From positions 36,877 through 100,876 of the forward strand of contig JABJJN010000054.1 of the NCBI GenBank assembly GCA_018660835.1: 64,000 nucleotides of DNA, written 5' to 3'. The stretch is from Gemmatimonadota bacterium. GTDB taxonomy: Bacteria; Latescibacterota; UBA2968; UBA8231. How positions within the stretch are numbered: the first letter of the stretch is position 1; each line of letters opens with the position of its first letter. Under the pieces are notes generated by a model. That model made no database searches and was not told where the DNA came from. It worked only from the letters and a program-made list of their open reading frames with translations. The translations under genes and the position numbers were made by a program. Positions 1 to 64,000 of this stretch are shown here, in pieces.

Positions 1-2
1 TC

Positions 3-1598
3 GAGATGGAGCTCGTCGTAGCCAACGACTACAGCATCGACATCGCCTCCGATCGTCAGCGCAATGCCGATGGCGCCATCGTCTTCCTGCCCTACACCCG
101 TGCTCGGGGCAACGTCAAGGATGGCTCCAACCAGCGCGTCCTGCGTTTTGACTACGGTGTGCCGACGGCGAACCAGATCGCCGGCTTCACCGTCGAAATG
201 ACAGACCTGCAGGGCATCGACGGCTACTTCGAGATGAACGTTAACACCCGTTATCGCAAGTACCCGAACCCCCACACGAAGCGTCACACGGTGGACAGCG
301 ATCGTGCGATCGGCTGGCTCGCCAATCTGTCACATAAGAGCCACCCGTGGTTCACCTTCTTCGAAGCCTTCGGCATGGATCCCGGTTACTCGACGTCGAT
401 CGTCGCCATCGACAAGGACGAGGGGGTACCCGACTACGACAACCAGCTCGAGCGCTATGAGTTCGTCGCCGACAATGACGATGCCGATCAGTTCGCTGAC
501 CGTCGGCGCAAGGGCTCGACGGCAGGCGACCGCTACGTCTTCCCCGGCCTCGACGAGAACAACGACCGCCTCTGGGACTTCAACCAGAACGACAACGAGG
601 ACCGGCCCAACCTTCTGCCCGACTGGGAAGAGCCCTTCCTGCGCTACTACGCTGACCGGCCGGAGTTCCTGTTCGGTGTCGATGCCAACCACAACGGCAC
701 GGTGGACCGGTTCGAGAACGACGAGGAGCCCGATTACCCCTACCGGCGCGATCAGGAGGGCTACAACGTCTACGCGGGAGTGCACCTGGGACCGGATGTG
801 CGTTTCACGGTCGGTCGCATGCGGGTCAAGCAGCTCTCCGATGATCGCCACAACCGTGCCGTCTACGGTCAGCTCGCCGTCGACTTCAGGTCCTCGGCCT
901 GGGGTCGGCTGCGGCTCTTCCAGGACCTGCGTCGGGTTCGTGACACGATCCGGGACGACCTGCTGCAGTGGGTGCAGTTGCCGAACACTCGTGGGAGTCT
1001 TCGTCTCGTCATCGACGAACTGCCCGCCCAGGACACTTGGGTGAACAGCACCTGGCTCGGCTGGGAACACGAGCTGATGCGTGGCCTGAAGCTCGACAAT
1101 CGGATGAAGTGGCAGCTCTACCGCCAGCGGGAAGACAAGCTCGACCTCGAGTTGCGCGGTCACCGCCGCGCCTCGTGGTTCTACGGCCTCGTCAACAAGG
1201 CAGAGTACAGCCTGCAGCTTGGCACGTGGACCCTACAGCCCCGGTGGAAGAGCGAGTGGCTGCACGACACGCCAGTGCGCCGTTCCCTGCCACAGCGCCA
1301 CGAGCTTGACGAGTTATTCATGCTCGTCGTCCGCCACCCCATCATGCAGAAGAGCTTCGTCGAGGGCGGCGTCGAGTACCAGCTATTCAACCAGCTGAAG
1401 GACCCGGTGCCGCCGGGTGCTGAGCCCGATTTCACGGGGGTGACGACGACCGTGCAGATGACAAATCTCTCCGACTATCTCGGCTACCGGCTCACGACGA
1501 CTATTGGTCTGGAGGTCACCCGTCTCGACCTGCGCTTCGAGCCCATGCAGACACGGACCCGGGGCTTCTTGACGATCTATGCCGGCATCGAGCGTTAG
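3..1598 (+). CDS. Secreted/outer-membrane-like protein with Asp-rich Ca-binding-type repeats (5' end off window)
   Basis: The ORF stays open to the window edge. Asp/Asn-rich stretches (DNDDADQF, NQNDNEDRPN, DANHNGTVDRFENDEEPDYPY) resemble thrombospondin-type-3-like Ca-binding repeats. The C-terminal part alternates hydrophobic and polar residues like beta strands. The exact family is not recognised. Confidence 0.45.
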   Translation, partial: EMELVVANDYSIDIASDRQRNADGAIVFLPYTRARGNVKDGSNQRVLRFDYGVPTANQIAGFTVEMTDLQGIDGYFEMNVNTRYRKYPNPHTKRHTVDSDRAIGWLANLSHKSHPWFTFFEAFGMDPGYSTSIVAIDKDEGVPDYDNQLERYEFVADNDDADQFADRRRKGSTAGDRYVFPGLDENNDRLWDFNQNDNEDRPNLLPDWEEPFLRYYADRPEFLFGVDANHNGTVDRFENDEEPDYPYRRDQEGYNVYAGVHLGPDVRFTVGRMRVKQLSDDRHNRAVYGQLAVDFRSSAWGRLRLFQDLRRVRDTIRDDLLQWVQLPNTRGSLRLVIDELPAQDTWVNSTWLGWEHELMRGLKLDNRMKWQLYRQREDKLDLELRGHRRASWFYGLVNKAEYSLQLGTWTLQPRWKSEWLHDTPVRRSLPQRHELDELFMLVVRHPIMQKSFVEGGVEYQLFNQLKDPVPPGAEPDFTGVTTTVQMTNLSDYLGYRLTTTIGLEVTRLDLRFEPMQTRTRGFLTIYAGIER

Positions 1599-1605
1599 GA
1601 GTCAA

Positions 1606-2994
1606 ATGACGTCGACGCGCGCACCCGTGTCCCGCATCCTGGTCCTTGTCCTGCTGGCTCTCGCTCTGCAAGCTCTCGTCGGCTGCAACGGTGACGGCTC
1701 GGCGCCGGCCCCGGTGGCACCGCCGGACCCGGGTCCCTCGCCGTTCGTTGATCCAGCACTCACGCAGGCCGTGCGCGGCGCCCTCGGCCTCGACGCTCAC
1801 GAGCAGTTTGTTGCGGCCCACCTCGACACGCTCAGCCAGCTGGTTGCCCGCGGTCAGGCCATCACGAGTCTGGAGGGTCTCGACACGCTGGAGGCCCTGC
1901 AGGTGCTCGACGTCGGCGACAATCTCATTGGCGACCTCGAACCACTCTCGGGTCTGACGCAGCTCACGCGGCTCGACGTCAGCAGCAACGCGGTGACATC
2001 GCTGACGCCACTGCGCACGGTGCGCAGCCTGCAGATCGTGTTCGTCGAGCACAATCTGGTCACCGATGTGTCGCCGCTGTTCTTCCTGCCCTTGCTGGAG
2101 CGGGTTGACCTCTCCGGCAACCCGGTGCCGGCCGCCGACCTGCGGCGCTTGTCGGAGCGCGGTGCCGAGGTGCGTTACAGTGGCCTGCTGGAGATTGCTG
2201 TACTCTGCGACGAGCCACCCGTCGTGCGCAGTGGACGGTTGACCATCGAGCGCCTGTTCGATCTGCTCAAACTCCCCAATGCCAACCGTTGCCTGGAGAT
2301 TGAGGGAAGCCTGACCCTGTCGAACTTACCGCTGGCGAACCTGCAGGACTTGAGCACCCTGCGGCGTGTGGATGGGCCGCTCCGTATCCAGCGTAATGCG
2401 CTGTTGGTGGAGATCTCCGCGTTGACGAGTCTGTCGGAGGTGACTGGGGGCGTGCAGATCAGCCAGAACCCCCTTCTCGAGAGCCTCGACGGCCTCAAGG
2501 CACTGGGCACGATCGGTGGCCGCCTGCAGATCCTCAACAATGCCGCGCTGGCTGACCTCGGTAGCTTCAGCAACCTCGGTCAGTCCAACGGCATCACCAT
2601 CAGCGGCAACCCCAACCTGCAGAGCATCGCTGGACTCGAGGCAGTGGAGCAGGTTCTCGGCTCCGTCGTCCTCAACGCCGCCGGTGTCACGTCGCTCGAG
2701 GGGCTGCACAATCTGCGCACTATTCAGGCAGGCGTTCTCAGTATAGCGAACAATCCCGTCCTATCTGATCTCCGCGGTCTGCGCAGCCTGGAGACGGTCT
2801 CCGGGGGGGTGACTATCCGCGGCAACGCCAGCCTGCAGACCCTGGATGGGCTCGATCCGGGCCGCGTTGGCGGCCGCGTTGCCATCGAGAACAACCCGAG
2901 ACTCTCCAGCACGGCTGTGAACGACTTCGAAGAACGTCTGCGCCAGCGCGGCTTCGACGGTACGTTCAGCAACCGTAACAACGGCGATTTCTAG
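1606..2994 (+). CDS. Leucine-rich-repeat lipoprotein with two repeat classes
   Basis: ATG at 1606 is preceded by AGGAG. There is a signal peptide with lipobox (LQALVGC). The N-terminal part has about 22-aa LRRs (LDVGDNLIGDLEPLSGLTQLTRLDVSSNAVTSLTPL). About nine longer repeats of the receptor-L/BspA-like type follow (L.SL.GL..L..IGG.L.I.NN..L). Confidence 0.7.
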   Translation: MTSTRAPVSRILVLVLLALALQALVGCNGDGSAPAPVAPPDPGPSPFVDPALTQAVRGALGLDAHEQFVAAHLDTLSQLVARGQAITSLEGLDTLEALQVLDVGDNLIGDLEPLSGLTQLTRLDVSSNAVTSLTPLRTVRSLQIVFVEHNLVTDVSPLFFLPLLERVDLSGNPVPAADLRRLSERGAEVRYSGLLEIAVLCDEPPVVRSGRLTIERLFDLLKLPNANRCLEIEGSLTLSNLPLANLQDLSTLRRVDGPLRIQRNALLVEISALTSLSEVTGGVQISQNPLLESLDGLKALGTIGGRLQILNNAALADLGSFSNLGQSNGITISGNPNLQSIAGLEAVEQVLGSVVLNAAGVTSLEGLHNLRTIQAGVLSIANNPVLSDLRGLRSLETVSGGVTIRGNASLQTLDGLDPGRVGGRVAIENNPRLSSTAVNDFEERLRQRGFDGTFSNRNNGDF

Positions 2995-3165
2995 CGTTCC
3001 TCCGGTCGCCGGCCCATCGCGCCCTCGCCTCGTCGCACCCCCGATTCCAGCAACTTCGAACTTGACGCCGGGCCCATCCGGGCCGTTCGTGGGCACCGGT
3101 GCATCCAACTAGAGGGCGCTGATCCCGGCGTAAGATCACACTCACTTCGAGGTTGAGGACTGACG

Positions 3166-6100
3166 ATGCACCGATCTGTCCGTGCGCTCATTTTGTGCTC
3201 CGCGCTGCCCGCCGCGCTGTCGGCCCAGATGCAGTTTTCCGACCAGGCGCTGGCCGCCGGTGTCGCCGATGAGGGGGAGGCCAATGGCGCTGCCTTCGGT
3301 GACTTCAGCGGCGACGGGTTGCCGGATCTGTTCGTCGCACGATTGGGACGCAGTGCGCGACCGTTGCTCTACCGCAACGAGGGGGATGGGACCTTTGCCA
3401 CCGCCGATTTGAATGGCGTGTCTTCCGGCTCAACCATGGGCGGGGTCTTCGTCGACTACGACTCCGATGGCGATCTTGATCTGTATACCATCAGCTTCTT
3501 CCGTCCTAATCAACTCTTCGAAAATGTGGATGGGCGCCTGATCCTCGCCGACGATGCGCTCACCGATCCAGGGGCCTCAACGGGCGCCGCTTTTGCCGAT
3601 TACGACCGCGATGGCAGGGTGGACCTGTTCACGACGCATCGTGGCGCCAATGCAAACCAGTACTGGAGCAGGCCGGACCAGGCCGGCTTTGTCGAACTAA
3701 GCGATTTCCACAGCACGCTGGGCTCGGGCAGAGACAGCTTTGGCGGGCTGCCTTTCGACTATGACTCGGACGGTGATGTCGATATCTACGTGAGCAACTG
3801 GGGCTTTGCCAACCTGCTGTTTAGCAATCAGGGACGGGGCAGCTTTCTACAGGTCGCCAGGGAGGCGGGGCTCAGCGACGAGGGGTGGTCGATCCTGAGC
3901 CTGCCAGCGGACTACGACAACGATGGTGATCTCGATCTCTACACTCTGCGCAGCCAAGGCCAGGCGAGCAGTCTGTACATGAACGAGGTTGGACGATTCG
4001 TCGACGTCGAAGCAGGTGTCGGCGGGACCGTCAGTGCTACCGGCGGGGCGTGGGCCGACTTCGACAGCGACGGCGATGTGGATCTACTGGTGTCCACCGC
4101 GGGAACGACGGCGCTCTATGAAAACCAGCGAGATGGTACGTTTGCCGACGTCGGTTCGGCGTCACTGCCCGCCGCCGCCCTCGCAGCCGGACTGACAGGT
4201 GGGGTGGCCACGGCCGACTACGACGCGGATGGCGACATCGATGCATTCATCGGCCACCTCGAAGCAGCGGATCTGCTCCTGCGTAACGACGCATCCGCCT
4301 CCGGACGCTGGCTGCAGGTGGAGTTGGTCGGACGACCCGGACAGACCGTGCTCGGGAGCCGTGTACGGGTGCACTCCGACGATAGCGTTCAACTGCGCGA
4401 GTACGTCGTGTCCACGCAGATCGGCACGGCCTCGGGTCACGAGCTGCACTTTGGCCTCGGTGACAACGAGCAGGTCGAACTCGACATCCACTGGGCGTCG
4501 GGGCAGCAGCAGACGCTTCCAAGCATCGCCGCCAACCAGCGCCTGCGTCTGCGCGAACCGGTTCCCGGACGGGATCTGAGAATCGACACGGTCACAGAAC
4601 CGAGTCATGCACCGGGTTGGCGGCCGCTGGCGTTCGAAGTGATGGTCAGCAATGTGGGCGTCGCCCCGGTCGGCGGCACCGGTCTCACTGCCCGCGTCGA
4701 GGTTCACGATCGCGTGCAGTACGAACAGCGGCTCGAGGTCCCCACCCTTGCCCCGGGTGAGTCGGTGCCGCTGCGATTCCCGGTGTGGTCGCCCGCGATG
4801 GCAGGGGAGCACCGTTTCACCTTCGCCCTGGACGTCGATGACGACGTGGCTGCCAACAACCACTGGGTGCGGGCCCATTCCCTGCACGACTTCGACGACG
4901 TCGCCTCACAGCGAGGTGTGGCTGACACCGGTCCGGGTTTTGCCGCTGCCTGGGCTGACTACGACCGCGACGGCGACCTCGACCTGTACGTATCCAACGG
5001 CGCAACGGCGGGCGACGCGGCCAACGTCCTGTACCGCAACGACGGCGACACCGGATTCACCGACGTTGCCCTGGCGAGCGGTGTCGCCGACGACGGCAAT
5101 GGCACGGCGGCGGTCTTTGCCGACTTCAACAGCGACGGTTGGGAAGATCTGTTCATCTCCAAGGGGGGATTCAACACCCAGGGACAGGCGAACCGACTCT
5201 TCCACAATAACCACGACGGCACCTTTGCCGATGTGTCGGCTGCGGCAGGACTCGATGTGGTGCTGTCGAGTTATTCGGCGGCGGCAGGCGACTACGACCA
5301 GGACGGTTACACCGATCTCTACGTCTCGCAGTTTCGCGGGCAGCCCAATCAGCTCTACCGTAACGACGGCAATGGCGGCTTCGAAGAGGTCGGCATTGGT
5401 AGCGGGATCGTCAGCTTCTTCAACTACGGCGGCAGTGCGGCCTCCTTCGCCGACTACGACGCAGATGGGGACGTGGACCTATACGCGAGCATCTTCGGCA
5501 CCTTCGACAGGTTCTACGCCGACGTGGGTGCAGCGCAGTTCGGCGTCTCGGAGGTCGGCAACGAGGGGGATGCCGTGGGCATCACATCGGGGGACTACGA
5601 CAACGACGGCGACCTCGATGTTTACGTCATCAACCAGAGCCGGCGCAGCACGCTGTCCCGCAACGATCTCGAAACCTCCGCCTTCGTCGACGTCGGCGAG
5701 GAGAGTGGCACCGAAAATCTGGCCCTCGGAGCTGGCTGTGCCTTCGGGGATTTTGATGCCGACGGTGATCTGGATCTGTTCGTCGTCAATGGGGGCTCCG
5801 CGGACCGGGTGTTCATGAACCGGGGCGACGGCAGCTTCGTCGATATGGCCGCCGCCTTCGGCATGGCGGACACGTCCTGGGCGTGGGCCGTGACGCTGGC
5901 CGACTACGACAACGACGGCGATCTCGACGTTTACGTGGTCAACGAGAGGTCGGCGAACCGGCTCTACGACAATCGCAGCAACCACAACAATTGGCTGCAG
6001 GTGGGGCTTCGGGGTGTGGAGAGCAACACCGAGGCACTGAGTGCGCGCCTGCAGCTGTACGCCGGGGAGCGTGCGTGGACGCGCGTCGTCAACGCAACGT

Positions 6101-6567
6101 CGGGTATGTCGCACAGCAGTCGCGTCGTGCACTTCGGGCTGGGACAGACGACACGGTTGGATTCGCTGCTGGTGCAATGGCCGCGGGGGCTCACCGAGCG
6201 CTTCGTTGATGTGCCCGTCAACAGCCGGCTGGCGGTGGTGGAGGGGCAGGTGCTGACGGCGGTGCAAGAGACAACCGGTGACGTGCCCGGGGCCTTCGCG
6301 CTGGCGTCGAACTTCCCGAACCCCTTCAACGCCGAGACGAGCATCCACTACAAAGTGGGTGTGGCGGGCATGGTGCGGCTGGAGGTTTTCAATACGCTGG
6401 GACAGAAGATTAGGGGGCTCGTGGAAGGGGAGAGCGGGCCGGGGTCGTACGAGGTGCTGTGGAACGGCCGCGACGACGCGGGGCAAGTGGTCGGCAGCGG
6501 CGTGTATTTCTATCGGTTGCAGAGCGGCGGCAAGGTGTTGATGCGGTCACTGGTCCTGCTGAAGTAG
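3166..6567 (+). CDS. CRTAC1-like FG-GAP/VCBS repeat protein with two ASPIC/UnbV modules, a CARDB-like domain and a T9SS C-terminal sorting domain
   Basis: Signal peptide present. Many D.D.DGD.D FG-GAP/VCBS repeats (FGDFSGDGLPDLFV, ADYDNDGDLDLYT). Two UnbV/ASPIC-like segments (GRWLQVELVGR...HFGLGD...IHWASG and NNWLQVGLRG...HFGLGQ...VQWPRG). The C-terminus FPNPFNAETSIHY...GVYFYRLQSGGKVLMRSLVLLK is typical of the T9SS type-A sorting domain. Confidence 0.85.
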   Translation: MHRSVRALILCSALPAALSAQMQFSDQALAAGVADEGEANGAAFGDFSGDGLPDLFVARLGRSARPLLYRNEGDGTFATADLNGVSSGSTMGGVFVDYDSDGDLDLYTISFFRPNQLFENVDGRLILADDALTDPGASTGAAFADYDRDGRVDLFTTHRGANANQYWSRPDQAGFVELSDFHSTLGSGRDSFGGLPFDYDSDGDVDIYVSNWGFANLLFSNQGRGSFLQVAREAGLSDEGWSILSLPADYDNDGDLDLYTLRSQGQASSLYMNEVGRFVDVEAGVGGTVSATGGAWADFDSDGDVDLLVSTAGTTALYENQRDGTFADVGSASLPAAALAAGLTGGVATADYDADGDIDAFIGHLEAADLLLRNDASASGRWLQVELVGRPGQTVLGSRVRVHSDDSVQLREYVVSTQIGTASGHELHFGLGDNEQVELDIHWASGQQQTLPSIAANQRLRLREPVPGRDLRIDTVTEPSHAPGWRPLAFEVMVSNVGVAPVGGTGLTARVEVHDRVQYEQRLEVPTLAPGESVPLRFPVWSPAMAGEHRFTFALDVDDDVAANNHWVRAHSLHDFDDVASQRGVADTGPGFAAAWADYDRDGDLDLYVSNGATAGDAANVLYRNDGDTGFTDVALASGVADDGNGTAAVFADFNSDGWEDLFISKGGFNTQGQANRLFHNNHDGTFADVSAAAGLDVVLSSYSAAAGDYDQDGYTDLYVSQFRGQPNQLYRNDGNGGFEEVGIGSGIVSFFNYGGSAASFADYDADGDVDLYASIFGTFDRFYADVGAAQFGVSEVGNEGDAVGITSGDYDNDGDLDVYVINQSRRSTLSRNDLETSAFVDVGEESGTENLALGAGCAFGDFDADGDLDLFVVNGGSADRVFMNRGDGSFVDMAAAFGMADTSWAWAVTLADYDNDGDLDVYVVNERSANRLYDNRSNHNNWLQVGLRGVESNTEALSARLQLYAGERAWTRVVNATSGMSHSSRVVHFGLGQTTRLDSLLVQWPRGLTERFVDVPVNSRLAVVEGQVLTAVQETTGDVPGAFALASNFPNPFNAETSIHYKVGVAGMVRLEVFNTLGQKIRGLVEGESGPGSYEVLWNGRDDAGQVVGSGVYFYRLQSGGKVLMRSLVLLK

Positions 6568-6750
6568 CAGACAGATCTTGGGGCGCGCAGCACACACTAC
6601 GCGACGCCGTCGAGAGCCTACAGTCGCAGAGGCTCGGCTGCACCCGACGGGATGCGACGGCACGCCTTATTTTACTATTCTCGGTACGGCGCCAGCGCAG
6701 TCGCGCCCTTTCCGCCGGTAGACGAACTCAAAATGCTACGGTAACACGCA

Positions 6751-8042
6751 ATGTCTGATACGAAGAATTCGCACGTCTTTCTCCTGGCGGGATTGTTGTT
6801 TCTGCTCTCAGGAGCAACCTCCCTCGTATACGAGGTGGCGTGGGTAAAGCTGCTGACGCTGCATATGGGGAGCGCGTCCTGGTCTATCGCCACCGTGTTG
6901 GCCAGCTTCATGGCCGGTCTGGGCAGTGGCAGTGCGTGGGCCGGGCGTCGCGCCGAGCGGTTCCGTCGTCCGCTCCTGGCCTACGGATTGATTGAGCTGG
7001 GCATTGCCGCCTTTGGTGCGTTGTCAGCGCCCATTTTGCGCTACACCTCGCAACTGCTCGATCCGCTCTATGGACTGATTGACGGACAGTTCGCGCTGTT
7101 TCTGGTGATGCAGTTCTTCGTCAGTTTCTTTTCACTCGCCATCCCCACTTTTTTGATGGGCGCCTCGCTCCCCATCCTGATCACCGCCCTCGCGCCGCAG
7201 GACACATTTCGCCAGCGCGTCGCCGTGCTCTATGGGATCAATACTCTCGGCGCAGCGCTGGGCACGCTTGCAGCAGGAGTCTTTCTGCTGCCCGCACTCG
7301 GCATTGTGAATACGCTGTATGTCGCCGCCGGTGCCGGTGTGGTGGTCGCTCTGGGTGCCTTTGCCCTCGATCGGCATTCCCCATCGACCCAGCCTGCTGC
7401 AGTACGGGTAGCGCCTGCGGTCAAAGCCGAGCGCACCGTGCCGCTGCCGCATCTGCTGCTGTGGACCATTGGCTTGGCCGGCTCCCTCGGGGTCGGCTAC
7501 CAGATCGCCTGGACGCGTCTGCTCGTGCCGGTCGTCGGCTCCTCTGTCTACGCCTTTACGATTATTCTCACAACGGTGTTGCTGGGCATTGGCGTAGGGG
7601 CGCTGCTGGCCGCTCTACCGCGCTCGCGCGACGCATCCTACCATCGCGTGGTCGGGTTGGCCATGGGGCTGGGCGCCTGCTCGTCAGTTGCCGGACTCTT
7701 TGCCGTCAACAGGCTCCCCGACATGTTTGCGGCGCTGGCTCAGTGGGGGGCGATACGACGTGGTTACTTTTCCTGTGTCAGGGTCTGCTGACAGCCTGCG
7801 TTCTGTTTGTGCCGGCCTGTTCGCTGGGCGCAGCGCTACCGTTGGGCATCGCCGGCTGGCGTAGCGCCGCTGGCTCGACGGGCTGGGCGGTAGGTGGCAT
7901 GTATGCGGTCAATACCCTCGGCGCCATCGCTGGTTCGCTCCTGGCCGGATTCGTTCTGCTGCCTCTGATGGGTGCGACGCAGTTGGTGGTGGCAGGTGCC
8001 GCATTGGGTGTGGTATCGGCCGTCGCCCTGCTGCTGTCGTAG
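6751..8042 (+). pseudogene. Multi-TM domain of a fused spermidine-synthase-like protein, interrupted by a frameshift at a G6 run
   Basis: Two overlapping hydrophobic ORFs (6751-7791 in frame 1, and the meaningful part of 7461-8042 in frame 0) carry the same motif (YGINTLGAALGTLAAGVFLLP and YAVNTLGAIAGSLLAGFVLLP). Sensible sequence switches frame exactly at GGGGGG 7745-7750. One extra G would give ...FAALAQWGGDTTWLLFLCQGLL.... Confidence 0.55.
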
Positions 8043-8102
8043 CCAAACACGCAACCCTCGACCGCGTGGGGGCAAGCTGGTGCGCTCGTTGCACTTTTTG
8101 CC

Positions 8103-9728
8103 GTGAGCGTTGTGACCGTTCCAGACACTGACATTGCGCGCTTGCAGCGCGGCGTTTTTCGCGGCATCCAGGCTGGATCCGTATCGTCCGAGTCGAAAAC
8201 GACGCTCCTGTACGCCGAGGAAGGCACGAGCGCGACGGTGACCATTTTTCGCACGCCCAACTCGACCGTGCTCAAAGTGAACGGCAAGGCCGACGCTTCG
8301 ACGGGGGGCGATATGGACACGCAGTATCTCATCGCCCATATGCCACTGCTGATGCACCCGTCGGCTCGCACGACTTGCATTATCGGCTACGGCAGCGGTG
8401 CCACAGTGCACGCAGTCGCCACGTATCCTACGGTTGAGCAGATCGACGTCGTGGAAATCGAGCAGGCCGTGCTCAATGTCTCACCCTATTTCCACTCTAT
8501 CAACAATCAGGTCCTCGACGATGCGCGCGTGCACGTCTTTATGGAAGACGGGCGCAGTTTCTTGCGCCGCCGGGATGCGGCCTACGACATCATCATATCG
8601 CAGCCGTCCAATCCGTGGATTGCCGGAATCGGTTCGCTCTTTACCACCGAATATTACGAGTCGGTGCAGGAGCGACTGCGGCCCAATGGACTGTTCTGCC
8701 AGTGGATTCAGACCTATGAAATCTCGGCGGCTACGCGCCAGGCCATGCTCCACACATTGACCGGTGTCTTTCCCTATGTGACCGTCTTTTCAATCGACGG
8801 CGACCTGATCTGCCTGGCGGCGAATGAGCCACTGCAGGGATCGGTCGAAGACATGGTAGAACGGTCCTCTGTCGAATCGGTCGCTCGTTCGCTGGCGCGG
8901 ATTCAAATGCAAGAGCCCTTCGATCTTTTTGCCAGTGCCTACGCGCAGTTTCCGACGCAGGCTGAGCCCTTTTCCTCAGGCGTGCGCAATACGGATGACA
9001 ACCTCTGGCTGGAGTATCGCGCCCCGGTCGAAATGTATCGGGGCACAAACGAGCCTCTCGCGCCCGTCGACGACAAGGTCTTCAGGCAGATATTGGATGG
9101 ACTCTTTGTCGACGTAAAAGGGGAAGCGGGTCTGTCGCGGGCAGCGCGCAGCATTGTGCACCGCTACCCCGAGCGCCACTATCTGCTAGGCGCTCTGACG
9201 CAGCACACTGACCTCTCTGCTGACCTGAGGCAGGATCTGCGCGCGCGCGGTGAAGAGGCGCTGGAAATGCACAGTGCACGCCAGCAGAATGAAGCACGCT
9301 TTGCCCAGGCCAATGCGCATGTACGCGCCCGACGCTACGCCGATGCCGCTCCACTATACGAGGCGATTCTCGCCAATGCCACGGATGATATTGCCGCGCA
9401 TCGCATGCTGGCCTGGTCGCTGTCACGGCTGGGGCAGCACAGCAGCGCGTGGGGACACTACGAGCGGGCCCTCGAGCTCAATCCTGACGATTTTGAATCG
9501 TTGACCAATATGGCTGCCATCACACTGTCGAAGGGTAGGGCAGACGGGGTAGGCTACCTCGACCGCGCCCTGCAGGCCAACCCCCATCATACCACGGCCT
9601 ACCGCATCTACGTGCAGTATCTGCGCGATCAGGGGCGCGATGCGGACGCGCACGAACTGGCAGGGCGTGCGCGCGAGCAGTTGAGTGCAGAGGAAGCAGA
9701 GGCGATCGAACAGCTTCTTCGTCGGTGA
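8103..9728 (+). CDS. Spermidine synthase-like (PABS fold) domain protein with C-terminal TPR repeats
   Basis: Class-I methyltransferase/PABS-like motifs are present (CIIGYGSGATVHAV, VDVVEIEQAV, DIIISQPSNPW). The C-terminal part has TPR-like repeats (AWGHYERALELNPDDFESLTNMA). It is in the same frame as the upstream membrane ORF, separated only by TAG 8040-8042 and 60 nt that encode a TM-like segment. Confidence 0.7.
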   Translation: MSVVTVPDTDIARLQRGVFRGIQAGSVSSESKTTLLYAEEGTSATVTIFRTPNSTVLKVNGKADASTGGDMDTQYLIAHMPLLMHPSARTTCIIGYGSGATVHAVATYPTVEQIDVVEIEQAVLNVSPYFHSINNQVLDDARVHVFMEDGRSFLRRRDAAYDIIISQPSNPWIAGIGSLFTTEYYESVQERLRPNGLFCQWIQTYEISAATRQAMLHTLTGVFPYVTVFSIDGDLICLAANEPLQGSVEDMVERSSVESVARSLARIQMQEPFDLFASAYAQFPTQAEPFSSGVRNTDDNLWLEYRAPVEMYRGTNEPLAPVDDKVFRQILDGLFVDVKGEAGLSRAARSIVHRYPERHYLLGALTQHTDLSADLRQDLRARGEEALEMHSARQQNEARFAQANAHVRARRYADAAPLYEAILANATDDIAAHRMLAWSLSRLGQHSSAWGHYERALELNPDDFESLTNMAAITLSKGRADGVGYLDRALQANPHHTTAYRIYVQYLRDQGRDADAHELAGRAREQLSAEEAEAIEQLLRR

Positions 9729-9834
9729 TCTGATGCCCTCCAGGGTGAGGCTGCCACCTATATGCGTTTAGGGTGCTATTTCACGGACGGTGGAGAAGAG
9801 GAACAGTATTCTCTGCTGCAGGAGGTCCCATGTG

Positions 9835-11094
9835 ATGGATACACGTACTCGTTGGTTGCAGGTCCTGGTCCTGGCCGGCCTTGGTTTGACGGCTTGTGGC
9901 GACGATGGCGATGATGCGCCTGTGTCGCCGACAGGGCCTGGGACGGGCTCGGGTGACATAGCACCGACGGAGGTTAGCGATGTGTCCGCCCCCGCGTCGC
10001 CGGCGGATCCCGAGACGGATCCGGAACTCCCGGCCTTGCCAGGGGCGTTCGGTGTGCCGATCGGCACCCAACCCGGCTTCGTCGGCGCCCCCTTCACGGC
10101 GAGCGACTTTCCGACGAAGGAGATGCTCCCAATCACCCCGCGCGATGCGATCCCGGCGATCACGGACCCGCCCATGTCGACGTCGCCGCCGCCGTTTCTG
10201 CTGGAGGATGATCTCGTCTTCGGTGTCGTCATCAACGGCGAGGCTCGTGCCTATCCGCACAATATTGGTTGGCGGCATGAGATCGTGAATGACGTCGTCG
10301 GCGGACACCCGGTCTGTGTCACCTTCTGTCCACTCACCGGCACGGGCCTGGTCTTCGACGGGGAGCGTGCCGATGGCAGCCGCCTGTCTCTCGGCGTGTC
10401 CGGGCTCCTGTATAACACGAACCTGGTGATGTACGATCGTGGTGATTTGCAAACCTTGTATCCGCAGATCTACGCGTCCGGCGTGAACGGGGAGGTCGGC
10501 CAGACCCTGGACCTTCTACCCGTCGTAGAGACGACGTGGTCCACGTGGAAACGTCTTTATCCGCAGACCTTGGTCCAGTCCGATGGCCCGTTCAACGTCA
10601 GCGCCTACCAGAATTACCCGTACGGCGACTACCGGACGCGCAACTTCTTCTTCCTCTTCCCCATCCGTCCGACCCTGGCGGCCAACGGCAACCCCTACTC
10701 CATTTCCTATGGGGCCAAGGTGCGGGTCCTTGGCCTGCGGATCGATTCGCAGACCCTCGCCTTCCCGTTCTCCGAGATGGGTGAGCGCGCCGCGATCAAC
10801 GAGACGGTGGGTGGCTTCGATGTCCTCGTCGCCTATGATGCGGACAGCCACCTGGCCATCCCGTATTCACGCCAGGTAGACGGCCGTACCCTGACCTTCG
10901 ATCTGGCCGACGCCGAGGATCTGTTCCCCTTCGGCCTGCGCGATCGGGAGACGGGTACCCTGTGGGACGTCAAGGGGCAAGGGATCAATGGAGAACTGGC
11001 CGGTCAGAGCCTGCGCCAGATCCCCGCGCACAGCTCGATGTGGTTCGCCTGGGTTACTTTCTGGCCCGATACGGACGTGTGGGCGCCGAACTGA
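9835..11094 (+). CDS. DUF3179-family lipoprotein
   Basis: ATG 9835 lies 10 nt after GGAGG. Signal and lipobox present (LAGLGLTAC). The core VVINGEARAYPHNIGWRHEIVNDVVGGHPVCVTFCPLTGTGLVF matches my memory of the DUF3179 signature. Confidence 0.75.
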   Translation: MDTRTRWLQVLVLAGLGLTACGDDGDDAPVSPTGPGTGSGDIAPTEVSDVSAPASPADPETDPELPALPGAFGVPIGTQPGFVGAPFTASDFPTKEMLPITPRDAIPAITDPPMSTSPPPFLLEDDLVFGVVINGEARAYPHNIGWRHEIVNDVVGGHPVCVTFCPLTGTGLVFDGERADGSRLSLGVSGLLYNTNLVMYDRGDLQTLYPQIYASGVNGEVGQTLDLLPVVETTWSTWKRLYPQTLVQSDGPFNVSAYQNYPYGDYRTRNFFFLFPIRPTLAANGNPYSISYGAKVRVLGLRIDSQTLAFPFSEMGERAAINETVGGFDVLVAYDADSHLAIPYSRQVDGRTLTFDLADAEDLFPFGLRDRETGTLWDVKGQGINGELAGQSLRQIPAHSSMWFAWVTFWPDTDVWAPN

Positions 11095-11347
11095 GCGGTA
11101 CCCCGTGGTTCCCTAGCGCATCAGGACGAGTCCCGCACTCAGGACCGCATCTCGATCGGTAAATGTCTGCCGCAGGCTCATCGGGGTTGAGGGAGCCGAC
11201 GTGCGTAGGGTCGCCGGGACAGGTGAACAGGGTCAAGCGACACGCTGGCGCCGCCCACCCTTGCCCGCGCCAGCCCCCCATTCGACTATATGCGGGACCG
11301 CCCAAGCTCCTTCCTAGAGACGAAGCCCCTTCGCCGGGAGGCATCCC

Positions 11348-13189
11348 ATGAGCGCCAGAACGATCCGATCTCGCCGCAGGTCCCGCGTTGCTCGCCGCTG
11401 GGCCCGCACCGCCACAGCCCTGCTTCTCGTGCTGGCCGCCGTCTCGGCGAGCCACGCCTGGCTGAGCTTCACCAGCAAACCGTGGCTGGGCAAGGAGCCC
11501 GTATTCGCCGCCAATGGCATCGTCTCCACTATGCACCCCATGGCCTCCGAGGCGGGGCTGGAGATCCTGCGGCAAGGCGGCAATGCCTTCGACGCCGGTA
11601 TCGCCGCCGCTCTCGCCCTGTCGGCGGTGGAGCCATGGATGGGTGGCCCCGGGGGAAGTGCCTACTGTCTCGTGTACGATGCCGAGAGCGGGGAGGTTTG
11701 GGCAATGGACGCCTCCAGCCTCGCCCCTGCGGCGGCGAAGCCCGAGGACTTCACGCGCGAGGCTTTGTCAGAAGGGCACCGGGCCATGGGCATCCCGGGC
11801 GCCATGGCGGGGTATGGTGCCGTGCTCGAGCGCTTCGGTTCTATGTCCTTCGGTGAAGTGGTGCAGCCCGCCCTGCACTACCTGGAAGAGGGCTCGGTCC
11901 TTACCCAGTTTGGGGCGACGATCACTGGCTGGCTGTGCGGCCACTGTCCCGAAGCCTTCCCCAACTTCGGCCGCGTCTTCGCTCCCAATGGCAAGATGCC
12001 CGGAGTGGGTGACATCATGAAGAATCCGGAGTTGGCGGCGACCTACCGACGTCTGGCGGCTGCGGGCGTCGATGACTTCTACAAGGGATCTGTGGCAGAC
12101 GAGATGGTCACCTACATGCGCGAGCAGGGGGGGATCTGGTCGAAGAGCGACCTGGCCGACTACGAGGTGAAGTGGCGCCGTCCCTTGCAGGCCACTTACG
12201 GCGAGTTGGAGGTCTACGGGTCGCCACCATCCGCCTCGTCTCTCACGTGGATGCAGATCCTCACCATTCTCGAGGAGTACGACCTGCAGGCCATGGGCCA
12301 CAACAGTGCCGCCTACGTCCACCACTTTCTTGAGGCGCAGAAGCTGGCCCACGCCGACGGCTACCAATACGTCGCCGATCCTGATTTCGTGCCGTCACCG
12401 ACCGAACTGCTGCTATCCGAGGTCTACGCTTCGGTGCAGCGCCGCCGCATTGATGCGGGTCGGGCAGCGGCGGGGAGAGTGCGCTACGGAAGCCCCACGT
12501 CCTGGACCCGCGATCCGGGTGGGGCCGAACTGCCCGCGCCTGTGCCCGCCGGACCCGCTGCCGAACCCCGCACCGGGTCGGGAGAGCCACTGGAGGGCTC
12601 GACATCCCACATCATCGTTGCTGATGCAGCAGGTAACTGCTTCACCTTCACTCACTCCCTGGGGAATATCTACGGCGGCCACGACGTGCTGGGCACGACG
12701 GGCGTCCTCGGTAGCAACATCATGGACTGGTTCGACGTCGACAACAACGTGTGGAGTGGTGAAGCGAGCAGCCTTGTATTGGCGCCGGGCAAGCGCAACC
12801 GCTTCACCCTGAGTCCGGGCATCATCATGGCCGAGGGCAAGCCCTACATCCTTATCGGCGGTTCCGCCGCCGAGACCACCATGCCAGGGATCGCCCAGGT
12901 GTTACTGAACATGGTGGAGTTTGGCCTTGATCCGCAGGCGGCCATCGAGTCACCGCGCGTCGTCTACGGCGATGTCCTGCATTGGACCGGGGGCACCGGT
13001 GTCCATCTCGAGCCAGAAATCGCCGCCACCATCGGCGACTCCCTGGGGGCCCTGGGTCATGATGTTGAACCCAATGGGGGGCGACGTCCGATCACCGGCC
13101 ACGTGAATGCCGTGATGATCGATCCCACCACGGGCCACATGGTGGGCGGCGCCGAGGTCCGGGCCGATGGACACGTGGCCGGGTTCTGA
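11348..13189 (+). CDS. ggt: Gamma-glutamyltransferase
   Basis: Arg-rich N-terminal signal. GGT motifs are present: MHPMASEAGLEILRQGGNAFDA, GGPGGSAYCLVYD, and the autoprocessing/catalytic Thr context GSTSHIIVADAAGNCFTFTHSLG. Confidence 0.9.
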   Translation: MSARTIRSRRRSRVARRWARTATALLLVLAAVSASHAWLSFTSKPWLGKEPVFAANGIVSTMHPMASEAGLEILRQGGNAFDAGIAAALALSAVEPWMGGPGGSAYCLVYDAESGEVWAMDASSLAPAAAKPEDFTREALSEGHRAMGIPGAMAGYGAVLERFGSMSFGEVVQPALHYLEEGSVLTQFGATITGWLCGHCPEAFPNFGRVFAPNGKMPGVGDIMKNPELAATYRRLAAAGVDDFYKGSVADEMVTYMREQGGIWSKSDLADYEVKWRRPLQATYGELEVYGSPPSASSLTWMQILTILEEYDLQAMGHNSAAYVHHFLEAQKLAHADGYQYVADPDFVPSPTELLLSEVYASVQRRRIDAGRAAAGRVRYGSPTSWTRDPGGAELPAPVPAGPAAEPRTGSGEPLEGSTSHIIVADAAGNCFTFTHSLGNIYGGHDVLGTTGVLGSNIMDWFDVDNNVWSGEASSLVLAPGKRNRFTLSPGIIMAEGKPYILIGGSAAETTMPGIAQVLLNMVEFGLDPQAAIESPRVVYGDVLHWTGGTGVHLEPEIAATIGDSLGALGHDVEPNGGRRPITGHVNAVMIDPTTGHMVGGAEVRADGHVAGF

Positions 13190-13194
13190 CAAGC

Positions 13195-13584
13195 ATGCCA
13201 TCTCTACTGGATGACCTCAACGACGTCCGCGAGCTGATCCAACTCTACATCGAAGGTTCTAACGGAGATGTGGGCAAGTTGGAGGCAGCATTTCACGCCG
13301 AGGCGCGGATGTTTGGGCGTCTTGGCGACAATCCAACCAGCAGTGGGCCCATTGGCGACTTCATTGAATGGATTGGGCAGACGCCTGGGAATGCTGGGCC
13401 GAACTACCGCGCCGACATCCGAGAGATTGATATCTCTGGAGATGCCGGTGTCGCCATCCTCGTTGAGACTGACTATCTCGGTCATGATTTTGTCGATTAC
13501 TTCTCCGTCGCCAGGATCGATGGCGAGTGGAAGATCACGAACAAGACCTATGCGGATATGGGTGTGACTCAGCCCGCAGCTTAG
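13195..13584 (+). CDS. NTF2-like (lumazine-binding-type SnoaL-like) small protein
   Basis: 129 aa. LIQLYIEGSNGDVGKLEAAFHAEARMFG ... DYFSVARIDGEWKITNKTY has the pattern of NTF2-fold lumazine-binding-like proteins. Confidence 0.55.
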   Translation: MPSLLDDLNDVRELIQLYIEGSNGDVGKLEAAFHAEARMFGRLGDNPTSSGPIGDFIEWIGQTPGNAGPNYRADIREIDISGDAGVAILVETDYLGHDFVDYFSVARIDGEWKITNKTYADMGVTQPAA

Positions 13585-13597
13585 CGGTCGAGGGTTC

Positions 13598-14005
13598 ATG
13601 GCTGACGAAATCCACCAGCAAATGAGAGAAGACAACTCAACAAGGTTGAGGGTCGTCATTTCTGCCTTGGCGATGCTCTACGCAATGACTTTTCTGGGCG
13701 GTTTTCTGCAGGACACGCAATACAATTTCCTCAATTACATCTTCTTCTCCTTTCTATTCATCGGAGGGGGCGGTTTGGTGAGTGTGAGCGTCAAAGCAAC
13801 GCAAACCAGAGCGACAAAAGGATTCCTGTTTCTGACGGGAATCTCCACAACACTGCTGTTCATCTTCGCCATCGGTTACGAGTGGTTCAGGCTTAAGGGT
13901 CAACACGAAATAGAAGCTTCCATAGAAGGCCTCCTCTATCTGCTAACTTTGTTTTTTTGGGTTGGAGTAATTGGAAGCCTGGTCTTGATCAGGAGACGAC
14001 CGTGA
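13598..14005 (+). CDS. Hypothetical 4-TM membrane protein
   Basis: 135 aa with four clear hydrophobic helices. AT-richer than the flanks. No family recognised. Confidence 0.5.
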   Translation: MADEIHQQMREDNSTRLRVVISALAMLYAMTFLGGFLQDTQYNFLNYIFFSFLFIGGGGLVSVSVKATQTRATKGFLFLTGISTTLLFIFAIGYEWFRLKGQHEIEASIEGLLYLLTLFFWVGVIGSLVLIRRRP

Positions 14006-14070
14006 CTATTCGTCAGGGTTCACAGCACAGCCCTCTATCTCAGAGAAACCACTTCGTCGTAAGGGGGGGC

Positions 14071-14652
14071 ATGCACTGTTGGAGATACGTTGTTTCGCTT
14101 TCTTCGTTCGCAATGATGGCCGCCTGTGCCGGCAACCTGAGTAGATCCGAGCCTGCCAACAATGATCTGGCAGCGGAATCTGCGCCGCTTCCCAATCAAG
14201 CGGAGATCAACACGCGGGCACACTTCAATGGCACGTATCGCGGCGAGGGGGAGGTCTTCAACGACTTCGAGACGAAATCGTTCACTCGGTCCTTCGTCGT
14301 TTTCGTCGACACAGCTGATGCTCAAGCAGTCGTAATCACAGGAAGCAGTCTGGGTCCAGCCCCATCAGGAGCATTCGTTCTCATGAATGTTCCGATAACA
14401 GGTCAATCGATCAGCGGCACCACAGACCTACGGCACGCTCGTTTCGTTTACGAGCTGAAGATGGACGCCCACGCGATATCGAAACGATCAAGGACTTCAG
14501 ACGAGAAGCGGAGTTCGGTCCCTACCTACCTGCCGCCTCCTATCAGTTTCGTGTCCTGGCGCAGTCCGGAAGATGACCCGACTTGCTGCAGCACTATTCG
14601 TTTTGATTGGTGCGGGGGGGGTGGGCAGGATGAGAAGGTCGTTGAGTATTAG
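14071..14652 (+). CDS. Hypothetical lipoprotein
   Basis: ATG 14071 directly follows AAGGGGGGG. Signal and lipobox-like sequence present (SSFAMMAAC). The 3' end is uncertain because a G8 run (14614-14621) sits in the overlap with the next ORF. Confidence 0.4.
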   Translation: MHCWRYVVSLSSFAMMAACAGNLSRSEPANNDLAAESAPLPNQAEINTRAHFNGTYRGEGEVFNDFETKSFTRSFVVFVDTADAQAVVITGSSLGPAPSGAFVLMNVPITGQSISGTTDLRHARFVYELKMDAHAISKRSRTSDEKRSSVPTYLPPPISFVSWRSPEDDPTCCSTIRFDWCGGGGQDEKVVEY

Positions 14653-14779
14653 TGAAGGGCCCTACAGGGATGGGAAGAAGGACAAGAGATTTGTCTGGTA
14701 TGATGAAGGCGGGAACATAAGCGACGAGGTCTTTTGGGAAGACGGTGTATGTGTTGATGGATGTGTGGGACAAAGCTGA
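14573..14779 (+). CDS. Small membrane-anchored protein with MORN-like motif (uncertain)
   Basis: 68 aa. N-terminal TM segment (LAAALFVLIGAGGVG), then GPYRDGKKDKRFVWYDEGGNISDEVFWEDG, which resembles a MORN/YwqK-type repeat. It overlaps the previous ORF by 80 nt, so it could instead be that ORF's frameshifted C-terminus. Confidence 0.3.
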   Translation: MTRLAAALFVLIGAGGVGRMRRSLSISEGPYRDGKKDKRFVWYDEGGNISDEVFWEDGVCVDGCVGQS

Positions 14780-14916
14780 ATCTGAATGCAGCTACCATGC
14801 TCGCTGCAGTGATGATCGGCGAATCACTGCTTGTTTCGAAGGAGCCAGCCCATCGAAGGCTTGCTGAACGACAGGTCGTTACATCATCATGCGGCGTCAT
14901 GCCGCAGGAGGTCGCA

Positions 14917-15615
14917 ATGGAGAGCTTGTTCCCAAACCTTTACCGATTTACGGGAGCGTCTGCACGCAATGAGACGCTATTTACGTACCTCATCGTGCGA
15001 GAGGGTGGTAACCTGCTTCTTCCATGCCAGGATGGTCCCGTGCGTGAGCACTTCGATGACATCGAGGAATTGGGTGGGGTGGCTACCCAGTTTGTCACAC
15101 ACAACCACGACGTAGATGGCGCTCTGGTGGAAGCCGTCCACGATCGATTCGGCGCTGAGCTCTGCTATCACAGCGCCGAACAGGATGCGATCGCGGAGAA
15201 GACAAAGTGCCAGTCAGTGGTTTTCGGTGACGAAGGGCTACGCGTCGGCTCGGACTTCCAGGCGATCTACTTTCCCAGTTGTTGTGCCGGCTCCAGTCTC
15301 TACCACTGGCAGCATGGCGGAAAGCACTTCCTGTTTACGAGCCATGTGATCAACCTTGTAGAAGGCGAGTGGCAGAATGGCCTCGATCTCTGGCAATACA
15401 GGAACTTGCGCGAATGGAGTGACAGCGAGACGCCTCCAGATCCAAGGCCTCAGTTGGCCAAGATCGCAGAATTGTCTCTCGACTACACCATGCCGAACGT
15501 GTCTGTCGATGACCAAGAAGAGTACCATCAGTTCAGCGATGACACGCGTACGTCATTCTTCCTGGCTCTGGATGCACAAGTAGCGGCAGAGGCAAAGCAC
15601 GTGCTGAACGAATAA
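14917..15615 (+). CDS. MBL-fold-like protein with non-canonical H-x-H-D motif (paralog A)
   Basis: ATG 14917 follows AGGAGG. NLYRFTG...YLIVREGGNLLLP...FVTHNHDVDG resembles the metallo-beta-lactamase N-terminal layout but lacks HxHxDH. It is clearly paralogous to 31222-31854. Confidence 0.55.
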   Translation: MESLFPNLYRFTGASARNETLFTYLIVREGGNLLLPCQDGPVREHFDDIEELGGVATQFVTHNHDVDGALVEAVHDRFGAELCYHSAEQDAIAEKTKCQSVVFGDEGLRVGSDFQAIYFPSCCAGSSLYHWQHGGKHFLFTSHVINLVEGEWQNGLDLWQYRNLREWSDSETPPDPRPQLAKIAELSLDYTMPNVSVDDQEEYHQFSDDTRTSFFLALDAQVAAEAKHVLNE

Positions 15616-15705
15616 GACAACGAGGGAAACAATGATAGGACGACACGGCGGGCTGGGAGCCGGACAGGACCCATCATGCCTCGTGGGTGAGCATCCGACG
15701 GCAAC

Positions 15706-16254
15706 GTGGGCGGAAATCAAGACGTTGGCCAAGTGACGTACGGAATCCTCAGCATCGTCATCGGCATCGTTGTCCTCGTCGTCACATGTTGGATCGTCGA
15801 TCGACTGGACCAACGAGAGCCTGGTGAGAAACGCGTAGCATGGCGGCCCTGGTATCGGACGGCCGTAGCCTGCGGCTACTATGCGACAATGGGACTGGTT
15901 ACGTCATTCGGGAGAGATCGCTTCGCCGTCCAGCTTGTTCAACCAGGCAACTTTGGGCTGCTCATCGAGTTTGCAGCAATGGTCGGATTCCCCGTGCTGA
16001 TCGCACTCCAGCTCTTGACTCGCAGCTCGATCAGAGTGCAGGTCGTCGAGATCTTCGCCGTTTGCCTGTCGTTCCCTGTCGGAGCGGAACTGGCACGTAG
16101 ACTGGATCTGACCACAGTAGATGTCCAGAGGCTTGGCCTGGTGGAATTCAGCCTCATCTTCGGCCTTTGGTTCGGCATGCTTACGACGATTGCGGCCCTG
16201 TGCACGCTGGGGACTCGGGCAGTGCTCAGGCTGCTTGGGTTTCCCGATAGGTAA
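15706..16254 (+). CDS. Hypothetical membrane protein
   Basis: 182 aa with five or six hydrophobic helices. GTG start. No family recognised. Confidence 0.45.
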   Translation: MGGNQDVGQVTYGILSIVIGIVVLVVTCWIVDRLDQREPGEKRVAWRPWYRTAVACGYYATMGLVTSFGRDRFAVQLVQPGNFGLLIEFAAMVGFPVLIALQLLTRSSIRVQVVEIFAVCLSFPVGAELARRLDLTTVDVQRLGLVEFSLIFGLWFGMLTTIAALCTLGTRAVLRLLGFPDR

Positions 16255-16258
16255 TTTT

Positions 16259-16687
16259 ATGAGACTTGATGCGGGTTCTATGGACAGTATGAGCTCAGTG
16301 GATCGAGATACGTTTCTCGTCGAAGCTGTGCGGCATCAGATCGCGTTCATGCGCCAGAACGTGCCGTTCTGGCGAGAGCGGTTTCGATCGGCCGATATCG
16401 GCGGCGCTTGCGTGATATCATCGCCTGACGGCGACAGCGTGAGTGGCTAAGGCATGCGAGACGAAATCACAGAAGTCCATCTCGATCAGTTGCGGGCAAT
16501 TGCCGCGAGTCGATTCTACGTGCCACAGCCCTCTGTCCGTGGAACGTTCTCCAACTGGCTTGGTGTTCGCCTTGATACGCCGGACGCGAACGGCGTAGAC
16601 TGGCTGGAGGTCCGCGGCCTACTTGAGGAGGCCTTCCGCCACACAGCGCAGAAGTATCTGATCGCGGAGTTTGAGCGCAGCAACTGA
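16259..16687 (+). pseudogene. MmcQ/YjbR-like small protein interrupted by an in-frame TAA (tentative)
   Basis: ORFs 16259-16450 and 16454-16687 are in the same frame, separated only by TAA 16448-16450 and one codon. The second half (FSNWLGVRLDTPDANGVDWLEVRGLLEEAFRHTAQKY) resembles the C-terminal YjbR-family pattern. Confidence 0.35.
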
Positions 16688-16715
16688 GTGGATGCTCTAG
16701 CAGAAAAGAGTCTAC

Positions 16716-17285
16716 TTGAATTCGAACGGTCTACAACTCAGCTCTGACTCTACCTACGTCTTTGGATATGGCTCCCTGATGAATCCGGAGCACCCCAGAG
16801 GTTTGAGTAAAACCATCGCGGGTCACAATCTGAGCTATGAGCATCTGCTGGTTGCCGAGTTGCAGGGCTTTCGTCGGCGCTGGTCCGCTCTATCGGCAGG
16901 GGGGCCGGGAAGTGCAACGACCTACAGGGCTCACTGGAATCTGGAGAAGCGTGAGGCAGCCAAGGTCACTGGCGTCTTGGTTCTCGTGTCTGAAGAAGAG
17001 TTGCTCGCCCTTGATATGCGAGAGAGAAACTACGACCGCGTAGAAGTAACCGACGACGTTACGATTCTGGGAGATGGCAGGAATGGGCCGCAAAATGTGC
17101 CGGTTTATACATACGTCTCATTTCCCCCAATCTCTGAGGTCGAATACGCCATAGCAACCGGTATTGATGCGGAGTACGAACGCGTCGTATTGGAGGCTGC
17201 ATCTCGGATCGGACACGGTCTGGAAGCGCAGATTCACTCGGCGACGGTGGAGACCAGAGGATGGCCACGGTTATCCCCGGCTTAG
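16716..17285 (+). CDS. Gamma-glutamylcyclotransferase-like (AIG2/GGACT fold) protein
   Basis: The N-terminal YVFGYGSLMNPEHP signature is typical of GGCT/ChaC/AIG2-like proteins. TTG start in the ORF track. Confidence 0.65.
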   Translation: MNSNGLQLSSDSTYVFGYGSLMNPEHPRGLSKTIAGHNLSYEHLLVAELQGFRRRWSALSAGGPGSATTYRAHWNLEKREAAKVTGVLVLVSEEELLALDMRERNYDRVEVTDDVTILGDGRNGPQNVPVYTYVSFPPISEVEYAIATGIDAEYERVVLEAASRIGHGLEAQIHSATVETRGWPRLSPA

Positions 17286-17297
17286 TCAGCCAAGGCG

Positions 17298-18230
17298 TTG
17301 GTAGTTGGGAAAGGAACAGAGTCGATGAGTAGCATCAGGGACCGGAACGATGCCGACTTCGCAGCGTTGCACGGATTATACGAGCAACTCGTGACAAATC
17401 ACGTACCACATTGCTGGCCCGTCGACGCACAGCGATTTGGTGAAGCTTTACGCAACCCACCGAGCGTCGCTCGTGATGGATGGAATCTCACCGAACATTC
17501 TGTGCTTGTTGCCGACGACGCTCGGGGTTTCATCCACGTGGGGCTGCTGACACCACCCAAGGTTGGTGACTCCCCGTTGGGGATGATCCTGTTCCTCGGA
17601 TATCCGCGCACCCAGCGTTCGCTGGGCAGTGAGTTGCTTGTTGCGGGGGAGGAGTGGATTCTGGATCACGGCGTCAGGCATGTAGCTACCGTGGCTCCGC
17701 GCTGTCGTTATCCCTTTTATGGTTTCCCGCACTGTCATCTGTCTGATCACCTCGATCACATTCAAGCTCTGCTGCAGGCTCACAGCTACAGTAACTGCGG
17801 TGGGGAGATCTTCCTGGACTGGCTTGAGATGCAGCCCACGCCAAAGCCGCCGCCACCCGAGATCGAGTGTGACATATCTGTAGAGGAGGTCGTGAGCCAC
17901 TGTCACTTGCCAGGTCTGAAGGTGCAGGCTCATCTGGATGGCAAACCAATCGCCACATGCCTCTTGATCAATGGCGGTGAGGGGGCTCGTTGTCCGGAGG
18001 CCGAAGCCTTTGCATTCTGCGATTGGATTGGGGTCCAGGAACCCTGGCAGGGGAAGGGACTGGGACGCCATCTACTTTGGCGGGCTCTAACCGAGGCACG
18101 CAATGTGGGCTACCGCCACGCAGCCATTTCGACGAGCACCGATAACCATCGGGCGTTTACGTTTTACAGCCACTACGGATTCCATGCTGTTGACCGGACG
18201 TATCAGTTCGAGCGCCATCTTGACCAATGA
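17298..18230 (+). CDS. GNAT-family N-acetyltransferase (long form)
   Basis: The C-terminal acetyl-CoA motif WIGVQEPWQGKGLGRHLLWRALTEARNVGYRHAAIST...AFTFYSHYGFHAV is present. The start may be ATG at 17325. The 3' end overlaps the next gene by 4 nt. Confidence 0.75.
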   Translation: MVVGKGTESMSSIRDRNDADFAALHGLYEQLVTNHVPHCWPVDAQRFGEALRNPPSVARDGWNLTEHSVLVADDARGFIHVGLLTPPKVGDSPLGMILFLGYPRTQRSLGSELLVAGEEWILDHGVRHVATVAPRCRYPFYGFPHCHLSDHLDHIQALLQAHSYSNCGGEIFLDWLEMQPTPKPPPPEIECDISVEEVVSHCHLPGLKVQAHLDGKPIATCLLINGGEGARCPEAEAFAFCDWIGVQEPWQGKGLGRHLLWRALTEARNVGYRHAAISTSTDNHRAFTFYSHYGFHAVDRTYQFERHLDQ

Positions 18231-18970
18231 GTGTTGACGAAGATGTCCTGGATGCAATGCGGGAATGCCTGGGGCCTGAGTTTGTGGCGCTGTATCTAGT
18301 CGGCAGCCACGATACGCCGAGGCAGATACCGGGAAGCGACATTGATTTCGTTCTCGTGACCAGAGGAGAACTCGAAGGCGCGGAGTTGCGTAGACTCTTA
18401 CATGTCCGAGACGGGTTACGTGAGACCCTCGACCCTGAGATTGACATCCTGCCCAGGAGCCTTGGTCGCCTTGTCAGCAGAGGGCTCGGACTCAAGAGAG
18501 AGGGGCGTCTCGTTGGCGGCCAGGACATACGAGACCAGATCAGGCTGCCGCCAAAGCATGAGCGAGATGAGTGGCTTACCTCTGTGGCCATGAACTTTGT
18601 GAGTGAGTTGCATCGAGCCGACGTGGTCCGTGCTGACAGTCTCACGTATCCGGATTCAGACGACTACTACTTTGGCTATCCTGACTACGAGTCGCCCAAA
18701 GCACTCTCCCGTCTCATGAGCCTGAGCTTCCTTGCGACGGCCTGGTTGTCCAAGTGCCACAATGTCACCGTGACCGACAAGCACACACTCCCTGACCTGT
18801 ACGAAAGTCACATCGGAGCGGAGCGTGTTCCTTTCCTTAGAGGGCTCTTCGAAATAATTCGAGGCGAGCTGGGGTATCAACTCCCTGATGGTCAGGCGCA
18901 AAGGGAGCGAGCAAGAGGCGTGTGTCGGTCAGCGCTGGAATTTGAGAGGCAGATGATGGAGAAGCTATAG
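18227..18970 (+). CDS. Nucleotidyltransferase (AadA/ANT(3'')-like architecture)
   Basis: The pol-beta NTase motif LYLVGSHDTPRQIPGSDIDFVLV is followed by a helical C-terminal half, as in aminoglycoside nucleotidyltransferases. The substrate is unknown. Confidence 0.65.
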   Translation: MSVDEDVLDAMRECLGPEFVALYLVGSHDTPRQIPGSDIDFVLVTRGELEGAELRRLLHVRDGLRETLDPEIDILPRSLGRLVSRGLGLKREGRLVGGQDIRDQIRLPPKHERDEWLTSVAMNFVSELHRADVVRADSLTYPDSDDYYFGYPDYESPKALSRLMSLSFLATAWLSKCHNVTVTDKHTLPDLYESHIGAERVPFLRGLFEIIRGELGYQLPDGQAQRERARGVCRSALEFERQMMEKL

Positions 18971-19135
18971 CCGCTCCATTTTTGTGCTGCCAGATTGTCC
19001 CAAAACAGATCAGAGAATCCGCCATGCAGGTGGTGAGGGATGTGGCCACGAATATGGCGCGGGCCTCGAAGTCAGTTATTTTCGATCGTCAGATCGACTC
19101 GCCTTGCAACTGCGTCACGATAGAATCGGGAAATC

Positions 19136-19819
19136 ATGAACGAGAAGAAACTCGATCCCTTGCTGGCAGCGATGGGGCTGTTGTTCAAGCCCCATCCCTG
19201 GCACGGTGTTTCCATTGGTGATGATGCGCCAGAGGTTGTCACTGCCTTCATCGAGGTCGTGCCCACAGACACTGTCAAATACGAGATCGACAAGGTCTCG
19301 GGTTACCTGACGGTGGACCGTCCGCAGCAGTTCTCGAACATCTGCCCAGCCCTGTACGGGCTCCTGCCGCAGACATACTGCGCCGAGCAGGTGGCGGCAC
19401 TGTGCTCGGAGCGTACCGGTCGGCCTGGCATCGTCGGCGACAAGGACCCCTTGGACATCTGCGTACTTGCGGAGAAGACCATTGCCCACGGAGATCTGCT
19501 GCTGCGTGCCGTCCCCATCGGCGGTCTGCGCATGCTCGACGGCGACGAGGCTGACGACAAGATTGTGGCTGTCCTCGAGGGGGATGCGCTCTACGGTCGT
19601 TACCAGGATATCGGCGATTGCCCGGAGTCGCTGATCAGGCGACTCGAGCACTACTTCCTAACCTACAAGCAGGCTCCCGGTGAACCGGAGCGGTCCACCG
19701 AAATCACCGATATCTATGATCGCGAGGAGGCCTTCGAGGTGATCCGTCGCAGCCAGTCGGACTACGACCGACGCTTTGGCGAACTACACCACTTGCTGCA
19801 CGCCCTCCTGACCGACTGA
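19136..19819 (+). CDS. ppa: Inorganic pyrophosphatase (family I, with insertion)
   Basis: Family-I PPase signatures are present: VKYEIDKVSGYLTVDR, GDKDPLDICVL, DDKIVAV, LEHYFLTYK. Confidence 0.85.
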   Translation: MNEKKLDPLLAAMGLLFKPHPWHGVSIGDDAPEVVTAFIEVVPTDTVKYEIDKVSGYLTVDRPQQFSNICPALYGLLPQTYCAEQVAALCSERTGRPGIVGDKDPLDICVLAEKTIAHGDLLLRAVPIGGLRMLDGDEADDKIVAVLEGDALYGRYQDIGDCPESLIRRLEHYFLTYKQAPGEPERSTEITDIYDREEAFEVIRRSQSDYDRRFGELHHLLHALLTD

Positions 19820-20090
19820 GTCCGCCAGGAGGACCCTCTTGACCAGAGTGGCGCGCGGCGCTGCATCCTACGGGGTCGACATCGAGCTACTGATGGGCGC
19901 GTGTTCTGGGGGCTGCGGTCCCCTGATCACGCTTTCTTCGTTCTTGGGTTCTGTTTCAGCGTTGAGGCTGCCCAATATCTTGGTCTGTACGGTGGATATT
20001 TCGATCTATACGATCTCGCCGCGTACAGTGCCGGGCTGGTATCTGGCAGATAGGTGGCGATGGCGCGTATCAGTGGATAGGAGTTGACCC

Positions 20091-21008
20091 ATGCACCGCA
20101 CCGCCGATGCTCACTGGAATGAGGGAGTGATCGCGAAGCTGCACACGTGGGCCGCCGACAGGGAGGCCGTGCGTGCTGTACTTCTGACCAGTAACAGGGC
20201 AGGCGCAACTGGATCGTCCAATGCACTGTCGGACTTCGATGTCATTCTGGTGGTTAAGGATGTCCGTCCTTTTCATACGGACCGGATCTGGATCGGCGAT
20301 TTTGGCGTTGTTCTGGTGACCTACTGGGACGCACTCCACACGGATCAGGAGACTGGCCCTGAGTTCTTTGCCAACGTCGTTCATTACGAAAGTGGATTGA
20401 GGATTGACTTCACGCTCTGGCCCGTCGAGAAAGCGACCCGACTAGGACAGACCTCGAAGCTTCCCGCAGGTCTTGATGCTGGCTATTCGGTGATTCTTGA
20501 CAAAGACGAGCTGACAGCGGGCTTCAGGTTGCCAAGCTTCATGGCGTATGCTCCAACAAGACCGACGGCAACCGAGTTCGCACGGATCGTTGAGGAGTTC
20601 TACAGTGACGCGCCTTCTGTTGCGAAACATCTGATGCGTGGCGACTTGATGGCGGCCAAGTGGGACCTTGACCACGACATGAAGCAGGTTTATCTGAGGC
20701 GGCTTCTGGAATGGCAGATCGCGCTGGACTCCGACTGGAACGTGCCGTTCCGATCGCTCGGAAAAGGTCTGAAGCGACGCATGAGCGGCGAGCGGTGGCA
20801 GCAGCTCGAGACCGGATACGCAGGGAGCGCAATCGAAGACAACTGGCGTGCTCTCGACGCGACACTGGCCATATTCCGTGAAGTGGGCGAGGACGTCGCG
20901 CAGAGGCTTGGGTTCGTCTATCCCGTGGAGCTGCATCGACGAGTGTGCGAGTTTCTTGGCAGATATCGTCGGGACGGTGAGTCGGCGCTGGCAGGGGAGA
21001 GCCAGTGA
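20091..21008 (+). CDS. Aminoglycoside 6-adenylyltransferase-like (ANT(6)/AadK family) protein
   Basis: LLTSNRAGATGSSNALSDFDVILVVKD...RIDFTLWPVEK...ILDKD parallels the AadK/streptomycin adenylyltransferase layout as I remember it. Confidence 0.75.
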   Translation: MHRTADAHWNEGVIAKLHTWAADREAVRAVLLTSNRAGATGSSNALSDFDVILVVKDVRPFHTDRIWIGDFGVVLVTYWDALHTDQETGPEFFANVVHYESGLRIDFTLWPVEKATRLGQTSKLPAGLDAGYSVILDKDELTAGFRLPSFMAYAPTRPTATEFARIVEEFYSDAPSVAKHLMRGDLMAAKWDLDHDMKQVYLRRLLEWQIALDSDWNVPFRSLGKGLKRRMSGERWQQLETGYAGSAIEDNWRALDATLAIFREVGEDVAQRLGFVYPVELHRRVCEFLGRYRRDGESALAGESQ

Positions 21009-21205
21009 ACGGGCTCTTTACGGACGAAGCATTGCTTGCTTCGAAGGGGGGCAGTCCATCGAAAGCGATCGTGGGATACATCGACAGTTACAGCCTGAAC
21101 ATAGGCAGTCGCGCCACACTGGTGTCGGACGACACGAACAGAGCGTATGGTGTTCTTATGGCTTCGCGGGCAGACGATGTGAGAGCGCTGTATGAGCGAC
21201 TGTGA
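21005..21205 (+). CDS. Small hypothetical ORF
   Basis: 66 aa. It overlaps the ANT(6)-like stop by 4 nt (GTGA). No family recognised. It may belong to the decayed GNAT region that follows. Confidence 0.2.
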   Translation: MNGLFTDEALLASKGGSPSKAIVGYIDSYSLNIGSRATLVSDDTNRAYGVLMASRADDVRALYERL

Positions 21206-21296
21206 CGAGTTAGGAGAGATTACTTCGGCAACTTGATCGAGATGCGATTAGCGGGGACATTCCGCGCGAGAGTCCCAGGCCTGCGAGAGCGTTGCC

Positions 21297-21488
21297 ATGA
21301 TCCGACGTGCGACTCCATCCGAGGGCAACGTGATTCTTGTGGGCGAGGATCAGGGGCAGATCGTCAGCACCTGCTATCTCAATCTGATTCCCAATCTCAC
21401 TGGATCCAAGAAACCATCGACTCTACGATTCTACGAGGGCGCGGGGCTCAAGGCGAAGGAGAAGACGGGTTTTCACACACGGCTATAG
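21297..21488 (+). pseudogene. GNAT acetyltransferase remnant with internal deletions
   Basis: The 63-aa ORF keeps GNAT landmarks (MIRRATPSE, VILVGEDQGQIVSTCYLNLIPNLTGS, TLRFYEGAGL) but lacks the Q/RxxGxG/A acetyl-CoA loop entirely. Confidence 0.4.
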
Positions 21489-21517
21489 AGGCAAGGCTTC
21501 AACAACCGAGAGACGCG

Positions 21518-22165
21518 ATGCCAGAATCAGATGAACGCGACCTGCCGCCTCTGGGCGCGCAGGACTATTCAGAGACGCAGGATTGGCCCAGCTACTTCGG
21601 GGCTGTGCTGGGAAAGGGTCCCCGCGCGACGCTGACCACGGCGCTGGACTCGTTCACCCGGGAGGGGGTCGCCGATGGCCTGGCAGTCGATGTTGCCGCC
21701 GGTGAAGGGAGAGATACGCTTGAATTGCTACAACGTGGCTGGCGTGTGGTGGCGACGGATTTCCATGCTGAAGCGTTCACGCACTTGTGGCCTCGTGTTC
21801 CTGAGTCGCAGAAACAACTGCTGACAGCCCTGCAGGTGAGCTTTGAGGAGACGCACATTCCCCCATGCGATCTGGTCAATGCGAGCTATGCTTTTCCCTT
21901 CTGCGAACCGCGGCACTTCGGGGGGCTTTGGGACCGAGTCGTGGCGGCGATTCGCCCGGGAGGCCGATTGGCAGGTCAGTTCTTTGGAAAGGAAGACTCG
22001 TGGGCAGCGCTGCCAGGACGGACGCACCACGACAGGGATGAGATCATGCAGCTACTCGAGGGCTTCCAGATCGAGATGATGGAGGTCGAGGAGGCGGATG
22101 ATACGCCGGATGTGCGCAATCCCAAGCACTGGCAACTATTCCACGTCGTGGCGAAGAAGCTTTGA
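21518..22165 (+). CDS. Class I SAM-dependent methyltransferase
   Basis: The internal ATG 21518 gives a 215-aa protein. Motif I is VDVAAGEGRDTLELLQRGWRVVATD, and GGRLAGQFFG lies downstream. The upstream part of the track ORF overlaps the GNAT remnant and looks non-coding. Confidence 0.75.
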   Translation: MPESDERDLPPLGAQDYSETQDWPSYFGAVLGKGPRATLTTALDSFTREGVADGLAVDVAAGEGRDTLELLQRGWRVVATDFHAEAFTHLWPRVPESQKQLLTALQVSFEETHIPPCDLVNASYAFPFCEPRHFGGLWDRVVAAIRPGGRLAGQFFGKEDSWAALPGRTHHDRDEIMQLLEGFQIEMMEVEEADDTPDVRNPKHWQLFHVVAKKL

Positions 22166-22638
22166 GCGCCCAGATGCGCCAGCAGGCTCTTGCGCGGCTG
22201 CGCGATGCGGCGACCAGGATGCTCATGTCAGAGGACTCTGGTGAAGTGGAGACGTCTGTCGAGACAGCGTTGCGGGTTCTGGAAATCCCTTTCCACGCTT
22301 GCGGTGTGAACCGGGTGACACCGGATACTCCGCCAAGTCGGCGAGGATCACCAGAGAGTGAGCTGCAGGGACTGGAGATCATCTACCGTATCTGGGAGAT
22401 GCAACAGGTCGCCTACCGGCCTGACGTTCTGGCGGAGGATCTCTTCGGTGAGGCAAAGGCCCACGCAGATGACTACGGGGCCCCGGTTAGAAGCATCATC
22501 GATGTGCCCTTTTCGCACGGCACCCTGGCGGTCAACAGTACTGAGCCCCATGCGTTCTCGGCAGCACACATCACAGATCTCCAAGCGCTAGCCGATGCAA
22601 TTTCTGAGGGTGTTCGCTGCGGCCATTCGCAAGAGTAG
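22162..22638 (+). CDS. Hypothetical protein, GAF-like
   Basis: 158 aa. Overlaps the previous stop by 4 nt. The C-terminal SIIDVPFSHGTLAVNSTEPHAFSAAHITDLQALADAI resembles the end of a GAF domain. This is a weak assignment. Confidence 0.4.
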   Translation: MSAQMRQQALARLRDAATRMLMSEDSGEVETSVETALRVLEIPFHACGVNRVTPDTPPSRRGSPESELQGLEIIYRIWEMQQVAYRPDVLAEDLFGEAKAHADDYGAPVRSIIDVPFSHGTLAVNSTEPHAFSAAHITDLQALADAISEGVRCGHSQE

Positions 22639-22694
22639 AGAATGAGAATGGACGACCCCTTACTGCCAATCGCACGCAAATCTCGGAGAATGAC

Positions 22695-23351
22695 ATGTTT
22701 GTCGGTCACTTCGCCATCGCCTTTGGCGCGAAGAAATATGCTTCGCACGTTTCACTCGGAATGCTATTTCTCGCATGCCAGTTGGCAGACTTGGTATGGC
22801 CCAACCTTGTGCTGCTTGGGATCGAGAGCTTCGAGATTGAACCTGGTATAACAGTTCTGACGCCTCTTGACTTCACTTACTACCCCTATTCACACAGCCT
22901 GTTGGGGCTCGTCGGTTGGAGTCTGTTGCTGGCGGGACTGTATTCGCTGTTGCGGCGCACAGGCAAGAGGGCGGCCATAGTGATTGCTGTCGTCGCCGTC
23001 AGTCACTGGTTCCTGGATTTCTTGACGCACCGACCGGATATGCCAATCAACTTTGATCAGACGACGCTCGTTGGCCTGGGGTTATGGAATCATCCTGTCA
23101 TCGCCGTGCCGCTGGAGTTGCTGTTATTTGCACTTGGTATTTGGATATATGCTCGCCACACACGACCAATTGATAAGATTGGTACCTACGGATTGTGGGG
23201 ACTGGGGACATTTCTATTGATCACGTACGCGGCGAACCTACTTGGTCCACCGCCTCCATCCGTCACTGCCGTCGCATGGTCTGCACAGGCGCTCTGGCTG
23301 GTGGTCGCACTGGCCTTCTGGATTGACAGGCATCGAGTGTCGACGCATTGA
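22695..23351 (+). CDS. Membrane-bound metal-dependent hydrolase-like protein (DUF457/YdjM-like)
   Basis: MFVGHFAIAFG... plus SHWFLDFLTHRPD, with six hydrophobic helices. Confidence 0.5.
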   Translation: MFVGHFAIAFGAKKYASHVSLGMLFLACQLADLVWPNLVLLGIESFEIEPGITVLTPLDFTYYPYSHSLLGLVGWSLLLAGLYSLLRRTGKRAAIVIAVVAVSHWFLDFLTHRPDMPINFDQTTLVGLGLWNHPVIAVPLELLLFALGIWIYARHTRPIDKIGTYGLWGLGTFLLITYAANLLGPPPPSVTAVAWSAQALWLVVALAFWIDRHRVSTH

Positions 23352-24058
23352 CTGACGACGAACGTCGCAGCCTCGACGAAAAGGGTTTCGTGATTCTGTA
23401 CGACGTACTGAGTCGAGACCAGGTCACCGCGATCGTCGATCGTATCCAACACCTGGCCGAAACGTCCGAACGCGACCTTTCGCGTGAAGCCGTCGTCGAG
23501 CCGGATATGATCAAAGTCGTCGATTTGATCAATGGCGGCGATGTATTCGATGTCGGCTACACGCACCCGCGTGTGCTCGCTGCGGCGAGCCATGTGCTCG
23601 GTGGTGATATGAAGTTTCACTCCATGGGTTCGCGCTCTGCGACCCCAGGATATGGTCATCAGGCACTACATCTGGACTTCGGTCGCGATCTGGGACAGAC
23701 TCACCCAGCTGGATGCAACACGTTGTGGACGTTGGTCGATTTTGACCGCCACAATGGCGGCACCCGCCTCATTCCCGGGTCGCATACATCCGGCCAGAAT
23801 CCACGCAAGGTCCTCGACGATCCAGAGGCGGATGCCCCCGGCGAAATCCGTCTTGAAGCCCCGGCTGGTTCTGTCGTCGTTTTCGGTGGCCACACATGGC
23901 ACGGCGGTGCGCAAAACTTCAGCGACGACGTGCGCTGGACACTGTTAACTGCGTTCTGCAAACTGGACCACGCACAGGATCCGCCTGTTGCAGAGATGAT
24001 CGACGAAGACGTGCGGGCGCGTCTCAGCGAAGAGTCACGAGAATTGCTCGATCTATGA
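23348..24058 (+). CDS. Phytanoyl-CoA dioxygenase (PhyH) family Fe(II)/2-oxoglutarate oxygenase
   Basis: LDEKGFVILYDVL, the HLDF (H-x-D) facial triad, GGTRLIPGSH, and TWHGGAQNFSDDVR. TTG start that overlaps the upstream stop. Confidence 0.8.
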   Translation: MTDDERRSLDEKGFVILYDVLSRDQVTAIVDRIQHLAETSERDLSREAVVEPDMIKVVDLINGGDVFDVGYTHPRVLAAASHVLGGDMKFHSMGSRSATPGYGHQALHLDFGRDLGQTHPAGCNTLWTLVDFDRHNGGTRLIPGSHTSGQNPRKVLDDPEADAPGEIRLEAPAGSVVVFGGHTWHGGAQNFSDDVRWTLLTAFCKLDHAQDPPVAEMIDEDVRARLSEESRELLDL

Positions 24059-24074
24059 GCACCGAGAGGAGAGT

Positions 24075-24593
24075 ATGACATTAGAGCTCCGCAATCTGTG
24101 CCAGGACGACCCCGAGCAAATCTCTGCCGCTTTTGACCGGATCGGTTGGAACAAATCGGTGGCACTGTTCGAGGCCTATCTGAAGGAGCAGAATGACGAC
24201 GATCGGCAGGTTCTGGTCGCCACTGTGGACGATGTGTTTGCTGGGTATGTCACGGTCAAGTGGAGGCCGGAAGATGCCCCATTCGCAGATGCCGAAATTC
24301 CCGAGATCATGGATCTGAATGTGCTGCCCCACTATCGAAGGCGCGGGATCGCTACGGCACTGATGGATGCAGCGGAAGCACTGATCGGCGAGCGCTCGCG
24401 AACTGTCGGGATCGGCGTCGGTATGTACCCAGACTATGGGAATGCGCAGAGACTCTACGTACTGCGTGGCTACGTACCAGACGGTCGAGGCCTGACCTAC
24501 GACGCCAAGGTCCTCAAACCGATGGAGTCGACGGTGAACGACGATGATCTCGTCCTGTATTTCACGAAGGAACTGGCGTCAGAACCAGGCTGA
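24075..24593 (+). CDS. GNAT-family N-acetyltransferase
   Basis: LNVLPHYRRRGIATALMDAAEALI (R-x-x-G-x-A loop). 172 aa. Confidence 0.85.
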   Translation: MTLELRNLCQDDPEQISAAFDRIGWNKSVALFEAYLKEQNDDDRQVLVATVDDVFAGYVTVKWRPEDAPFADAEIPEIMDLNVLPHYRRRGIATALMDAAEALIGERSRTVGIGVGMYPDYGNAQRLYVLRGYVPDGRGLTYDAKVLKPMESTVNDDDLVLYFTKELASEPG

Positions 24594-24631
24594 TCAATAC
24601 TCACGTACCCTGACCAGATGGCAGGCCAGAG

Positions 24632-25105
24632 ATGAGCGATGCAGACACCTTCATTGACGCGTGCAAGAACGGGCGTATCGACAAAATCAATCAGATGCTC
24701 GAGGACGATGCCTCTCTGATCGATTCACGAGCCGATGACAAGATCCCTGCAATCATCCATGCCACTTGCGCTGATATGATCGATGTCGTCGACCTGCTCA
24801 TCGCGCGAGGTGCTGACATTGAAGCGAAGGACACGGAATACCTGGCAACGGCCGTCGGTTTTGCCGCCTGGTTTGGCCGTGCTGAGGTTGCAGCGCTCCT
24901 CGTAGAGCGAGGAGCTGATGTCGATGGGCTGGGGGAGGATCCGTCGCCCCTCGCTCTTGCACTAGACGGTGCGGATGGCAAACTCACGGGCGAAGGTTCT
25001 CCTGGGACGAAAGAAGACCACGCCGCCATCGTCGTATTGCTGCAGAGTCGGAATGCCAAGGTCATCGGTCGCATCAAGGACGAGGATTCTCAGCCTCCCA
25101 CTTAG
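24632..25105 (+). CDS. Ankyrin-repeat protein
   Basis: There are three or four ANK repeats (AIIHATCADMIDVVDLLIARGADIEAKD; AVGFAAWFGRAEVAALLVERGADVDG). Confidence 0.85.
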   Translation: MSDADTFIDACKNGRIDKINQMLEDDASLIDSRADDKIPAIIHATCADMIDVVDLLIARGADIEAKDTEYLATAVGFAAWFGRAEVAALLVERGADVDGLGEDPSPLALALDGADGKLTGEGSPGTKEDHAAIVVLLQSRNAKVIGRIKDEDSQPPT

Positions 25106-26006
25106 ACAGTGCAGGTAGAGACAAGTCTGCCACGTCAGGCCAATAAGAGAGACCTCTGCGCACAGCCTTGGCTTCTTTGTCACCCTGGGCGACAGCTGTT
25201 TCTGCCATGAAGACCAGGAGTGCGTGCGTCCGCTTGTAGGTGGATGCAAGGGGCTCTTCGCTGAGTCCCATCGACATGAGACTCTCGATCTCTTCCAGCC
25301 AGGACGGCTCGATCTTCTCTATCTCACGCAATCGAGAGATCGCTCGTTTTGGCCCCCGATACCAGGCTCCGTGCACAACCGAGGCCAGACGAAAAAGGCG
25401 CTGCAGCATTTCCAACAAGGCAATACGAAAGAAGGCGACATCACTCAATTCGCAGGCGCGTTCAAGATCCAGCAGATCCGCGCGAGCCTCGAAAATTATC
25501 TCCTGGATCGCCTTGTGCCTAAAGAACTGAGGCATTGGCTCGAGGCTCTGACGCCAGCCCAGAATGACACCCTCTGGGTCCCAAAGTGGCTGCGCCACGG
25601 ACATGGTCGCGGCGAATGCCTCGGGCGAATAGTACCGATAGCCGGGCCATCGTCCCGCAACCACAGCGTTGAGTTTCTTCTCGACTTCCTCCAGTGGAAA
25701 GTAGCCGAAGCCGAAGCGCAGACCGTTGATGGCAAAGCGGTCGTTCATTCCTCCTACGACTGTGGCTCGTGGCTCATTGAAGAGAGGCAGTGATGCCCAC
25801 ATGGCGCGCCGTGCTTGTTGATCTGGGTAGGGACCGACCGACGTAAACGCTTCGAGGTCCCAATCATCCGCATCCAGCCGGTCAAAGTCATTGGCACGAG
25901 AGCCGACGAGGGACACGGCACTCACAGTGCCCAAATCGAGGATGGCATCGATCGCTATCTGGATGGGATCCGGAAGCTCGGTGATAGGTGACTTGAATCG
26001 TCGCAT
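25074..26006 (-). CDS. Nucleotidyltransferase-domain protein (DUF4037-like)
   Basis: This is the only minus-strand gene in the island. It has an NTase-type motif SLVGSRANDFDRLDADDWDLEAF and a long helical C-terminal part. Its 3' end overlaps the ankyrin gene convergently by 32 nt. Confidence 0.5.
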   Translation of the reverse strand: MRRFKSPITELPDPIQIAIDAILDLGTVSAVSLVGSRANDFDRLDADDWDLEAFTSVGPYPDQQARRAMWASLPLFNEPRATVVGGMNDRFAINGLRFGFGYFPLEEVEKKLNAVVAGRWPGYRYYSPEAFAATMSVAQPLWDPEGVILGWRQSLEPMPQFFRHKAIQEIIFEARADLLDLERACELSDVAFFRIALLEMLQRLFRLASVVHGAWYRGPKRAISRLREIEKIEPSWLEEIESLMSMGLSEEPLASTYKRTHALLVFMAETAVAQGDKEAKAVRRGLSYWPDVADLSLPALSKWEAENPRP

Positions 26007-26072
26007 AGAGACCTGTATCTATCTGTTGTCTTGAGAAGGACGTTGCACTGAGCGTGTGCCGTTGGATTAACA

Positions 26073-27119
26073 GTGTCAATCGTCAAGCGGGTAGACTCAC
26101 GCCGCGCAGCAATCACTTTTCGAATCGAGAATCGGATGTTTCTGTACAATCTGAAATGGCAGCGGCGAGAGCAGCCTATTGTTTCGGCCATGACCCACAA
26201 GCGGCCGTGGCGGAGTGTGCAGGTTTACAACCCAACAGTGGTCTGCCGAGATGGTCGGTATCAGATGTGGTTCCTCGGCAACGGCACGGCAACTCGCACG
26301 AGTGATATGGATCTGGGCTACGCCGAGTCAGAAGATGGCGTGAACTGGGTGGAACATTCGCAGAATCCGATTCTGCGGACAGGCGACTTGCCCTGGGGAC
26401 GTGCCTGGCAGACGCCCCATGTGTTGTTCGATGTGGAGGAGGATCAGTACAAGATGTGGTTTATCATGGCAGATTCTCAGCGCGACAAGAACAATGAGGT
26501 CGTCTTCTTCACACAGAGGTTGGGCTACGCCACCAGCATCGATGGACTGAGTTGGGATGTTCATCCGGAAGCCTTGCTCGAAGGTGGGCGACGGCCCTGC
26601 GTGCTGAAATCAGGGGACGGCTCCTACCGAATGTGGATGAATGCGGCGCCCGATCCTGAGGGTGACTTCAGATCTGCCGCCCGACATATCTTCGGATTTT
26701 CTTCTCCTGATGGGCTGGTGTGGACTCAGGATGAAGAGCCCGCTGTGCAAGCAACTGAACTGCACAGGAGTGTGGTCTACCCATTCGTACATCGAAATGG
26801 GTCGGATCATACGATGTGGTACGGATGCCATGTGGATGGCGGTGTCTTCCAGATATACAGTTCTACTTCTGATGACGGGGTCGTGTGGCAGCATCACCAC
26901 GACGCGCCTGCATTCGAAGCAACGCGCGATCCAAATCACTTTGACGGGCGCTACACCTCGACGCCTTGCGTTCTGGAAGAGGCAGACCGGTATCTGCTCT
27001 ACTACTCGGCAAGAGACTGGGGGAATATCTACGGCGCTGGTGATGGCACGCTTCGAGTAGACAGCGACGGGATCTATCGTCACATCGGCGTAGCAATCTG
27101 CGACAAGAGGCTGCCATGA
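26073..27119 (+). CDS. Five-bladed beta-propeller glycoside-hydrolase-like protein (GH43/32/117-like)
   Basis: It has a repeated blade signature: YQMWFLG / LGYAESEDGVNWVEH; YKMWFIM / LGYATSIDGLSWDVH; YRMWMN / GFSSPDGLVWTQ; TMWYG / SSTSDDGVVWQ; YLLYYS. The start is uncertain (GTG 26073, ATG 26136 or ATG 26190). Confidence 0.6.
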   Translation: MSIVKRVDSRRAAITFRIENRMFLYNLKWQRREQPIVSAMTHKRPWRSVQVYNPTVVCRDGRYQMWFLGNGTATRTSDMDLGYAESEDGVNWVEHSQNPILRTGDLPWGRAWQTPHVLFDVEEDQYKMWFIMADSQRDKNNEVVFFTQRLGYATSIDGLSWDVHPEALLEGGRRPCVLKSGDGSYRMWMNAAPDPEGDFRSAARHIFGFSSPDGLVWTQDEEPAVQATELHRSVVYPFVHRNGSDHTMWYGCHVDGGVFQIYSSTSDDGVVWQHHHDAPAFEATRDPNHFDGRYTSTPCVLEEADRYLLYYSARDWGNIYGAGDGTLRVDSDGIYRHIGVAICDKRLP

Positions 27120-28711
27120 GTGCTGATCACTCGCCCAACTTTCTCTTTATCACCACCGACCAGCAGCGTTGGGATGCGATGGGTCTGCACAGTCCGATTC
27201 TGCAGACCCCTGCCATGGATGGCATTGCGCGCAGGGGAATGCAATTCGGGCGAATGTATCCGACGAACGCCATCTGTATGCCGGCGCGGGCAAGTATGAT
27301 CACCGGCCGCAGTCAGCGCGGTCACCAGGTATTCAATCATGGCGTCAATCTGAGCGAGGCGATCCCCGTATTGGGTGATTCCCTGGGCAAGGCAGGATAT
27401 CAGACGGCGTTGATTGGCAAAGCCCATTTCAAGACGGCGGACATTGAAGATGTCCTGCCTGACCAGCCGCCGCCTGGAAGCCCGACCCATGCGGTAGACG
27501 ACCTGTGGTACGGCCCGTACTACGGTTTTGACTATGCTGAGATTCACACGGGACACACCTATCCAGCGGGACACTGGCGTCTATGGTTGGAACAGAACCA
27601 CCCCGCGGGTCTTGATCAGTGGCGGCCAGAGAATGCTCTCGCTCCCCGGTCCGGCGCGTATTCCAGCTGGAAGAATGCACTGCCTGCTGAGCACCACTAT
27701 ACGCACTGGACGGCGGATCGTACGATCAACTGGCTCAACAGTCATAGAACAGAGGAACCGTTTTTTCTGTGGATGTCCTTCGCCGATCCCCACAAACCAT
27801 TTACACCACCGGCCCCCTATTGCGACATGTACAACCCGGCCGACATGCCGTCGCCCCTTCCACAAGAGGACGTGAGTGCCAAACCGCCGCAATACATTCG
27901 GGCGCGCGAGGGACAGCCCTATGGTGGCTATAATCTGCAGAAGGGATGGTCAGATGATCATCATCGGGAGATCGTTGCTCATTACTACGGGCTGACGACG
28001 TTCATCGACGATTCTATCGCTCGCGTGTTGGTCGAGTTGGAGCGTTTGGGACTGGATGAAAACACACATGTCGTGTTTACCTCCGATCATGGGGAAGGAC
28101 TGGGAGACCACGGAATCGCTGCGAAACCCATGATGTCCTACGAATGTGTGAATCGTGTCCCCATGTTGTGGCGGCATCCCGGTATGATTGAGGCAGGCAG
28201 TCGTTACGACGGTGTTATGAGTCATCTCGATCTGACGCCGACGTTTATCGATCTGGCAGGCGCCGAGCCACTACCGGGTATGGAGGGACGTTCCTTCGCG
28301 CGCGTTCTTGAGGGAGAGGCGGCGCCACACAGAGACGCAGTGATCGTCGAACGGATCACGACACTACCCGCCGTCGAGCAGGAGAAGGAAGCACTCGTTC
28401 TGCGAGTTAAGATGCTGGTTACGGACAAGTGGAAGTTGCTGCACTATGGCTCGGCGCCCTATGGCGAGCTCTACGATGTGGAGAATGATCCAGGGGATCT
28501 GCACAACCTCTGGGATGACACCGCGTATGAGGATGTGAAGCAAGACCTCTGTCAACGATTGCTGGCCGAGTTGATAGATACCGAACTGGGCGATCCCGGC
28601 GTCATCCTCAAGCAAGGCGGGTTGGGTGGGTCCCTGCGGGATGCGCGGCAAATGGAGAAGCAACCGGAGGCAAGGTCTCAGTTGCACAAACGAATTGGCA
28701 GCATGGACTAG
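27116..28711 (+). CDS. Formylglycine-type sulfatase
   Basis: ITTDQQRWDAMG, the C-x-P-x-R motif CMPARASMITGRS, GKAHF, and FTSDHGEGLGDHG. Overlaps the upstream stop by 4 nt (ATGA). Confidence 0.9.
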   Translation: MSADHSPNFLFITTDQQRWDAMGLHSPILQTPAMDGIARRGMQFGRMYPTNAICMPARASMITGRSQRGHQVFNHGVNLSEAIPVLGDSLGKAGYQTALIGKAHFKTADIEDVLPDQPPPGSPTHAVDDLWYGPYYGFDYAEIHTGHTYPAGHWRLWLEQNHPAGLDQWRPENALAPRSGAYSSWKNALPAEHHYTHWTADRTINWLNSHRTEEPFFLWMSFADPHKPFTPPAPYCDMYNPADMPSPLPQEDVSAKPPQYIRAREGQPYGGYNLQKGWSDDHHREIVAHYYGLTTFIDDSIARVLVELERLGLDENTHVVFTSDHGEGLGDHGIAAKPMMSYECVNRVPMLWRHPGMIEAGSRYDGVMSHLDLTPTFIDLAGAEPLPGMEGRSFARVLEGEAAPHRDAVIVERITTLPAVEQEKEALVLRVKMLVTDKWKLLHYGSAPYGELYDVENDPGDLHNLWDDTAYEDVKQDLCQRLLAELIDTELGDPGVILKQGGLGGSLRDARQMEKQPEARSQLHKRIGSMD

Positions 28712-28734
28712 GATGACAGAACAGCGAGAAGCCA

Positions 28735-29733
28735 TTGCAGACCCGTGAGATACGCCTCGAGCGTTACCCCGACGGACTACCTACATCCGACCACTTCAAT
28801 CTGGTTTCCGTCGATCTACCTGAGCCACAAGATGGTGAGGTACTGGTGCGCAACCGCTTCATGTCGGTCGATCCCTATATGCGCGGCCGGATGCGCGAGG
28901 GCAATCCGTATTTTTCGCCCTTCGCTCTGGGTGTCGCCCTCGATGGTGGATGTGTCGGCGAGGTCATCGCCTCGAACCACCCGGACTTCGAGGTGGGGGA
29001 TGCCGTCACCGGCTTCTACGGCTGGCGTGAGCACTTCGTCACCTCGGGTAGCGAGGTGACCCACGTAGATCCCGACCTTGCGCCGCTTTCGACTTACCTT
29101 GGTACTCTTGGGATGCCGGGAATGACCGCCTACGTTGGCCTCCTCGACATCGGGCGCCCTGAGCCTGGCCAGACCGTATTCGTCTCCGCCGCCTCTGGGG
29201 CGGTCGGTTCGATCGTCGGCCAGATTGCCCGGATCAAGGGCTGCCGTGTCGTCGGCAGCGCTGGTTCAGACGAGAAGGTCGCCTGGCTCTGCGACGAGGC
29301 CGGTTTCGACGCCGCCTTCAACTACAAGTCAGCAGGTGATCTCGCCGCCGAACTCGACCGCCATTGCCCCGACGGTATTGATGTCTACTTCGACAATGTC
29401 GGTGGTGCCCACCTTGAGGCGGCCATCGACCGCATGAACTTCCATGGTCGCATCGCCTTGTGCGGAATGATCGCCCAGTATAACGCCACTAAAACGTCCT
29501 CAGGTCCTGCAAACCTGATGTTAGCCGTCGGCATGCGTCTCACACTCCAGGGTTTCATCGTCAGCGACTACGAGCATCGACGTGAAGCCTTCCGTGCCGA
29601 CATGGCCGCCTGGATCGGTGCAGGTCAGATCAAATGGAGAGAGACCGTGATCCAGGGACTCGAGAATGCACCGGTCGCCTTCACCGGGCTTTTCCGCGGT
29701 GACAATATCGGCAAGATGGTCGTCGAACTGTAG
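28735..29733 (+). CDS. NADP-dependent alkenal/enone oxidoreductase (zinc-free MDR, YncB/CurA/PTGR-like)
   Basis: YPDGLPTSDHFNLV...VLVRNRFMSVDPYMRGRM and the Rossmann motif AASGAVGSIVGQIARIKGCRVVGSAGSDEKV. TTG start. Confidence 0.85.
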   Translation: MQTREIRLERYPDGLPTSDHFNLVSVDLPEPQDGEVLVRNRFMSVDPYMRGRMREGNPYFSPFALGVALDGGCVGEVIASNHPDFEVGDAVTGFYGWREHFVTSGSEVTHVDPDLAPLSTYLGTLGMPGMTAYVGLLDIGRPEPGQTVFVSAASGAVGSIVGQIARIKGCRVVGSAGSDEKVAWLCDEAGFDAAFNYKSAGDLAAELDRHCPDGIDVYFDNVGGAHLEAAIDRMNFHGRIALCGMIAQYNATKTSSGPANLMLAVGMRLTLQGFIVSDYEHRREAFRADMAAWIGAGQIKWRETVIQGLENAPVAFTGLFRGDNIGKMVVEL

Positions 29734-29801
29734 GCTCACCGGCCCCTCATGGACGCGAAAGTGCAGCAACCTTGTGAAAACCTGGATGATGCGACATAGG
29801 A

Positions 29802-30752
29802 ATGAGCGGACCGAATATGGAAAAACTGGATCTTGAGGCCCTGCCGACACGGCACTACGATCACCTTGTGTTCGACAGCATGCGTTGGCAGATTTTCGAA
29901 ACGCGCGCTGATGACATCCTGATCTGTACGCCCTACAAATCAGGCACGACGTGGATGCAGATGATCTGCGCCTTGCTGGTATTCCAGCGGCCAGACCTTC
30001 ATCTGCCCCTGGCGGAGATCTCACCTTGGATGGATCTGAAAGCGGCGACGGCGGAAGACACGCACGCAGTCTACGCCGCCCAGAGTCATCGACGGTTCAT
30101 TAAAACACACACGCCCCTGGACGGTCTGCCCTGGTATCCTGAGGCGACCTACATCTGTGTTGCCCGGGATCCACGCGACATCTTCATGTCGATGATGAAT
30201 CACCTGCGCAATGGCAATCCAGATGCAGAGGCGATTTTCATGCGTGAGTTACGTGAGGCGGGGTTCGTACCGGAGGTGCCCGACGATCCGAATGCCTTGT
30301 TCACCAATTGGCTCGGCAAAGGCAGTTTCGAATGGGAGAGCGATGGAGCACCCTACTGGTCGGTGTTTCGCCACGTTGCTTCATTCTGGGCGCATCGTGA
30401 TATGTCGAACATTCACATGGTGCACTACAGTGACTTGAAGACCGATCTTGACGGTCAGATGCGTCGAGTTGCACAAGCTCTGCGAATCGAGATTGCCGAG
30501 GACAGGTGGCCCGAATTGGTTGAGGCAGCTCAGTTCGAGAGTATGAAGAAGAATGCAGATCGCACGGCACCAGATACGAATTTCAAGATGTGGAAGTCCA
30601 ATTCACAGTTCTTCAACAAAGGAACCACCGGGCAATGGCAGGGCGTGCTGTCGTCGGAGAGTCTGGCGCTCCTGGATCAGCTAACGGACAAGTACCCAGC
30701 AGACTACATCGACTGGCTCTTCAATGGTTCGAAGTTGACGGCGGAATCCTGA
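29802..30752 (+). CDS. PAPS-dependent sulfotransferase (Sulfotransfer_1-like)
   Basis: The 5'-PSB loop CTPYKSGTTWMQMI and a 3'-PB-like segment VARDPRDIFMSMMNH are present. The architecture resembles cytosolic or StaL-type sulfotransferases. Confidence 0.8.
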   Translation: MSGPNMEKLDLEALPTRHYDHLVFDSMRWQIFETRADDILICTPYKSGTTWMQMICALLVFQRPDLHLPLAEISPWMDLKAATAEDTHAVYAAQSHRRFIKTHTPLDGLPWYPEATYICVARDPRDIFMSMMNHLRNGNPDAEAIFMRELREAGFVPEVPDDPNALFTNWLGKGSFEWESDGAPYWSVFRHVASFWAHRDMSNIHMVHYSDLKTDLDGQMRRVAQALRIEIAEDRWPELVEAAQFESMKKNADRTAPDTNFKMWKSNSQFFNKGTTGQWQGVLSSESLALLDQLTDKYPADYIDWLFNGSKLTAES

Positions 30753-30798
30753 ATGCAGGTGGTATGATGACACTCACGCACGCGGACAGACGAAGAGC

Positions 30799-31206
30799 AT
30801 GACAGTCGAGATCAGCCTCAAAGACAAGATAGAAGATGAGGAGGTGTTGGCGCTCTATCGCGCCAATGACTGGTCCTCGGCAGAGAAACCTGTGCAGCTT
30901 CTGGCGGCACTGCGTGGGTCTCATACGCTTGTGACGGCACGGGCTGAAGACCGGCTTGTAGGAATCGCCAATGCGATCTCAGATGGACATCTGGTGGTCT
31001 ACTACCCTCACCTATTGGTGCATCCGCATTTTCAACGTCGAGGAATTGGACGAAGGATGATGGCGGCACTGCAGGGGAGGTATTCAGCCTTTCATCAGCA
31101 AATGCTGACGGCGGATGGGGAAGCCATCCCATTTTATGAGGCCCTTGGATTCGTCCGGGCAGGAAAAACAGAGCCCATGTGGATCTACGCGGGCAGTGAA
31201 CACTAA
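30799..31206 (+). CDS. GNAT-family N-acetyltransferase
   Basis: LLVHPHFQRRGIGRRMMAAL ... FYEALGFV. 135 aa. Confidence 0.8.
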   Translation: MTVEISLKDKIEDEEVLALYRANDWSSAEKPVQLLAALRGSHTLVTARAEDRLVGIANAISDGHLVVYYPHLLVHPHFQRRGIGRRMMAALQGRYSAFHQQMLTADGEAIPFYEALGFVRAGKTEPMWIYAGSEH

Positions 31207-31221
31207 GAGAAAGAGGTCACG

Positions 31222-31854
31222 ATGGAACGTGTATTCGCAAATCTCTACCGCATGGGCGCCCCCAACAGGAGAGGGACGAGCTACTCCTATCTCCTCGTCC
31301 GCAAGGAGGGAAACCTTCTGGTCGCGCACCAAAGCGCGCCCTCACGGGCGGACATTGCCGAGATCAAGAAACTTGGCGGCATAGAAAGCCAATGGGTCTG
31401 CCACCAGCATGATACGCTCACAGACGGTGCGCATGAAGATCTTCACGATCGCTTTGGCTGCGTGCTACACCACCACACCCAGGATAGACCGGCGGTACGC
31501 AAGAAAACGAAGTGCCCAGTGGAGCAGCACGGCAACGAGGGTCTGCAGTATGCACCTGATTTCGAGGTGATGTACTGGCCGACTTGCACGTCCGGACACT
31601 GCATCTTCCGCTGGCGAAGTCGAGGTAAGTACTACCTCTTCACGAGTCACGCAATCTATGCCCAGGGCAATAAGTGGGAACTGCAGTTCAACCCGCGGCG
31701 CATGGACCAGATCGGCCCGCAGCTTTCCCAACTCGCAAAGGCACAAGTGGACTACGTGTTTCCCGGCTACTCACCAGCCGATGAGAGTGGTTTCTACCGT
31801 CTCAATGACCAGACACGGAAGTCCCTGGCAAAGGCGATGAAGGCTGCAGCCTGA
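31222..31854 (+). CDS. MBL-fold-like protein with H-x-H-D motif (paralog B)
   Basis: It aligns by eye along its length with 14917-15615 (NLYRMG / NLYRFTG; YLLVRKEGNLLVA / YLIVREGGNLLLP; WVCHQHDTLTDG / FVTHNHDVDG; KYYLFTSHAI / KHFLFTSHVI). Confidence 0.55.
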   Translation: MERVFANLYRMGAPNRRGTSYSYLLVRKEGNLLVAHQSAPSRADIAEIKKLGGIESQWVCHQHDTLTDGAHEDLHDRFGCVLHHHTQDRPAVRKKTKCPVEQHGNEGLQYAPDFEVMYWPTCTSGHCIFRWRSRGKYYLFTSHAIYAQGNKWELQFNPRRMDQIGPQLSQLAKAQVDYVFPGYSPADESGFYRLNDQTRKSLAKAMKAAA

Positions 31855-31886
31855 TCAAATAGGGCAGCTATCGAGAGGAGATCGCT

Positions 31887-32492
31887 ATGTCCGCATCATC
31901 CCCATCCCATCTCAACCTTGACCGTCTCAAGCGTGAGGCACGAGACCTCCTGAGTTCCTTCAACACAGGAGACGACGAGGCCATTTCGCGTGTGCAAAGT
32001 CACCTACGCAGGCTCCGCGAATCTGGTGAGACGTCGCAGCAGGACAGGCCCGTTGGTTTGCAGGAGGCGCAGTTTGTCGTGGCCCGCGAGCGCGGCTTCG
32101 AGAACTGGTCAGAGATAAGGCTGGCGACGAATCGTCCGACGCGGGCTGCCATTCCTGTTCTCGTGGTCCCTGACCTCAAGTCGGCGATCGATTTCTATAC
32201 ATCGAAGCTTGGGTTCACCGCCGGTTGGGATTATCCAGATCCCCCGACCTATGCTTCTGTCGCTTTTGGTGACGCCGAGATCCACTTGAGTGAGGTCGCC
32301 GACATCAAGGACACCGGTACCGATGTCTGGCTCTATCTCCAGGTTCAGGATGTAGATGACTTCTACGATTGGTTGGTGTCCAACGGCGTTGAAGTCGAGG
32401 GGCCTCCTGAGCAACGACCCTGGGGGATGCGAGAGATCGTTGCAACCGACCTCAACGGCTATCGTTTTCACATTGGAAGCAGTACGGAGTAG
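31887..32492 (+). CDS. VOC-family (glyoxalase/bleomycin-resistance-like) protein with N-terminal helical extension
   Basis: The C-terminal part reads PVLVVPDLKSAIDFYTSKLGF...RPWGMREIVATDLNGYRFHIG. The N-terminal roughly 90 aa reads LKREARDLL...LQEAQFVVARERGFENWSEI. Confidence 0.8.
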   Translation: MSASSPSHLNLDRLKREARDLLSSFNTGDDEAISRVQSHLRRLRESGETSQQDRPVGLQEAQFVVARERGFENWSEIRLATNRPTRAAIPVLVVPDLKSAIDFYTSKLGFTAGWDYPDPPTYASVAFGDAEIHLSEVADIKDTGTDVWLYLQVQDVDDFYDWLVSNGVEVEGPPEQRPWGMREIVATDLNGYRFHIGSSTE

Positions 32493-32502
32493 AGCCGTGG
32501 CA

Positions 32503-33027
32503 ATGACCACCTTCATCACGGGCGCATCAGGAACCGGGAAGTCCGCCCTTGTAAGTGCTCTCTGCTCTGCCGGTATCAAAGCTGTCGATATGGACGTTGT
32601 GCCAAATATAGCGAGATGGCTGAATCGAGACACGGGGACGCCGAGCAACTGGCAACCTGATGCAGGCGAAGAGTGGCACGGCTCGCACGACTGGATCGTC
32701 TCGACCGATCGTCTTAGTGAGTTGCTTCGCGACGATGAACTGCGTGTCGTCGCTGGGCTGTCTACCAATCAGTTAGAATTCGTCGATCAGTTCGACCTCT
32801 TAGTTCTGCTGCAGTGTTCTGAGATGACATTTCTGCAACGAATTCAGGAGCGTCCAGAAAACCGCTATGGCAGACAGCGATCGGAACGCAAACGGATACT
32901 GGGCACGTACAAGCAGATGGAAGCGGAGATGCTCCGGGCGGGAGCCATTCCTATCGACACAGACAGAGATCTCGATCTCGTCACGAGGGATGTCAGCGAT
33001 CTGCTCGACCAGCAACTGCAACCTTGA
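32503..33027 (+). CDS. P-loop NTPase / small-molecule-kinase-like protein
   Basis: The internal ATG 32503 gives MTTFITGASGTGKSALV (Walker A). Size is about 174 aa. The upstream part of the track ORF overlaps the VOC gene. Confidence 0.6.
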   Translation: MTTFITGASGTGKSALVSALCSAGIKAVDMDVVPNIARWLNRDTGTPSNWQPDAGEEWHGSHDWIVSTDRLSELLRDDELRVVAGLSTNQLEFVDQFDLLVLLQCSEMTFLQRIQERPENRYGRQRSERKRILGTYKQMEAEMLRAGAIPIDTDRDLDLVTRDVSDLLDQQLQP

Positions 33028-33049
33028 TGGGGCGTAAGGAGCGTGCAGG

Positions 33050-33685
33050 ATGAAAGCATCATCGGTTGAAGAGGTAAGAGAACTCTATGATGAAACGGCG
33101 GACTCCTATGCAACTATGATGGACGCCGAGATTGATCTCCCACTCTATCGTTCTGTCCTTGGGCGCCTGAACACACAGTTGCAAGGTGTTCCTGGTGTAC
33201 TGGTAGATACATCGTGCGGCTCTGGTCACATGTTGGCCATGTATCATCAACAATACGATCAGCAGCGTGCGCTGCTCGGCGTGGACCTCTCCGAGAGAAT
33301 GGTCGACATCGCCGCGATTCGACTCAGGGAGGCTGCCACGGTCTGCGTCGGTGATATGCGTGCGTTGAACATGGTAGAGGACGACTCAGCGGCTGCCGTG
33401 CTCAGCTTCTTTGCATTGCACCATCTGGACCCCGCCGGTGTTCGCCTCGCTCTTGCGGAGTGGCACCGTGTGACAAGACCTGGTGGGCGACTACTGATCG
33501 CCGCTTGGGAGGGGGAGGGTGCGATCGACTACGGCGAGGCATCCGAAGTGGTGGCATTGAGATATGGTGACATCGAGCTCGCCCGGTGGGCTCGTGACGC
33601 TGGGTTTGCTGTCGATCGCGTGTTCGTCGAGCCTGTCGAGGGCATGTTCATGGATGCAGTCTATTTGGATGCCACTAAGCCGTAG
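33050..33685 (+). CDS. Class I SAM-dependent methyltransferase
   Basis: Motif I is VLVDTSCGSGHMLAM. The post-I segment is LLGVDLSERMV, and GGRLLIAAW is also present. Confidence 0.8.
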   Translation: MKASSVEEVRELYDETADSYATMMDAEIDLPLYRSVLGRLNTQLQGVPGVLVDTSCGSGHMLAMYHQQYDQQRALLGVDLSERMVDIAAIRLREAATVCVGDMRALNMVEDDSAAAVLSFFALHHLDPAGVRLALAEWHRVTRPGGRLLIAAWEGEGAIDYGEASEVVALRYGDIELARWARDAGFAVDRVFVEPVEGMFMDAVYLDATKP

Positions 33686-33749
33686 CACACGACACAGTGG
33701 GCGACGTCGCTGCATAGGGGCGTGTTGGGTGGGCAGGGCGTCTGCGTGG

Positions 33750-34904
33750 CTACTGGCTGAAACTACGCACGGCGTCCTCGTCGATGTCCACACCGAGACC
33801 CGGTGAGTCATCGATGACGAAAGCGCCGTCCCGAGGCGTCGGATAGGTGTTGGCGATCCGGGCCTTGTGTTCGTGAGCGCCGTGTGAGTGCTCGAGGATC
33901 TGAAAGTTGGGGATGGCGGCGCTGAACTGAACCGAGGCGGCGACGGAGAGAATCCCGCCTCCACCGACATGCGGCGCCACGGGCAGACCGTACGTGTCGC
34001 AGATTCCAGCGATGCGTTTCCCCTCGGTCAATCCCGTGCGCGCGATATCGGGCATGGCCACGTCGAAGGCGTGAGCGTCAATCCAGGGGCGCCACTCCCA
34101 AGCGGTGCGCAACCATTCTCCTGTGGAGATCTGCAGATCAAGGGCTGCCGCCACCGTCGCGTGACCACGTACATCCTCGGCCATCGTCGGCGCTTCGAGC
34201 CAGCGTACACCCAATTCCTGAAGGCCACGTCCCAAGGTGATGGCCGCCGCAGTATCTCGTGTTCCATGGACGTCGACGAGAAGCTCTACCCCTTCGCCGA
34301 CAGCGTTTCGTACACCAGAAACGATGGCGAGCAGTTGATCGTTCGGTTGCCGCAAGTGGAGTTTGAGGGAATGGTAGCCCGCCTCGACGTGTCGCTGGGC
34401 GACATCGGCAGCCTTCGCGGGATCTGCCGCGCTGATTCCCGCGTAGATGGCGATGTGATCGCGGAAGCGACCACCCAACAAGCGGTGGGCGGGCAGGGAC
34501 AAGCTCTTGCCACGCAGATCGAACAACGCCAGATCGATGCCGGCGAGGGCGTCCACGTAGAAACCTGTGGCGTGCCCGCGCTCGCGCATCGCCGAATACA
34601 GGCGATACCAGATGTACTCCACATCGTTGGCGTTTCGACCGATGAGCAAGGGGGCACACAGGTCTTCGACAATGCCGACGACCGTCCGGGGAGAGACGGG
34701 CGCCTGGGCCTCGCCCCAGCCGATGACACCATCCTCAGATTCGATCCGCACCAGACAGGTCTCGTGCCGGCGTGAATAGATGGACGTCCAATGGTTGCGA
34801 TCAATGTAGTGGTCGGGGCCGACGTCCTGCCGCTGTGGATCGGGCCGTGCCTCTGACTCGGCGGGCATACGTATGGCGAAAGCGTCAACGCGACGGATGA
34901 GCAA
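33750..34904 (-). CDS. Enolase-superfamily enzyme (mandelate racemase/muconate lactonising, acid-sugar-dehydratase-like)
   Basis: N-terminal capping domain (IGWGEAQ), HSLKLHL, LLVDVHG, RWLEAP and STGEW provide the metal and acid-base ligand pattern. Confidence 0.85.
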   Translation of the reverse strand: MLIRRVDAFAIRMPAESEARPDPQRQDVGPDHYIDRNHWTSIYSRRHETCLVRIESEDGVIGWGEAQAPVSPRTVVGIVEDLCAPLLIGRNANDVEYIWYRLYSAMRERGHATGFYVDALAGIDLALFDLRGKSLSLPAHRLLGGRFRDHIAIYAGISAADPAKAADVAQRHVEAGYHSLKLHLRQPNDQLLAIVSGVRNAVGEGVELLVDVHGTRDTAAAITLGRGLQELGVRWLEAPTMAEDVRGHATVAAALDLQISTGEWLRTAWEWRPWIDAHAFDVAMPDIARTGLTEGKRIAGICDTYGLPVAPHVGGGGILSVAASVQFSAAIPNFQILEHSHGAHEHKARIANTYPTPRDGAFVIDDSPGLGVDIDEDAVRSFSQ

Positions 34905-34982
34905 GGGACCCTCCGGGGAGAAGCGTGGACAAATGACACGGCGGTCTAAAGTAGGTCTACCCGCCCGTGTCAGTCACTTTGC

Positions 34983-36392
34983 TCAGCCCACCTGCTCTCC
35001 ACCGGACAGCTCGGCACGGTGGAAGGCCCACAGAGCAAAGAACAGGGCAAGGATCGTCTCAACTAGCAGCGAAGTAATCGGTACCAGCCCTGTTTCAAGA
35101 CGCTGCTCAAGGGGAACCGGTGTCGACTGAAAGCGAGGAATCAGGGATGGATCCAATTCTTCCTGGGACATGAAATCCTGGAGGAAGGGGATGTGGGGAG
35201 AGGTTGGGTCAGATTCATCTCGAGCCCGCAGGAATTTCTGTAGGTGCTCTCTGTAGCGGTGTCCCTGTCGGCCGAAGTTCTCCATCCACTGTAATCCCGA
35301 TCCGAGCAGAGCCTCCACTGAATACTGGAACGCATACCCAGGGGACAGAAGGTTGACACGTCGGGCCACACGGAACTGCTCCCAACGATCTTCCTCAATC
35401 TGGTCGCGAAGCCGATTCACCTGACCGTCTATCTCACGCATGCGGCGAGCGAATCGACGCTCTGCAGCATATCCATCTGCCGCAGCAATCTCCATCGCTC
35501 GGGGAACAGATCCCTCGCGCTGCAGCGACTCCCACGTGGCACTTTGTAGTTCATTCATCTCGTCCCAGCGACTGTCATCCAATTGCATGGTCTGGGTCGC
35601 CACCAGGTAGGATGCCTGAGGAATCACGACGATGAGGAGAGTCCAGATTGTCACCAGGAACACGAGAGACGTCGCTGAATTTCTGGCCAGCACCGATACA
35701 CCCATGGACAGCAACAGAAACAGAGCGGCGAAAAGCGTTGCGGACAGCAAGAACGTCATATAGCTGAGCCACAAGGCCGCATCCAGTGAGACGAGGCCAC
35801 CCAAAGCCAGAATGGCGAGGCTGATCAAGCTGCCAAGAGCAACGGACACGACAAGTGTCGCAAGGTGGGCGAGGAACTTTCCGAGCATAAAGGCGGCGCG
35901 TGGCACAGGATTGGCCATGACCAATCGCAGTGTGCCGCGTTCCAGTTCGCCTGAGACAGCATTGTAGGCCAGCACGATACACAGAAAGGAGAGCACATAG
36001 CGCACGATCAGAGTCCAGTCGAGTACCTCGAAACGACGCATCCAGTTGTTCGTCGTGCGAAGTGTCTGGTAGCCGAGATTCGTGCCATACTCAGGATTCA
36101 CCCACAGCACCGATGGGAACCAGTTGAAGCCGGCTTCGGAGATAAACTCTGTCCCGGTCTCCTGATTGAGGATCTGGACCCACGTCTCAGCAGCAGCACC
36201 AACACTCGATACGTCCTCGATGCGACGCTCCATCGTCTGTTCGATCATGGCATCTTCAGATACCAGTCGCTCGATCTTCATCGAATAGATGATGCCGTTG
36301 CCAACGAAGAACAGGAGCAATACGACAAGACTCACCTGGAAGCGCAGGGAACGCAGATTGTCGTGCAGTTGCAGGTTGAAGATCGTCCACAT
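34983..36392 (-). CDS. ABC-2-type transporter permease with large extracytoplasmic loop and long C-terminal extension
   Basis: An N-terminal TM, a loop of about 100 aa, the SGELERGTLRLVMANPVPR signature, five TMs, then a charged extension of about 190 aa that ends in a further TM. It resembles DUF3526-type permeases as I remember them. Confidence 0.7.
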   Translation of the reverse strand: MWTIFNLQLHDNLRSLRFQVSLVVLLLFFVGNGIIYSMKIERLVSEDAMIEQTMERRIEDVSSVGAAAETWVQILNQETGTEFISEAGFNWFPSVLWVNPEYGTNLGYQTLRTTNNWMRRFEVLDWTLIVRYVLSFLCIVLAYNAVSGELERGTLRLVMANPVPRAAFMLGKFLAHLATLVVSVALGSLISLAILALGGLVSLDAALWLSYMTFLLSATLFAALFLLLSMGVSVLARNSATSLVFLVTIWTLLIVVIPQASYLVATQTMQLDDSRWDEMNELQSATWESLQREGSVPRAMEIAAADGYAAERRFARRMREIDGQVNRLRDQIEEDRWEQFRVARRVNLLSPGYAFQYSVEALLGSGLQWMENFGRQGHRYREHLQKFLRARDESDPTSPHIPFLQDFMSQEELDPSLIPRFQSTPVPLEQRLETGLVPITSLLVETILALFFALWAFHRAELSGGEQVG

Positions 36393-36402
36393 GGCGCTCG
36401 GC

Positions 36403-37968
36403 CTATTGTGGGTCGTAGCGCAAGAAGCGCGCTACGGTGAGTAACACGGCGGCACCGAAACTCAGGAGCAGCACCGCCAGTCCGATGGTCATGGTGCCAA
36501 CACTATCCCCCAAGGAGCGCTGCCAGCGACCACCGAATTTGGGCATGTCACTCAGATCGAGTCGCCGGCCCGCGTCGTCATTGGCGAGTCGCTGTTGTTC
36601 CTCGGCCCATGCCATGCGTTCCATCATGTACGGAGCATCAGATCTGAGCATGTCTGTGGTGATTGATTCTGGTTGGGGGATCATAGGCTCCTGACCTGGT
36701 GGATCGTCGGTGAACCACCGCTGTGAGCCAAAGGCATTCTTGCCGCGCAGATACTGGATATAGGTGTCGCGATAGTCCTGGCCTGCCCGACCCGCGTAGA
36801 ATAGATCGTCGAGTGTGGTGCGTGCCAGACGGTAGGCGAGAACCTGATAGTTTGTGAAGGGAGACAGGGCACTCCAACGATCGACGACGTACGCTTCCTG
36901 CGCCAACGGGTCCCAGGTCCCGTAACGTGCCTGATAGCGACGATCTGCATTGTCGGCTCTCATGCCCATAGCATTCGCCTGGTGTCGCTCGAGCCAGCGA
37001 TACGCAGTCGGGTGATTGAAGCGCCTGCGCCCGTCCCGATTGATGCCTTCCCAATAGGCATCTGCAGGAGGAGGATTCTGCTCTTCCCAGTGGCTCACTT
37101 GCTGTCGCCACTCACGCCAGATTTCGTCGTTCTGATCGACATAGTGCTGGTGCGGGATCTCATCATGCCCGTAGCGCGAGAAAGAGGGCAAGGCACTGAT
37201 GTAGCCGACGCCTCCCACGAGCCATGCAAACAGACAGATGATCAGCGCTGTGTCCGTGTCACGAGCAAAGGCGGACACGGCGAGACTCAACGAGAAGATC
37301 TGCGCAAGGAACAGACATGTCAGCAGATAAAGAAGCCCGAGGCGCAGCCAGTCATCACCACTGAATACCACATTAACATTGGCCAGGGCAATCAATAGAC
37401 AAAGCACGAAGGCGAGGGTGAATGGGATCCAAAGCGAAATGATGCCACCGATGAGTTTGGCCAGCACGACGTAGGCTCGGGGAATCGGATTCGTCAGCAA
37501 CTGCTTCAATGTCCCTCGCTCGCGCTCGCCGCAGATGCCATCAAAGCCGAGGACGATGGCCAGAAAACTCAACAACACGGTGACAACGGTGATGAAGTCG
37601 ATCTGGATGAGAGCCTTCATGTAGCCCGAATCGCGATTGCTGAACAACTGCTCCGGGCCGCGACCGTAGTCGTCTATCCTGATGTCGTAGGAGAGCGGTG
37701 CGACGCCAACGACACCACGAGCGAAGATGGCCAGCGGTTGAGGCGGCAGGATGATGGTCGGACTCAGTCGCTCATAGATCGTGACCTGCTCGATCAGTTC
37801 ACGCTGGTTGCGTAACTCATCCTCATAGCTGGCCACGTTGCGGGAGTAGTCGAGACTGCCGATGACCGTCGTCAGAGCAGACAGCACGATCGTGAAGACG
37901 AGAGCGATCGACAGTCGATACGTGAGCAGATTGGTCAACAGCTCTTTGCGGACAAGGGACCAAATCAC
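36403..37968 (-). CDS. ABC-2-type transporter permease (paralogous architecture)
   Basis: Same layout as 34983-36392, with CGERERGTLKQLLTNPIPR, and a C-terminal extension of about 250 aa plus a terminal TM. It lies 10 nt upstream of the second permease. Confidence 0.7.
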   Translation of the reverse strand: MIWSLVRKELLTNLLTYRLSIALVFTIVLSALTTVIGSLDYSRNVASYEDELRNQRELIEQVTIYERLSPTIILPPQPLAIFARGVVGVAPLSYDIRIDDYGRGPEQLFSNRDSGYMKALIQIDFITVVTVLLSFLAIVLGFDGICGERERGTLKQLLTNPIPRAYVVLAKLIGGIISLWIPFTLAFVLCLLIALANVNVVFSGDDWLRLGLLYLLTCLFLAQIFSLSLAVSAFARDTDTALIICLFAWLVGGVGYISALPSFSRYGHDEIPHQHYVDQNDEIWREWRQQVSHWEEQNPPPADAYWEGINRDGRRRFNHPTAYRWLERHQANAMGMRADNADRRYQARYGTWDPLAQEAYVVDRWSALSPFTNYQVLAYRLARTTLDDLFYAGRAGQDYRDTYIQYLRGKNAFGSQRWFTDDPPGQEPMIPQPESITTDMLRSDAPYMMERMAWAEEQQRLANDDAGRRLDLSDMPKFGGRWQRSLGDSVGTMTIGLAVLLLSFGAAVLLTVARFLRYDPQ

Positions 37969-38106
37969 GCGAGAGATCTCCTGCGGGCGGTGTCAGATGA
38001 ATCGATGATCGTGATTCAGGTAGTGCTGTGGCAAATCTGAGGTGATGCGTGGCAATCTGGCGCTACCGACTATCTCGTCGGTTACATGAACCGCCAACCC
38101 ATGGCG

Positions 38107-40059
38107 TCATAGGAACAGCGCCAGGGGACCGGCTCGATCCTGCCCCTGCATCCAGTGACGTCCTGTCTCCAGGTGATAGACAGCGCCCTCCTCGACACCT
38201 CGCGTCATCCCCTCGCCGCTTCGGACAAGACGCAGGTGCCTACCCGAGCCCGACGTCAGCGCGATTTCACCGTCGTCGGTGTGCAGATTCTGCCAGTTCG
38301 CTTCCGAGAACAGGAGTGTGTTGAGGACCCCTGCCACATGAAACAGCGGGTGCGGGTTGCCGAGACGATCCAGCAGGCCGGATCGCAGATCGTTGGTGCG
38401 ATCCAGATCGACGTACGGGTCGAGGAACAACCGCAGGGACTCGCGCACGGCGAGGGCCGCAAGGGCTCGGGTAAGTTGCCATGCGCGGTCATCCTCTTCA
38501 AGGTCGTCGAGGTTGTAGACCACATCGAATCCGTCGATCGCATGTAGTTCAGGCAGGTCGCACATGGCCGTCCAGGGGTCGGCACCTTCCAGGACACATA
38601 GGGCCCGTTGCAGCAAAACACCGCCCTCCGTTAGCGTCGCATCAAGCGCGACCAATTCTTCCATGCGGAATCCCAGACGACCCCGTGGGTGATACCGACC
38701 AGGTATGCGCTCGTGCGGCAGCAGGGGAGCCAGGGACAGGCCGACATCGCAGTTGGCACGAAGGGCCCGCAGCGCTTCGAGGATGGCTGCGTCAGGCAGA
38801 TCGCGCCCAGGCATCTGCAACTCGAGGATGTCAGGCTGCAGGTGAGCTGCATCGACTCGCGCCGGTAGATCCATCTCCGGAGTCCAGACGAAGTGGGCTG
38901 TCAATTCGACACCCTCGTCCTTTAATACACGCAGACGCTCGGACTGCAGCGAATCAGAGAGATCCGACTCGGGAACACGTACGTGACGCGCACCCATCTC
39001 GATGGCGCACAGCAGTGGGTGGTCATCGCGGACGCGCTGTCGCTTCACGCTCGGCCAGGCGAGGGCGCCGGCCGCTTCGGTGGCGATGGGCAGACGCAGA
39101 TCCAGCCCCATCCGGGACTCCGGCAGATCCGGACTTGAGCGCATCAGTAGACGAGGCGGCTGTTCCTCGTGCGAGTCCGTCGCCCCCGCCGTACGGATGA
39201 AGTAGGGCCGCACGCCATCCATCATCACGCGCACCAGGTAGAAACCGAGCTTGTCGGGATCATTGCGGCCCTGCTCGGGCGGTGGTGCGACAGTGAAAGC
39301 TTCGTAGAAACCGGCGCGTGACGTCGTCGTCGAAGGACACACGTGGATTCGCGTTGCCCCTGCCCGATTCAGTGCACGAAAGTGCGTGTGGCCACAGAAT
39401 ACTGCTTCAATGTGATGCTGTCGCATCAAAGCGGTGAGCCAGGAGCGGGCGGGCTCGTCGATGCTGTTGTAGAAGCCGGTGTGCGGCTCGTCTTCGGCGA
39501 CGAAGAAGGGCGGCATGTGCAGGAACAGCAGAATCCGTTCACTGTCGTGGGTCGCCAGATCGGTCTCGAGCCAGCGCATCTGCTCTTCGGCAGCGGGCAA
39601 CGTGCTGTTGAGGATCTGGGAATTCACGATGACGAAATGACACGGCCCGCGATCGAAACTGTGCCAGCTCGGCCCGAAGCGTTGGTAATACCATTCGAGG
39701 GAGTCTTCGGTCACGGGAGGCTGGAACATCGTGGGATCCGGTTTGTCACCGATGTCCATATTGCCCGCCGCAAAGATCGGCTCAAGACCCAGGGCCCCGA
39801 TCCGTTCCATCGCCGCCTCGCGCGAGGAGGCGTGGTGAGCGTGAATCGGCGGCTCTTCCGAAAGATCACCCAGATGGATTAGCAGTTCGGCCTGCAGCCT
39901 CGCGGCGCACTCAAAGGCCCACGCCGCGCGTGCCGGCCACTGGCGCACGGAGTCGAACTCGATGGCATACGCCTCTGCGTCGAGGATGAAATGCGTGTCG
40001 CTGATGACGACGAACTCAAACAGCGCAGGAGGAAGCAAGGCTCGGTCGATGTCCATCAC
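38107..40059 (-). CDS. Calcineurin-like metallophosphoesterase fused to a ~320-aa C-terminal domain of unrecognised fold
   Basis: MPE motifs are present: VVISDTHF, HLGDLSE, AAGNMDIGD (Met where the canonical GNHD/E has His), LFLHMPPF and FCGHTHF. The C-terminal half has an alternating beta/alpha-like pattern and could be TIM-barrel-like. Confidence 0.7.
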   Translation of the reverse strand: MMDIDRALLPPALFEFVVISDTHFILDAEAYAIEFDSVRQWPARAAWAFECAARLQAELLIHLGDLSEEPPIHAHHASSREAAMERIGALGLEPIFAAGNMDIGDKPDPTMFQPPVTEDSLEWYYQRFGPSWHSFDRGPCHFVIVNSQILNSTLPAAEEQMRWLETDLATHDSERILLFLHMPPFFVAEDEPHTGFYNSIDEPARSWLTALMRQHHIEAVFCGHTHFRALNRAGATRIHVCPSTTTSRAGFYEAFTVAPPPEQGRNDPDKLGFYLVRVMMDGVRPYFIRTAGATDSHEEQPPRLLMRSSPDLPESRMGLDLRLPIATEAAGALAWPSVKRQRVRDDHPLLCAIEMGARHVRVPESDLSDSLQSERLRVLKDEGVELTAHFVWTPEMDLPARVDAAHLQPDILELQMPGRDLPDAAILEALRALRANCDVGLSLAPLLPHERIPGRYHPRGRLGFRMEELVALDATLTEGGVLLQRALCVLEGADPWTAMCDLPELHAIDGFDVVYNLDDLEEDDRAWQLTRALAALAVRESLRLFLDPYVDLDRTNDLRSGLLDRLGNPHPLFHVAGVLNTLLFSEANWQNLHTDDGEIALTSGSGRHLRLVRSGEGMTRGVEEGAVYHLETGRHWMQGQDRAGPLALFL

Positions 40060-40071
40060 TGACTGAATTCC

Positions 40072-41931
40072 CTACGTCGTCCTGAGGTTGTCGACGGCGA
40101 ACCGCAGGTAACGATTCGTCGGTTCGCTGGCACAATCTACCTCGTATGTCATCGCCTTCGAGAGAAGCTGCTCCTCTTCCTGCAGCTTGCCCTCGATCTC
40201 GAAACCATGGGTGACGTGGATCGGTGACGTCGCCGCTGATTCCAGGCAGTGAGCGTAGATCCAGATCTGGTTGAGTCCGGGATCACCGATGTACTTCAGA
40301 TAGACCGTCGCCATCGGCGCATCGAGGATGGCCTCACCATCCATCCCGGTGTGCCAGAAATCAACCCACTCGGGTACTGTGGCGTGGCAGATCTCCTGCC
40401 ACGGACCATCCGGTCCATCGACACTGTAGTGGACGGCATTGCGATTGGTTGCTGCCTCATGGCCCAAGTGCGTGTGGAAGTAACCACCGGCCGTCAGCCA
40501 TTGGATGCGGGTCCCCGGTTCTGCATCGACGCGCAGGACCACCTCACCGCGAATCTTGGCCTCTTCTCGCAGTGGCTGGTAGTCGCCGTGCAGGCTCACC
40601 AGATACCGTTCCAGTTTGGCCGGATCTCGCAGGTTGAGACGGATTTCCTTCACCGTCGTGTGATAGCCGTGGCGATCGCCTGTCTCATAGCGGAACGTGT
40701 TGTTCCCCTTCGTCAGGCGAGGCAGAGAGGGTGGCGACAGTTGCGTCCACGTCGTGAGGCTGAATTCATCCAGGCCACTGCCGGCAGGCAGATCGAACCT
40801 CACCAGATAGTCATAGTGGTCAACGACCTGGGGTGTCAGGTCGATCGTCGTGACATCCTTCCCCGTGGTGCCGCCGACGGTCTGCCACGTGAAGCCATCG
40901 TCGACGGAGACACAAACCGTCGTCGGGCCGAGCGATTGATACGTGAGGATCGCCGCGCCATGGATCTTCGATGGTGGTCCGATCTGGTCAACCTCACCAA
41001 CGATGATGTAGGGTGTGTGCACGGCGAAACTGACGAAGCCGTCCTCCGCCGCTTCCACACCACGCTGGGTAAGGGCGACCCCTTCCATTTCGTGTGCGCC
41101 CTGCTCCAGATCAGCGAAGCCTTCGCGTAATCTCGGCGTGTAGACCCACTCGCCATTCCCATGGGTCCACTTCGACCAACCCGGATGTTTAGATTTCAGA
41201 CCTCGAGGATCCGCTTCGAAGCGGCGACGCAGGAAATCCATGTTGAACCCTCCTGCCGTCGGCCACGGATGGAACCAACGTCCCTGTGGATCCCAATACC
41301 GCGTGAGAGACTCTCCCGGACGCAGGACGAAGTCCATCGTGTGCCCATTCTTGTGCCAGGCGAAGAGCCGTTCCAGTCGGCAACGGGCGAAACTCTCGAA
41401 CATGGCCGGCTTGTCATCGAGTGGATAGAATGGTTCCACAGCGACCGGTGGATCTGTCCACAGGCTGCGCTCGCTGCATGCTTCCTCGAGATTGGCGACG
41501 CTGCCATCGGCCTTGAAGAGCAACCCACGCAAATCGACATCGAAGTAGTGCCATGCGTCATCGTAGAACACCTCGGTGACGCAGTGGTGATTCTCCTTCA
41601 TGCGAATGATGCGTGAGTCGGCGAAGCCGGCATGAGTGAAGACGCCATCGAGGGTCGGACTCAACAGGCCGCAATAACCGTGGCCATGGACATTGAGGAC
41701 TTTGCTGACATCACGCTCGTCGTAGAAAGCGTATTCAGGACCCGGGTCATCGTCTTCGTAGATTCCCTGGACGGGGAACAGACCCGTCTTCCGATCGGTT
41801 ATGTAGCGCCAGATTGCCACGGCCTTCTCGGCAGGTGGCAGGTCGCGCCAGCCTGAGAAATTGGCAAAGCGCCCAACATCGGTGTAATCAGGTTGCAGAT
41901 CAGTTGTTACGCGTGGTGAGAACACGCTCAT
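40072..41931 (-). CDS. Transglutaminase-like (Cys-His-Asp) domain protein
   Basis: HGHGYCGLLSPTLDGVFTHAGFADSRIIRMKENHHCVTEVFYDDAWHYFDVD fits the transglutaminase-core pattern G.C..F......G...R.......H.W.EV......W...D. The remaining roughly 450 aa are unrecognised. Confidence 0.5.
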   Translation of the reverse strand: MSVFSPRVTTDLQPDYTDVGRFANFSGWRDLPPAEKAVAIWRYITDRKTGLFPVQGIYEDDDPGPEYAFYDERDVSKVLNVHGHGYCGLLSPTLDGVFTHAGFADSRIIRMKENHHCVTEVFYDDAWHYFDVDLRGLLFKADGSVANLEEACSERSLWTDPPVAVEPFYPLDDKPAMFESFARCRLERLFAWHKNGHTMDFVLRPGESLTRYWDPQGRWFHPWPTAGGFNMDFLRRRFEADPRGLKSKHPGWSKWTHGNGEWVYTPRLREGFADLEQGAHEMEGVALTQRGVEAAEDGFVSFAVHTPYIIVGEVDQIGPPSKIHGAAILTYQSLGPTTVCVSVDDGFTWQTVGGTTGKDVTTIDLTPQVVDHYDYLVRFDLPAGSGLDEFSLTTWTQLSPPSLPRLTKGNNTFRYETGDRHGYHTTVKEIRLNLRDPAKLERYLVSLHGDYQPLREEAKIRGEVVLRVDAEPGTRIQWLTAGGYFHTHLGHEAATNRNAVHYSVDGPDGPWQEICHATVPEWVDFWHTGMDGEAILDAPMATVYLKYIGDPGLNQIWIYAHCLESAATSPIHVTHGFEIEGKLQEEEQLLSKAMTYEVDCASEPTNRYLRFAVDNLRTT

Positions 41932-42033
41932 CGTTGTCTTCCTCTGCTAAGTCTTGTCAGGTCATGTTATCGACGACAGGCCTCGCTGGAAAGGGAAGGG
42001 CCCTCACGCCCGACGGGCACAAGCGGATTGCCA

Positions 42034-42537
42034 TCAGTCGGCAAGACCCCGGGTGCGTTTTTCCTTGCCGGACAGCCGCAGCACCCACTTCAGGCAGAAG
42101 TGCGCCGGGTCAACGGGTTTGAGGAAGAACATGGGGCAGAGCCCGGGGATGACGGTGCAACCTGCCGATCTCAATCTGTCGATAGCTTCCTCAGTAGCCG
42201 ACCCTGCGCTGAGTGCATCGTGAAGCCACACCAGGGGCGTCCTGGCTTCAACACATTCCTCAACTGCAGCCATCGTCTGATCCGGATCCACATAGATCAG
42301 GACCGCTTCCACGGCTGGTTCGATCTTTGCGAGTGATGTTGAGCGCTGGTTCTCGGGGTCATGCTCAAACTTTGGATTCACCTCGATCACCTCGACACCG
42401 CGTTTGCGGAACTTGCCCACCACCATCTTCCCTGGATCCCCCCTGGTTTCCTCCACCCCCCAGATCGCAATCCGCTGCTTGGCAAGGAATGCGCGCACCA
42501 GTTGTTCGAATGGGTCGACTTCCTCTTTGTCATTCAT
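42034..42537 (-). CDS. CoA-binding domain protein (YccU/YneT-like)
   Basis: QRIAIWGVEETRGDPGKMVVGKFRKRGVEVIEVNPK ... VEAVLIYVDP is the typical CoA_binding_2 layout. Confidence 0.7.
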   Translation of the reverse strand: MNDKEEVDPFEQLVRAFLAKQRIAIWGVEETRGDPGKMVVGKFRKRGVEVIEVNPKFEHDPENQRSTSLAKIEPAVEAVLIYVDPDQTMAAVEECVEARTPLVWLHDALSAGSATEEAIDRLRSAGCTVIPGLCPMFFLKPVDPAHFCLKWVLRLSGKEKRTRGLAD

Positions 42538-42583
42538 CGCTTGCTGCTTCCATGGTGGGGACAGTGGAGGAGCACCGGTTCAT

Positions 42584-42615
42584 ACCGTCAACATACCCGA
42601 GTTTATGCTGACGGT
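42584..42615. promoter_or_regulatory. Strong hairpin / inverted repeat in an intergenic spacer
   Basis: ACCGTCAACATA-cccgagtt-TATGCTGACGGT has 12-nt arms with one mismatch and an 8-nt loop. It lies between the membrane-protein stop (42686) and the CoA-binding gene start (42537). No U-tract follows on either strand. Confidence 0.35.
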
Positions 42616-42685
42616 GCGAGTGCGCTGCATTCGTCTGAACCGGTGTTCCGGCTCGAATATTCCGGGTGGCCCAAACGTGGCAGGC

Positions 42686-43357
42686 TCAGTGGGGCGCTCG
42701 GGGCCGGTCTATGCCGCTCCCGAGCGTCTGCTCACCCCGCGTGATGGCCGCAGCGTGGCCGCGCGCGAGGAAGAGGACGGACGCCAGATACAGGCAAAGC
42801 AGGCCGACGGGATACACGACGACGATCTCGCCCTGAAGCAGCTGCATCGCCTGGGTCACGAAAGCCACCGCACAGCCGACCGATCCGGGAATGAAGACCC
42901 ACGCTTCGCGCCGACCCAGGCGTAGTACAGCATACAAGGGGATCATGGGTAGCCAGCCCGAGAAGAAGATGACGGCGTAGTGGGTGGTAGATGTCATGAC
43001 GGCAAGCAACACGACGGTGACAACGACGCCCAACCAGACCTGTTGTGTCCGAGAACTGGCCAGTGGCCATCCAAACAGGCTCTGGAAATAGCCAGCGATC
43101 AGGAGTGTGGCCAGGATCAGGCCGATGGGAAGAGCCACCATCATCTCCTGAGGCGAGACAGCGTGCCAGAGCATCCCGGCGTTGGCCATCAAGCACAGAA
43201 CGCAGAAAACGAGATCAGCACTCTCCGAAGCAGGCGCATCCCCTGGCCGGTGTCCGCGGACCCGATCTCTTATGCCGAGGAGCCAGATCGTGAAGTGCAG
43301 GACAGCGAGCAGGGCCGAGGCCCCGATCATTGGTGGCAGGATCTGTGATGTCATCAC
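42686..43357 (-). CDS. Hypothetical polytopic membrane protein
   Basis: 223 aa with about seven hydrophobic helices. It starts 30 nt downstream of the histidine kinase stop. No family recognised. Confidence 0.5.
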   Translation of the reverse strand: MMTSQILPPMIGASALLAVLHFTIWLLGIRDRVRGHRPGDAPASESADLVFCVLCLMANAGMLWHAVSPQEMMVALPIGLILATLLIAGYFQSLFGWPLASSRTQQVWLGVVVTVVLLAVMTSTTHYAVIFFSGWLPMIPLYAVLRLGRREAWVFIPGSVGCAVAFVTQAMQLLQGEIVVVYPVGLLCLYLASVLFLARGHAAAITRGEQTLGSGIDRPRAPH

Positions 43358-43387
43358 CGGCTCCTTCGCCTGATGTGGCTGGACTCA

Positions 43388-45505
43388 TCAGTGGATCGGA
43401 CGGATCGGGACTGTCAGTGTAAACACGGTCCCTTTGCCATCCTGGCTCTGTGCCCCAAGCGTCCCACCGTGTTCACGCGCGATATTGAACGAGATGGCCA
43501 GTCCCAACCCGACACCTACGCCCACTCCCTTGGTTGTAAATCCGGGATCGAAGATTCGGCCCAGGTCTTCTTCCGGGATCCCATGTCCCGTATCGGTGAC
43601 CCGCACTCTGACCCACTCGTCATCGCTCACGGTTGTGATCGTGATCGTTCCTTCGCCATCGATCGCTTCGGCCGCGTTGAGCAGCAGATTCATGAATACC
43701 TGGTTCAGCTGCCTCGGGTAGCAGTCGATGGGCGGGATGCTGCCGTACTCCCGAATGATCGTGACGCGACCTTCCACTTCGTGGCGCAGTAGGTCGAGGA
43801 CGCTGTCCAGGCCCTGATGCACGTCGGCGCTCTGGAACTCGGCCTCATCGAGCCGGGCGAAATCCCTGAGGCTGCGGACAACGGACCCGATCCGCCGTCC
43901 ACCCGCCGCGATTAGAGCCACGTTCTGCCGGAGGATTCCGACCGTTTTCCGTAGTGACGTCTCCTGGAGTCGATCACCTGCGCCCTCCCTCTCGGTCTCG
44001 AGTTGCGCCTCCAGTCTGTCCACGCACCGAGCGGCTACGTCCGCCGCGCCGTTGACTGCCCCGACCGGGTTGTTGATCTCGTGGGCGACACCAGCCACCA
44101 ACTGCCCGAGGGATGCCATCTTCCCCGCCTGGACGAGCTGTGACTGCTTCTCCCTCAACTCCTGGGTCCGAGCTTCGACGCGATCCTCGAGTGTGTGGCT
44201 GTACGACTCGAGTTCAGCATTTGCAGACACGAGTCTCTTGCTGGTGCGTGCGAAGTCGCTCGCCAGGAAAACCGACATGCACGCGATGAGGAACAAAACC
44301 GCATAGAACGCGCTGTCGATGATGAACAGATCGAAGGCTGGAGACGGATCTCCGGCCATGGAGGTGATCGCGAAGAATGCGATGACTGTGAGGGGGAGGA
44401 TACCGACCGCCAGGATCCAGCTGCCTTCCACCGGCCGGGTGTCGCTTCGGAGTCGAGAGACGACGATGGTCCGGACGATCTCCGCGAAGAGCAGGAGGAA
44501 GAGAACCAGAACAGGCGTCCGCATGTGGAATGGCTCGAACCAGTGCCAGACCGAGAGGAGCCCCCCCATGCCTGCGAGCGGCAGATACGTCTTCGCGCGT
44601 TTTCCGAGGAAGATGACGTGGACGAGTCCTGTCGCGGCGAGGATCGAAGCGGTCGACGAGGTCATCTCCCAGGCGACGACGCCGGCAATGCCGTAAGGAT
44701 CCGTTGGCGACAGCATTTCGAAGGAGAAGATCCGGCCCCCTGCCGTGCCCAACAGGAACAGCGTGTAGTACATGTTGGCAGGTTGGGCGGGGTAGAAGAC
44801 GAAGAGGAAACAGTGAAGGAAAGCGAAGGCCAGGCACACGCCGATCAGGAAGATGCCGTGCGGACCGGGGAAGGCGGTCCGATACACCCACAGCGCCGGA
44901 TCCGTCTCGGACCCGCCGCCCTCCACCCGGGAGCCCGGGTCCGTCTCGCGCTCTCCGATCCTGAGGTTCAGCAGAGGAGGAGCGCCGTCGGCACGGAAGG
45001 ACAGGCCGTTCAGGGGCGCGTAGCGCAGGGCAATGACGTGACGAGACACCGCGCTGGATGCCGACACGGCCGGTGTGAGCGACGCCGATGGTGTGAGCGA
45101 CACCGATGGTGTGAGCTCCCACGGAATCGGCTCGGTGTTCACACCGTAGACACTTGAGTCTGTCGAGTCACCGATCCGGCCGAAGCGGCGGACGAGTTCG
45201 CCATCGAGATACACCTCGACGGCCCCCGCATATTGGAGAGCAAATGGCACTGGATGGCCCCATCGCGTCGAGTCGATCTCGAGGGAGCACCGGAACCATA
45301 CGACGCCTTCACTGGCCCCCTCAGGATACCGGGAGCGGGAGACAACTGGCCAGTCGCCGCTGTCGAAGGCAGGGCTTGCCCACGTGCGTTCGTCCCCGGT
45401 CTGGTAGGACCAGGTGTCAGACGGACGCAGCCCTTGCTCGGACCGGGTGGGGCTGACCATCGCGAGGATGGTGGCGGCGGCAATGATGAGGGTTGGGGCT
45501 ACCAT
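43388..45505 (-). CDS. Sensor histidine kinase with 7TMR-DISM extracellular and 7-TM modules
   Basis: Signal peptide present. The extracellular part (TWASPAFDSGDWPVV...VVWFRCSLEID) resembles 7TMR-DISMED2. Seven TMs follow. H-box VAGVAHEINNPVGAV, N-box MNLLLNAAEA, G-boxes DTGHGI and GVGVGLGLAIS. No receiver domain and no response regulator nearby. Confidence 0.9.
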   Translation of the reverse strand: MVAPTLIIAAATILAMVSPTRSEQGLRPSDTWSYQTGDERTWASPAFDSGDWPVVSRSRYPEGASEGVVWFRCSLEIDSTRWGHPVPFALQYAGAVEVYLDGELVRRFGRIGDSTDSSVYGVNTEPIPWELTPSVSLTPSASLTPAVSASSAVSRHVIALRYAPLNGLSFRADGAPPLLNLRIGERETDPGSRVEGGGSETDPALWVYRTAFPGPHGIFLIGVCLAFAFLHCFLFVFYPAQPANMYYTLFLLGTAGGRIFSFEMLSPTDPYGIAGVVAWEMTSSTASILAATGLVHVIFLGKRAKTYLPLAGMGGLLSVWHWFEPFHMRTPVLVLFLLLFAEIVRTIVVSRLRSDTRPVEGSWILAVGILPLTVIAFFAITSMAGDPSPAFDLFIIDSAFYAVLFLIACMSVFLASDFARTSKRLVSANAELESYSHTLEDRVEARTQELREKQSQLVQAGKMASLGQLVAGVAHEINNPVGAVNGAADVAARCVDRLEAQLETEREGAGDRLQETSLRKTVGILRQNVALIAAGGRRIGSVVRSLRDFARLDEAEFQSADVHQGLDSVLDLLRHEVEGRVTIIREYGSIPPIDCYPRQLNQVFMNLLLNAAEAIDGEGTITITTVSDDEWVRVRVTDTGHGIPEEDLGRIFDPGFTTKGVGVGVGLGLAISFNIAREHGGTLGAQSQDGKGTVFTLTVPIRPIH
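45072..45116. repeat. 18-nt tandem repeat (about 2.5 copies) inside the histidine kinase sensor domain
   Basis: The units are GGTGTGAGCGACGCCGAT, GGTGTGAGCGACACCGAT and GGTGTGAGC. On the minus strand they encode LTPSVSLTPSASLTPAVS. Confidence 0.8.
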
Positions 45506-45515
45506 ACGACAGCGC

Positions 45516-47693
45516 TCAGGCTGATTCTGCCAGAATCCGATTCACAACCTGTTGTCGATATTCTTTCGACAGAGACCGGAAGTAGGCACTGTATCCGGTG
45601 ACTCGCACGACGAGATCGGGGTGTGCTTCCGGGTCTTCGTGTGCCTCCAGCAACTGCTCCTTCGAGATCACATTCAAGTTGATTAAAGTGCCGCCCAATT
45701 CATTGTGCGCCTTGATCAGGGCGATGACACTGTCGATGCCACCAATCGTGTGAGCCAGCGAACTGTCCAGATCCAATTGCAGGGGAGTTGTATTACCCCA
45801 GCGCGGTTGCACCATGGCCACGGCTGTTGACTTCGCTGTCGGTGCCCCGCCGCCGCCTGGTAGAAAACCGGGGTCGGGATTGGCATTGTGTGAGATGGGG
45901 TCGCCGCTGCGGCGACCATTGGGTGTTGCACTCAGTTTGGCGCCGAAGTGGTTGACTGTACCGTGTGAAAACAGACCCGGAAGAAGACGGAAGCCATTCG
46001 GTGTCGGTGTGCTGCGCACCAGATCGCTGTAGGCCTCACTGATCCGCAGGGCCCAGTAGTCGGCGCGGCTGCCTCCGGTGCCGAAACGTGCAATACTTTT
46101 CATCATCAGGCGTATGTCTTCAGCGTTCTCCCAATCGTTTTCGAGTTGCTCGGCCAATTCCTGCCAGCTCATGCGGCTCTCATGGACGATTCGCTGCTCG
46201 ATGGCGGCGAAGGAGTCCGCTACGGTCGCCGTGCCCAGACCATCTACAGTGAGATTGTAGATGTCGACGCCACCCTCGGCTACGTCGAGCCCCCGTTCCA
46301 CGGTGCCATGCATGAACAGATTCAGCACGATTTCCGCCGTGTAGCGGGAGTGGTGCTCCATGTGCCAATCCTTGCCACGCTTCAATGCGTCAACACCGAC
46401 GGCCAGGTGGTGGAGATAGCGAGTCCAGAGACGATCCATCGTCGGCGCTTCGCCGCTAGATTGCTCGTGCCGGATGACATCGTTGAAGGCGTGCTGGAAT
46501 GGCGCAACCAGGCACTGTCGGGTCACATCCTGGAGACAGTATTCTACCCCTGGCAGGGCCGTCCAGTTGCAGCCGACTTTGGCTCGCATACGAGCCAGCT
46601 GGATCGGGTAGCCATTGCGCGCGAAGCCCTCGTCCAGACCCTTGGCACAGGCGTAGCTGACTCCCGTACCATCGGCGAATAGATTCGTCACGGCCTGATG
46701 CAACAGCGACGGGTCGAGATCGTCATGGACCCTGAGCGCCATGTTGATGGGGATGTGCAACTGGTGCATCGCCTCCAGGACCATGAAGGACACAGGGCAG
46801 GTCAGGTCGTGGCCATCGGTGGCGGGGCCGCCGATCTGTGAGTAGTGGGTGTCATTGAAGAAGAGGCTGGCCAGACACCAGACCGCTTCCTCATCACAGA
46901 GTCGACCCGCCGCCACATCTGCTTCGTAGAAGGGTCGCAGCAACTCATCGATCTGTCCCAGACCCCCACCTGCAGCCCACATGCGATCCACCGACTGGAA
47001 CCAGGCCAGAAACTGGCAGGCCTCGCGGAAGGTGCGAGGTGGTCCTTCCACAAGCCATTCATTCATCTGAGCTATCTGCAGGAGATTCTCGCGTATCTGA
47101 GGATCGGCGGTTTGCGCCGCAAGCTGTCGGGCGTCGTGTGCATGTTGGCCTATCCACACCTGCACTCCCTCTACGAACGCTTCCTCTCCCTCATAGAAGG
47201 CAGGGTCGGTGGGCTGGTTGAGTTTGTGGTAGCGTCGCAACTTGGCCAGCAGACCACCCCAACCCAGATCCAGTCCGATCTGCATATCCGGTCCGATGTG
47301 GTTCATGCCCCCGATACCAGGCATCAGCACATTGTATTTCTCGAAGATCGGCTGCAGGTGGTCGGCGCGTGCTTCCTCGGGCCAGCCACCGACGCCAGGG
47401 ATACCGACCTGCACCCACGCACCGGCCAGAGCACTGTGCGGATGGATATACACGGGATGCACCTGAAGCCAGGCGCGAAAGTGCTCACCGATGGCGCGGA
47501 TGCCATAGGCTTTTCCGTCTGGATGATTAGGCATCGGTGTGAAGGGGATGGGTTCATCCCAGGGTACCCAGCCATGGTCATCGATATCGAGGGTGCCACG
47601 GCGGCGCAATTTCTCGCGCGTGTGCTCTATCTTCGTGCGTCGCAGGGCTTGAATACGTTCCTGGTAGGAGATGGCAGCCATCGTGTCCGTCAT
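45516..47693 (-). CDS. Glycyl-radical enzyme (PFL-like fold), divergent and short, substrate unknown
   Basis: The C-terminal glycyl-radical motif is VVRVTGYSAYFRSLSKEYRQQVVNRI (Gly700, codon 45594-45596). The Cys loop is RMRAKVGCNWTALPGVEY (Cys375, codon 46569-46571). Other GRE landmarks are VADSFAAIE and LSATPNGRRSGDPISHNANP. The start overlaps the activase stop by 4 nt. Confidence 0.9.
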   Translation of the reverse strand: MTDTMAAISYQERIQALRRTKIEHTREKLRRRGTLDIDDHGWVPWDEPIPFTPMPNHPDGKAYGIRAIGEHFRAWLQVHPVYIHPHSALAGAWVQVGIPGVGGWPEEARADHLQPIFEKYNVLMPGIGGMNHIGPDMQIGLDLGWGGLLAKLRRYHKLNQPTDPAFYEGEEAFVEGVQVWIGQHAHDARQLAAQTADPQIRENLLQIAQMNEWLVEGPPRTFREACQFLAWFQSVDRMWAAGGGLGQIDELLRPFYEADVAAGRLCDEEAVWCLASLFFNDTHYSQIGGPATDGHDLTCPVSFMVLEAMHQLHIPINMALRVHDDLDPSLLHQAVTNLFADGTGVSYACAKGLDEGFARNGYPIQLARMRAKVGCNWTALPGVEYCLQDVTRQCLVAPFQHAFNDVIRHEQSSGEAPTMDRLWTRYLHHLAVGVDALKRGKDWHMEHHSRYTAEIVLNLFMHGTVERGLDVAEGGVDIYNLTVDGLGTATVADSFAAIEQRIVHESRMSWQELAEQLENDWENAEDIRLMMKSIARFGTGGSRADYWALRISEAYSDLVRSTPTPNGFRLLPGLFSHGTVNHFGAKLSATPNGRRSGDPISHNANPDPGFLPGGGGAPTAKSTAVAMVQPRWGNTTPLQLDLDSSLAHTIGGIDSVIALIKAHNELGGTLINLNVISKEQLLEAHEDPEAHPDLVVRVTGYSAYFRSLSKEYRQQVVNRILAESA

Positions 47694-48652
47694 GATCCGG
47701 ATACTCTTCCGTTGGTAGGGACTGTGGGGGCGTGCGGGCGGACCTCGCTTACATGGTGACGCGCGATGGCCGCCAGAGTCTGCAGTTGATCGGCATCGGG
47801 TGTGGTGAACTGGGTACTGGCGGGCAAGTCCAGACTAGAAAGTTTGGCGTCACCGAGGGGGTGGTAAGGAAGCAGTTCATAGTAAAGGAGGCTCTCGAAG
47901 GCGCCGATATGACGGGCGATGCCACCGATCTCCTCGCGTGTATCGTTCACCCCGCCAATGACAGGTGTGCGCACGATCAGCGGGCAGCCGGTGGCCGCCA
48001 GGTGGTCGAGGTTCTGCAGACTGCGCGTGCCATCATTGCCGATGTAGCGGCGCGACAGTTCCTGGTCGAGGATCTTCACGTCGTACATCACCAGGTCGAC
48101 GTGGGGCAGCAGCGATGCAAGGAATTTCCAGGGGTAGTTGCCGGCCGTGTCGATGGCAACGTGCAGACCGCGTTCGCCGCAGGCGATCAGCAGTTCGCGC
48201 AGGAAATCGGGCTGCAGCACTGGATCGCCACCAGAGAAAGTGACGCCGCCGCCAGAGTGACGGTAGTAGACTTCGTCTTTGACGACCTCTGCGACGACTT
48301 GATCAACACTCATCGAACGGCCGGAGATCTCCAGGGCGCCGGTGAAACACTCTGCCGCACATTGCCCGCAGCCGACACAGACCTCTCGATCAAAGCGGCG
48401 CACACCGTCGTCCAGATGCTGGCCACCGTGCTCGCAGGCAACCACACAACGACCACAACCGATACAGCGGTCCAGATAGACCTGCAGTTGCGGCTTAGGC
48501 CGAATCGACTCGGGGTTGTGGCACCAGTCACAGCGATTCGAGCAACCCTTAAGGAATACGGTGGTCCGCACGCCCGGACCGTCGCTGCTAGAATTCCGCT
48601 GAATGTTGAAGATGATACCGCGCAGATGTGTGTCTGCGGTCACCGCCGTCAT
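47690..48652 (-). CDS. Glycyl-radical enzyme activating protein (radical SAM with two ferredoxin-type clusters)
   Basis: The radical SAM motif is CSNRCDWC (CxxxCxxC), followed by CIGCGRCVVAC and CVGCGQCAAEC (CxxCxxCxxxC) and then SGGDPVLQPDF. The likely start, ATG 48652, follows GGGGGAGG. The track ORF extends to 48724. Confidence 0.9.
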   Translation of the reverse strand: MTAVTADTHLRGIIFNIQRNSSSDGPGVRTTVFLKGCSNRCDWCHNPESIRPKPQLQVYLDRCIGCGRCVVACEHGGQHLDDGVRRFDREVCVGCGQCAAECFTGALEISGRSMSVDQVVAEVVKDEVYYRHSGGGVTFSGGDPVLQPDFLRELLIACGERGLHVAIDTAGNYPWKFLASLLPHVDLVMYDVKILDQELSRRYIGNDGTRSLQNLDHLAATGCPLIVRTPVIGGVNDTREEIGGIARHIGAFESLLYYELLPYHPLGDAKLSSLDLPASTQFTTPDADQLQTLAAIARHHVSEVRPHAPTVPTNGRVSGS

Positions 48653-48836
48653 CGCCCTGCCTCCCCCTATGTACCATATCCAACCGGCTTTGAGAATGCC
48701 AGCTGAACGCGCGCGACAACCCATGCCAGGTGCCTCGAACTCAACGATCGCCCACTCTCCCGGCGGGCGTGTCTATCGTCTGGCCCTCTGGAGCCGGAGG
48801 AGAGTCCTGAATCCTTCACTGCGTACCGAGACGGGG

Positions 48837-48857
48837 CTATGTTTGCCGCAAACATAG
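48837..48857. promoter_or_regulatory. Perfect 9-3-9 palindrome in the divergent promoter region (candidate operator)
   Basis: CTATGTTTG-CCG-CAAACATAG lies 33 nt upstream of ATG 48890 and about 185 nt from the activase start. It is AT-rich relative to its surroundings. Confidence 0.45.
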
Positions 48858-48889
48858 AATGAGTCACCCACCCTGTACTTGAGGATCAG

Positions 48890-49936
48890 ATGGGCACGCC
48901 ACAGTTTGTCAGCAGGTCATTCACATGCGCCCAAGGCCGCGAATTCACTGTGAGCTATTGCCGCATCCAGGGCAGTCGCCCCGGCCCGGCTGTAGCGCTG
49001 ATTGCCGGCCAACACGGGATGGAACACATCGGTCCCGTCTTACTCAAGCAGATAGTGGCTGAACTGACAGGAGCCGACTTCGCCGGCAGTGTGAGCATCT
49101 GCGCCTGCGCCAACCCACTGGCACTGGAACTCGACTACGAATTCTATCCCGAGAATGAGGACCTGAGTGTCCTCAACGACTACTTCTACTCGCGCTTCCG
49201 GCATGACTACTGCCCGTACGGGATGGAACGCGCCAAGGGGCCGAACTACTACAACATGAACAGGCTGTGGAATCGTGATACGATTCATGGCGTGGCCGGG
49301 GAGATCACGCACTGGTTGTGGGACGAGATGATCGAGGGGGCTGACTTGACGGTAGACTTCCACTCTCTCCAGGCTGACAAGCCGCTGATCTACAACTGGC
49401 ACGAGGAGTCCGTCGCCCTCGCCGGTTGTTTCGGCGCTCACGCCATTTACCACGTCGCCGCCGCAGACGAATTCAATCAGGGCAATCTGGGATTCCAGGC
49501 CGGAACGCAGGGCGGGCAAGCCTTCTGCGTCGAGTTTTCACGACAACACGAGTACCGGGACGAATACGCTCTGGGTACACAGGGCATCCACAATGTGATG
49601 GCTGCACTGGGGATGACCACCCGCGACATCGTCCTCGAGCATCCGACGTACGAAGTAATTTCTTCCACACCCACAGAGGCGACGGCGATAGGTCACATCC
49701 GTTATCTCAAACACGAATACGATCCGGTGTCAGAGGGTGAGCCAGTCTTCCAGATCCTGAGCCTGGAATCCTTCGACGTGCTGCAGCAGGGCGTCGCTGC
49801 ACACGATGGTATCGTCGGCCGACGGACACCGAAGCCGATCTCCAGAATCGGCGAGTCCGTCCTGAGCGTGCTCAAAGTCCAGATCATACAGCAGGCCGGG
49901 CAGTATCCACAGAAGGGACTCACCCATGCGCAATGA
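48890..49936 (+). CDS. AstE/AspA-family (succinylglutamate desuccinylase/aspartoacylase-like) zinc deacylase
   Basis: ALIAGQHGMEHIGPVLL (the H..E zinc motif) and VDFHSLQ are present. 348 aa. Confidence 0.7.
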   Translation: MGTPQFVSRSFTCAQGREFTVSYCRIQGSRPGPAVALIAGQHGMEHIGPVLLKQIVAELTGADFAGSVSICACANPLALELDYEFYPENEDLSVLNDYFYSRFRHDYCPYGMERAKGPNYYNMNRLWNRDTIHGVAGEITHWLWDEMIEGADLTVDFHSLQADKPLIYNWHEESVALAGCFGAHAIYHVAAADEFNQGNLGFQAGTQGGQAFCVEFSRQHEYRDEYALGTQGIHNVMAALGMTTRDIVLEHPTYEVISSTPTEATAIGHIRYLKHEYDPVSEGEPVFQILSLESFDVLQQGVAAHDGIVGRRTPKPISRIGESVLSVLKVQIIQQAGQYPQKGLTHAQ

Positions 49937-51254
49937 CTCGTGGCGAGTCGGCTTCGCTGAAACCGATATCACGCCCGCAAACAACGAAGCGTTCCTGAGT
50001 GGCTTCGGCCGACCTCGTTTTGCCACGGGGAAGCTGGCGCCGCTGGTGACGCAGGCGTTGGCACTTGAGGATGCCGACGGGCGACGGGCTGTGCTGGTGA
50101 CGGCGGATGTGACGGGGTTCGACCGCACGACGGTGGATTCGCTGCGCTACCGACTGGAGCGTGACTTCGCCATCGAGCCGGCAGCGGTCATGCTCGCTGC
50201 ATCACACACGCACTTCGGACCTGGGGTTCAGTTGCAGAACCAGTGGTTCTGCGGCATGGCCAGCCCTTGGTACATGGCACGCTTCGAGCAGATGATCTGC
50301 GCGACGGTGGGACGGGCGGTCAAGGATCTGAGTCGCGCGAAGCTGCGTTACACTGCCGCCGACACAGCCATTGGCTGCAACCGGCGCGTGCACGACGCAA
50401 CAGGACGTGTGAAGACGGGCATGGAACCGAACCTGGAAGGCTGCTACGATCGCCATACGCCCGTGTGGCATGCACAACGCCGCGGCCCAAAGCCAGACAT
50501 CGTCGTCGTCGGTCACGCCTGTCACCCGACCAGTGTCGGTGTCCTCAACAAGTGGTCGCCCGACTACCCGGGAGCCATGCGGCGCGCTCTGGCCAGAAAG
50601 CGCGGCGTGCAGGGAATGTTCGTCATGGGTGCTGGTGGTGCGGCGAAAGTGTGTCACGTGGACAAGCAGACGGGCAAGACCGTGTTCACTGCCGATCCAC
50701 GTCATTCCGCAGCCGCCGGGCGCAAGCTGGCACAGGCGGCGTTGGTTCAACTCGATGAAGGTGAATTGGTCGAGTTGCCATCGATACTATCCTGCGCCCA
50801 GGCGAGCGGCAAGTTGGCTCTACAACCGCAAGAATCACCGGCCCTACTGCAGCGTCTCGCCACGGAGGGCGACCTGCAGGACTACATGACCTGGACGGCG
50901 CGGCAGTTTGTCGAGTTTCCCTGCTACACGGACCGTTTCCGCTACGACGTGCAGACGTGGCGCTTCGGTGATACGCTTACGGTGATTGGTATGGAAGGTG
51001 AAGTGTGTGCTCCGTGGGGACCGATGGCCCGCGACCTGGTTGGGACATCCCACGCTGCCCTGATTGGCTACACAAACACGACCAGTGCTTACATCATCGA
51101 CAAGAAAATGCTGTGGGAAGGTGGCTACGAGGCGGACCATCGGAACTGGGCATTGCCGGGGACATTCACCCCGAAGATTGACAACCAGATCAAGCGGATC
51201 ATCCGACGTGCGCTGGCGGCAATGCCACAATCGAGGGAGGGGCTAGCAGTATGA
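49926..51254 (+). CDS. Neutral/alkaline ceramidase-like amidohydrolase
   Basis: VGFAETDITP...LSGFG, AASHTHFGPG and VVVGHACHPT fit the ceramidase_alk-like pattern. It overlaps the upstream gene by 11 nt. Confidence 0.7.
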   Translation: MRNDSWRVGFAETDITPANNEAFLSGFGRPRFATGKLAPLVTQALALEDADGRRAVLVTADVTGFDRTTVDSLRYRLERDFAIEPAAVMLAASHTHFGPGVQLQNQWFCGMASPWYMARFEQMICATVGRAVKDLSRAKLRYTAADTAIGCNRRVHDATGRVKTGMEPNLEGCYDRHTPVWHAQRRGPKPDIVVVGHACHPTSVGVLNKWSPDYPGAMRRALARKRGVQGMFVMGAGGAAKVCHVDKQTGKTVFTADPRHSAAAGRKLAQAALVQLDEGELVELPSILSCAQASGKLALQPQESPALLQRLATEGDLQDYMTWTARQFVEFPCYTDRFRYDVQTWRFGDTLTVIGMEGEVCAPWGPMARDLVGTSHAALIGYTNTTSAYIIDKKMLWEGGYEADHRNWALPGTFTPKIDNQIKRIIRRALAAMPQSREGLAV

Positions 51255-51790
51255 CTGATAATGGAGCCAATCTGTTGTCACGTGATCAACTTCGTGAGGT
51301 AGACGATCTGCATCGGGAGATACTGGAGCCGATTCAGGAACTGCTGTCCGGGTTGAGCCACGGTGTAGCGCATCTTCAGTACATCACATTTCGGCAGTTT
51401 CTTGAAGGCTGGGACGAGGGGCCGGGTTGGGGAGATGCAGACTTGTACGATGTGATGGACGGCGCTCCCGAATCGAGTTCGCTGCGTTTGGGAATTGGAG
51501 AAGGCGTCGCAGAGAGTCTGAGCGGTCTGCAGGTCGTGCCCGACGGCTGGAATCTGACATCGACGGATGGGATCGCTTCCGTGTTGGTCGGATTGCTGGC
51601 GATGGCCTGGCAGATGCGCGGTGGGTCAGTTGGTCTGCAACCAGGATCGCAGTTTGTAGCATCCGACCGAGAAGGGAATCACGACAGGAGGGTTGTTACT
51701 GTGACCCATTGGATCGGGCAGTCAGACAGCACTGACCATCACATGGTGGTGGTCTATGATGAGTCGTTCCTCGTCAGCGCGTTGGCTTAA
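51251..51790 (+). CDS. Hypothetical protein
   Basis: 179 aa. The ATGA overlap with the ceramidase-like gene suggests translational coupling. No family recognised. Confidence 0.4.
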   Translation: MTDNGANLLSRDQLREVDDLHREILEPIQELLSGLSHGVAHLQYITFRQFLEGWDEGPGWGDADLYDVMDGAPESSSLRLGIGEGVAESLSGLQVVPDGWNLTSTDGIASVLVGLLAMAWQMRGGSVGLQPGSQFVASDREGNHDRRVVTVTHWIGQSDSTDHHMVVVYDESFLVSALA

Positions 51791-51853
51791 GGCTCCACTT
51801 CCAACCCGGCAACGCGACCGGTGCGGGGTCCCCTGCGGTAGAGGGTCGTTGCC

Positions 51854-53092
51854 TCATTGGTCTTTGTCCTTCTCACCGTACCCACCGGGCGGCCACGGAT
51901 CCAGGGATGCACCGGACGGACGCCGCCCCGTTGGCCTCCATGGCAAGTCGTGATACGAATCATAGGTCACGTCCAACCACGGCGTCTGTCTGCGGACATA
52001 CCCCTCGTGCCGTGAATCGAGCGCCGCCTCCAGCACGCCCGTCGCCAGCAACGTACGCTCCACCGGATAGGACGGGGTCCCGGTGAGGAACATCTCTTCG
52101 ATGTTCAAGCCCAGGTAACTGAAATGGCCATAGGCGCCGCCTGGTGCCCCGAGACCCTGGCAGAAAAACTCCGTTGCCGCGATCGAACCCGATCCACCAC
52201 GCTGCTTGGTTGGTACGCGCGCGGCGTAGGCCCAACTGGAGGCATAGCCGCTGAGCATCAGCACTGTCGCCTGAAGGCCATCGCAGTACTCGACGATGAA
52301 GGCGACAGGATTGTCACAGTGGTCCATCATTGTACCGTCTGGTTTGTCGACCATCACAGTGCAGGCTGCTTCTGTCAACTCACGGGACCATTCACCCGCC
52401 GCCGCCCGCCACACGGCGTCACCTTCCAGGCAGGTCACTGCTTTGACCCCCGTCTCCCCTCCGGCACGACGCTCCACCATGCACTGCAATGCCTCCAGGG
52501 TGTGAGAGCCGCAGATGTCCAATCCGGAAAAGCCAATGATGACGGCTTCCTCAATGGGCGTACCCAACTCGTGCTCCAGCCAAGGCGATCGCCAGGTCAC
52601 GGGCAAGGAGGACCCTGCCATGAAGGGAACACCCAACTCCTGGGCCCGGTTGCACATCCACATCGCATTGTCCCAGCTGTAGGACAGGTGTTTGTCGTTG
52701 AACACAGGAACACTTCTGCCGCTCGTCGCCATGACGCCGCAGATCTGCTCCATGAAGTAGCGGCGGGGGAACAAGTGCTGCTCTTTCTCGTTCCAGGCGT
52801 AGTCGCCGTGTTCACCGATGAGCAACACACCGTCCACGGCGAGTTCCTCTGTACCCAGCGTCAGCGCTTTTACAATGCTGGGATACACCGGGACGCCGTG
52901 CTCGGCAGCGCGCTGCAAGCCGATGTCTTCGTCGGCGATCTGGTCAATGTAGAAAGAGGCGATATCGACTCGCGGAGCGAAGAGACCTTCGTCGGTTGGA
53001 AAGCCCTTCAGGAATTTTGTTACCAGCACTTCGGCGTGGGAGTCGGGCCGGTATTCGGTGATAATGGCGGCGATCCTCTTGCGCTCAGGCAT
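51854..53092 (-). CDS. Conserved-looking hypothetical protein (degenerate Rossmann/Gfo-Idh-MocA-like N-terminus?)
   Basis: 412 aa. KRIAAIITEYRPDSHAEVLV at the N-terminus is Rossmann-strand-like but has no GxGxxG. It overlaps the upstream heparinase-like gene by 8 nt. Confidence 0.5.
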   Translation of the reverse strand: MPERKRIAAIITEYRPDSHAEVLVTKFLKGFPTDEGLFAPRVDIASFYIDQIADEDIGLQRAAEHGVPVYPSIVKALTLGTEELAVDGVLLIGEHGDYAWNEKEQHLFPRRYFMEQICGVMATSGRSVPVFNDKHLSYSWDNAMWMCNRAQELGVPFMAGSSLPVTWRSPWLEHELGTPIEEAVIIGFSGLDICGSHTLEALQCMVERRAGGETGVKAVTCLEGDAVWRAAAGEWSRELTEAACTVMVDKPDGTMMDHCDNPVAFIVEYCDGLQATVLMLSGYASSWAYAARVPTKQRGGSGSIAATEFFCQGLGAPGGAYGHFSYLGLNIEEMFLTGTPSYPVERTLLATGVLEAALDSRHEGYVRRQTPWLDVTYDSYHDLPWRPTGRRPSGASLDPWPPGGYGEKDKDQ

Positions 53093-54122
53093 TTGCTCTC
53101 TCTTCCGGCGCGAGCTCGCTTACGCGCAAGCGAACCTTTGCTGCGTTCGTTCCCGCCGCGAGGGTGAAGGTCAGGCGCTTGAGCGTCTCTTTCTTGTTGT
53201 TGGCGAGCGATTCTTCCGCGAAAGCCTGGACGCTCCACGTCGCACCTGCAGGTTCGAGGATTTCGAGTTCCAGCTGGTGTCTTGCACCCGAGATTCGGGC
53301 TGTCGCAGCATCGATCACGGGCTCCAGCCAGGTGACAAATGCTTCCTCAACGGGTTGGTCCTCAGCGGAAAAATCGAAACGGTCTTCGAAAACGATGTCG
53401 CCGCCGTTAAGCGTCAGAGTGCGTTGGAGGCTCTCCAGAGATACGCCGTGGTAGGCTCCGGCCATGTCCATCGCGATCCGCTTCTTGTCATCCGTGGTAT
53501 CGCAGGTCAGGATCTTGCCGCCGAATTCTGCACCCTTCGACTGCGGCGTGTCGCCAATCTTCGGAACCGAGTGACCGATGCTGTTGGCAAAGAGGTTGGC
53601 GTCGTGTCCGTGGCGGCGATACAGGTCGTACAGGCCCTTTTCCGGATCGCAGAGTAGCGTTTCTCCATCGGCGTGGATCACGAAGTGGCCGACGTCATTG
53701 TGGTTGTGGCTCACGCCATTGTGCCCGGTCTTTGCAGCGAGGACCACCTCAGCGCCCGCATCTGTCTTGCTTACGAGGCGAACGACAGCGCTCTGTCTGA
53801 GCCAGGCATCTTGCAGTTGCGGTGGATCGGGTCGCGTCCCATCCCACCAGAGCATGTTTCTCCAGGCCGTATGGAATCTGCTGAGGCCCATGGAAATACC
53901 CGCTGGCTCCGCCAGGGCGCCGCGCAGTTCCTCCACGCCGGTTCGCTCGATCAGGCGTGTGACCAGACCCGCTTCGAGTGCAACCCGTTCGTCGCAGTCG
54001 GAGTAGGCGAAGTAGCGACCGGGAGAGAGCATCACGTCGATTGGGTAGTGGGCGATCATCCTCACACGGTCAGTAGAAAGCAGGTCCATCAGGTGTTCAC
54101 GTGAATGCGCAATTGTGGCCAT
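53085..54122 (-). CDS. Heparinase II/III-like protein (C-terminal beta-sandwich domain only)
   Basis: GHNGVSHNHNDVGHFVIHADGETLLCDP is the characteristic H.H.D.G.F block of the heparinase II/III family. The protein is 345 aa and lacks the usual N-terminal alpha/alpha toroid. Confidence 0.7.
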   Translation of the reverse strand: MATIAHSREHLMDLLSTDRVRMIAHYPIDVMLSPGRYFAYSDCDERVALEAGLVTRLIERTGVEELRGALAEPAGISMGLSRFHTAWRNMLWWDGTRPDPPQLQDAWLRQSAVVRLVSKTDAGAEVVLAAKTGHNGVSHNHNDVGHFVIHADGETLLCDPEKGLYDLYRRHGHDANLFANSIGHSVPKIGDTPQSKGAEFGGKILTCDTTDDKKRIAMDMAGAYHGVSLESLQRTLTLNGGDIVFEDRFDFSAEDQPVEEAFVTWLEPVIDAATARISGARHQLELEILEPAGATWSVQAFAEESLANNKKETLKRLTFTLAAGTNAAKVRLRVSELAPEERANA

Positions 54123-54246
54123 CGATCCTATTTTCCTTCTCAGTTCCTCTGAATCAAGGCAGTCCCGCTTGACGGTCCAAGGGATCGTCTGTCACATTGT
54201 TCGACCCACACCGCCCTCAAATAACCACCTGGAAGCAGAAGCAGAA

Positions 54247-55293
54247 ATGAGCGATACGAACACGCCGGCGCCAAATACCTTCTTCATCGAAGTTTCCGGG
54301 TCGGGCCTCCCCGAATGCGATGGACTCTACGTCCCCTCAACAGCGCCGCCCACTGAATCCGAGTCTGGAACCGTATCCAGTCTTGGCTACTGGAATGGCA
54401 GGATGGCGTGGGACCGAGCCGACGGAAAATCGGCGAGAAGCCCGGCACTCTCGTACTCCAGCAGTTACTCATCCTGGCGGATCTGTCGTCTCGACGGGCA
54501 TCTTGCCTACGACGCGACCTTCGACGTGGAAATGCCGCCGACGGATCGGGAATGGCACGTCTACAAGAAGGGGGTCGCACCTGCACCCAAGGTCGTGATG
54601 CATCATTACGATCCGAGGGGGGCTTGCCCTGCGCCGAATGTGATCTTCGTGCTGGGGGGCCCAGGGGCAGGAAAGGGCACGATGTGCGAACTGGCGGAGT
54701 CGCAGTTGGGCTGGACCCACCTGTCCATGGGAGATCTGCTCAGAGCCGAGCAAGCCAAAGGTGGCGAGACCGCCGCTGTCATCGACCAGTTCATCAAGGC
54801 GGGGCAGTTGGTGCCGAACCAGATCATGGTGCGGTTGCTCAAGGACTCGATGGAGTCGGTAACCCGGACAACGGGCAAGAACAATTTCCTGCTGGACGGA
54901 TTCCCGCGCTCGTTGAACAATATGGAAGGCTGGAACGAGGTCTTCGGCGGCGAAGCTGAGCTGCCGAAGATGTTGTACTTCGAGTGCCCCTATCCGGTGC
55001 TCGAACAGCGCATTCTGGGGCGGGCGAAGTACTCGGGCAGAAGCGACGACAACATGGAAAGCATGAAATCGAGGTTCGACACCTTCAAGGCAGAAACGCT
55101 TCCTACCGTTGAGTTCTTCAAGGGGGAGGGCAAGTGCATCGACGTAGATACCAGCCAGGACAGGCAGACGGTCTATGCTCTGGTTGTCGAGCAGCTTGCC
55201 GAATTCACCGACGAGGAAGGGTTGGCCAGGCCGCTTACGGAACGTGCAGAGATTCTTCTTGGTCTGCGGCCCTGGCCGAAGACGGAGGAATAG
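54247..55293 (+). CDS. Eukaryote-type UMP-CMP/adenylate kinase fused to a ~135-aa N-terminal domain of unknown function
   Basis: The kinase part reads VIFVLGGPGAGKGTMCE...THLSMGDLLRAE...FLLDGFPRS...GRAKYSGRSDDNMESMKSRFDTF (short LID). ATG 54247 is chosen over the upstream track start. The N-terminal domain (FFIEVSGSGLPECDGLYVP...YWNGRMAWDR...WRICRLDGHLAYD) is unrecognised. Confidence 0.8.
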   Translation: MSDTNTPAPNTFFIEVSGSGLPECDGLYVPSTAPPTESESGTVSSLGYWNGRMAWDRADGKSARSPALSYSSSYSSWRICRLDGHLAYDATFDVEMPPTDREWHVYKKGVAPAPKVVMHHYDPRGACPAPNVIFVLGGPGAGKGTMCELAESQLGWTHLSMGDLLRAEQAKGGETAAVIDQFIKAGQLVPNQIMVRLLKDSMESVTRTTGKNNFLLDGFPRSLNNMEGWNEVFGGEAELPKMLYFECPYPVLEQRILGRAKYSGRSDDNMESMKSRFDTFKAETLPTVEFFKGEGKCIDVDTSQDRQTVYALVVEQLAEFTDEEGLARPLTERAEILLGLRPWPKTEE

Positions 55294-55401
55294 CTAACGA
55301 GGTCGTCGTGCTTGTCGCCATCGGTCCACCTTCAACGTTCATACTGCCCAGCCGAATCGTGTTCATCCAAGCACACGATGTCCTTGCCCCACGGGTGGTG
55401 A

Positions 55402-57354
55402 CTAGCGTACCAGGACCAGTTTGCGGGTCTGGATTCCCGTCGTCGTCCGGAGGCGATACAGATAGGTACCTGAGGCCAGCATCATTCCGCGATCATCACG
55501 CCCGTCCCATGTCAACGAATAGGTGCCTGCCTCTCTGTATCCGCTAACGAGTGTCGCTACACGTTGGCCGACCAGATTATTGACCACCAGATCCACTTCC
55601 TGTCCCCTCGGCAGGACGAATCGGATCACCGTCTCGGGGTTGAAAGGGTTCGGGTAGTTCTGGGACAATTGCGGCGCCACCGGGATTGCCGCACTGTAGT
55701 GTTCGAGAACAGCCGTTGAGTTCAGGTCCCCTCGCGTCCCGACCAATCGAACATCATCGATGTAGAAAGAACCGCGCAGCCGACCGGTGAAGCGAAGACT
55801 CGTGAGGTCGTCGAAGATCGCATTCGACCCGAGGGGAATGATGATGTTCTGCCAAGCCCTTTGATCCGGATCGATCCCACTGCCCTCCGGAATGGGTTGC
55901 AGCAGGTCAACGGCCCCTGGTCGGAATCCGTTGATCTCGACATTGTAGTCAGTCGTCTCCGTTGGCTCGGTGTCTCCTGGATGGAAGGCAAACCGCAAAG
56001 ACTCGTATCCTGCCATGGGGACCGGCTCCGGACAGTCCAGATGGACGTAGCCGGAAGTCTGCGTCGCCACCATCGACATGGACACTTCGCCTTCATAAAC
56101 CTCGGTTGTGCCAGCCACATCGACCGTCGTCCACAGTCCTCTGGCTTCCCAACCATCAGCCAATCCGTCGCCGTATAGCTGGTAGTCTTGCTCAGGCGCA
56201 ACGGTCGGATACACGAAGAACGTGCTGATCCGTCGCTGATCGTCCTCCAACTCGACGCGCATCTTCCGGAGTCCCTCGCCGGTCTCAACAGGCATTGAGA
56301 ACCAACCTGAAAACTGCCCGTCTCCGGCTACCCGGTCCGGATCCGTACCGTCGTCTGTCAAGTCGATGGCCTGCGGATCGATTTCGTCTTCCAGGCGAGC
56401 CGTGACGTGACGGATTGTACCATTCTCATCACCTGACCGGGTTGAAGCTGTCACCACGATCTCGGAACCCCGCCCGTGGGTCACGATGGCCGGCGTCAGC
56501 GTGACATGGTCGATGTAGAGGGGAGATCTCGGCCTGCGGCGACGTTGCGCCAATAGCCACTCGATCACATCAGGGTCGCCATGAATCGGCTCATCCGTGT
56601 CGTAGCCATGCCCACGATCTGGGACGAGGGTGAGCCTGGCATTGCCACCGATCTGCTGCTGTGCTGCGATCATGTCAAGCGACCCTCGGAGTTTCTCGGC
56701 TGCTCCGGTGGAACCAGGAATCGGTCTTCCCGTGGGTGGCACCTGTCCATCGGCCGCACCATGAAAAGCCCAGATGGGCAGGTCTCGGAATTGGGTCACC
56801 GTCGCTGGATCACCACCGCCGGCGTCAAGGAGCACCGCCGAGAACCGCTCAGGCTCGACGGTTGCCCAGTGCCAGGCGGTAAAAGCGCCCATACTGAGAC
56901 CCGTCAGTGCCACACGGTCCACATCGACAGCGTATGACTCAATGACCTGATCCAGCAGGCCGGAGAAGAGAGACCGATATCGCATCTGCTCTTCGCGCCA
57001 CGTCTCCTTGTTCAGAGTGTAGTTGGTGGTCGCCTGAGGAGAGAGTAGGATGAATGGGTAGCCAGGCTCCTCATCGACGATGGCCGGGGGGCCGTACGCT
57101 CTGAGGATCTCCGGTCGATCGCCGACCAGATCAGATCCATGGAGATAGATGAGAATCGGCCATCTCTTGTCAGGATTCTGACCATAGGTCTCAGGCAGAA
57201 ACAGCAGATAGTTGACCATCGATCCGGCCACGTCGGCACGATAGGCGTGCTGGCCGACACGTGGCGTCTCCTGTGCGGCGACGGACGTCGCTCCGCCTAG
57301 AAACAGTCCTGACAGGAGAGACAATACGGTCATGGATCTGAATCTTGAGCACAT
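55402..57354 (-). CDS. Secreted alpha/beta-hydrolase (esterase) with T9SS C-terminal sorting domain
   Basis: The start at ATG 57354 (or 57333) gives the signal peptide MTVLSLLSGLFLGGATSVAAQ. LIYLHGS and the nucleophile elbow LTGLSMGAF are present. The C-terminus is YPNPFNPETVIRF...GTYLYRLRTTTGIQTRKLVLVR. The upstream 114 codons of the track ORF look non-coding. Confidence 0.8.
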   Translation of the reverse strand: MCSRFRSMTVLSLLSGLFLGGATSVAAQETPRVGQHAYRADVAGSMVNYLLFLPETYGQNPDKRWPILIYLHGSDLVGDRPEILRAYGPPAIVDEEPGYPFILLSPQATTNYTLNKETWREEQMRYRSLFSGLLDQVIESYAVDVDRVALTGLSMGAFTAWHWATVEPERFSAVLLDAGGGDPATVTQFRDLPIWAFHGAADGQVPPTGRPIPGSTGAAEKLRGSLDMIAAQQQIGGNARLTLVPDRGHGYDTDEPIHGDPDVIEWLLAQRRRRPRSPLYIDHVTLTPAIVTHGRGSEIVVTASTRSGDENGTIRHVTARLEDEIDPQAIDLTDDGTDPDRVAGDGQFSGWFSMPVETGEGLRKMRVELEDDQRRISTFFVYPTVAPEQDYQLYGDGLADGWEARGLWTTVDVAGTTEVYEGEVSMSMVATQTSGYVHLDCPEPVPMAGYESLRFAFHPGDTEPTETTDYNVEINGFRPGAVDLLQPIPEGSGIDPDQRAWQNIIIPLGSNAIFDDLTSLRFTGRLRGSFYIDDVRLVGTRGDLNSTAVLEHYSAAIPVAPQLSQNYPNPFNPETVIRFVLPRGQEVDLVVNNLVGQRVATLVSGYREAGTYSLTWDGRDDRGMMLASGTYLYRLRTTTGIQTRKLVLVR

Positions 57355-57893
57355 GGCTCTCACTACGCCTTTCTTGGGCTTGCTTTCGGCTACGATGGTG
57401 GTCGAACTCGATCTGCTCGGTGTGTAGTCCCGGCAAGCATCCGCCGGCATGCAAGTCCGCTGAGTGTTGGATGGGATCGCCCATGTGAGGATAAACCTCA
57501 GTTCCAGGAGATCTGGCAACTGTGCCGTCGTTGCCGCGCCTGGTGATGTTCGAGTTGATTGGGTGTCATCGAGCCGGGGCGGGGACCGCACCGCTACCAC
57601 ACGGACTACTCGCGTGTGATGTGTCGCGTCTTCACACGATCTGGCCACTTCCCGTGGCTGGTCGTGGGGTCCAGATAAGGCCTTCTGTGCGCTCATCGAA
57701 GTCGAGCATACGGCCTTCTATCCCGCCAGTGTCGTGCCCGGCATCGGCTTCTCACCAGGCGAAGATGCTAAAGGGTCGCCCTCCGCCAATGGCGATGCAC
57801 AGCGCTTCCGGCTCGGGCTGAATCACAGCCTCAATCTCGTCAACAAGCCACGCTGCCCTGTCCACAGTTCTTACCGCGATGGCGCCACTCCTG

Positions 57894-59150
57894 TCAGTCG
57901 AATACCGGTCCATGTTCGGCAGCCCGGGTCTGCAATTCGTCCCAGTCCTTCGAGCCATCATCGTCCACGTATTCGAGACGGGCCCCAGCTTCGTGAATGG
58001 GCATGTTGCCATTCAGGGCATCCGTCCAGCACTGCTGGATGTTGGCATAGTAACGGCGGCGATCATCGGGCCATACCAGGGCCAGCAGCAGACGCAGGGG
58101 TGGGTGTTCGTACGGCGGCTCCATGCGCAGACGCGTCAGGGCCTCCTCGTCCACGTCGATCCCGAGACCGGGGCCTTCCGGCGTCTGCGCATACCCACCT
58201 TTGATCGTCAGCGGCGTCGCCAGCAGATCCTCTTCGTAGATATTCATGCAGTTCACCGCCGGCCACTGGGCGTGACTGAGGACAGACCCGAGTTGCAGTG
58301 ACAGAGCTGTCGTGATGCCCGTGCCGACGATCTGCAGGAAGAACGGTTTGTCGAAGGCTGCAGCCTGAATGCCCTGCTTCAGAACACCGCCGACGCCGCC
58401 ACCGACGACGAACCCGTCACAGACTTCGTCGCGTACCACCGTTGGAAAGGGTGGGTTGCCGAAGTGGTGGGCGATGGGTCTGGAGATCTTGCTGCGCAGC
58501 TGACGATTGCCCTCGACGTCGCCCTGAGGAATCGGCGACTCGTAGATGTCGACGATCGGATACTCGTCCAGCCGCTGCAGCACTGGTGTGGCCCGGCTGG
58601 CGTTGACGAGCATCTGGTTCCAGTCGATGTCGAGGTGGTAGTAGTCCGGCGTGGCATCGCGGACGGCCTCGACCTGAGCGTAGATGTCCCACCATGGGCG
58701 GCCCTTGATCTTGTGCGACGTGTAGCCACGGGACACTGCCTCGGCTGCTTCGGCGGCGAAATCCTCCGGTGACATGTCAACATTCCACCAGGAGATCGGG
58801 CACCACTGCCGCACGCTGGGTTGGTGGAAGAGCCGGTGGGCTGGCGCCTCGAAGGCCTTGCCGACCAGGTCGTAGATGGCCATTTGCAGACCGGCCCCGA
58901 GCGAGTCGTCACCGAGGAAGTCCACGGCATTGGCCCCTGTCACCCGGGCGATGGCCTCATCCGTGACCTTGCCCCATGTATAGTGGAGCATCGTCTCACC
59001 GTAGCCGACGATATCGGCTACGTCCGTGGTGACCCGTACAACTTCACTGATATCCCATTGGTATTGTTCGCGGGCACACCACACCTTGCAGCGAGGAGTG
59101 AATGGCACGTGGACGGTGATCCTCTCGACATCCTTGATCGTGATCTTCAT
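57894..59150 (-). CDS. Enolase-superfamily (mandelate racemase/muconate lactonising family) enzyme
   Basis: [25 protein letters not shown] and GFVVGGG give a spacing of metal and acid-base residues typical of MR/MLE members. Confidence 0.8.
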
Positions 59151-59341
59151 CTATCGTTCCCTGCTCATGTGAAGACGATGTGGTGGCGTGCATGTTGTAC
59201 TCACATTTACAGGAATATTCAAGTCGTCCAGGGTGGCGGATCCCGTCGATGACACAGCGAGACCCGTATCGCCATCGATTGTGTTGAGTACGATCTGTGA
59301 GAGATCGAGGCTGAACTGGTCAGACGCGCCGGAAATAGTCG

Positions 59342-60895
59342 CTACAGCACTGCTTCGGTACGGGTTGAGGCGTAACCCGCGAAGTCGATGCCGGTAAGGT
59401 CGGCCATTTCCTTCTTCCACGTCGTGATGTCGTTCTGGCTGAACTGGCTGAGATGGTTGTGTCCACACGCGCGGGCGAGGACCTGGAGCAACTGTGTGGA
59501 AGCGTTCAGGTAGTTCTCCAGCCGCTTGGCGCCGATAGCCACATCAAGGCGTGCGCGGAGTTCAGGCTTCTGCGTGGCGACGCCGGCTGGACAGTTGTTG
59601 GTGTTGCACATCCTTGCTCCCACACACCCGACTGCCTGCATGGCTGAGTTGGCCAGCGCAACCCCGTCGGCACCGAGTGCAAGTGCTTTGGCGAAATCAG
59701 GCGGCATTCGGAGTCCGCCCGTGATGATGAGGGTGACATCGTGTGCTTTGCGCAGATCGAGGTAGTGGCGGGCTCTCGCAAGGGCCGGGATTGTCGGGAC
59801 CGAGATGTGATCACGGAAAATCAGTGGGGCGGCGCCCGTGCCGCCACCGCGTCCGTCCAGAATGATGTAGTCCACGCCAACCTGCAAGGCGAACTCGATG
59901 TCGTCTTCGATATGGTTTGCCGAGAGCTTCATGCCGATCGGAATCCCACCGGTGATGTCCCGAACCCGATCAGAGAATCGGGCGAAGTCTTCGACCGTCG
60001 AGAGATCCGAGAAGGTGGGCGGCGACACCGCTGCCTGACCTTCGTCTAATCCACGCACCTGAGCGATCTTACCCATCACCTTGTTCCCCGGTAGATGTCC
60101 TCCTGTACCGGTCTTTGCCCCCTGGCCGCCCTTGAAGTGGAATGCCTGCACCCGTGTGAGGAGGTCTTCCTGGTAGCCGAATTTCGCTGAAGCAAGCTCA
60201 TAGAAATAGCGGCTGTTCGCTTCCTGTTCCTCCGGCAGCATCCCGCCCTCGCCTGAGCAAATGCCGGTTCCTGCCATCTCCGCTCCCCTGGCGAGCGAGA
60301 GCTTTGCCTCTTCGGATAATGCCCCGAAGCTCATGTCCGAGACAAAGAGCGGGATCGCGAGTGTCATCGGTTTCTTAGCTCTGGGACCGATGACGAGTTC
60401 GGTGCCAACTTCTGCCTCGTCCATCAGAGGTTTGTGCGCAAATTGAGCCGTCAGAATCTGGAGATCATCCCACGTGGGCAGTTCGTTCCGAGGCACTCCC
60501 ATGGCGCCCATCTGACCGTGATGGCCGACTTTTGACAGTCCGTCCCGGGCAAGATCGTGGATGGCTTTGACGTGCGGCTCTTCTGGTGTGGGTCTGGCAA
60601 CGGGCATCCCGTCTGAAGGTTCATCTGCTGTTGTGTCGGCCTCTATGGCGGTGTCTGGCAGGCTGGCGTGTGAGCCATCGCAGTACGGTGGATTCTGCGT
60701 GTGTTTGCACATGCAGAGATGGGCCGTTTCACCTTTGCTTCCCTCGAACGCAACGGGTGTGAATTCCGAGCCGGCGTGGGATCCGTCACAGTAAGGTTGG
60801 TTGTTGGATTTTCCGCACGCACACCAGTAAAGCTCCTCTGTCGCCTCGAACTCAACTTCTACAGGCTTTACATCAGCGATCTGTGGCTCGGGCAT
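59342..60895 (-). CDS. Glutamate-synthase-domain-2-like FMN oxidoreductase with two N-terminal CDGSH iron-sulfur motifs
   Basis: There are two zf-CDGSH motifs (CACGKSNNQPYCDGSHAG and CMCKHTQNPPYCDGSHAS). The GltB FMN-domain pattern follows (FHFKGGQGAKTGTGGHLPG, ILDGRGGGTGAAP, GGLRMPPDFAKALALGADGV). Confidence 0.85.
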   Translation of the reverse strand: MPEPQIADVKPVEVEFEATEELYWCACGKSNNQPYCDGSHAGSEFTPVAFEGSKGETAHLCMCKHTQNPPYCDGSHASLPDTAIEADTTADEPSDGMPVARPTPEEPHVKAIHDLARDGLSKVGHHGQMGAMGVPRNELPTWDDLQILTAQFAHKPLMDEAEVGTELVIGPRAKKPMTLAIPLFVSDMSFGALSEEAKLSLARGAEMAGTGICSGEGGMLPEEQEANSRYFYELASAKFGYQEDLLTRVQAFHFKGGQGAKTGTGGHLPGNKVMGKIAQVRGLDEGQAAVSPPTFSDLSTVEDFARFSDRVRDITGGIPIGMKLSANHIEDDIEFALQVGVDYIILDGRGGGTGAAPLIFRDHISVPTIPALARARHYLDLRKAHDVTLIITGGLRMPPDFAKALALGADGVALANSAMQAVGCVGARMCNTNNCPAGVATQKPELRARLDVAIGAKRLENYLNASTQLLQVLARACGHNHLSQFSQNDITTWKKEMADLTGIDFAGYASTRTEAVL

Positions 60896-60996
60896 TGTCT
60901 CTCTCGATTATTTGGTGAGCGGATTTTCGGGAGTCAGTCCAGCGTGACGAGATCCTGTCGCGCGGCAGCGGTACGTCAGTCGAGATGGTACGTCTC

Positions 60997-61671
60997 TCAC
61001 TGCTTGCCGGAGGCTCTACCAGTGATGCGTTTGAACCATCCCCAGCCAGTGCGACGAACTGCTGTTGAGTCAGCGGGTTCCATGCTCAGACCTCGCGCCT
61101 GGTAGTAGGAGATCTGAGCGATGAGCCAAACCGTCTCGAGTTCCTCAGGGTTCCGCGCACCGTAGATCATGACATAGGTCGAGGTTTCTCCGGAGATCGT
61201 GTCATCAATCGGGTGGATGACCCCCCAACCTTTCTCCAGGGCAATGGTCGAGAACTCCGATGGCAGCAACAGATGCATGCTGCCATCTTCTACCCTGTGC
61301 TGATGGCCAAACTCCAGCGTACCGCGGATAAACCCTTCATCCGGTCCCTCCGCGAAATCCGGATCCAGTCTCCATCCCAAGGATCCCGCAAGGGAGAACG
61401 GTGTGGGGGCAAACTTGATGCCCGGCAAAGGGATGGCCGACGCCGTCAACGCCTGGACCATTGCCAACGGGGCATTCTGGTTCAGTTGCTGGTGCGGTAC
61501 ACCATCCGGCGTTGCAGGTGCGGGGCCTTCTCTCTCCGGGGCGGCGTTGAGGGCAGCCGAGATTTCAGCCGCGGGCGTAATCGGCAGAGAGTTCTCAGAT
61601 GTCTGTGTCCGGCCCTCTGTGCACAAGACCAACAAACAAGCCAGCGCAGCAATACACATTCGCAGGGTCAT
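60997..61671 (-). CDS. Secreted protein with a 'luciferase-domain'-like C-terminal module (tentative)
   Basis: Signal peptide present. LEFGHQHRVEDGSMHLLLPSEFSTIALEKGWGVIHP...YVMIYGARNPEELETVWLI resembles the E.GH.H..DGS.HL.L......GWG..HP...V.IY.PR...E motif of a family I recall from fungi and bacteria. This is from memory only. Confidence 0.45.
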   Translation of the reverse strand: MTLRMCIAALACLLVLCTEGRTQTSENSLPITPAAEISAALNAAPEREGPAPATPDGVPHQQLNQNAPLAMVQALTASAIPLPGIKFAPTPFSLAGSLGWRLDPDFAEGPDEGFIRGTLEFGHQHRVEDGSMHLLLPSEFSTIALEKGWGVIHPIDDTISGETSTYVMIYGARNPEELETVWLIAQISYYQARGLSMEPADSTAVRRTGWGWFKRITGRASGKQ

Positions 61672-61745
61672 CTATGTATGCAACCTCCTGTTGCCCGGCA
61701 ATCGAGCGTGTCTCTTGCGATGAGATGGAATTCGTTTCAGATTAC

Positions 61746-61780
61746 AGATACAATGTGTATCTTAAGCTACAGATTGTAGC
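61746..61780. promoter_or_regulatory. Two adjacent palindromes in the TetR divergent intergenic region (candidate operators)
   Basis: AGATACA-ATG-TGTATCT (61746-61762) is a perfect 7-3-7 palindrome. GCTACA-GAT-TGTAGC (61766-61780) is a perfect 6-3-6 palindrome. Both lie within 45 nt of the TetR start codon 61791. ACAGAT recurs three times. Confidence 0.55.
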
Positions 61781-61790
61781 GATCGAGTCA

Positions 61791-62378
61791 ATGGGAGAAA
61801 GCCGGGTGAGTGCTGAAAATGCGCGTACGGCACGCGTTCGCCAGATTGTCATCGACACTGCCATGGAGTTACTCGTAAGAGAAGGTGGCCGCGCCGTCAC
61901 GGCAGTTCGCATCGCCGAGGAAACAGGCGTTGCGCGCACGACAATCTACCGTCATTGGCCTGATGCACCGGCGTTGCTGCTGGACGCGATCGACCAGATG
62001 GTGAGACCCCACGTCGCGACCACGACCAGCGACGATATCGAAAACGATCTGCGTGTGGCTCTCACCCATCTCGAGATGAGGATGAGGAAGAGGCGGTTCA
62101 GATTTGTTTTCACAGCGATCCTCGACCAGGCCAATCAAGACCCCAGAATCGTGCCTGCCCAACGCCGCTTCGTCAACGGCGTGCTCCAACCCATTCGGGA
62201 TGTCCTTACCGCCGGCCTGCAGCGAGGTCTGCTGCCTTCCACCATCGACATCGAGACGGCAAGTGCGCAACTGGCCGGTCCGCTTTTTCACCAGCACGTC
62301 ATGCTCCGATCAGCCATCAGCGAGGATCTAATCAGCGGCACGATTTCTCAGTTCCTCTGCCGATCTGTTGACGACTGA
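61791..62378 (+). CDS. TetR/AcrR-family transcriptional regulator
   Basis: The HTH reads VTAVRIAEETGVARTTIYRHWPD. The internal ATG 61791 is chosen because the track ORF upstream overlaps the divergent gene. Confidence 0.85.
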   Translation: MGESRVSAENARTARVRQIVIDTAMELLVREGGRAVTAVRIAEETGVARTTIYRHWPDAPALLLDAIDQMVRPHVATTTSDDIENDLRVALTHLEMRMRKRRFRFVFTAILDQANQDPRIVPAQRRFVNGVLQPIRDVLTAGLQRGLLPSTIDIETASAQLAGPLFHQHVMLRSAISEDLISGTISQFLCRSVDD

Positions 62379-62387
62379 ATTGCAGGG

Positions 62388-62564
62388 TCACGGCAGATAG
62401 CGGCTTGCCAACCTCTGCTTGAGCAATTGGCCATTCAGATACGTTCCGTCCTTCAGTTTCCGTGACGGGTCATTGGATGCAGCGAGGTATTTGATGTCAG
62501 CCAGGTATCTGCCATAGGTGTCTGTGCGTCGGGCGTTGATGATCACGCAGGGGGATTTTGCCAC
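62388..62564 (-). pseudogene. C-terminal fragment of a thermonuclease (SNase)-like gene (tentative remnant)
   Basis: My own reverse translation gives VAKSPCVIINARRTDTYGRYLADIKYLAASNDPSRKLKDGTYLNGQLLKQRLASRYLP*. This matches the SNase C-terminal pattern V......D.YGR.LA.........LN..L...GLA. Upstream, a different frame reads PGRWFGAEAP (compare pfG.eA). There is no intact N-terminal part. Confidence 0.3.
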
Positions 62565-62859
62565 GAGTCATTCACGTGGCTCTTCTCCAGACAAGGCCCA
62601 CCGAGGAATCCGGCCTGGAACCCGTGCCGGCTGGCGCAGTTCGTGATTCGGGCCGGACATCGGCTGCTAGAGGTTAAGGCGCCTCGGCGCCAAACCAACG
62701 ACCCGGCAGGAGCGAGGATCTCCTCGTAGTGGTCGTCGAAGAGGTTGGTTCGGCGGACGGCCGACCGTGTCGGCAGCCGCTGACAATACGGGATTCCTTC
62801 CATGTAGATCTTGGCCTCGAAACTGGTGCATTCTGCGTCCCGAATGAGCACATGTCATC

Positions 62860-62889
62860 TTGACATATCTTCAGTCTTTCCAGTATATT
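62860..62889 (+). promoter_or_regulatory. Near-consensus sigma70-type promoter
   Basis: TTGACA (62860-62865), an 18-nt spacer, then TATATT (62884-62889). It sits in an otherwise ORF-poor region upstream of the small ORF at 62914 and the glycosyltransferase-like ORF at 63226. Confidence 0.4.
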
Positions 62890-62913
62890 GGCGCGTGATT
62901 TGTCCCCCCCCAA

Positions 62914-63177
62914 ATGGACACCGAATCACCCTCTCTTCGGGCTGCCTATTTTCGCCTAGTTACCACGCCCGCGTCCTCAATAGTTGTACCCCATCTGAAG
63001 CACTCCAAGCACCCTTTAGCTGGCGGCACCGGCACTGGGCATCGCCTGCAGTTCTGCGATACCACCTGTCGTCAGGCTTGGTGGCTTCGGACCGAGGAAT
63101 CGTGCTCGTCGCTGCCGAGGTGGAATTGGCAGATCCAGGCCCGGGAGGCCCGTTACCGCGATGAATGTCGCTGTTAG
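62914..63177 (+). CDS. Small Cys-containing hypothetical protein (uncertain)
   Basis: 87 aa. HRLQFCDTTCRQAWWLRTEE resembles the (Y/F)CS..CRQ.A(Y/W)R.R half-zinc-ribbon motif common in small actinobacterial and phage proteins, and the protein ends in DECRC. There is no SD; a C8 tract precedes the ATG. Confidence 0.3.
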   Translation: MDTESPSLRAAYFRLVTTPASSIVVPHLKHSKHPLAGGTGTGHRLQFCDTTCRQAWWLRTEESCSSLPRWNWQIQAREARYRDECRC

Positions 63178-63225
63178 AGATGCATCCTACGTGCTGTTTC
63201 AGGTGACGCGCTGAAGAGGTGAGTC

Positions 63226-64000
63226 ATGCCTGAACCGCGATCCTTCGCCGGTACGTTGCACATGGGCAATCTGTGCAACAACAACTACAAGCTCATGATG
63301 GCTTTGCGTGGTCGCGGTGTCGATGCACGAATCATCCTTTTTGAGCGGATTACGTCGAGACACCCCGTGAGTGACCCAGCCGACTACGATCCGGACTATG
63401 ATCCGACTGCACCGCACGTGACATTGGTGCCTTTCAAAGCGCAGGGACTGAGGCAACTCGCCGCCGAAGCGTGGGCAATCCGTCGTGAGATTCGAGCCAG
63501 GAGTCCACGGCACTGGGTGCACGCCCAGTCCGAATATCCGGTGTTCGCTCATACTTTCACACGGCATTACAGCTGCCAGTCCACGGGTTCGGATCTGCGC
63601 GATGATTACCAGAAGGGGGGACCCGCCGCCCATCTGCTGCGGCGAGCGTATCGTCGAGCGCCCTTCAAGTTCCATGGCAACATCGATCTGTGGAATCACG
63701 AAGTGTCCAGATTAGGCAACTACAGCTTCCTGCCCAACGTCGTGGATTTTGCCAAGTTCCAGCCCACGGAGCAGAAGCCCAATCGACGCCTGCGGATCTT
63801 GATGCCCAGCCGCAATACCTACGACCAGCCACGCGACATCAAAGGCCATCGGATGTTAGTGGAGGCCCTGCAATCGATGCCGCCGGACTTCGAGGCCGAT
63901 CTCGTTGTCTCCGCAGAGGATCAAGGCGTGGTCGCCTTCACGGAAGCACTCGCAGATCTGGCCCCGCGCATCGGGATTGAAACCGCCCCTTTCCGAAACG
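63226..64000 (+). CDS. GT-B-fold glycosyltransferase-like protein (3' end off window)
   Basis: My own translation from ATG 63226 (after GAAGAGGTGAG) stays open for 258 codons to the window end. The ORF track omits it because it has no stop. MGNLCNNNYKLMMALRGRGVDARIILF ... HAQSEYPVFAH ... RILMPSR...KGHRMLVEAL is a GT4-like N-domain pattern. It supersedes the minus-strand ORF 63199-63699. Confidence 0.5.
   Translation, partial: MPEPRSFAGTLHMGNLCNNNYKLMMALRGRGVDARIILFERITSRHPVSDPADYDPDYDPTAPHVTLVPFKAQGLRQLAAEAWAIRREIRARSPRHWVHAQSEYPVFAHTFTRHYSCQSTGSDLRDDYQKGGPAAHLLRRAYRRAPFKFHGNIDLWNHEVSRLGNYSFLPNVVDFAKFQPTEQKPNRRLRILMPSRNTYDQPRDIKGHRMLVEALQSMPPDFEADLVVSAEDQGVVAFTEALADLAPRIGIETAPFRN

Follow-up and report, generated by a model that had tools for sequence, protein, structure and literature searches.

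A glycyl radical enzyme with tryptophan in place of the catalytic glutamate of the Cys loop marks an uncharacterised branch of its superfamily

The window analysed here, a 64,000-nucleotide stretch of contig JABJJN010000054.1, carries on its minus strand a gene for a glycyl radical enzyme (GRE; 45516..47693, 725 residues) and, upstream of it, the gene for a radical-SAM activating enzyme. The PFL fold and C-terminal radical motif of the original prediction were borne out. In searches with the models it had proposed, the protein exceeded the cut-offs of both PFL-like (PF02901, 248 bits against 24.3), the ten-stranded barrel catalytic domain, and Gly_radical (PF01228, 46.7 bits against 22.2), and it ends in RVTGYSAYF (45579..45605, minus strand), with the Gly700 codon at 45596-45594. 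We compared this end with the fingerprint RVxG[FWY]x6-8[FL]x4Qx2[IV]x2R; the sequence RVTGY-SAYFRS-L-SKEY-R-QQ-V-VN-R fits except that Arg713, invariant across the family (alignment A1), replaces the Gln. The signature of aminoacyl radical enzymes, with Ala, Ser or Thr for the radical Gly, is absent: the query has Gly700, and Gly occupies this position in 24 of 24 full-length representatives of the C-x-W branch described below. An AF2 model of the protein (pTM 0.82) matched many GREs in Foldseek, including propanediol dehydratase (PD), glycerol dehydratase (GDH) and PflD (E 1e-31, TM ~0.75), while its confidence was low precisely at the active-site loops 131-133, 378-388 and 604-625. The enzyme had been described as short; 725 residues is indeed at the low end, but the difference is modest, with C-x-E representatives spanning 719-943 residues.

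The activating enzyme (47690..48652, minus strand) has 320 residues from Met25, the start used by public gene calls, within an open reading frame that extends to 48724 (47690-48724). It scored 312 bits against TIGR02494 (cut-off 174), contains Radical_SAM and Fer4 domains, and carries the predicted CxxxCxxC motif as CSNRCDWC together with both CxxCxxCxxxC motifs, an arrangement of the three-cluster type. Its stop codon overlaps the GRE start as ATGA, also as first noted, so that the two genes are translationally coupled. One natural activase-GRE fusion was found within the C-x-W branch.

The tip of the Cys loop reads Cys375-Asn376-Trp377 (46563..46571, minus strand), and the codons TGC-AAC-TGG confirm the G-C-N-W loop reported originally. 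In an HMM alignment with solved GREs, Cys375 coincides with the thiyl Cys of PflD, GDH, PD and CutC, in the column of GDH Cys433 and of the E. coli PflD loop Cys (8yjo; Cys431 by review numbering), and Trp377 falls on the column of the catalytic Glu in their GC(V)E loops. The same alignment revealed no C-x-E or C-C loop elsewhere in the protein. The assignment of Cys375 as the thiyl Cys is therefore upheld, as is the placement of the enzyme outside the C-x-E and C-C classes, there being no Cys-Cys pair. The loop KVGCNWTA was found in 120 of 120 homologues among the matches listed, and tandem paralogues have GCHW. Two further positions align with active-site residues of GDH: His132 (47298..47300, minus strand; invariant in alignment A1) with His164, and Asp389 (Cys+14; 46527..46529, minus strand) with Asp447. 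The His is kept in 19 of 24 C-x-W representatives and the Asp in 23 of 24, the latter position being variable in C-x-E enzymes. Altogether, these profile matches and alignments show that the locus encodes a genuine GRE fold with a radical motif and a Cys at the thiyl position.

Among solved GREs, the highest profile scores were those of GDH (223 bits), PD (215), PflD (212) and CutC (203), followed at a distance by the X-succinate synthases (XSS, 113-120), HPAD (93) and PFL (74). B12-independent glycerol dehydratase and 1,2-propanediol dehydratase (both GRE 1,2-eliminases; PDB 1R8W, 5I2A/5I2G) are the best matches by both profile and fold (TM ~0.75), and have in common with the query the barrel, the Gly and Cys loops, the three-cluster activase type and the conserved His and Asp. 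However, identity is only ~20%, Trp377 replaces GDH Glu435, Gly243-Gly244 stand in place of His281-Ser282, and the query is 60-110 residues shorter, lacks the insertion preceding the 'THYSQ' strand and has no microcompartment genes beside it. The best single-sequence PDB match was PflD (3e-46; PDB 8YJO, 8ID0 and 8ID7 for PflD/YbiW). PflD and YbiW are carbohydrate-acting anhydro-hexitol-6-phosphate isomerases from sugar-utilisation loci; both enzymes retain C-x-E, and the C2-OH is bonded by Glu433 or Glu443 (2026 GRE review). The query differs from them also in its score against their model NF007437 (178 bits, cut-off 1109), and neither PTS nor aldolase partners turned up. X-succinate synthases and arylacetate decarboxylases share the GRE fold and activase type, but their similarity to the query is far lower (93-120 bits), and no small-subunit gene was recognised beside the GRE, as judged without a dedicated search. 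HPAD uses Glu505 at Cys+2, and the C-x-E Glu is hydrogen-bonded to the substrate in eliminases and isomerases (2026 GRE review).

Next we consider the breadth of the group. The family proper, at 55-85% identity and with the loop RAKVGCNWTALPG, was found in 412 of 185,579 species genomes, with Chloroflexota the prevailing phylum among its best 80 loci. Alignment A1 contains more than 200 invariant positions, Gly700, Cys375 and Arg713 among them. In an exhaustive profile search, with loops assigned from MAFFT and hmmalign alignments, C-x-W was present in 56 of 116 loop-covering representatives, which sets a minimum of 56 clusters at 50% identity. The C-x-W proteins outscored all C-x-E proteins, except close to the boundary, where a few are interleaved; the C-x-W proteins are also shorter and differ by an indel. 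On these alignments C-x-W characterises an entire branch of short GREs, nearest to the 1,2-eliminases and isomerases, so that the proposal of an uncharacterised subfamily, though correct, was an understatement. Neither the query nor any of nine C-x-W sister subfamilies tested reached an NCBIfam cut-off. The query's best score, 206 bits, came from TIGR01774 (PFL2-3; cut-off 678), with all equivalog models far below theirs; its identity to solved structures is ~20%, and it groups with no GRE of known function. No member of the branch is represented among solved structures. Source names for ten representative clusters were generic, and relatives are called 'pyruvate-formate lyase' or 'formate C-acetyltransferase'. 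In the literature on GREs, PflD/YbiW and URO-D polysaccharide loci we found no description of the C-x-W loop, the clade or a GRE/URO-D pairing. The June 2026 GRE review makes no mention of the loop; according to it, CXE persists in the eliminases and isomerases, and entire GRE clades are without assignment.

The neighbours of the GRE in the window are a histidine kinase, a deacylase-like gene and a ceramidase-like gene, and its own operon contains no sugar transporter or hydrolase. The kinase (43388..45505, minus strand), a membrane protein, lies 10 nt downstream of the GRE and is probably co-transcribed with it here. It had been introduced as an orphan 7TMR-DISM kinase; the gap and the kinase assignment stand, but the 7TMR-DISM label lacks Pfam support, as only HisKA and HATPase_c matched and 7TMR-DISM_7TM and 7TMR-DISMED2 gave no match even at E<=0.1. 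Its hydrophobicity pattern is nevertheless compatible with that architecture: beyond the N-terminal hydrophobic stretch, the next begins at residue 211, and more follow up to ~410. The kinase gene is absent downstream of the GRE in four relatives of 74-82% identity (L009-L012), and given this lack of conservation in close relatives we ruled it out as a GRE partner. The O2-dependent PhyH noted elsewhere on the contig was confirmed (23348-24058, plus strand; E 5.5e-23); 21 kb from the GRE, it is uninformative about it. On the contig, no microcompartment (BMC) shell families were detected in the 10 kb that flank the GRE on each side, nor were BMC families among the 25 commonest Pfam families of any batch of neighbours from relatives (three batches, 342 neighbour ORFs). 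The context had been called atypical. Shell genes are indeed missing, but the context is uninformative in this window only, and sister loci and the recurrence of URO-D proteins are informative.

The survey of orthologues that had been suggested did find recurrent neighbours. Of 70 family loci, 34 have an activase gene next to the GRE and roughly half have none. For the core family we compared near-GRE neighbours with distal flanks, and URO-D-family proteins numbered 15 of 346 near the GRE against 3 of 353 in the flanks (odds ratio 5.3, p=0.004); no other non-activase family was strongly position-enriched, an SDR cluster being marginal (p=0.036). The URO-D gene is directly adjacent to and co-directional with the GRE at four loci from different lineages (L025, L040, L051 and L078), shares a gene string with it at L086, where the activase intervenes, and recurs at two sister-subfamily loci (P0124 and P0202). 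These strings also hold GH3 (L051), GH38 and a GH42-like hydrolase (P0202), or a sulfatase (L086). The heme-type enzyme (HemE) was discarded as an identity for these proteins, which score higher on MtaA/CmuA than on hemE, all below cut-off; the 'b' type retains MtaA-like H-x-C...C ligands. In no batch did the 25 most frequent neighbour families include a corrinoid/B12-binding partner. A single B12-binding radical-SAM protein was seen, at L079, one of the loci annotated individually.

Each of the five sister-subfamily loci examined is surrounded by genes for sugar transport or catabolism or by URO-D genes, and sister-subfamily operons include dedicated sugar ABC transporters and ROK, LacI or SorC regulators. 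Beside the core-family GRE, glycoside hydrolases and ABC permeases were no more frequent than in distal flanks. This control gave them no support as specific partners, and the core-family signal may therefore merely mirror the saccharolytic lifestyle of the phyla. NagB/NagD neighbours in Chloroflexi, divergently transcribed and limited to five loci, allow no generalisation. Core-family contexts are very heterogeneous, and many GREs stand alone.

We think it probable that the locus encodes a functional GRE with a dedicated activase, and that this GRE transforms a carbohydrate by radical chemistry without a Glu-dependent mechanism. The substrate would be a carbohydrate or a sugar-derived polyol. 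Following established GRE knowledge, the activase would abstract a hydrogen from Gly700, the resulting glycyl radical would generate a thiyl radical at Cys375, and this would in turn abstract a hydrogen from the substrate. His132 and Asp389, at what we take to be the hydroxyl-binding positions of GDH, would hold the substrate in a pocket presumably enlarged by Gly243-Gly244, and Trp377 may serve as a stacking platform for the sugar ring. In all known eliminases and isomerases the Glu deprotonates a substrate hydroxyl; its absence implies either another base or a different radical transformation, for which C-O or C-C cleavage, isomerisation and epimerisation are candidates. A URO-D-like (MtaA/CmuA-like) protein would often act upstream or downstream of the GRE. 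Only tentatively do we extend this to the suggestion that C-x-W might define an eighth functional class of GREs, one that acts on a sugar, either free or modified, by a radical route that dispenses with the Glu-dependent ketyl step, with Trp stacking and often a URO-D-like partner; its reaction could be C-O or C-C cleavage, deoxygenation, demethoxylation or epimerisation.

A more conventional reading, which we regard as rather unlikely, is that the enzyme is an ordinary 1,2-eliminase or isomerase of a diol, polyol or anhydro-sugar, working by the ketyl mechanism, in which a residue such as Asp389, His132 or Glu384 has taken over as the general base; only the substrate would then be new, and the chemistry familiar. 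The nearest relatives by sequence and fold (GDH, PD, PflD and CutC), the retained equivalents of GDH His164 and Asp447, with the Asp at Cys+14 near-invariant in the branch, and a carbohydrate context like that of PflD/YbiW, which act on anhydro-sugar phosphates, are all consistent with it. However, the C-x-E motif, its Glu bonded to substrate, is present in every eliminase and isomerase that the review's sections on these classes cover, whereas in this branch, set apart by score (bar the few interleaved proteins), length and indel, the Trp is fixed over at least 56 clusters.

That the substrate is not a sugar seems improbable. The GRE might instead take part in methyl-group or small-molecule chemistry by way of the MtaA/CmuA-like URO-D, or fill a housekeeping role unrelated to its neighbours, and the enrichment of URO-D (p=0.004) where glycoside hydrolases and permeases show none, the MtaA-like ligands of the 'b' type, the mixed contexts and the many solitary GREs would suit such a role. 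Yet the commonest neighbour families include no corrinoid/B12-binding partner (L079 being the one exception), the tightest URO-D operons also hold GH3, GH38 and GH42-like hydrolases or a sulfatase, and the sister-subfamily operons bring sugar ABC transporters and ROK/LacI/SorC regulators.

A decayed or non-catalytic homologue, to which the missing canonical Glu and the change of the fingerprint Gln to Arg713 might point, is very hard to reconcile with extreme conservation across phyla (55-85% identity, more than 200 invariant positions including Gly700, Cys375 and Arg713), with an intact, translationally coupled activase and with the activase-GRE fusion in the branch. Pyruvate formate-lyase, the name that relatives bear in public sources, can practically be dismissed: PflB and TdcE share the superfamily and the annotation string, but they have Cys418-Cys419 where the query has a single Cys, TIGR01255 gave 59.8 bits against a cut-off of 994, and the PFL structure, one of the poorest PDB matches at 74 bits, aligns only in the C-terminal radical domain.

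To our knowledge, every GRE class to which a function was newly assigned has brought to light an anaerobic pathway not known before, as happened for choline (to trimethylamine), hydroxyproline, sulfonates and anhydro-sugars. The clade described here is large and conserved across phyla, and it can be diagnosed by C-x-W for C-x-E, a short chain and the Asp at Cys+14. The search for its substrate would be narrowed to carbohydrates, with URO-D-like proteins as candidate recurrent partners. The public names 'pyruvate formate-lyase' and 'formate C-acetyltransferase' are almost certainly wrong for C-x-W proteins, and would thus distort metabolic reconstructions of many uncultured lineages. If the C-x-W enzymes do form an eighth class, they would give widespread saccharolytic Chloroflexota, Latescibacterota, Armatimonadota, Spirochaetota and Firmicutes a way to process, without O2, a carbohydrate that is handled elsewhere by O2-dependent enzymes.

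Three consecutive ORFs on the minus strand of the window encode a radical-SAM protein (47690-48724; public gene calls start at Met25, position 48652, giving 320 aa), a 725-aa glycyl radical enzyme (GRE; 45516-47693) and a histidine kinase (43388-45505). The first two genes overlap as ATGA, and 10 nt separate the GRE stop from the kinase ATG. Against Pfam, the GRE scored 248 bits for PFL-like and 46.7 bits for Gly_radical, both exceeding the cut-offs, and the upstream protein passed the GRE-activase model TIGR02494 (312 bits, cut-off 174) and contains CSNRCDWC plus two CxxCxxCxxxC motifs. The GRE carries the loop Cys375-Asn376-Trp377 (codons TGC-AAC-TGG, 46571-46563, minus strand) and the glycyl radical motif RVTGYSAYF with Gly700 (45605-45579, minus strand). 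These ORFs, junctions, codons and motifs had all been noted in the original prediction and all were present; together with the HMM scores, they show that the GRE and activase pair is genuine. Where the published glycyl-radical fingerprint (…[FL]x4Qx2[IV]x2R) has a conserved Gln, this protein carries Arg713 (45555-45557), a residue invariant in the family alignment.

The kinase had been described as an orphan 7TMR-DISM protein. It does lie 10 nt downstream with no adjoining response regulator; the sensor assignment was not supported by Pfam, which recognised no sensor domain and gave only a marginal β-sandwich match (BetaGal_ABD2, E 0.04). An N-terminal region of ~190 aa precedes its first internal hydrophobic stretch, and several hydrophobic segments follow. 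In the closest relatives (loci L009-L012), no such kinase occupies the equivalent place.

Next, we placed the loop relative to solved enzymes. In a phmmer search of all PDB sequences, ‘kvGCnWtalpG’ of the query aligned with ‘vvGCvElsipG’ of anhydro-hexitol-6-phosphate isomerase (PflD) and ‘iiGCvEpqkpG’ of glycerol dehydratase (GDH), and a profile of 28 family members aligned GDH, propanediol dehydratase (PD), PflD and choline TMA-lyase (CutC) in this register too. Cys375 is therefore the thiyl Cys, as originally proposed, and Trp377 falls where C-x-E enzymes have their glutamate. Both alignments also retain His132 and Asp389 (Cys+14) as equivalents of GDH His164 and Asp447, whereas GDH His281-Ser282 is replaced by Gly243-Gly244. 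An AlphaFold model (pLDDT 79.6, pTM 0.82) supported the GRE fold, with many full-length superpositions on GRE structures (TM ~0.75, ~20% identity) and no single standout, but confidence was low in active-site loops 131-133, 378-388 and 604-625.

A superfamily review of June 2026 recognises seven GRE classes; CXE, its Glu bonded to substrate, is kept by the new isomerases and by every C-O, C-N and C-S eliminase, HPAD has Glu505 at Cys+2, and Cys-Cys is restricted to PFL and TdcE (PMC13450708). The review notes that entire clades are still without an assignment, and it does not mention a Trp loop (PMC13450708); our search of other GRE literature found no description of one either. By family profile, the nearest solved structures were eliminases and isomerases (GDH 223, PD 215, PflD 212, CutC 203 and HpsG 202 bits), far from the X-succinate synthases (113-120 bits), HPAD (93 bits) and pyruvate formate-lyase (PFL, 74 bits). 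This proximity is consistent with a known elimination or isomerisation, which, with Trp in the glutamate column, would use a relocated base; we consider this unlikely. A PFL function is effectively excluded, and so is pseudo-enzyme status.

To delimit the group, we searched 1.84 billion 50%-identity representatives exhaustively with HMMER and recovered 1392 GRE-like clusters at E<=1e-30. The best 150 were aligned to the family HMM; among the 116 covering the Cys loop, 56 were C-x-W and 46 C-x-E. Scores fell from the core family of close relatives (loop GCNW, 1300-1100 bits) through more distant sister subfamilies (GC[NH]W, one VCNW; 770-590 bits) and distant subfamilies (C[HQFGP]W, mostly preceded by Gly; 400-270 bits) to canonical enzymes (GC[VIM]E, 263 bits and below); near the lower boundary a few C-x-W proteins (e.g. 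P0202, P0212) interleave with C-x-E proteins. C-x-W chains are short, spanning 677-775 aa except for one 795-aa protein and one 1052-aa activase-GRE fusion, and lack a ~5-30-residue insertion ahead of the ‘THYSQ’ strand that most C-x-E proteins have. C-x-W representatives keep the Gly (24/24), Asp at Cys+14 (23/24) and His (19/24). No NCBIfam cut-off was reached by nine C-x-W sister representatives or one non-C-x-W protein. Judged by sequence, C-x-W is the marker of a whole branch. These data show a large unnamed clade, bearing out the suspected uncharacterised subfamily, with an invariant Trp at the position of the Glu that all characterised relatives of the branch use in catalysis. The fusion, P0128, is a natural single polypeptide joining an N-terminal activase (CxxxCxxC plus ferredoxin motifs) to a C-x-W GRE with loop GCNWF.

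A word-indexed search listed 120 homologues (62-85% identity, ~720 aa), named only ‘pyruvate-formate lyase’; KVGCNWTA was present in all of those listed and RVTGYSA[YF]F in nearly all. Relatives are encoded by 412 of 185,579 species (one genome per species). Chloroflexota, mainly Anaerolineae, prevail among the best 80 loci, joined by Latescibacterota, Gemmatimonadota, Armatimonadota, Poribacteria, Spirochaetota and Firmicutes. In several genomes the genes form a GRE-activase-GRE tandem with a G-C-H-W second copy. Such tandems lie at about 0.1-15 kb in loci of Anaerolineae/Chloroflexota MAGs (L027, L028, L030, L031). In L027 and L031 the second copy has G-C-H-W with RVTGFSAYF, suggesting two substrates or a heteromer, with one activase serving both; L028 and L030 have the same gene order, and the alignment holds four GC-H-W rows, not assigned to individual loci.

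We then called ORFs in 80 related loci, clustered 1000 of them and ran Pfam on every neighbour (342 in total) lying no more than 3.5 kb from the GRE. Compared with distal flanks of the same loci, only the activase (30 vs 4, odds ratio 8.3, p=2e-6) and uroporphyrinogen-decarboxylase (URO-D) families were position-enriched at p<0.01, the latter nominally, with nine families tested and phylogenetically non-independent loci (15/346 vs 3/353, odds ratio 5.3, p=0.004); one SDR cluster was marginal (7 vs 1, p=0.036). A URO-D gene directly adjoins the GRE, co-directionally, in four loci of different lineages (L025, L040, L051, L078), and in L086 the activase lies between them in one gene string. These neighbours fit MtaA/CmuA methyltransferase models better than HemE, with scores below cut-offs, and only some keep the H-x-C...C ligands. 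Two types accompany the GRE (e.g. L025:3020-4111, L051:8967-9953, L013:6591-7592): type ‘b’ mostly keeps the MtaA-like zinc ligands, and type ‘a’ lacks the third Cys and has H-x-C in about half of members, so it is probably not a classical methyl transferase. Sugar ABC permeases, GH3, GH38, GH43, GH116, GxGYxYP proteins, SGSH-type sulfatases, SDRs and Zn-ADHs are frequent around the core-family GRE, but no more so than in distal flanks, which therefore indicates a carbohydrate-rich neighbourhood and not a specific partnership. SGSH-type sulfatases (Sulfatase plus SGSH_C) recur close to the GRE and to URO-D genes in MAGs of Latescibacterota, Chloroflexota and Halanaerobiaceae (L010, L019, L086), and one is present in the window (27116-28711), a hint that the upstream polymer is a sulfated amino-sugar glycan. 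In a Clostridiales MAG, a PocR-sensor/AraC regulator (L079:17303-18664) shares a gene string with ACT-GRE-GH38, with a B12-binding radical-SAM (DUF4080) protein and an HMGL-like protein upstream; this sensor type is known from propanediol regulons.

Sister-subfamily contexts are more telling for a carbohydrate link, with sugar or URO-D genes flanking the GRE in 5/5 loci examined. P0131 has ABC sugar permeases, an FAD oxidoreductase, a LacI-type regulator and two Gfo/Idh/MocA genes with activase and GRE; P0126 a monosaccharide ABC transporter, activase, GRE and ROK protein; P0159 a SorC-type regulator, epimerase, β-helix proteins, activase, GRE and sugar ABC transporter; and P0202, on a single strand, three URO-D genes, GH38, a GH42-like gene, GRE, an MFS transporter and activase. 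In P0124 the GRE and URO-D gene are convergent.

In the window itself, deacylase-like, ceramidase-like and heparinase II/III-like genes flank the GRE locus. A lower-GC block at about 14000-34000 (0.55-0.58 vs 0.60-0.65), with genes nearly all on the plus strand, could be an island for modifying glycans or small molecules that was acquired. It carries a streptomycin-type adenylyltransferase (20091-21008), a GNAT, a nucleotidyltransferase, methyltransferases, a weak GH130-like gene and a Zn-ADH, as well as, 15-22 kb from the GRE locus, the O2-dependent PhyH already predicted (23348-24058, plus strand), an SGSH-type sulfatase (27116-28711) and a sulfotransferase (29802-30752). On the minus strand, an overlapping pair kept in all public copies of the contig (51854-53092 and 53085-54122) encodes a heparinase II/III C-terminal-like protein and a 412-aa protein without a significant Pfam family, and one protein (59342-60895) joins a glutamate-synthase/FMN-dehydrogenase-type domain to a pair of CDGSH iron-sulfur zinc-finger motifs. 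Positions 57894-59150 hold an enolase-superfamily gene of the MR_MLE type.

By established GRE knowledge, the radical would be relayed from the activase to Gly700, Cys375 and finally a substrate C-H. We think it reasonably likely, taken jointly, that this substrate is carbohydrate-derived, with its hydroxyls bound by His132 and Asp389, the pocket enlarged by Gly243-Gly244 and Trp377 possibly stacking on the sugar ring. Given a carbohydrate-derived substrate, a genuinely new radical sugar transformation is a tentative possibility. Altogether, C-x-W sharply defines an uncharacterised branch within the GRE superfamily. It is no system of a categorically new kind, but it makes an attractive, directly testable lead.
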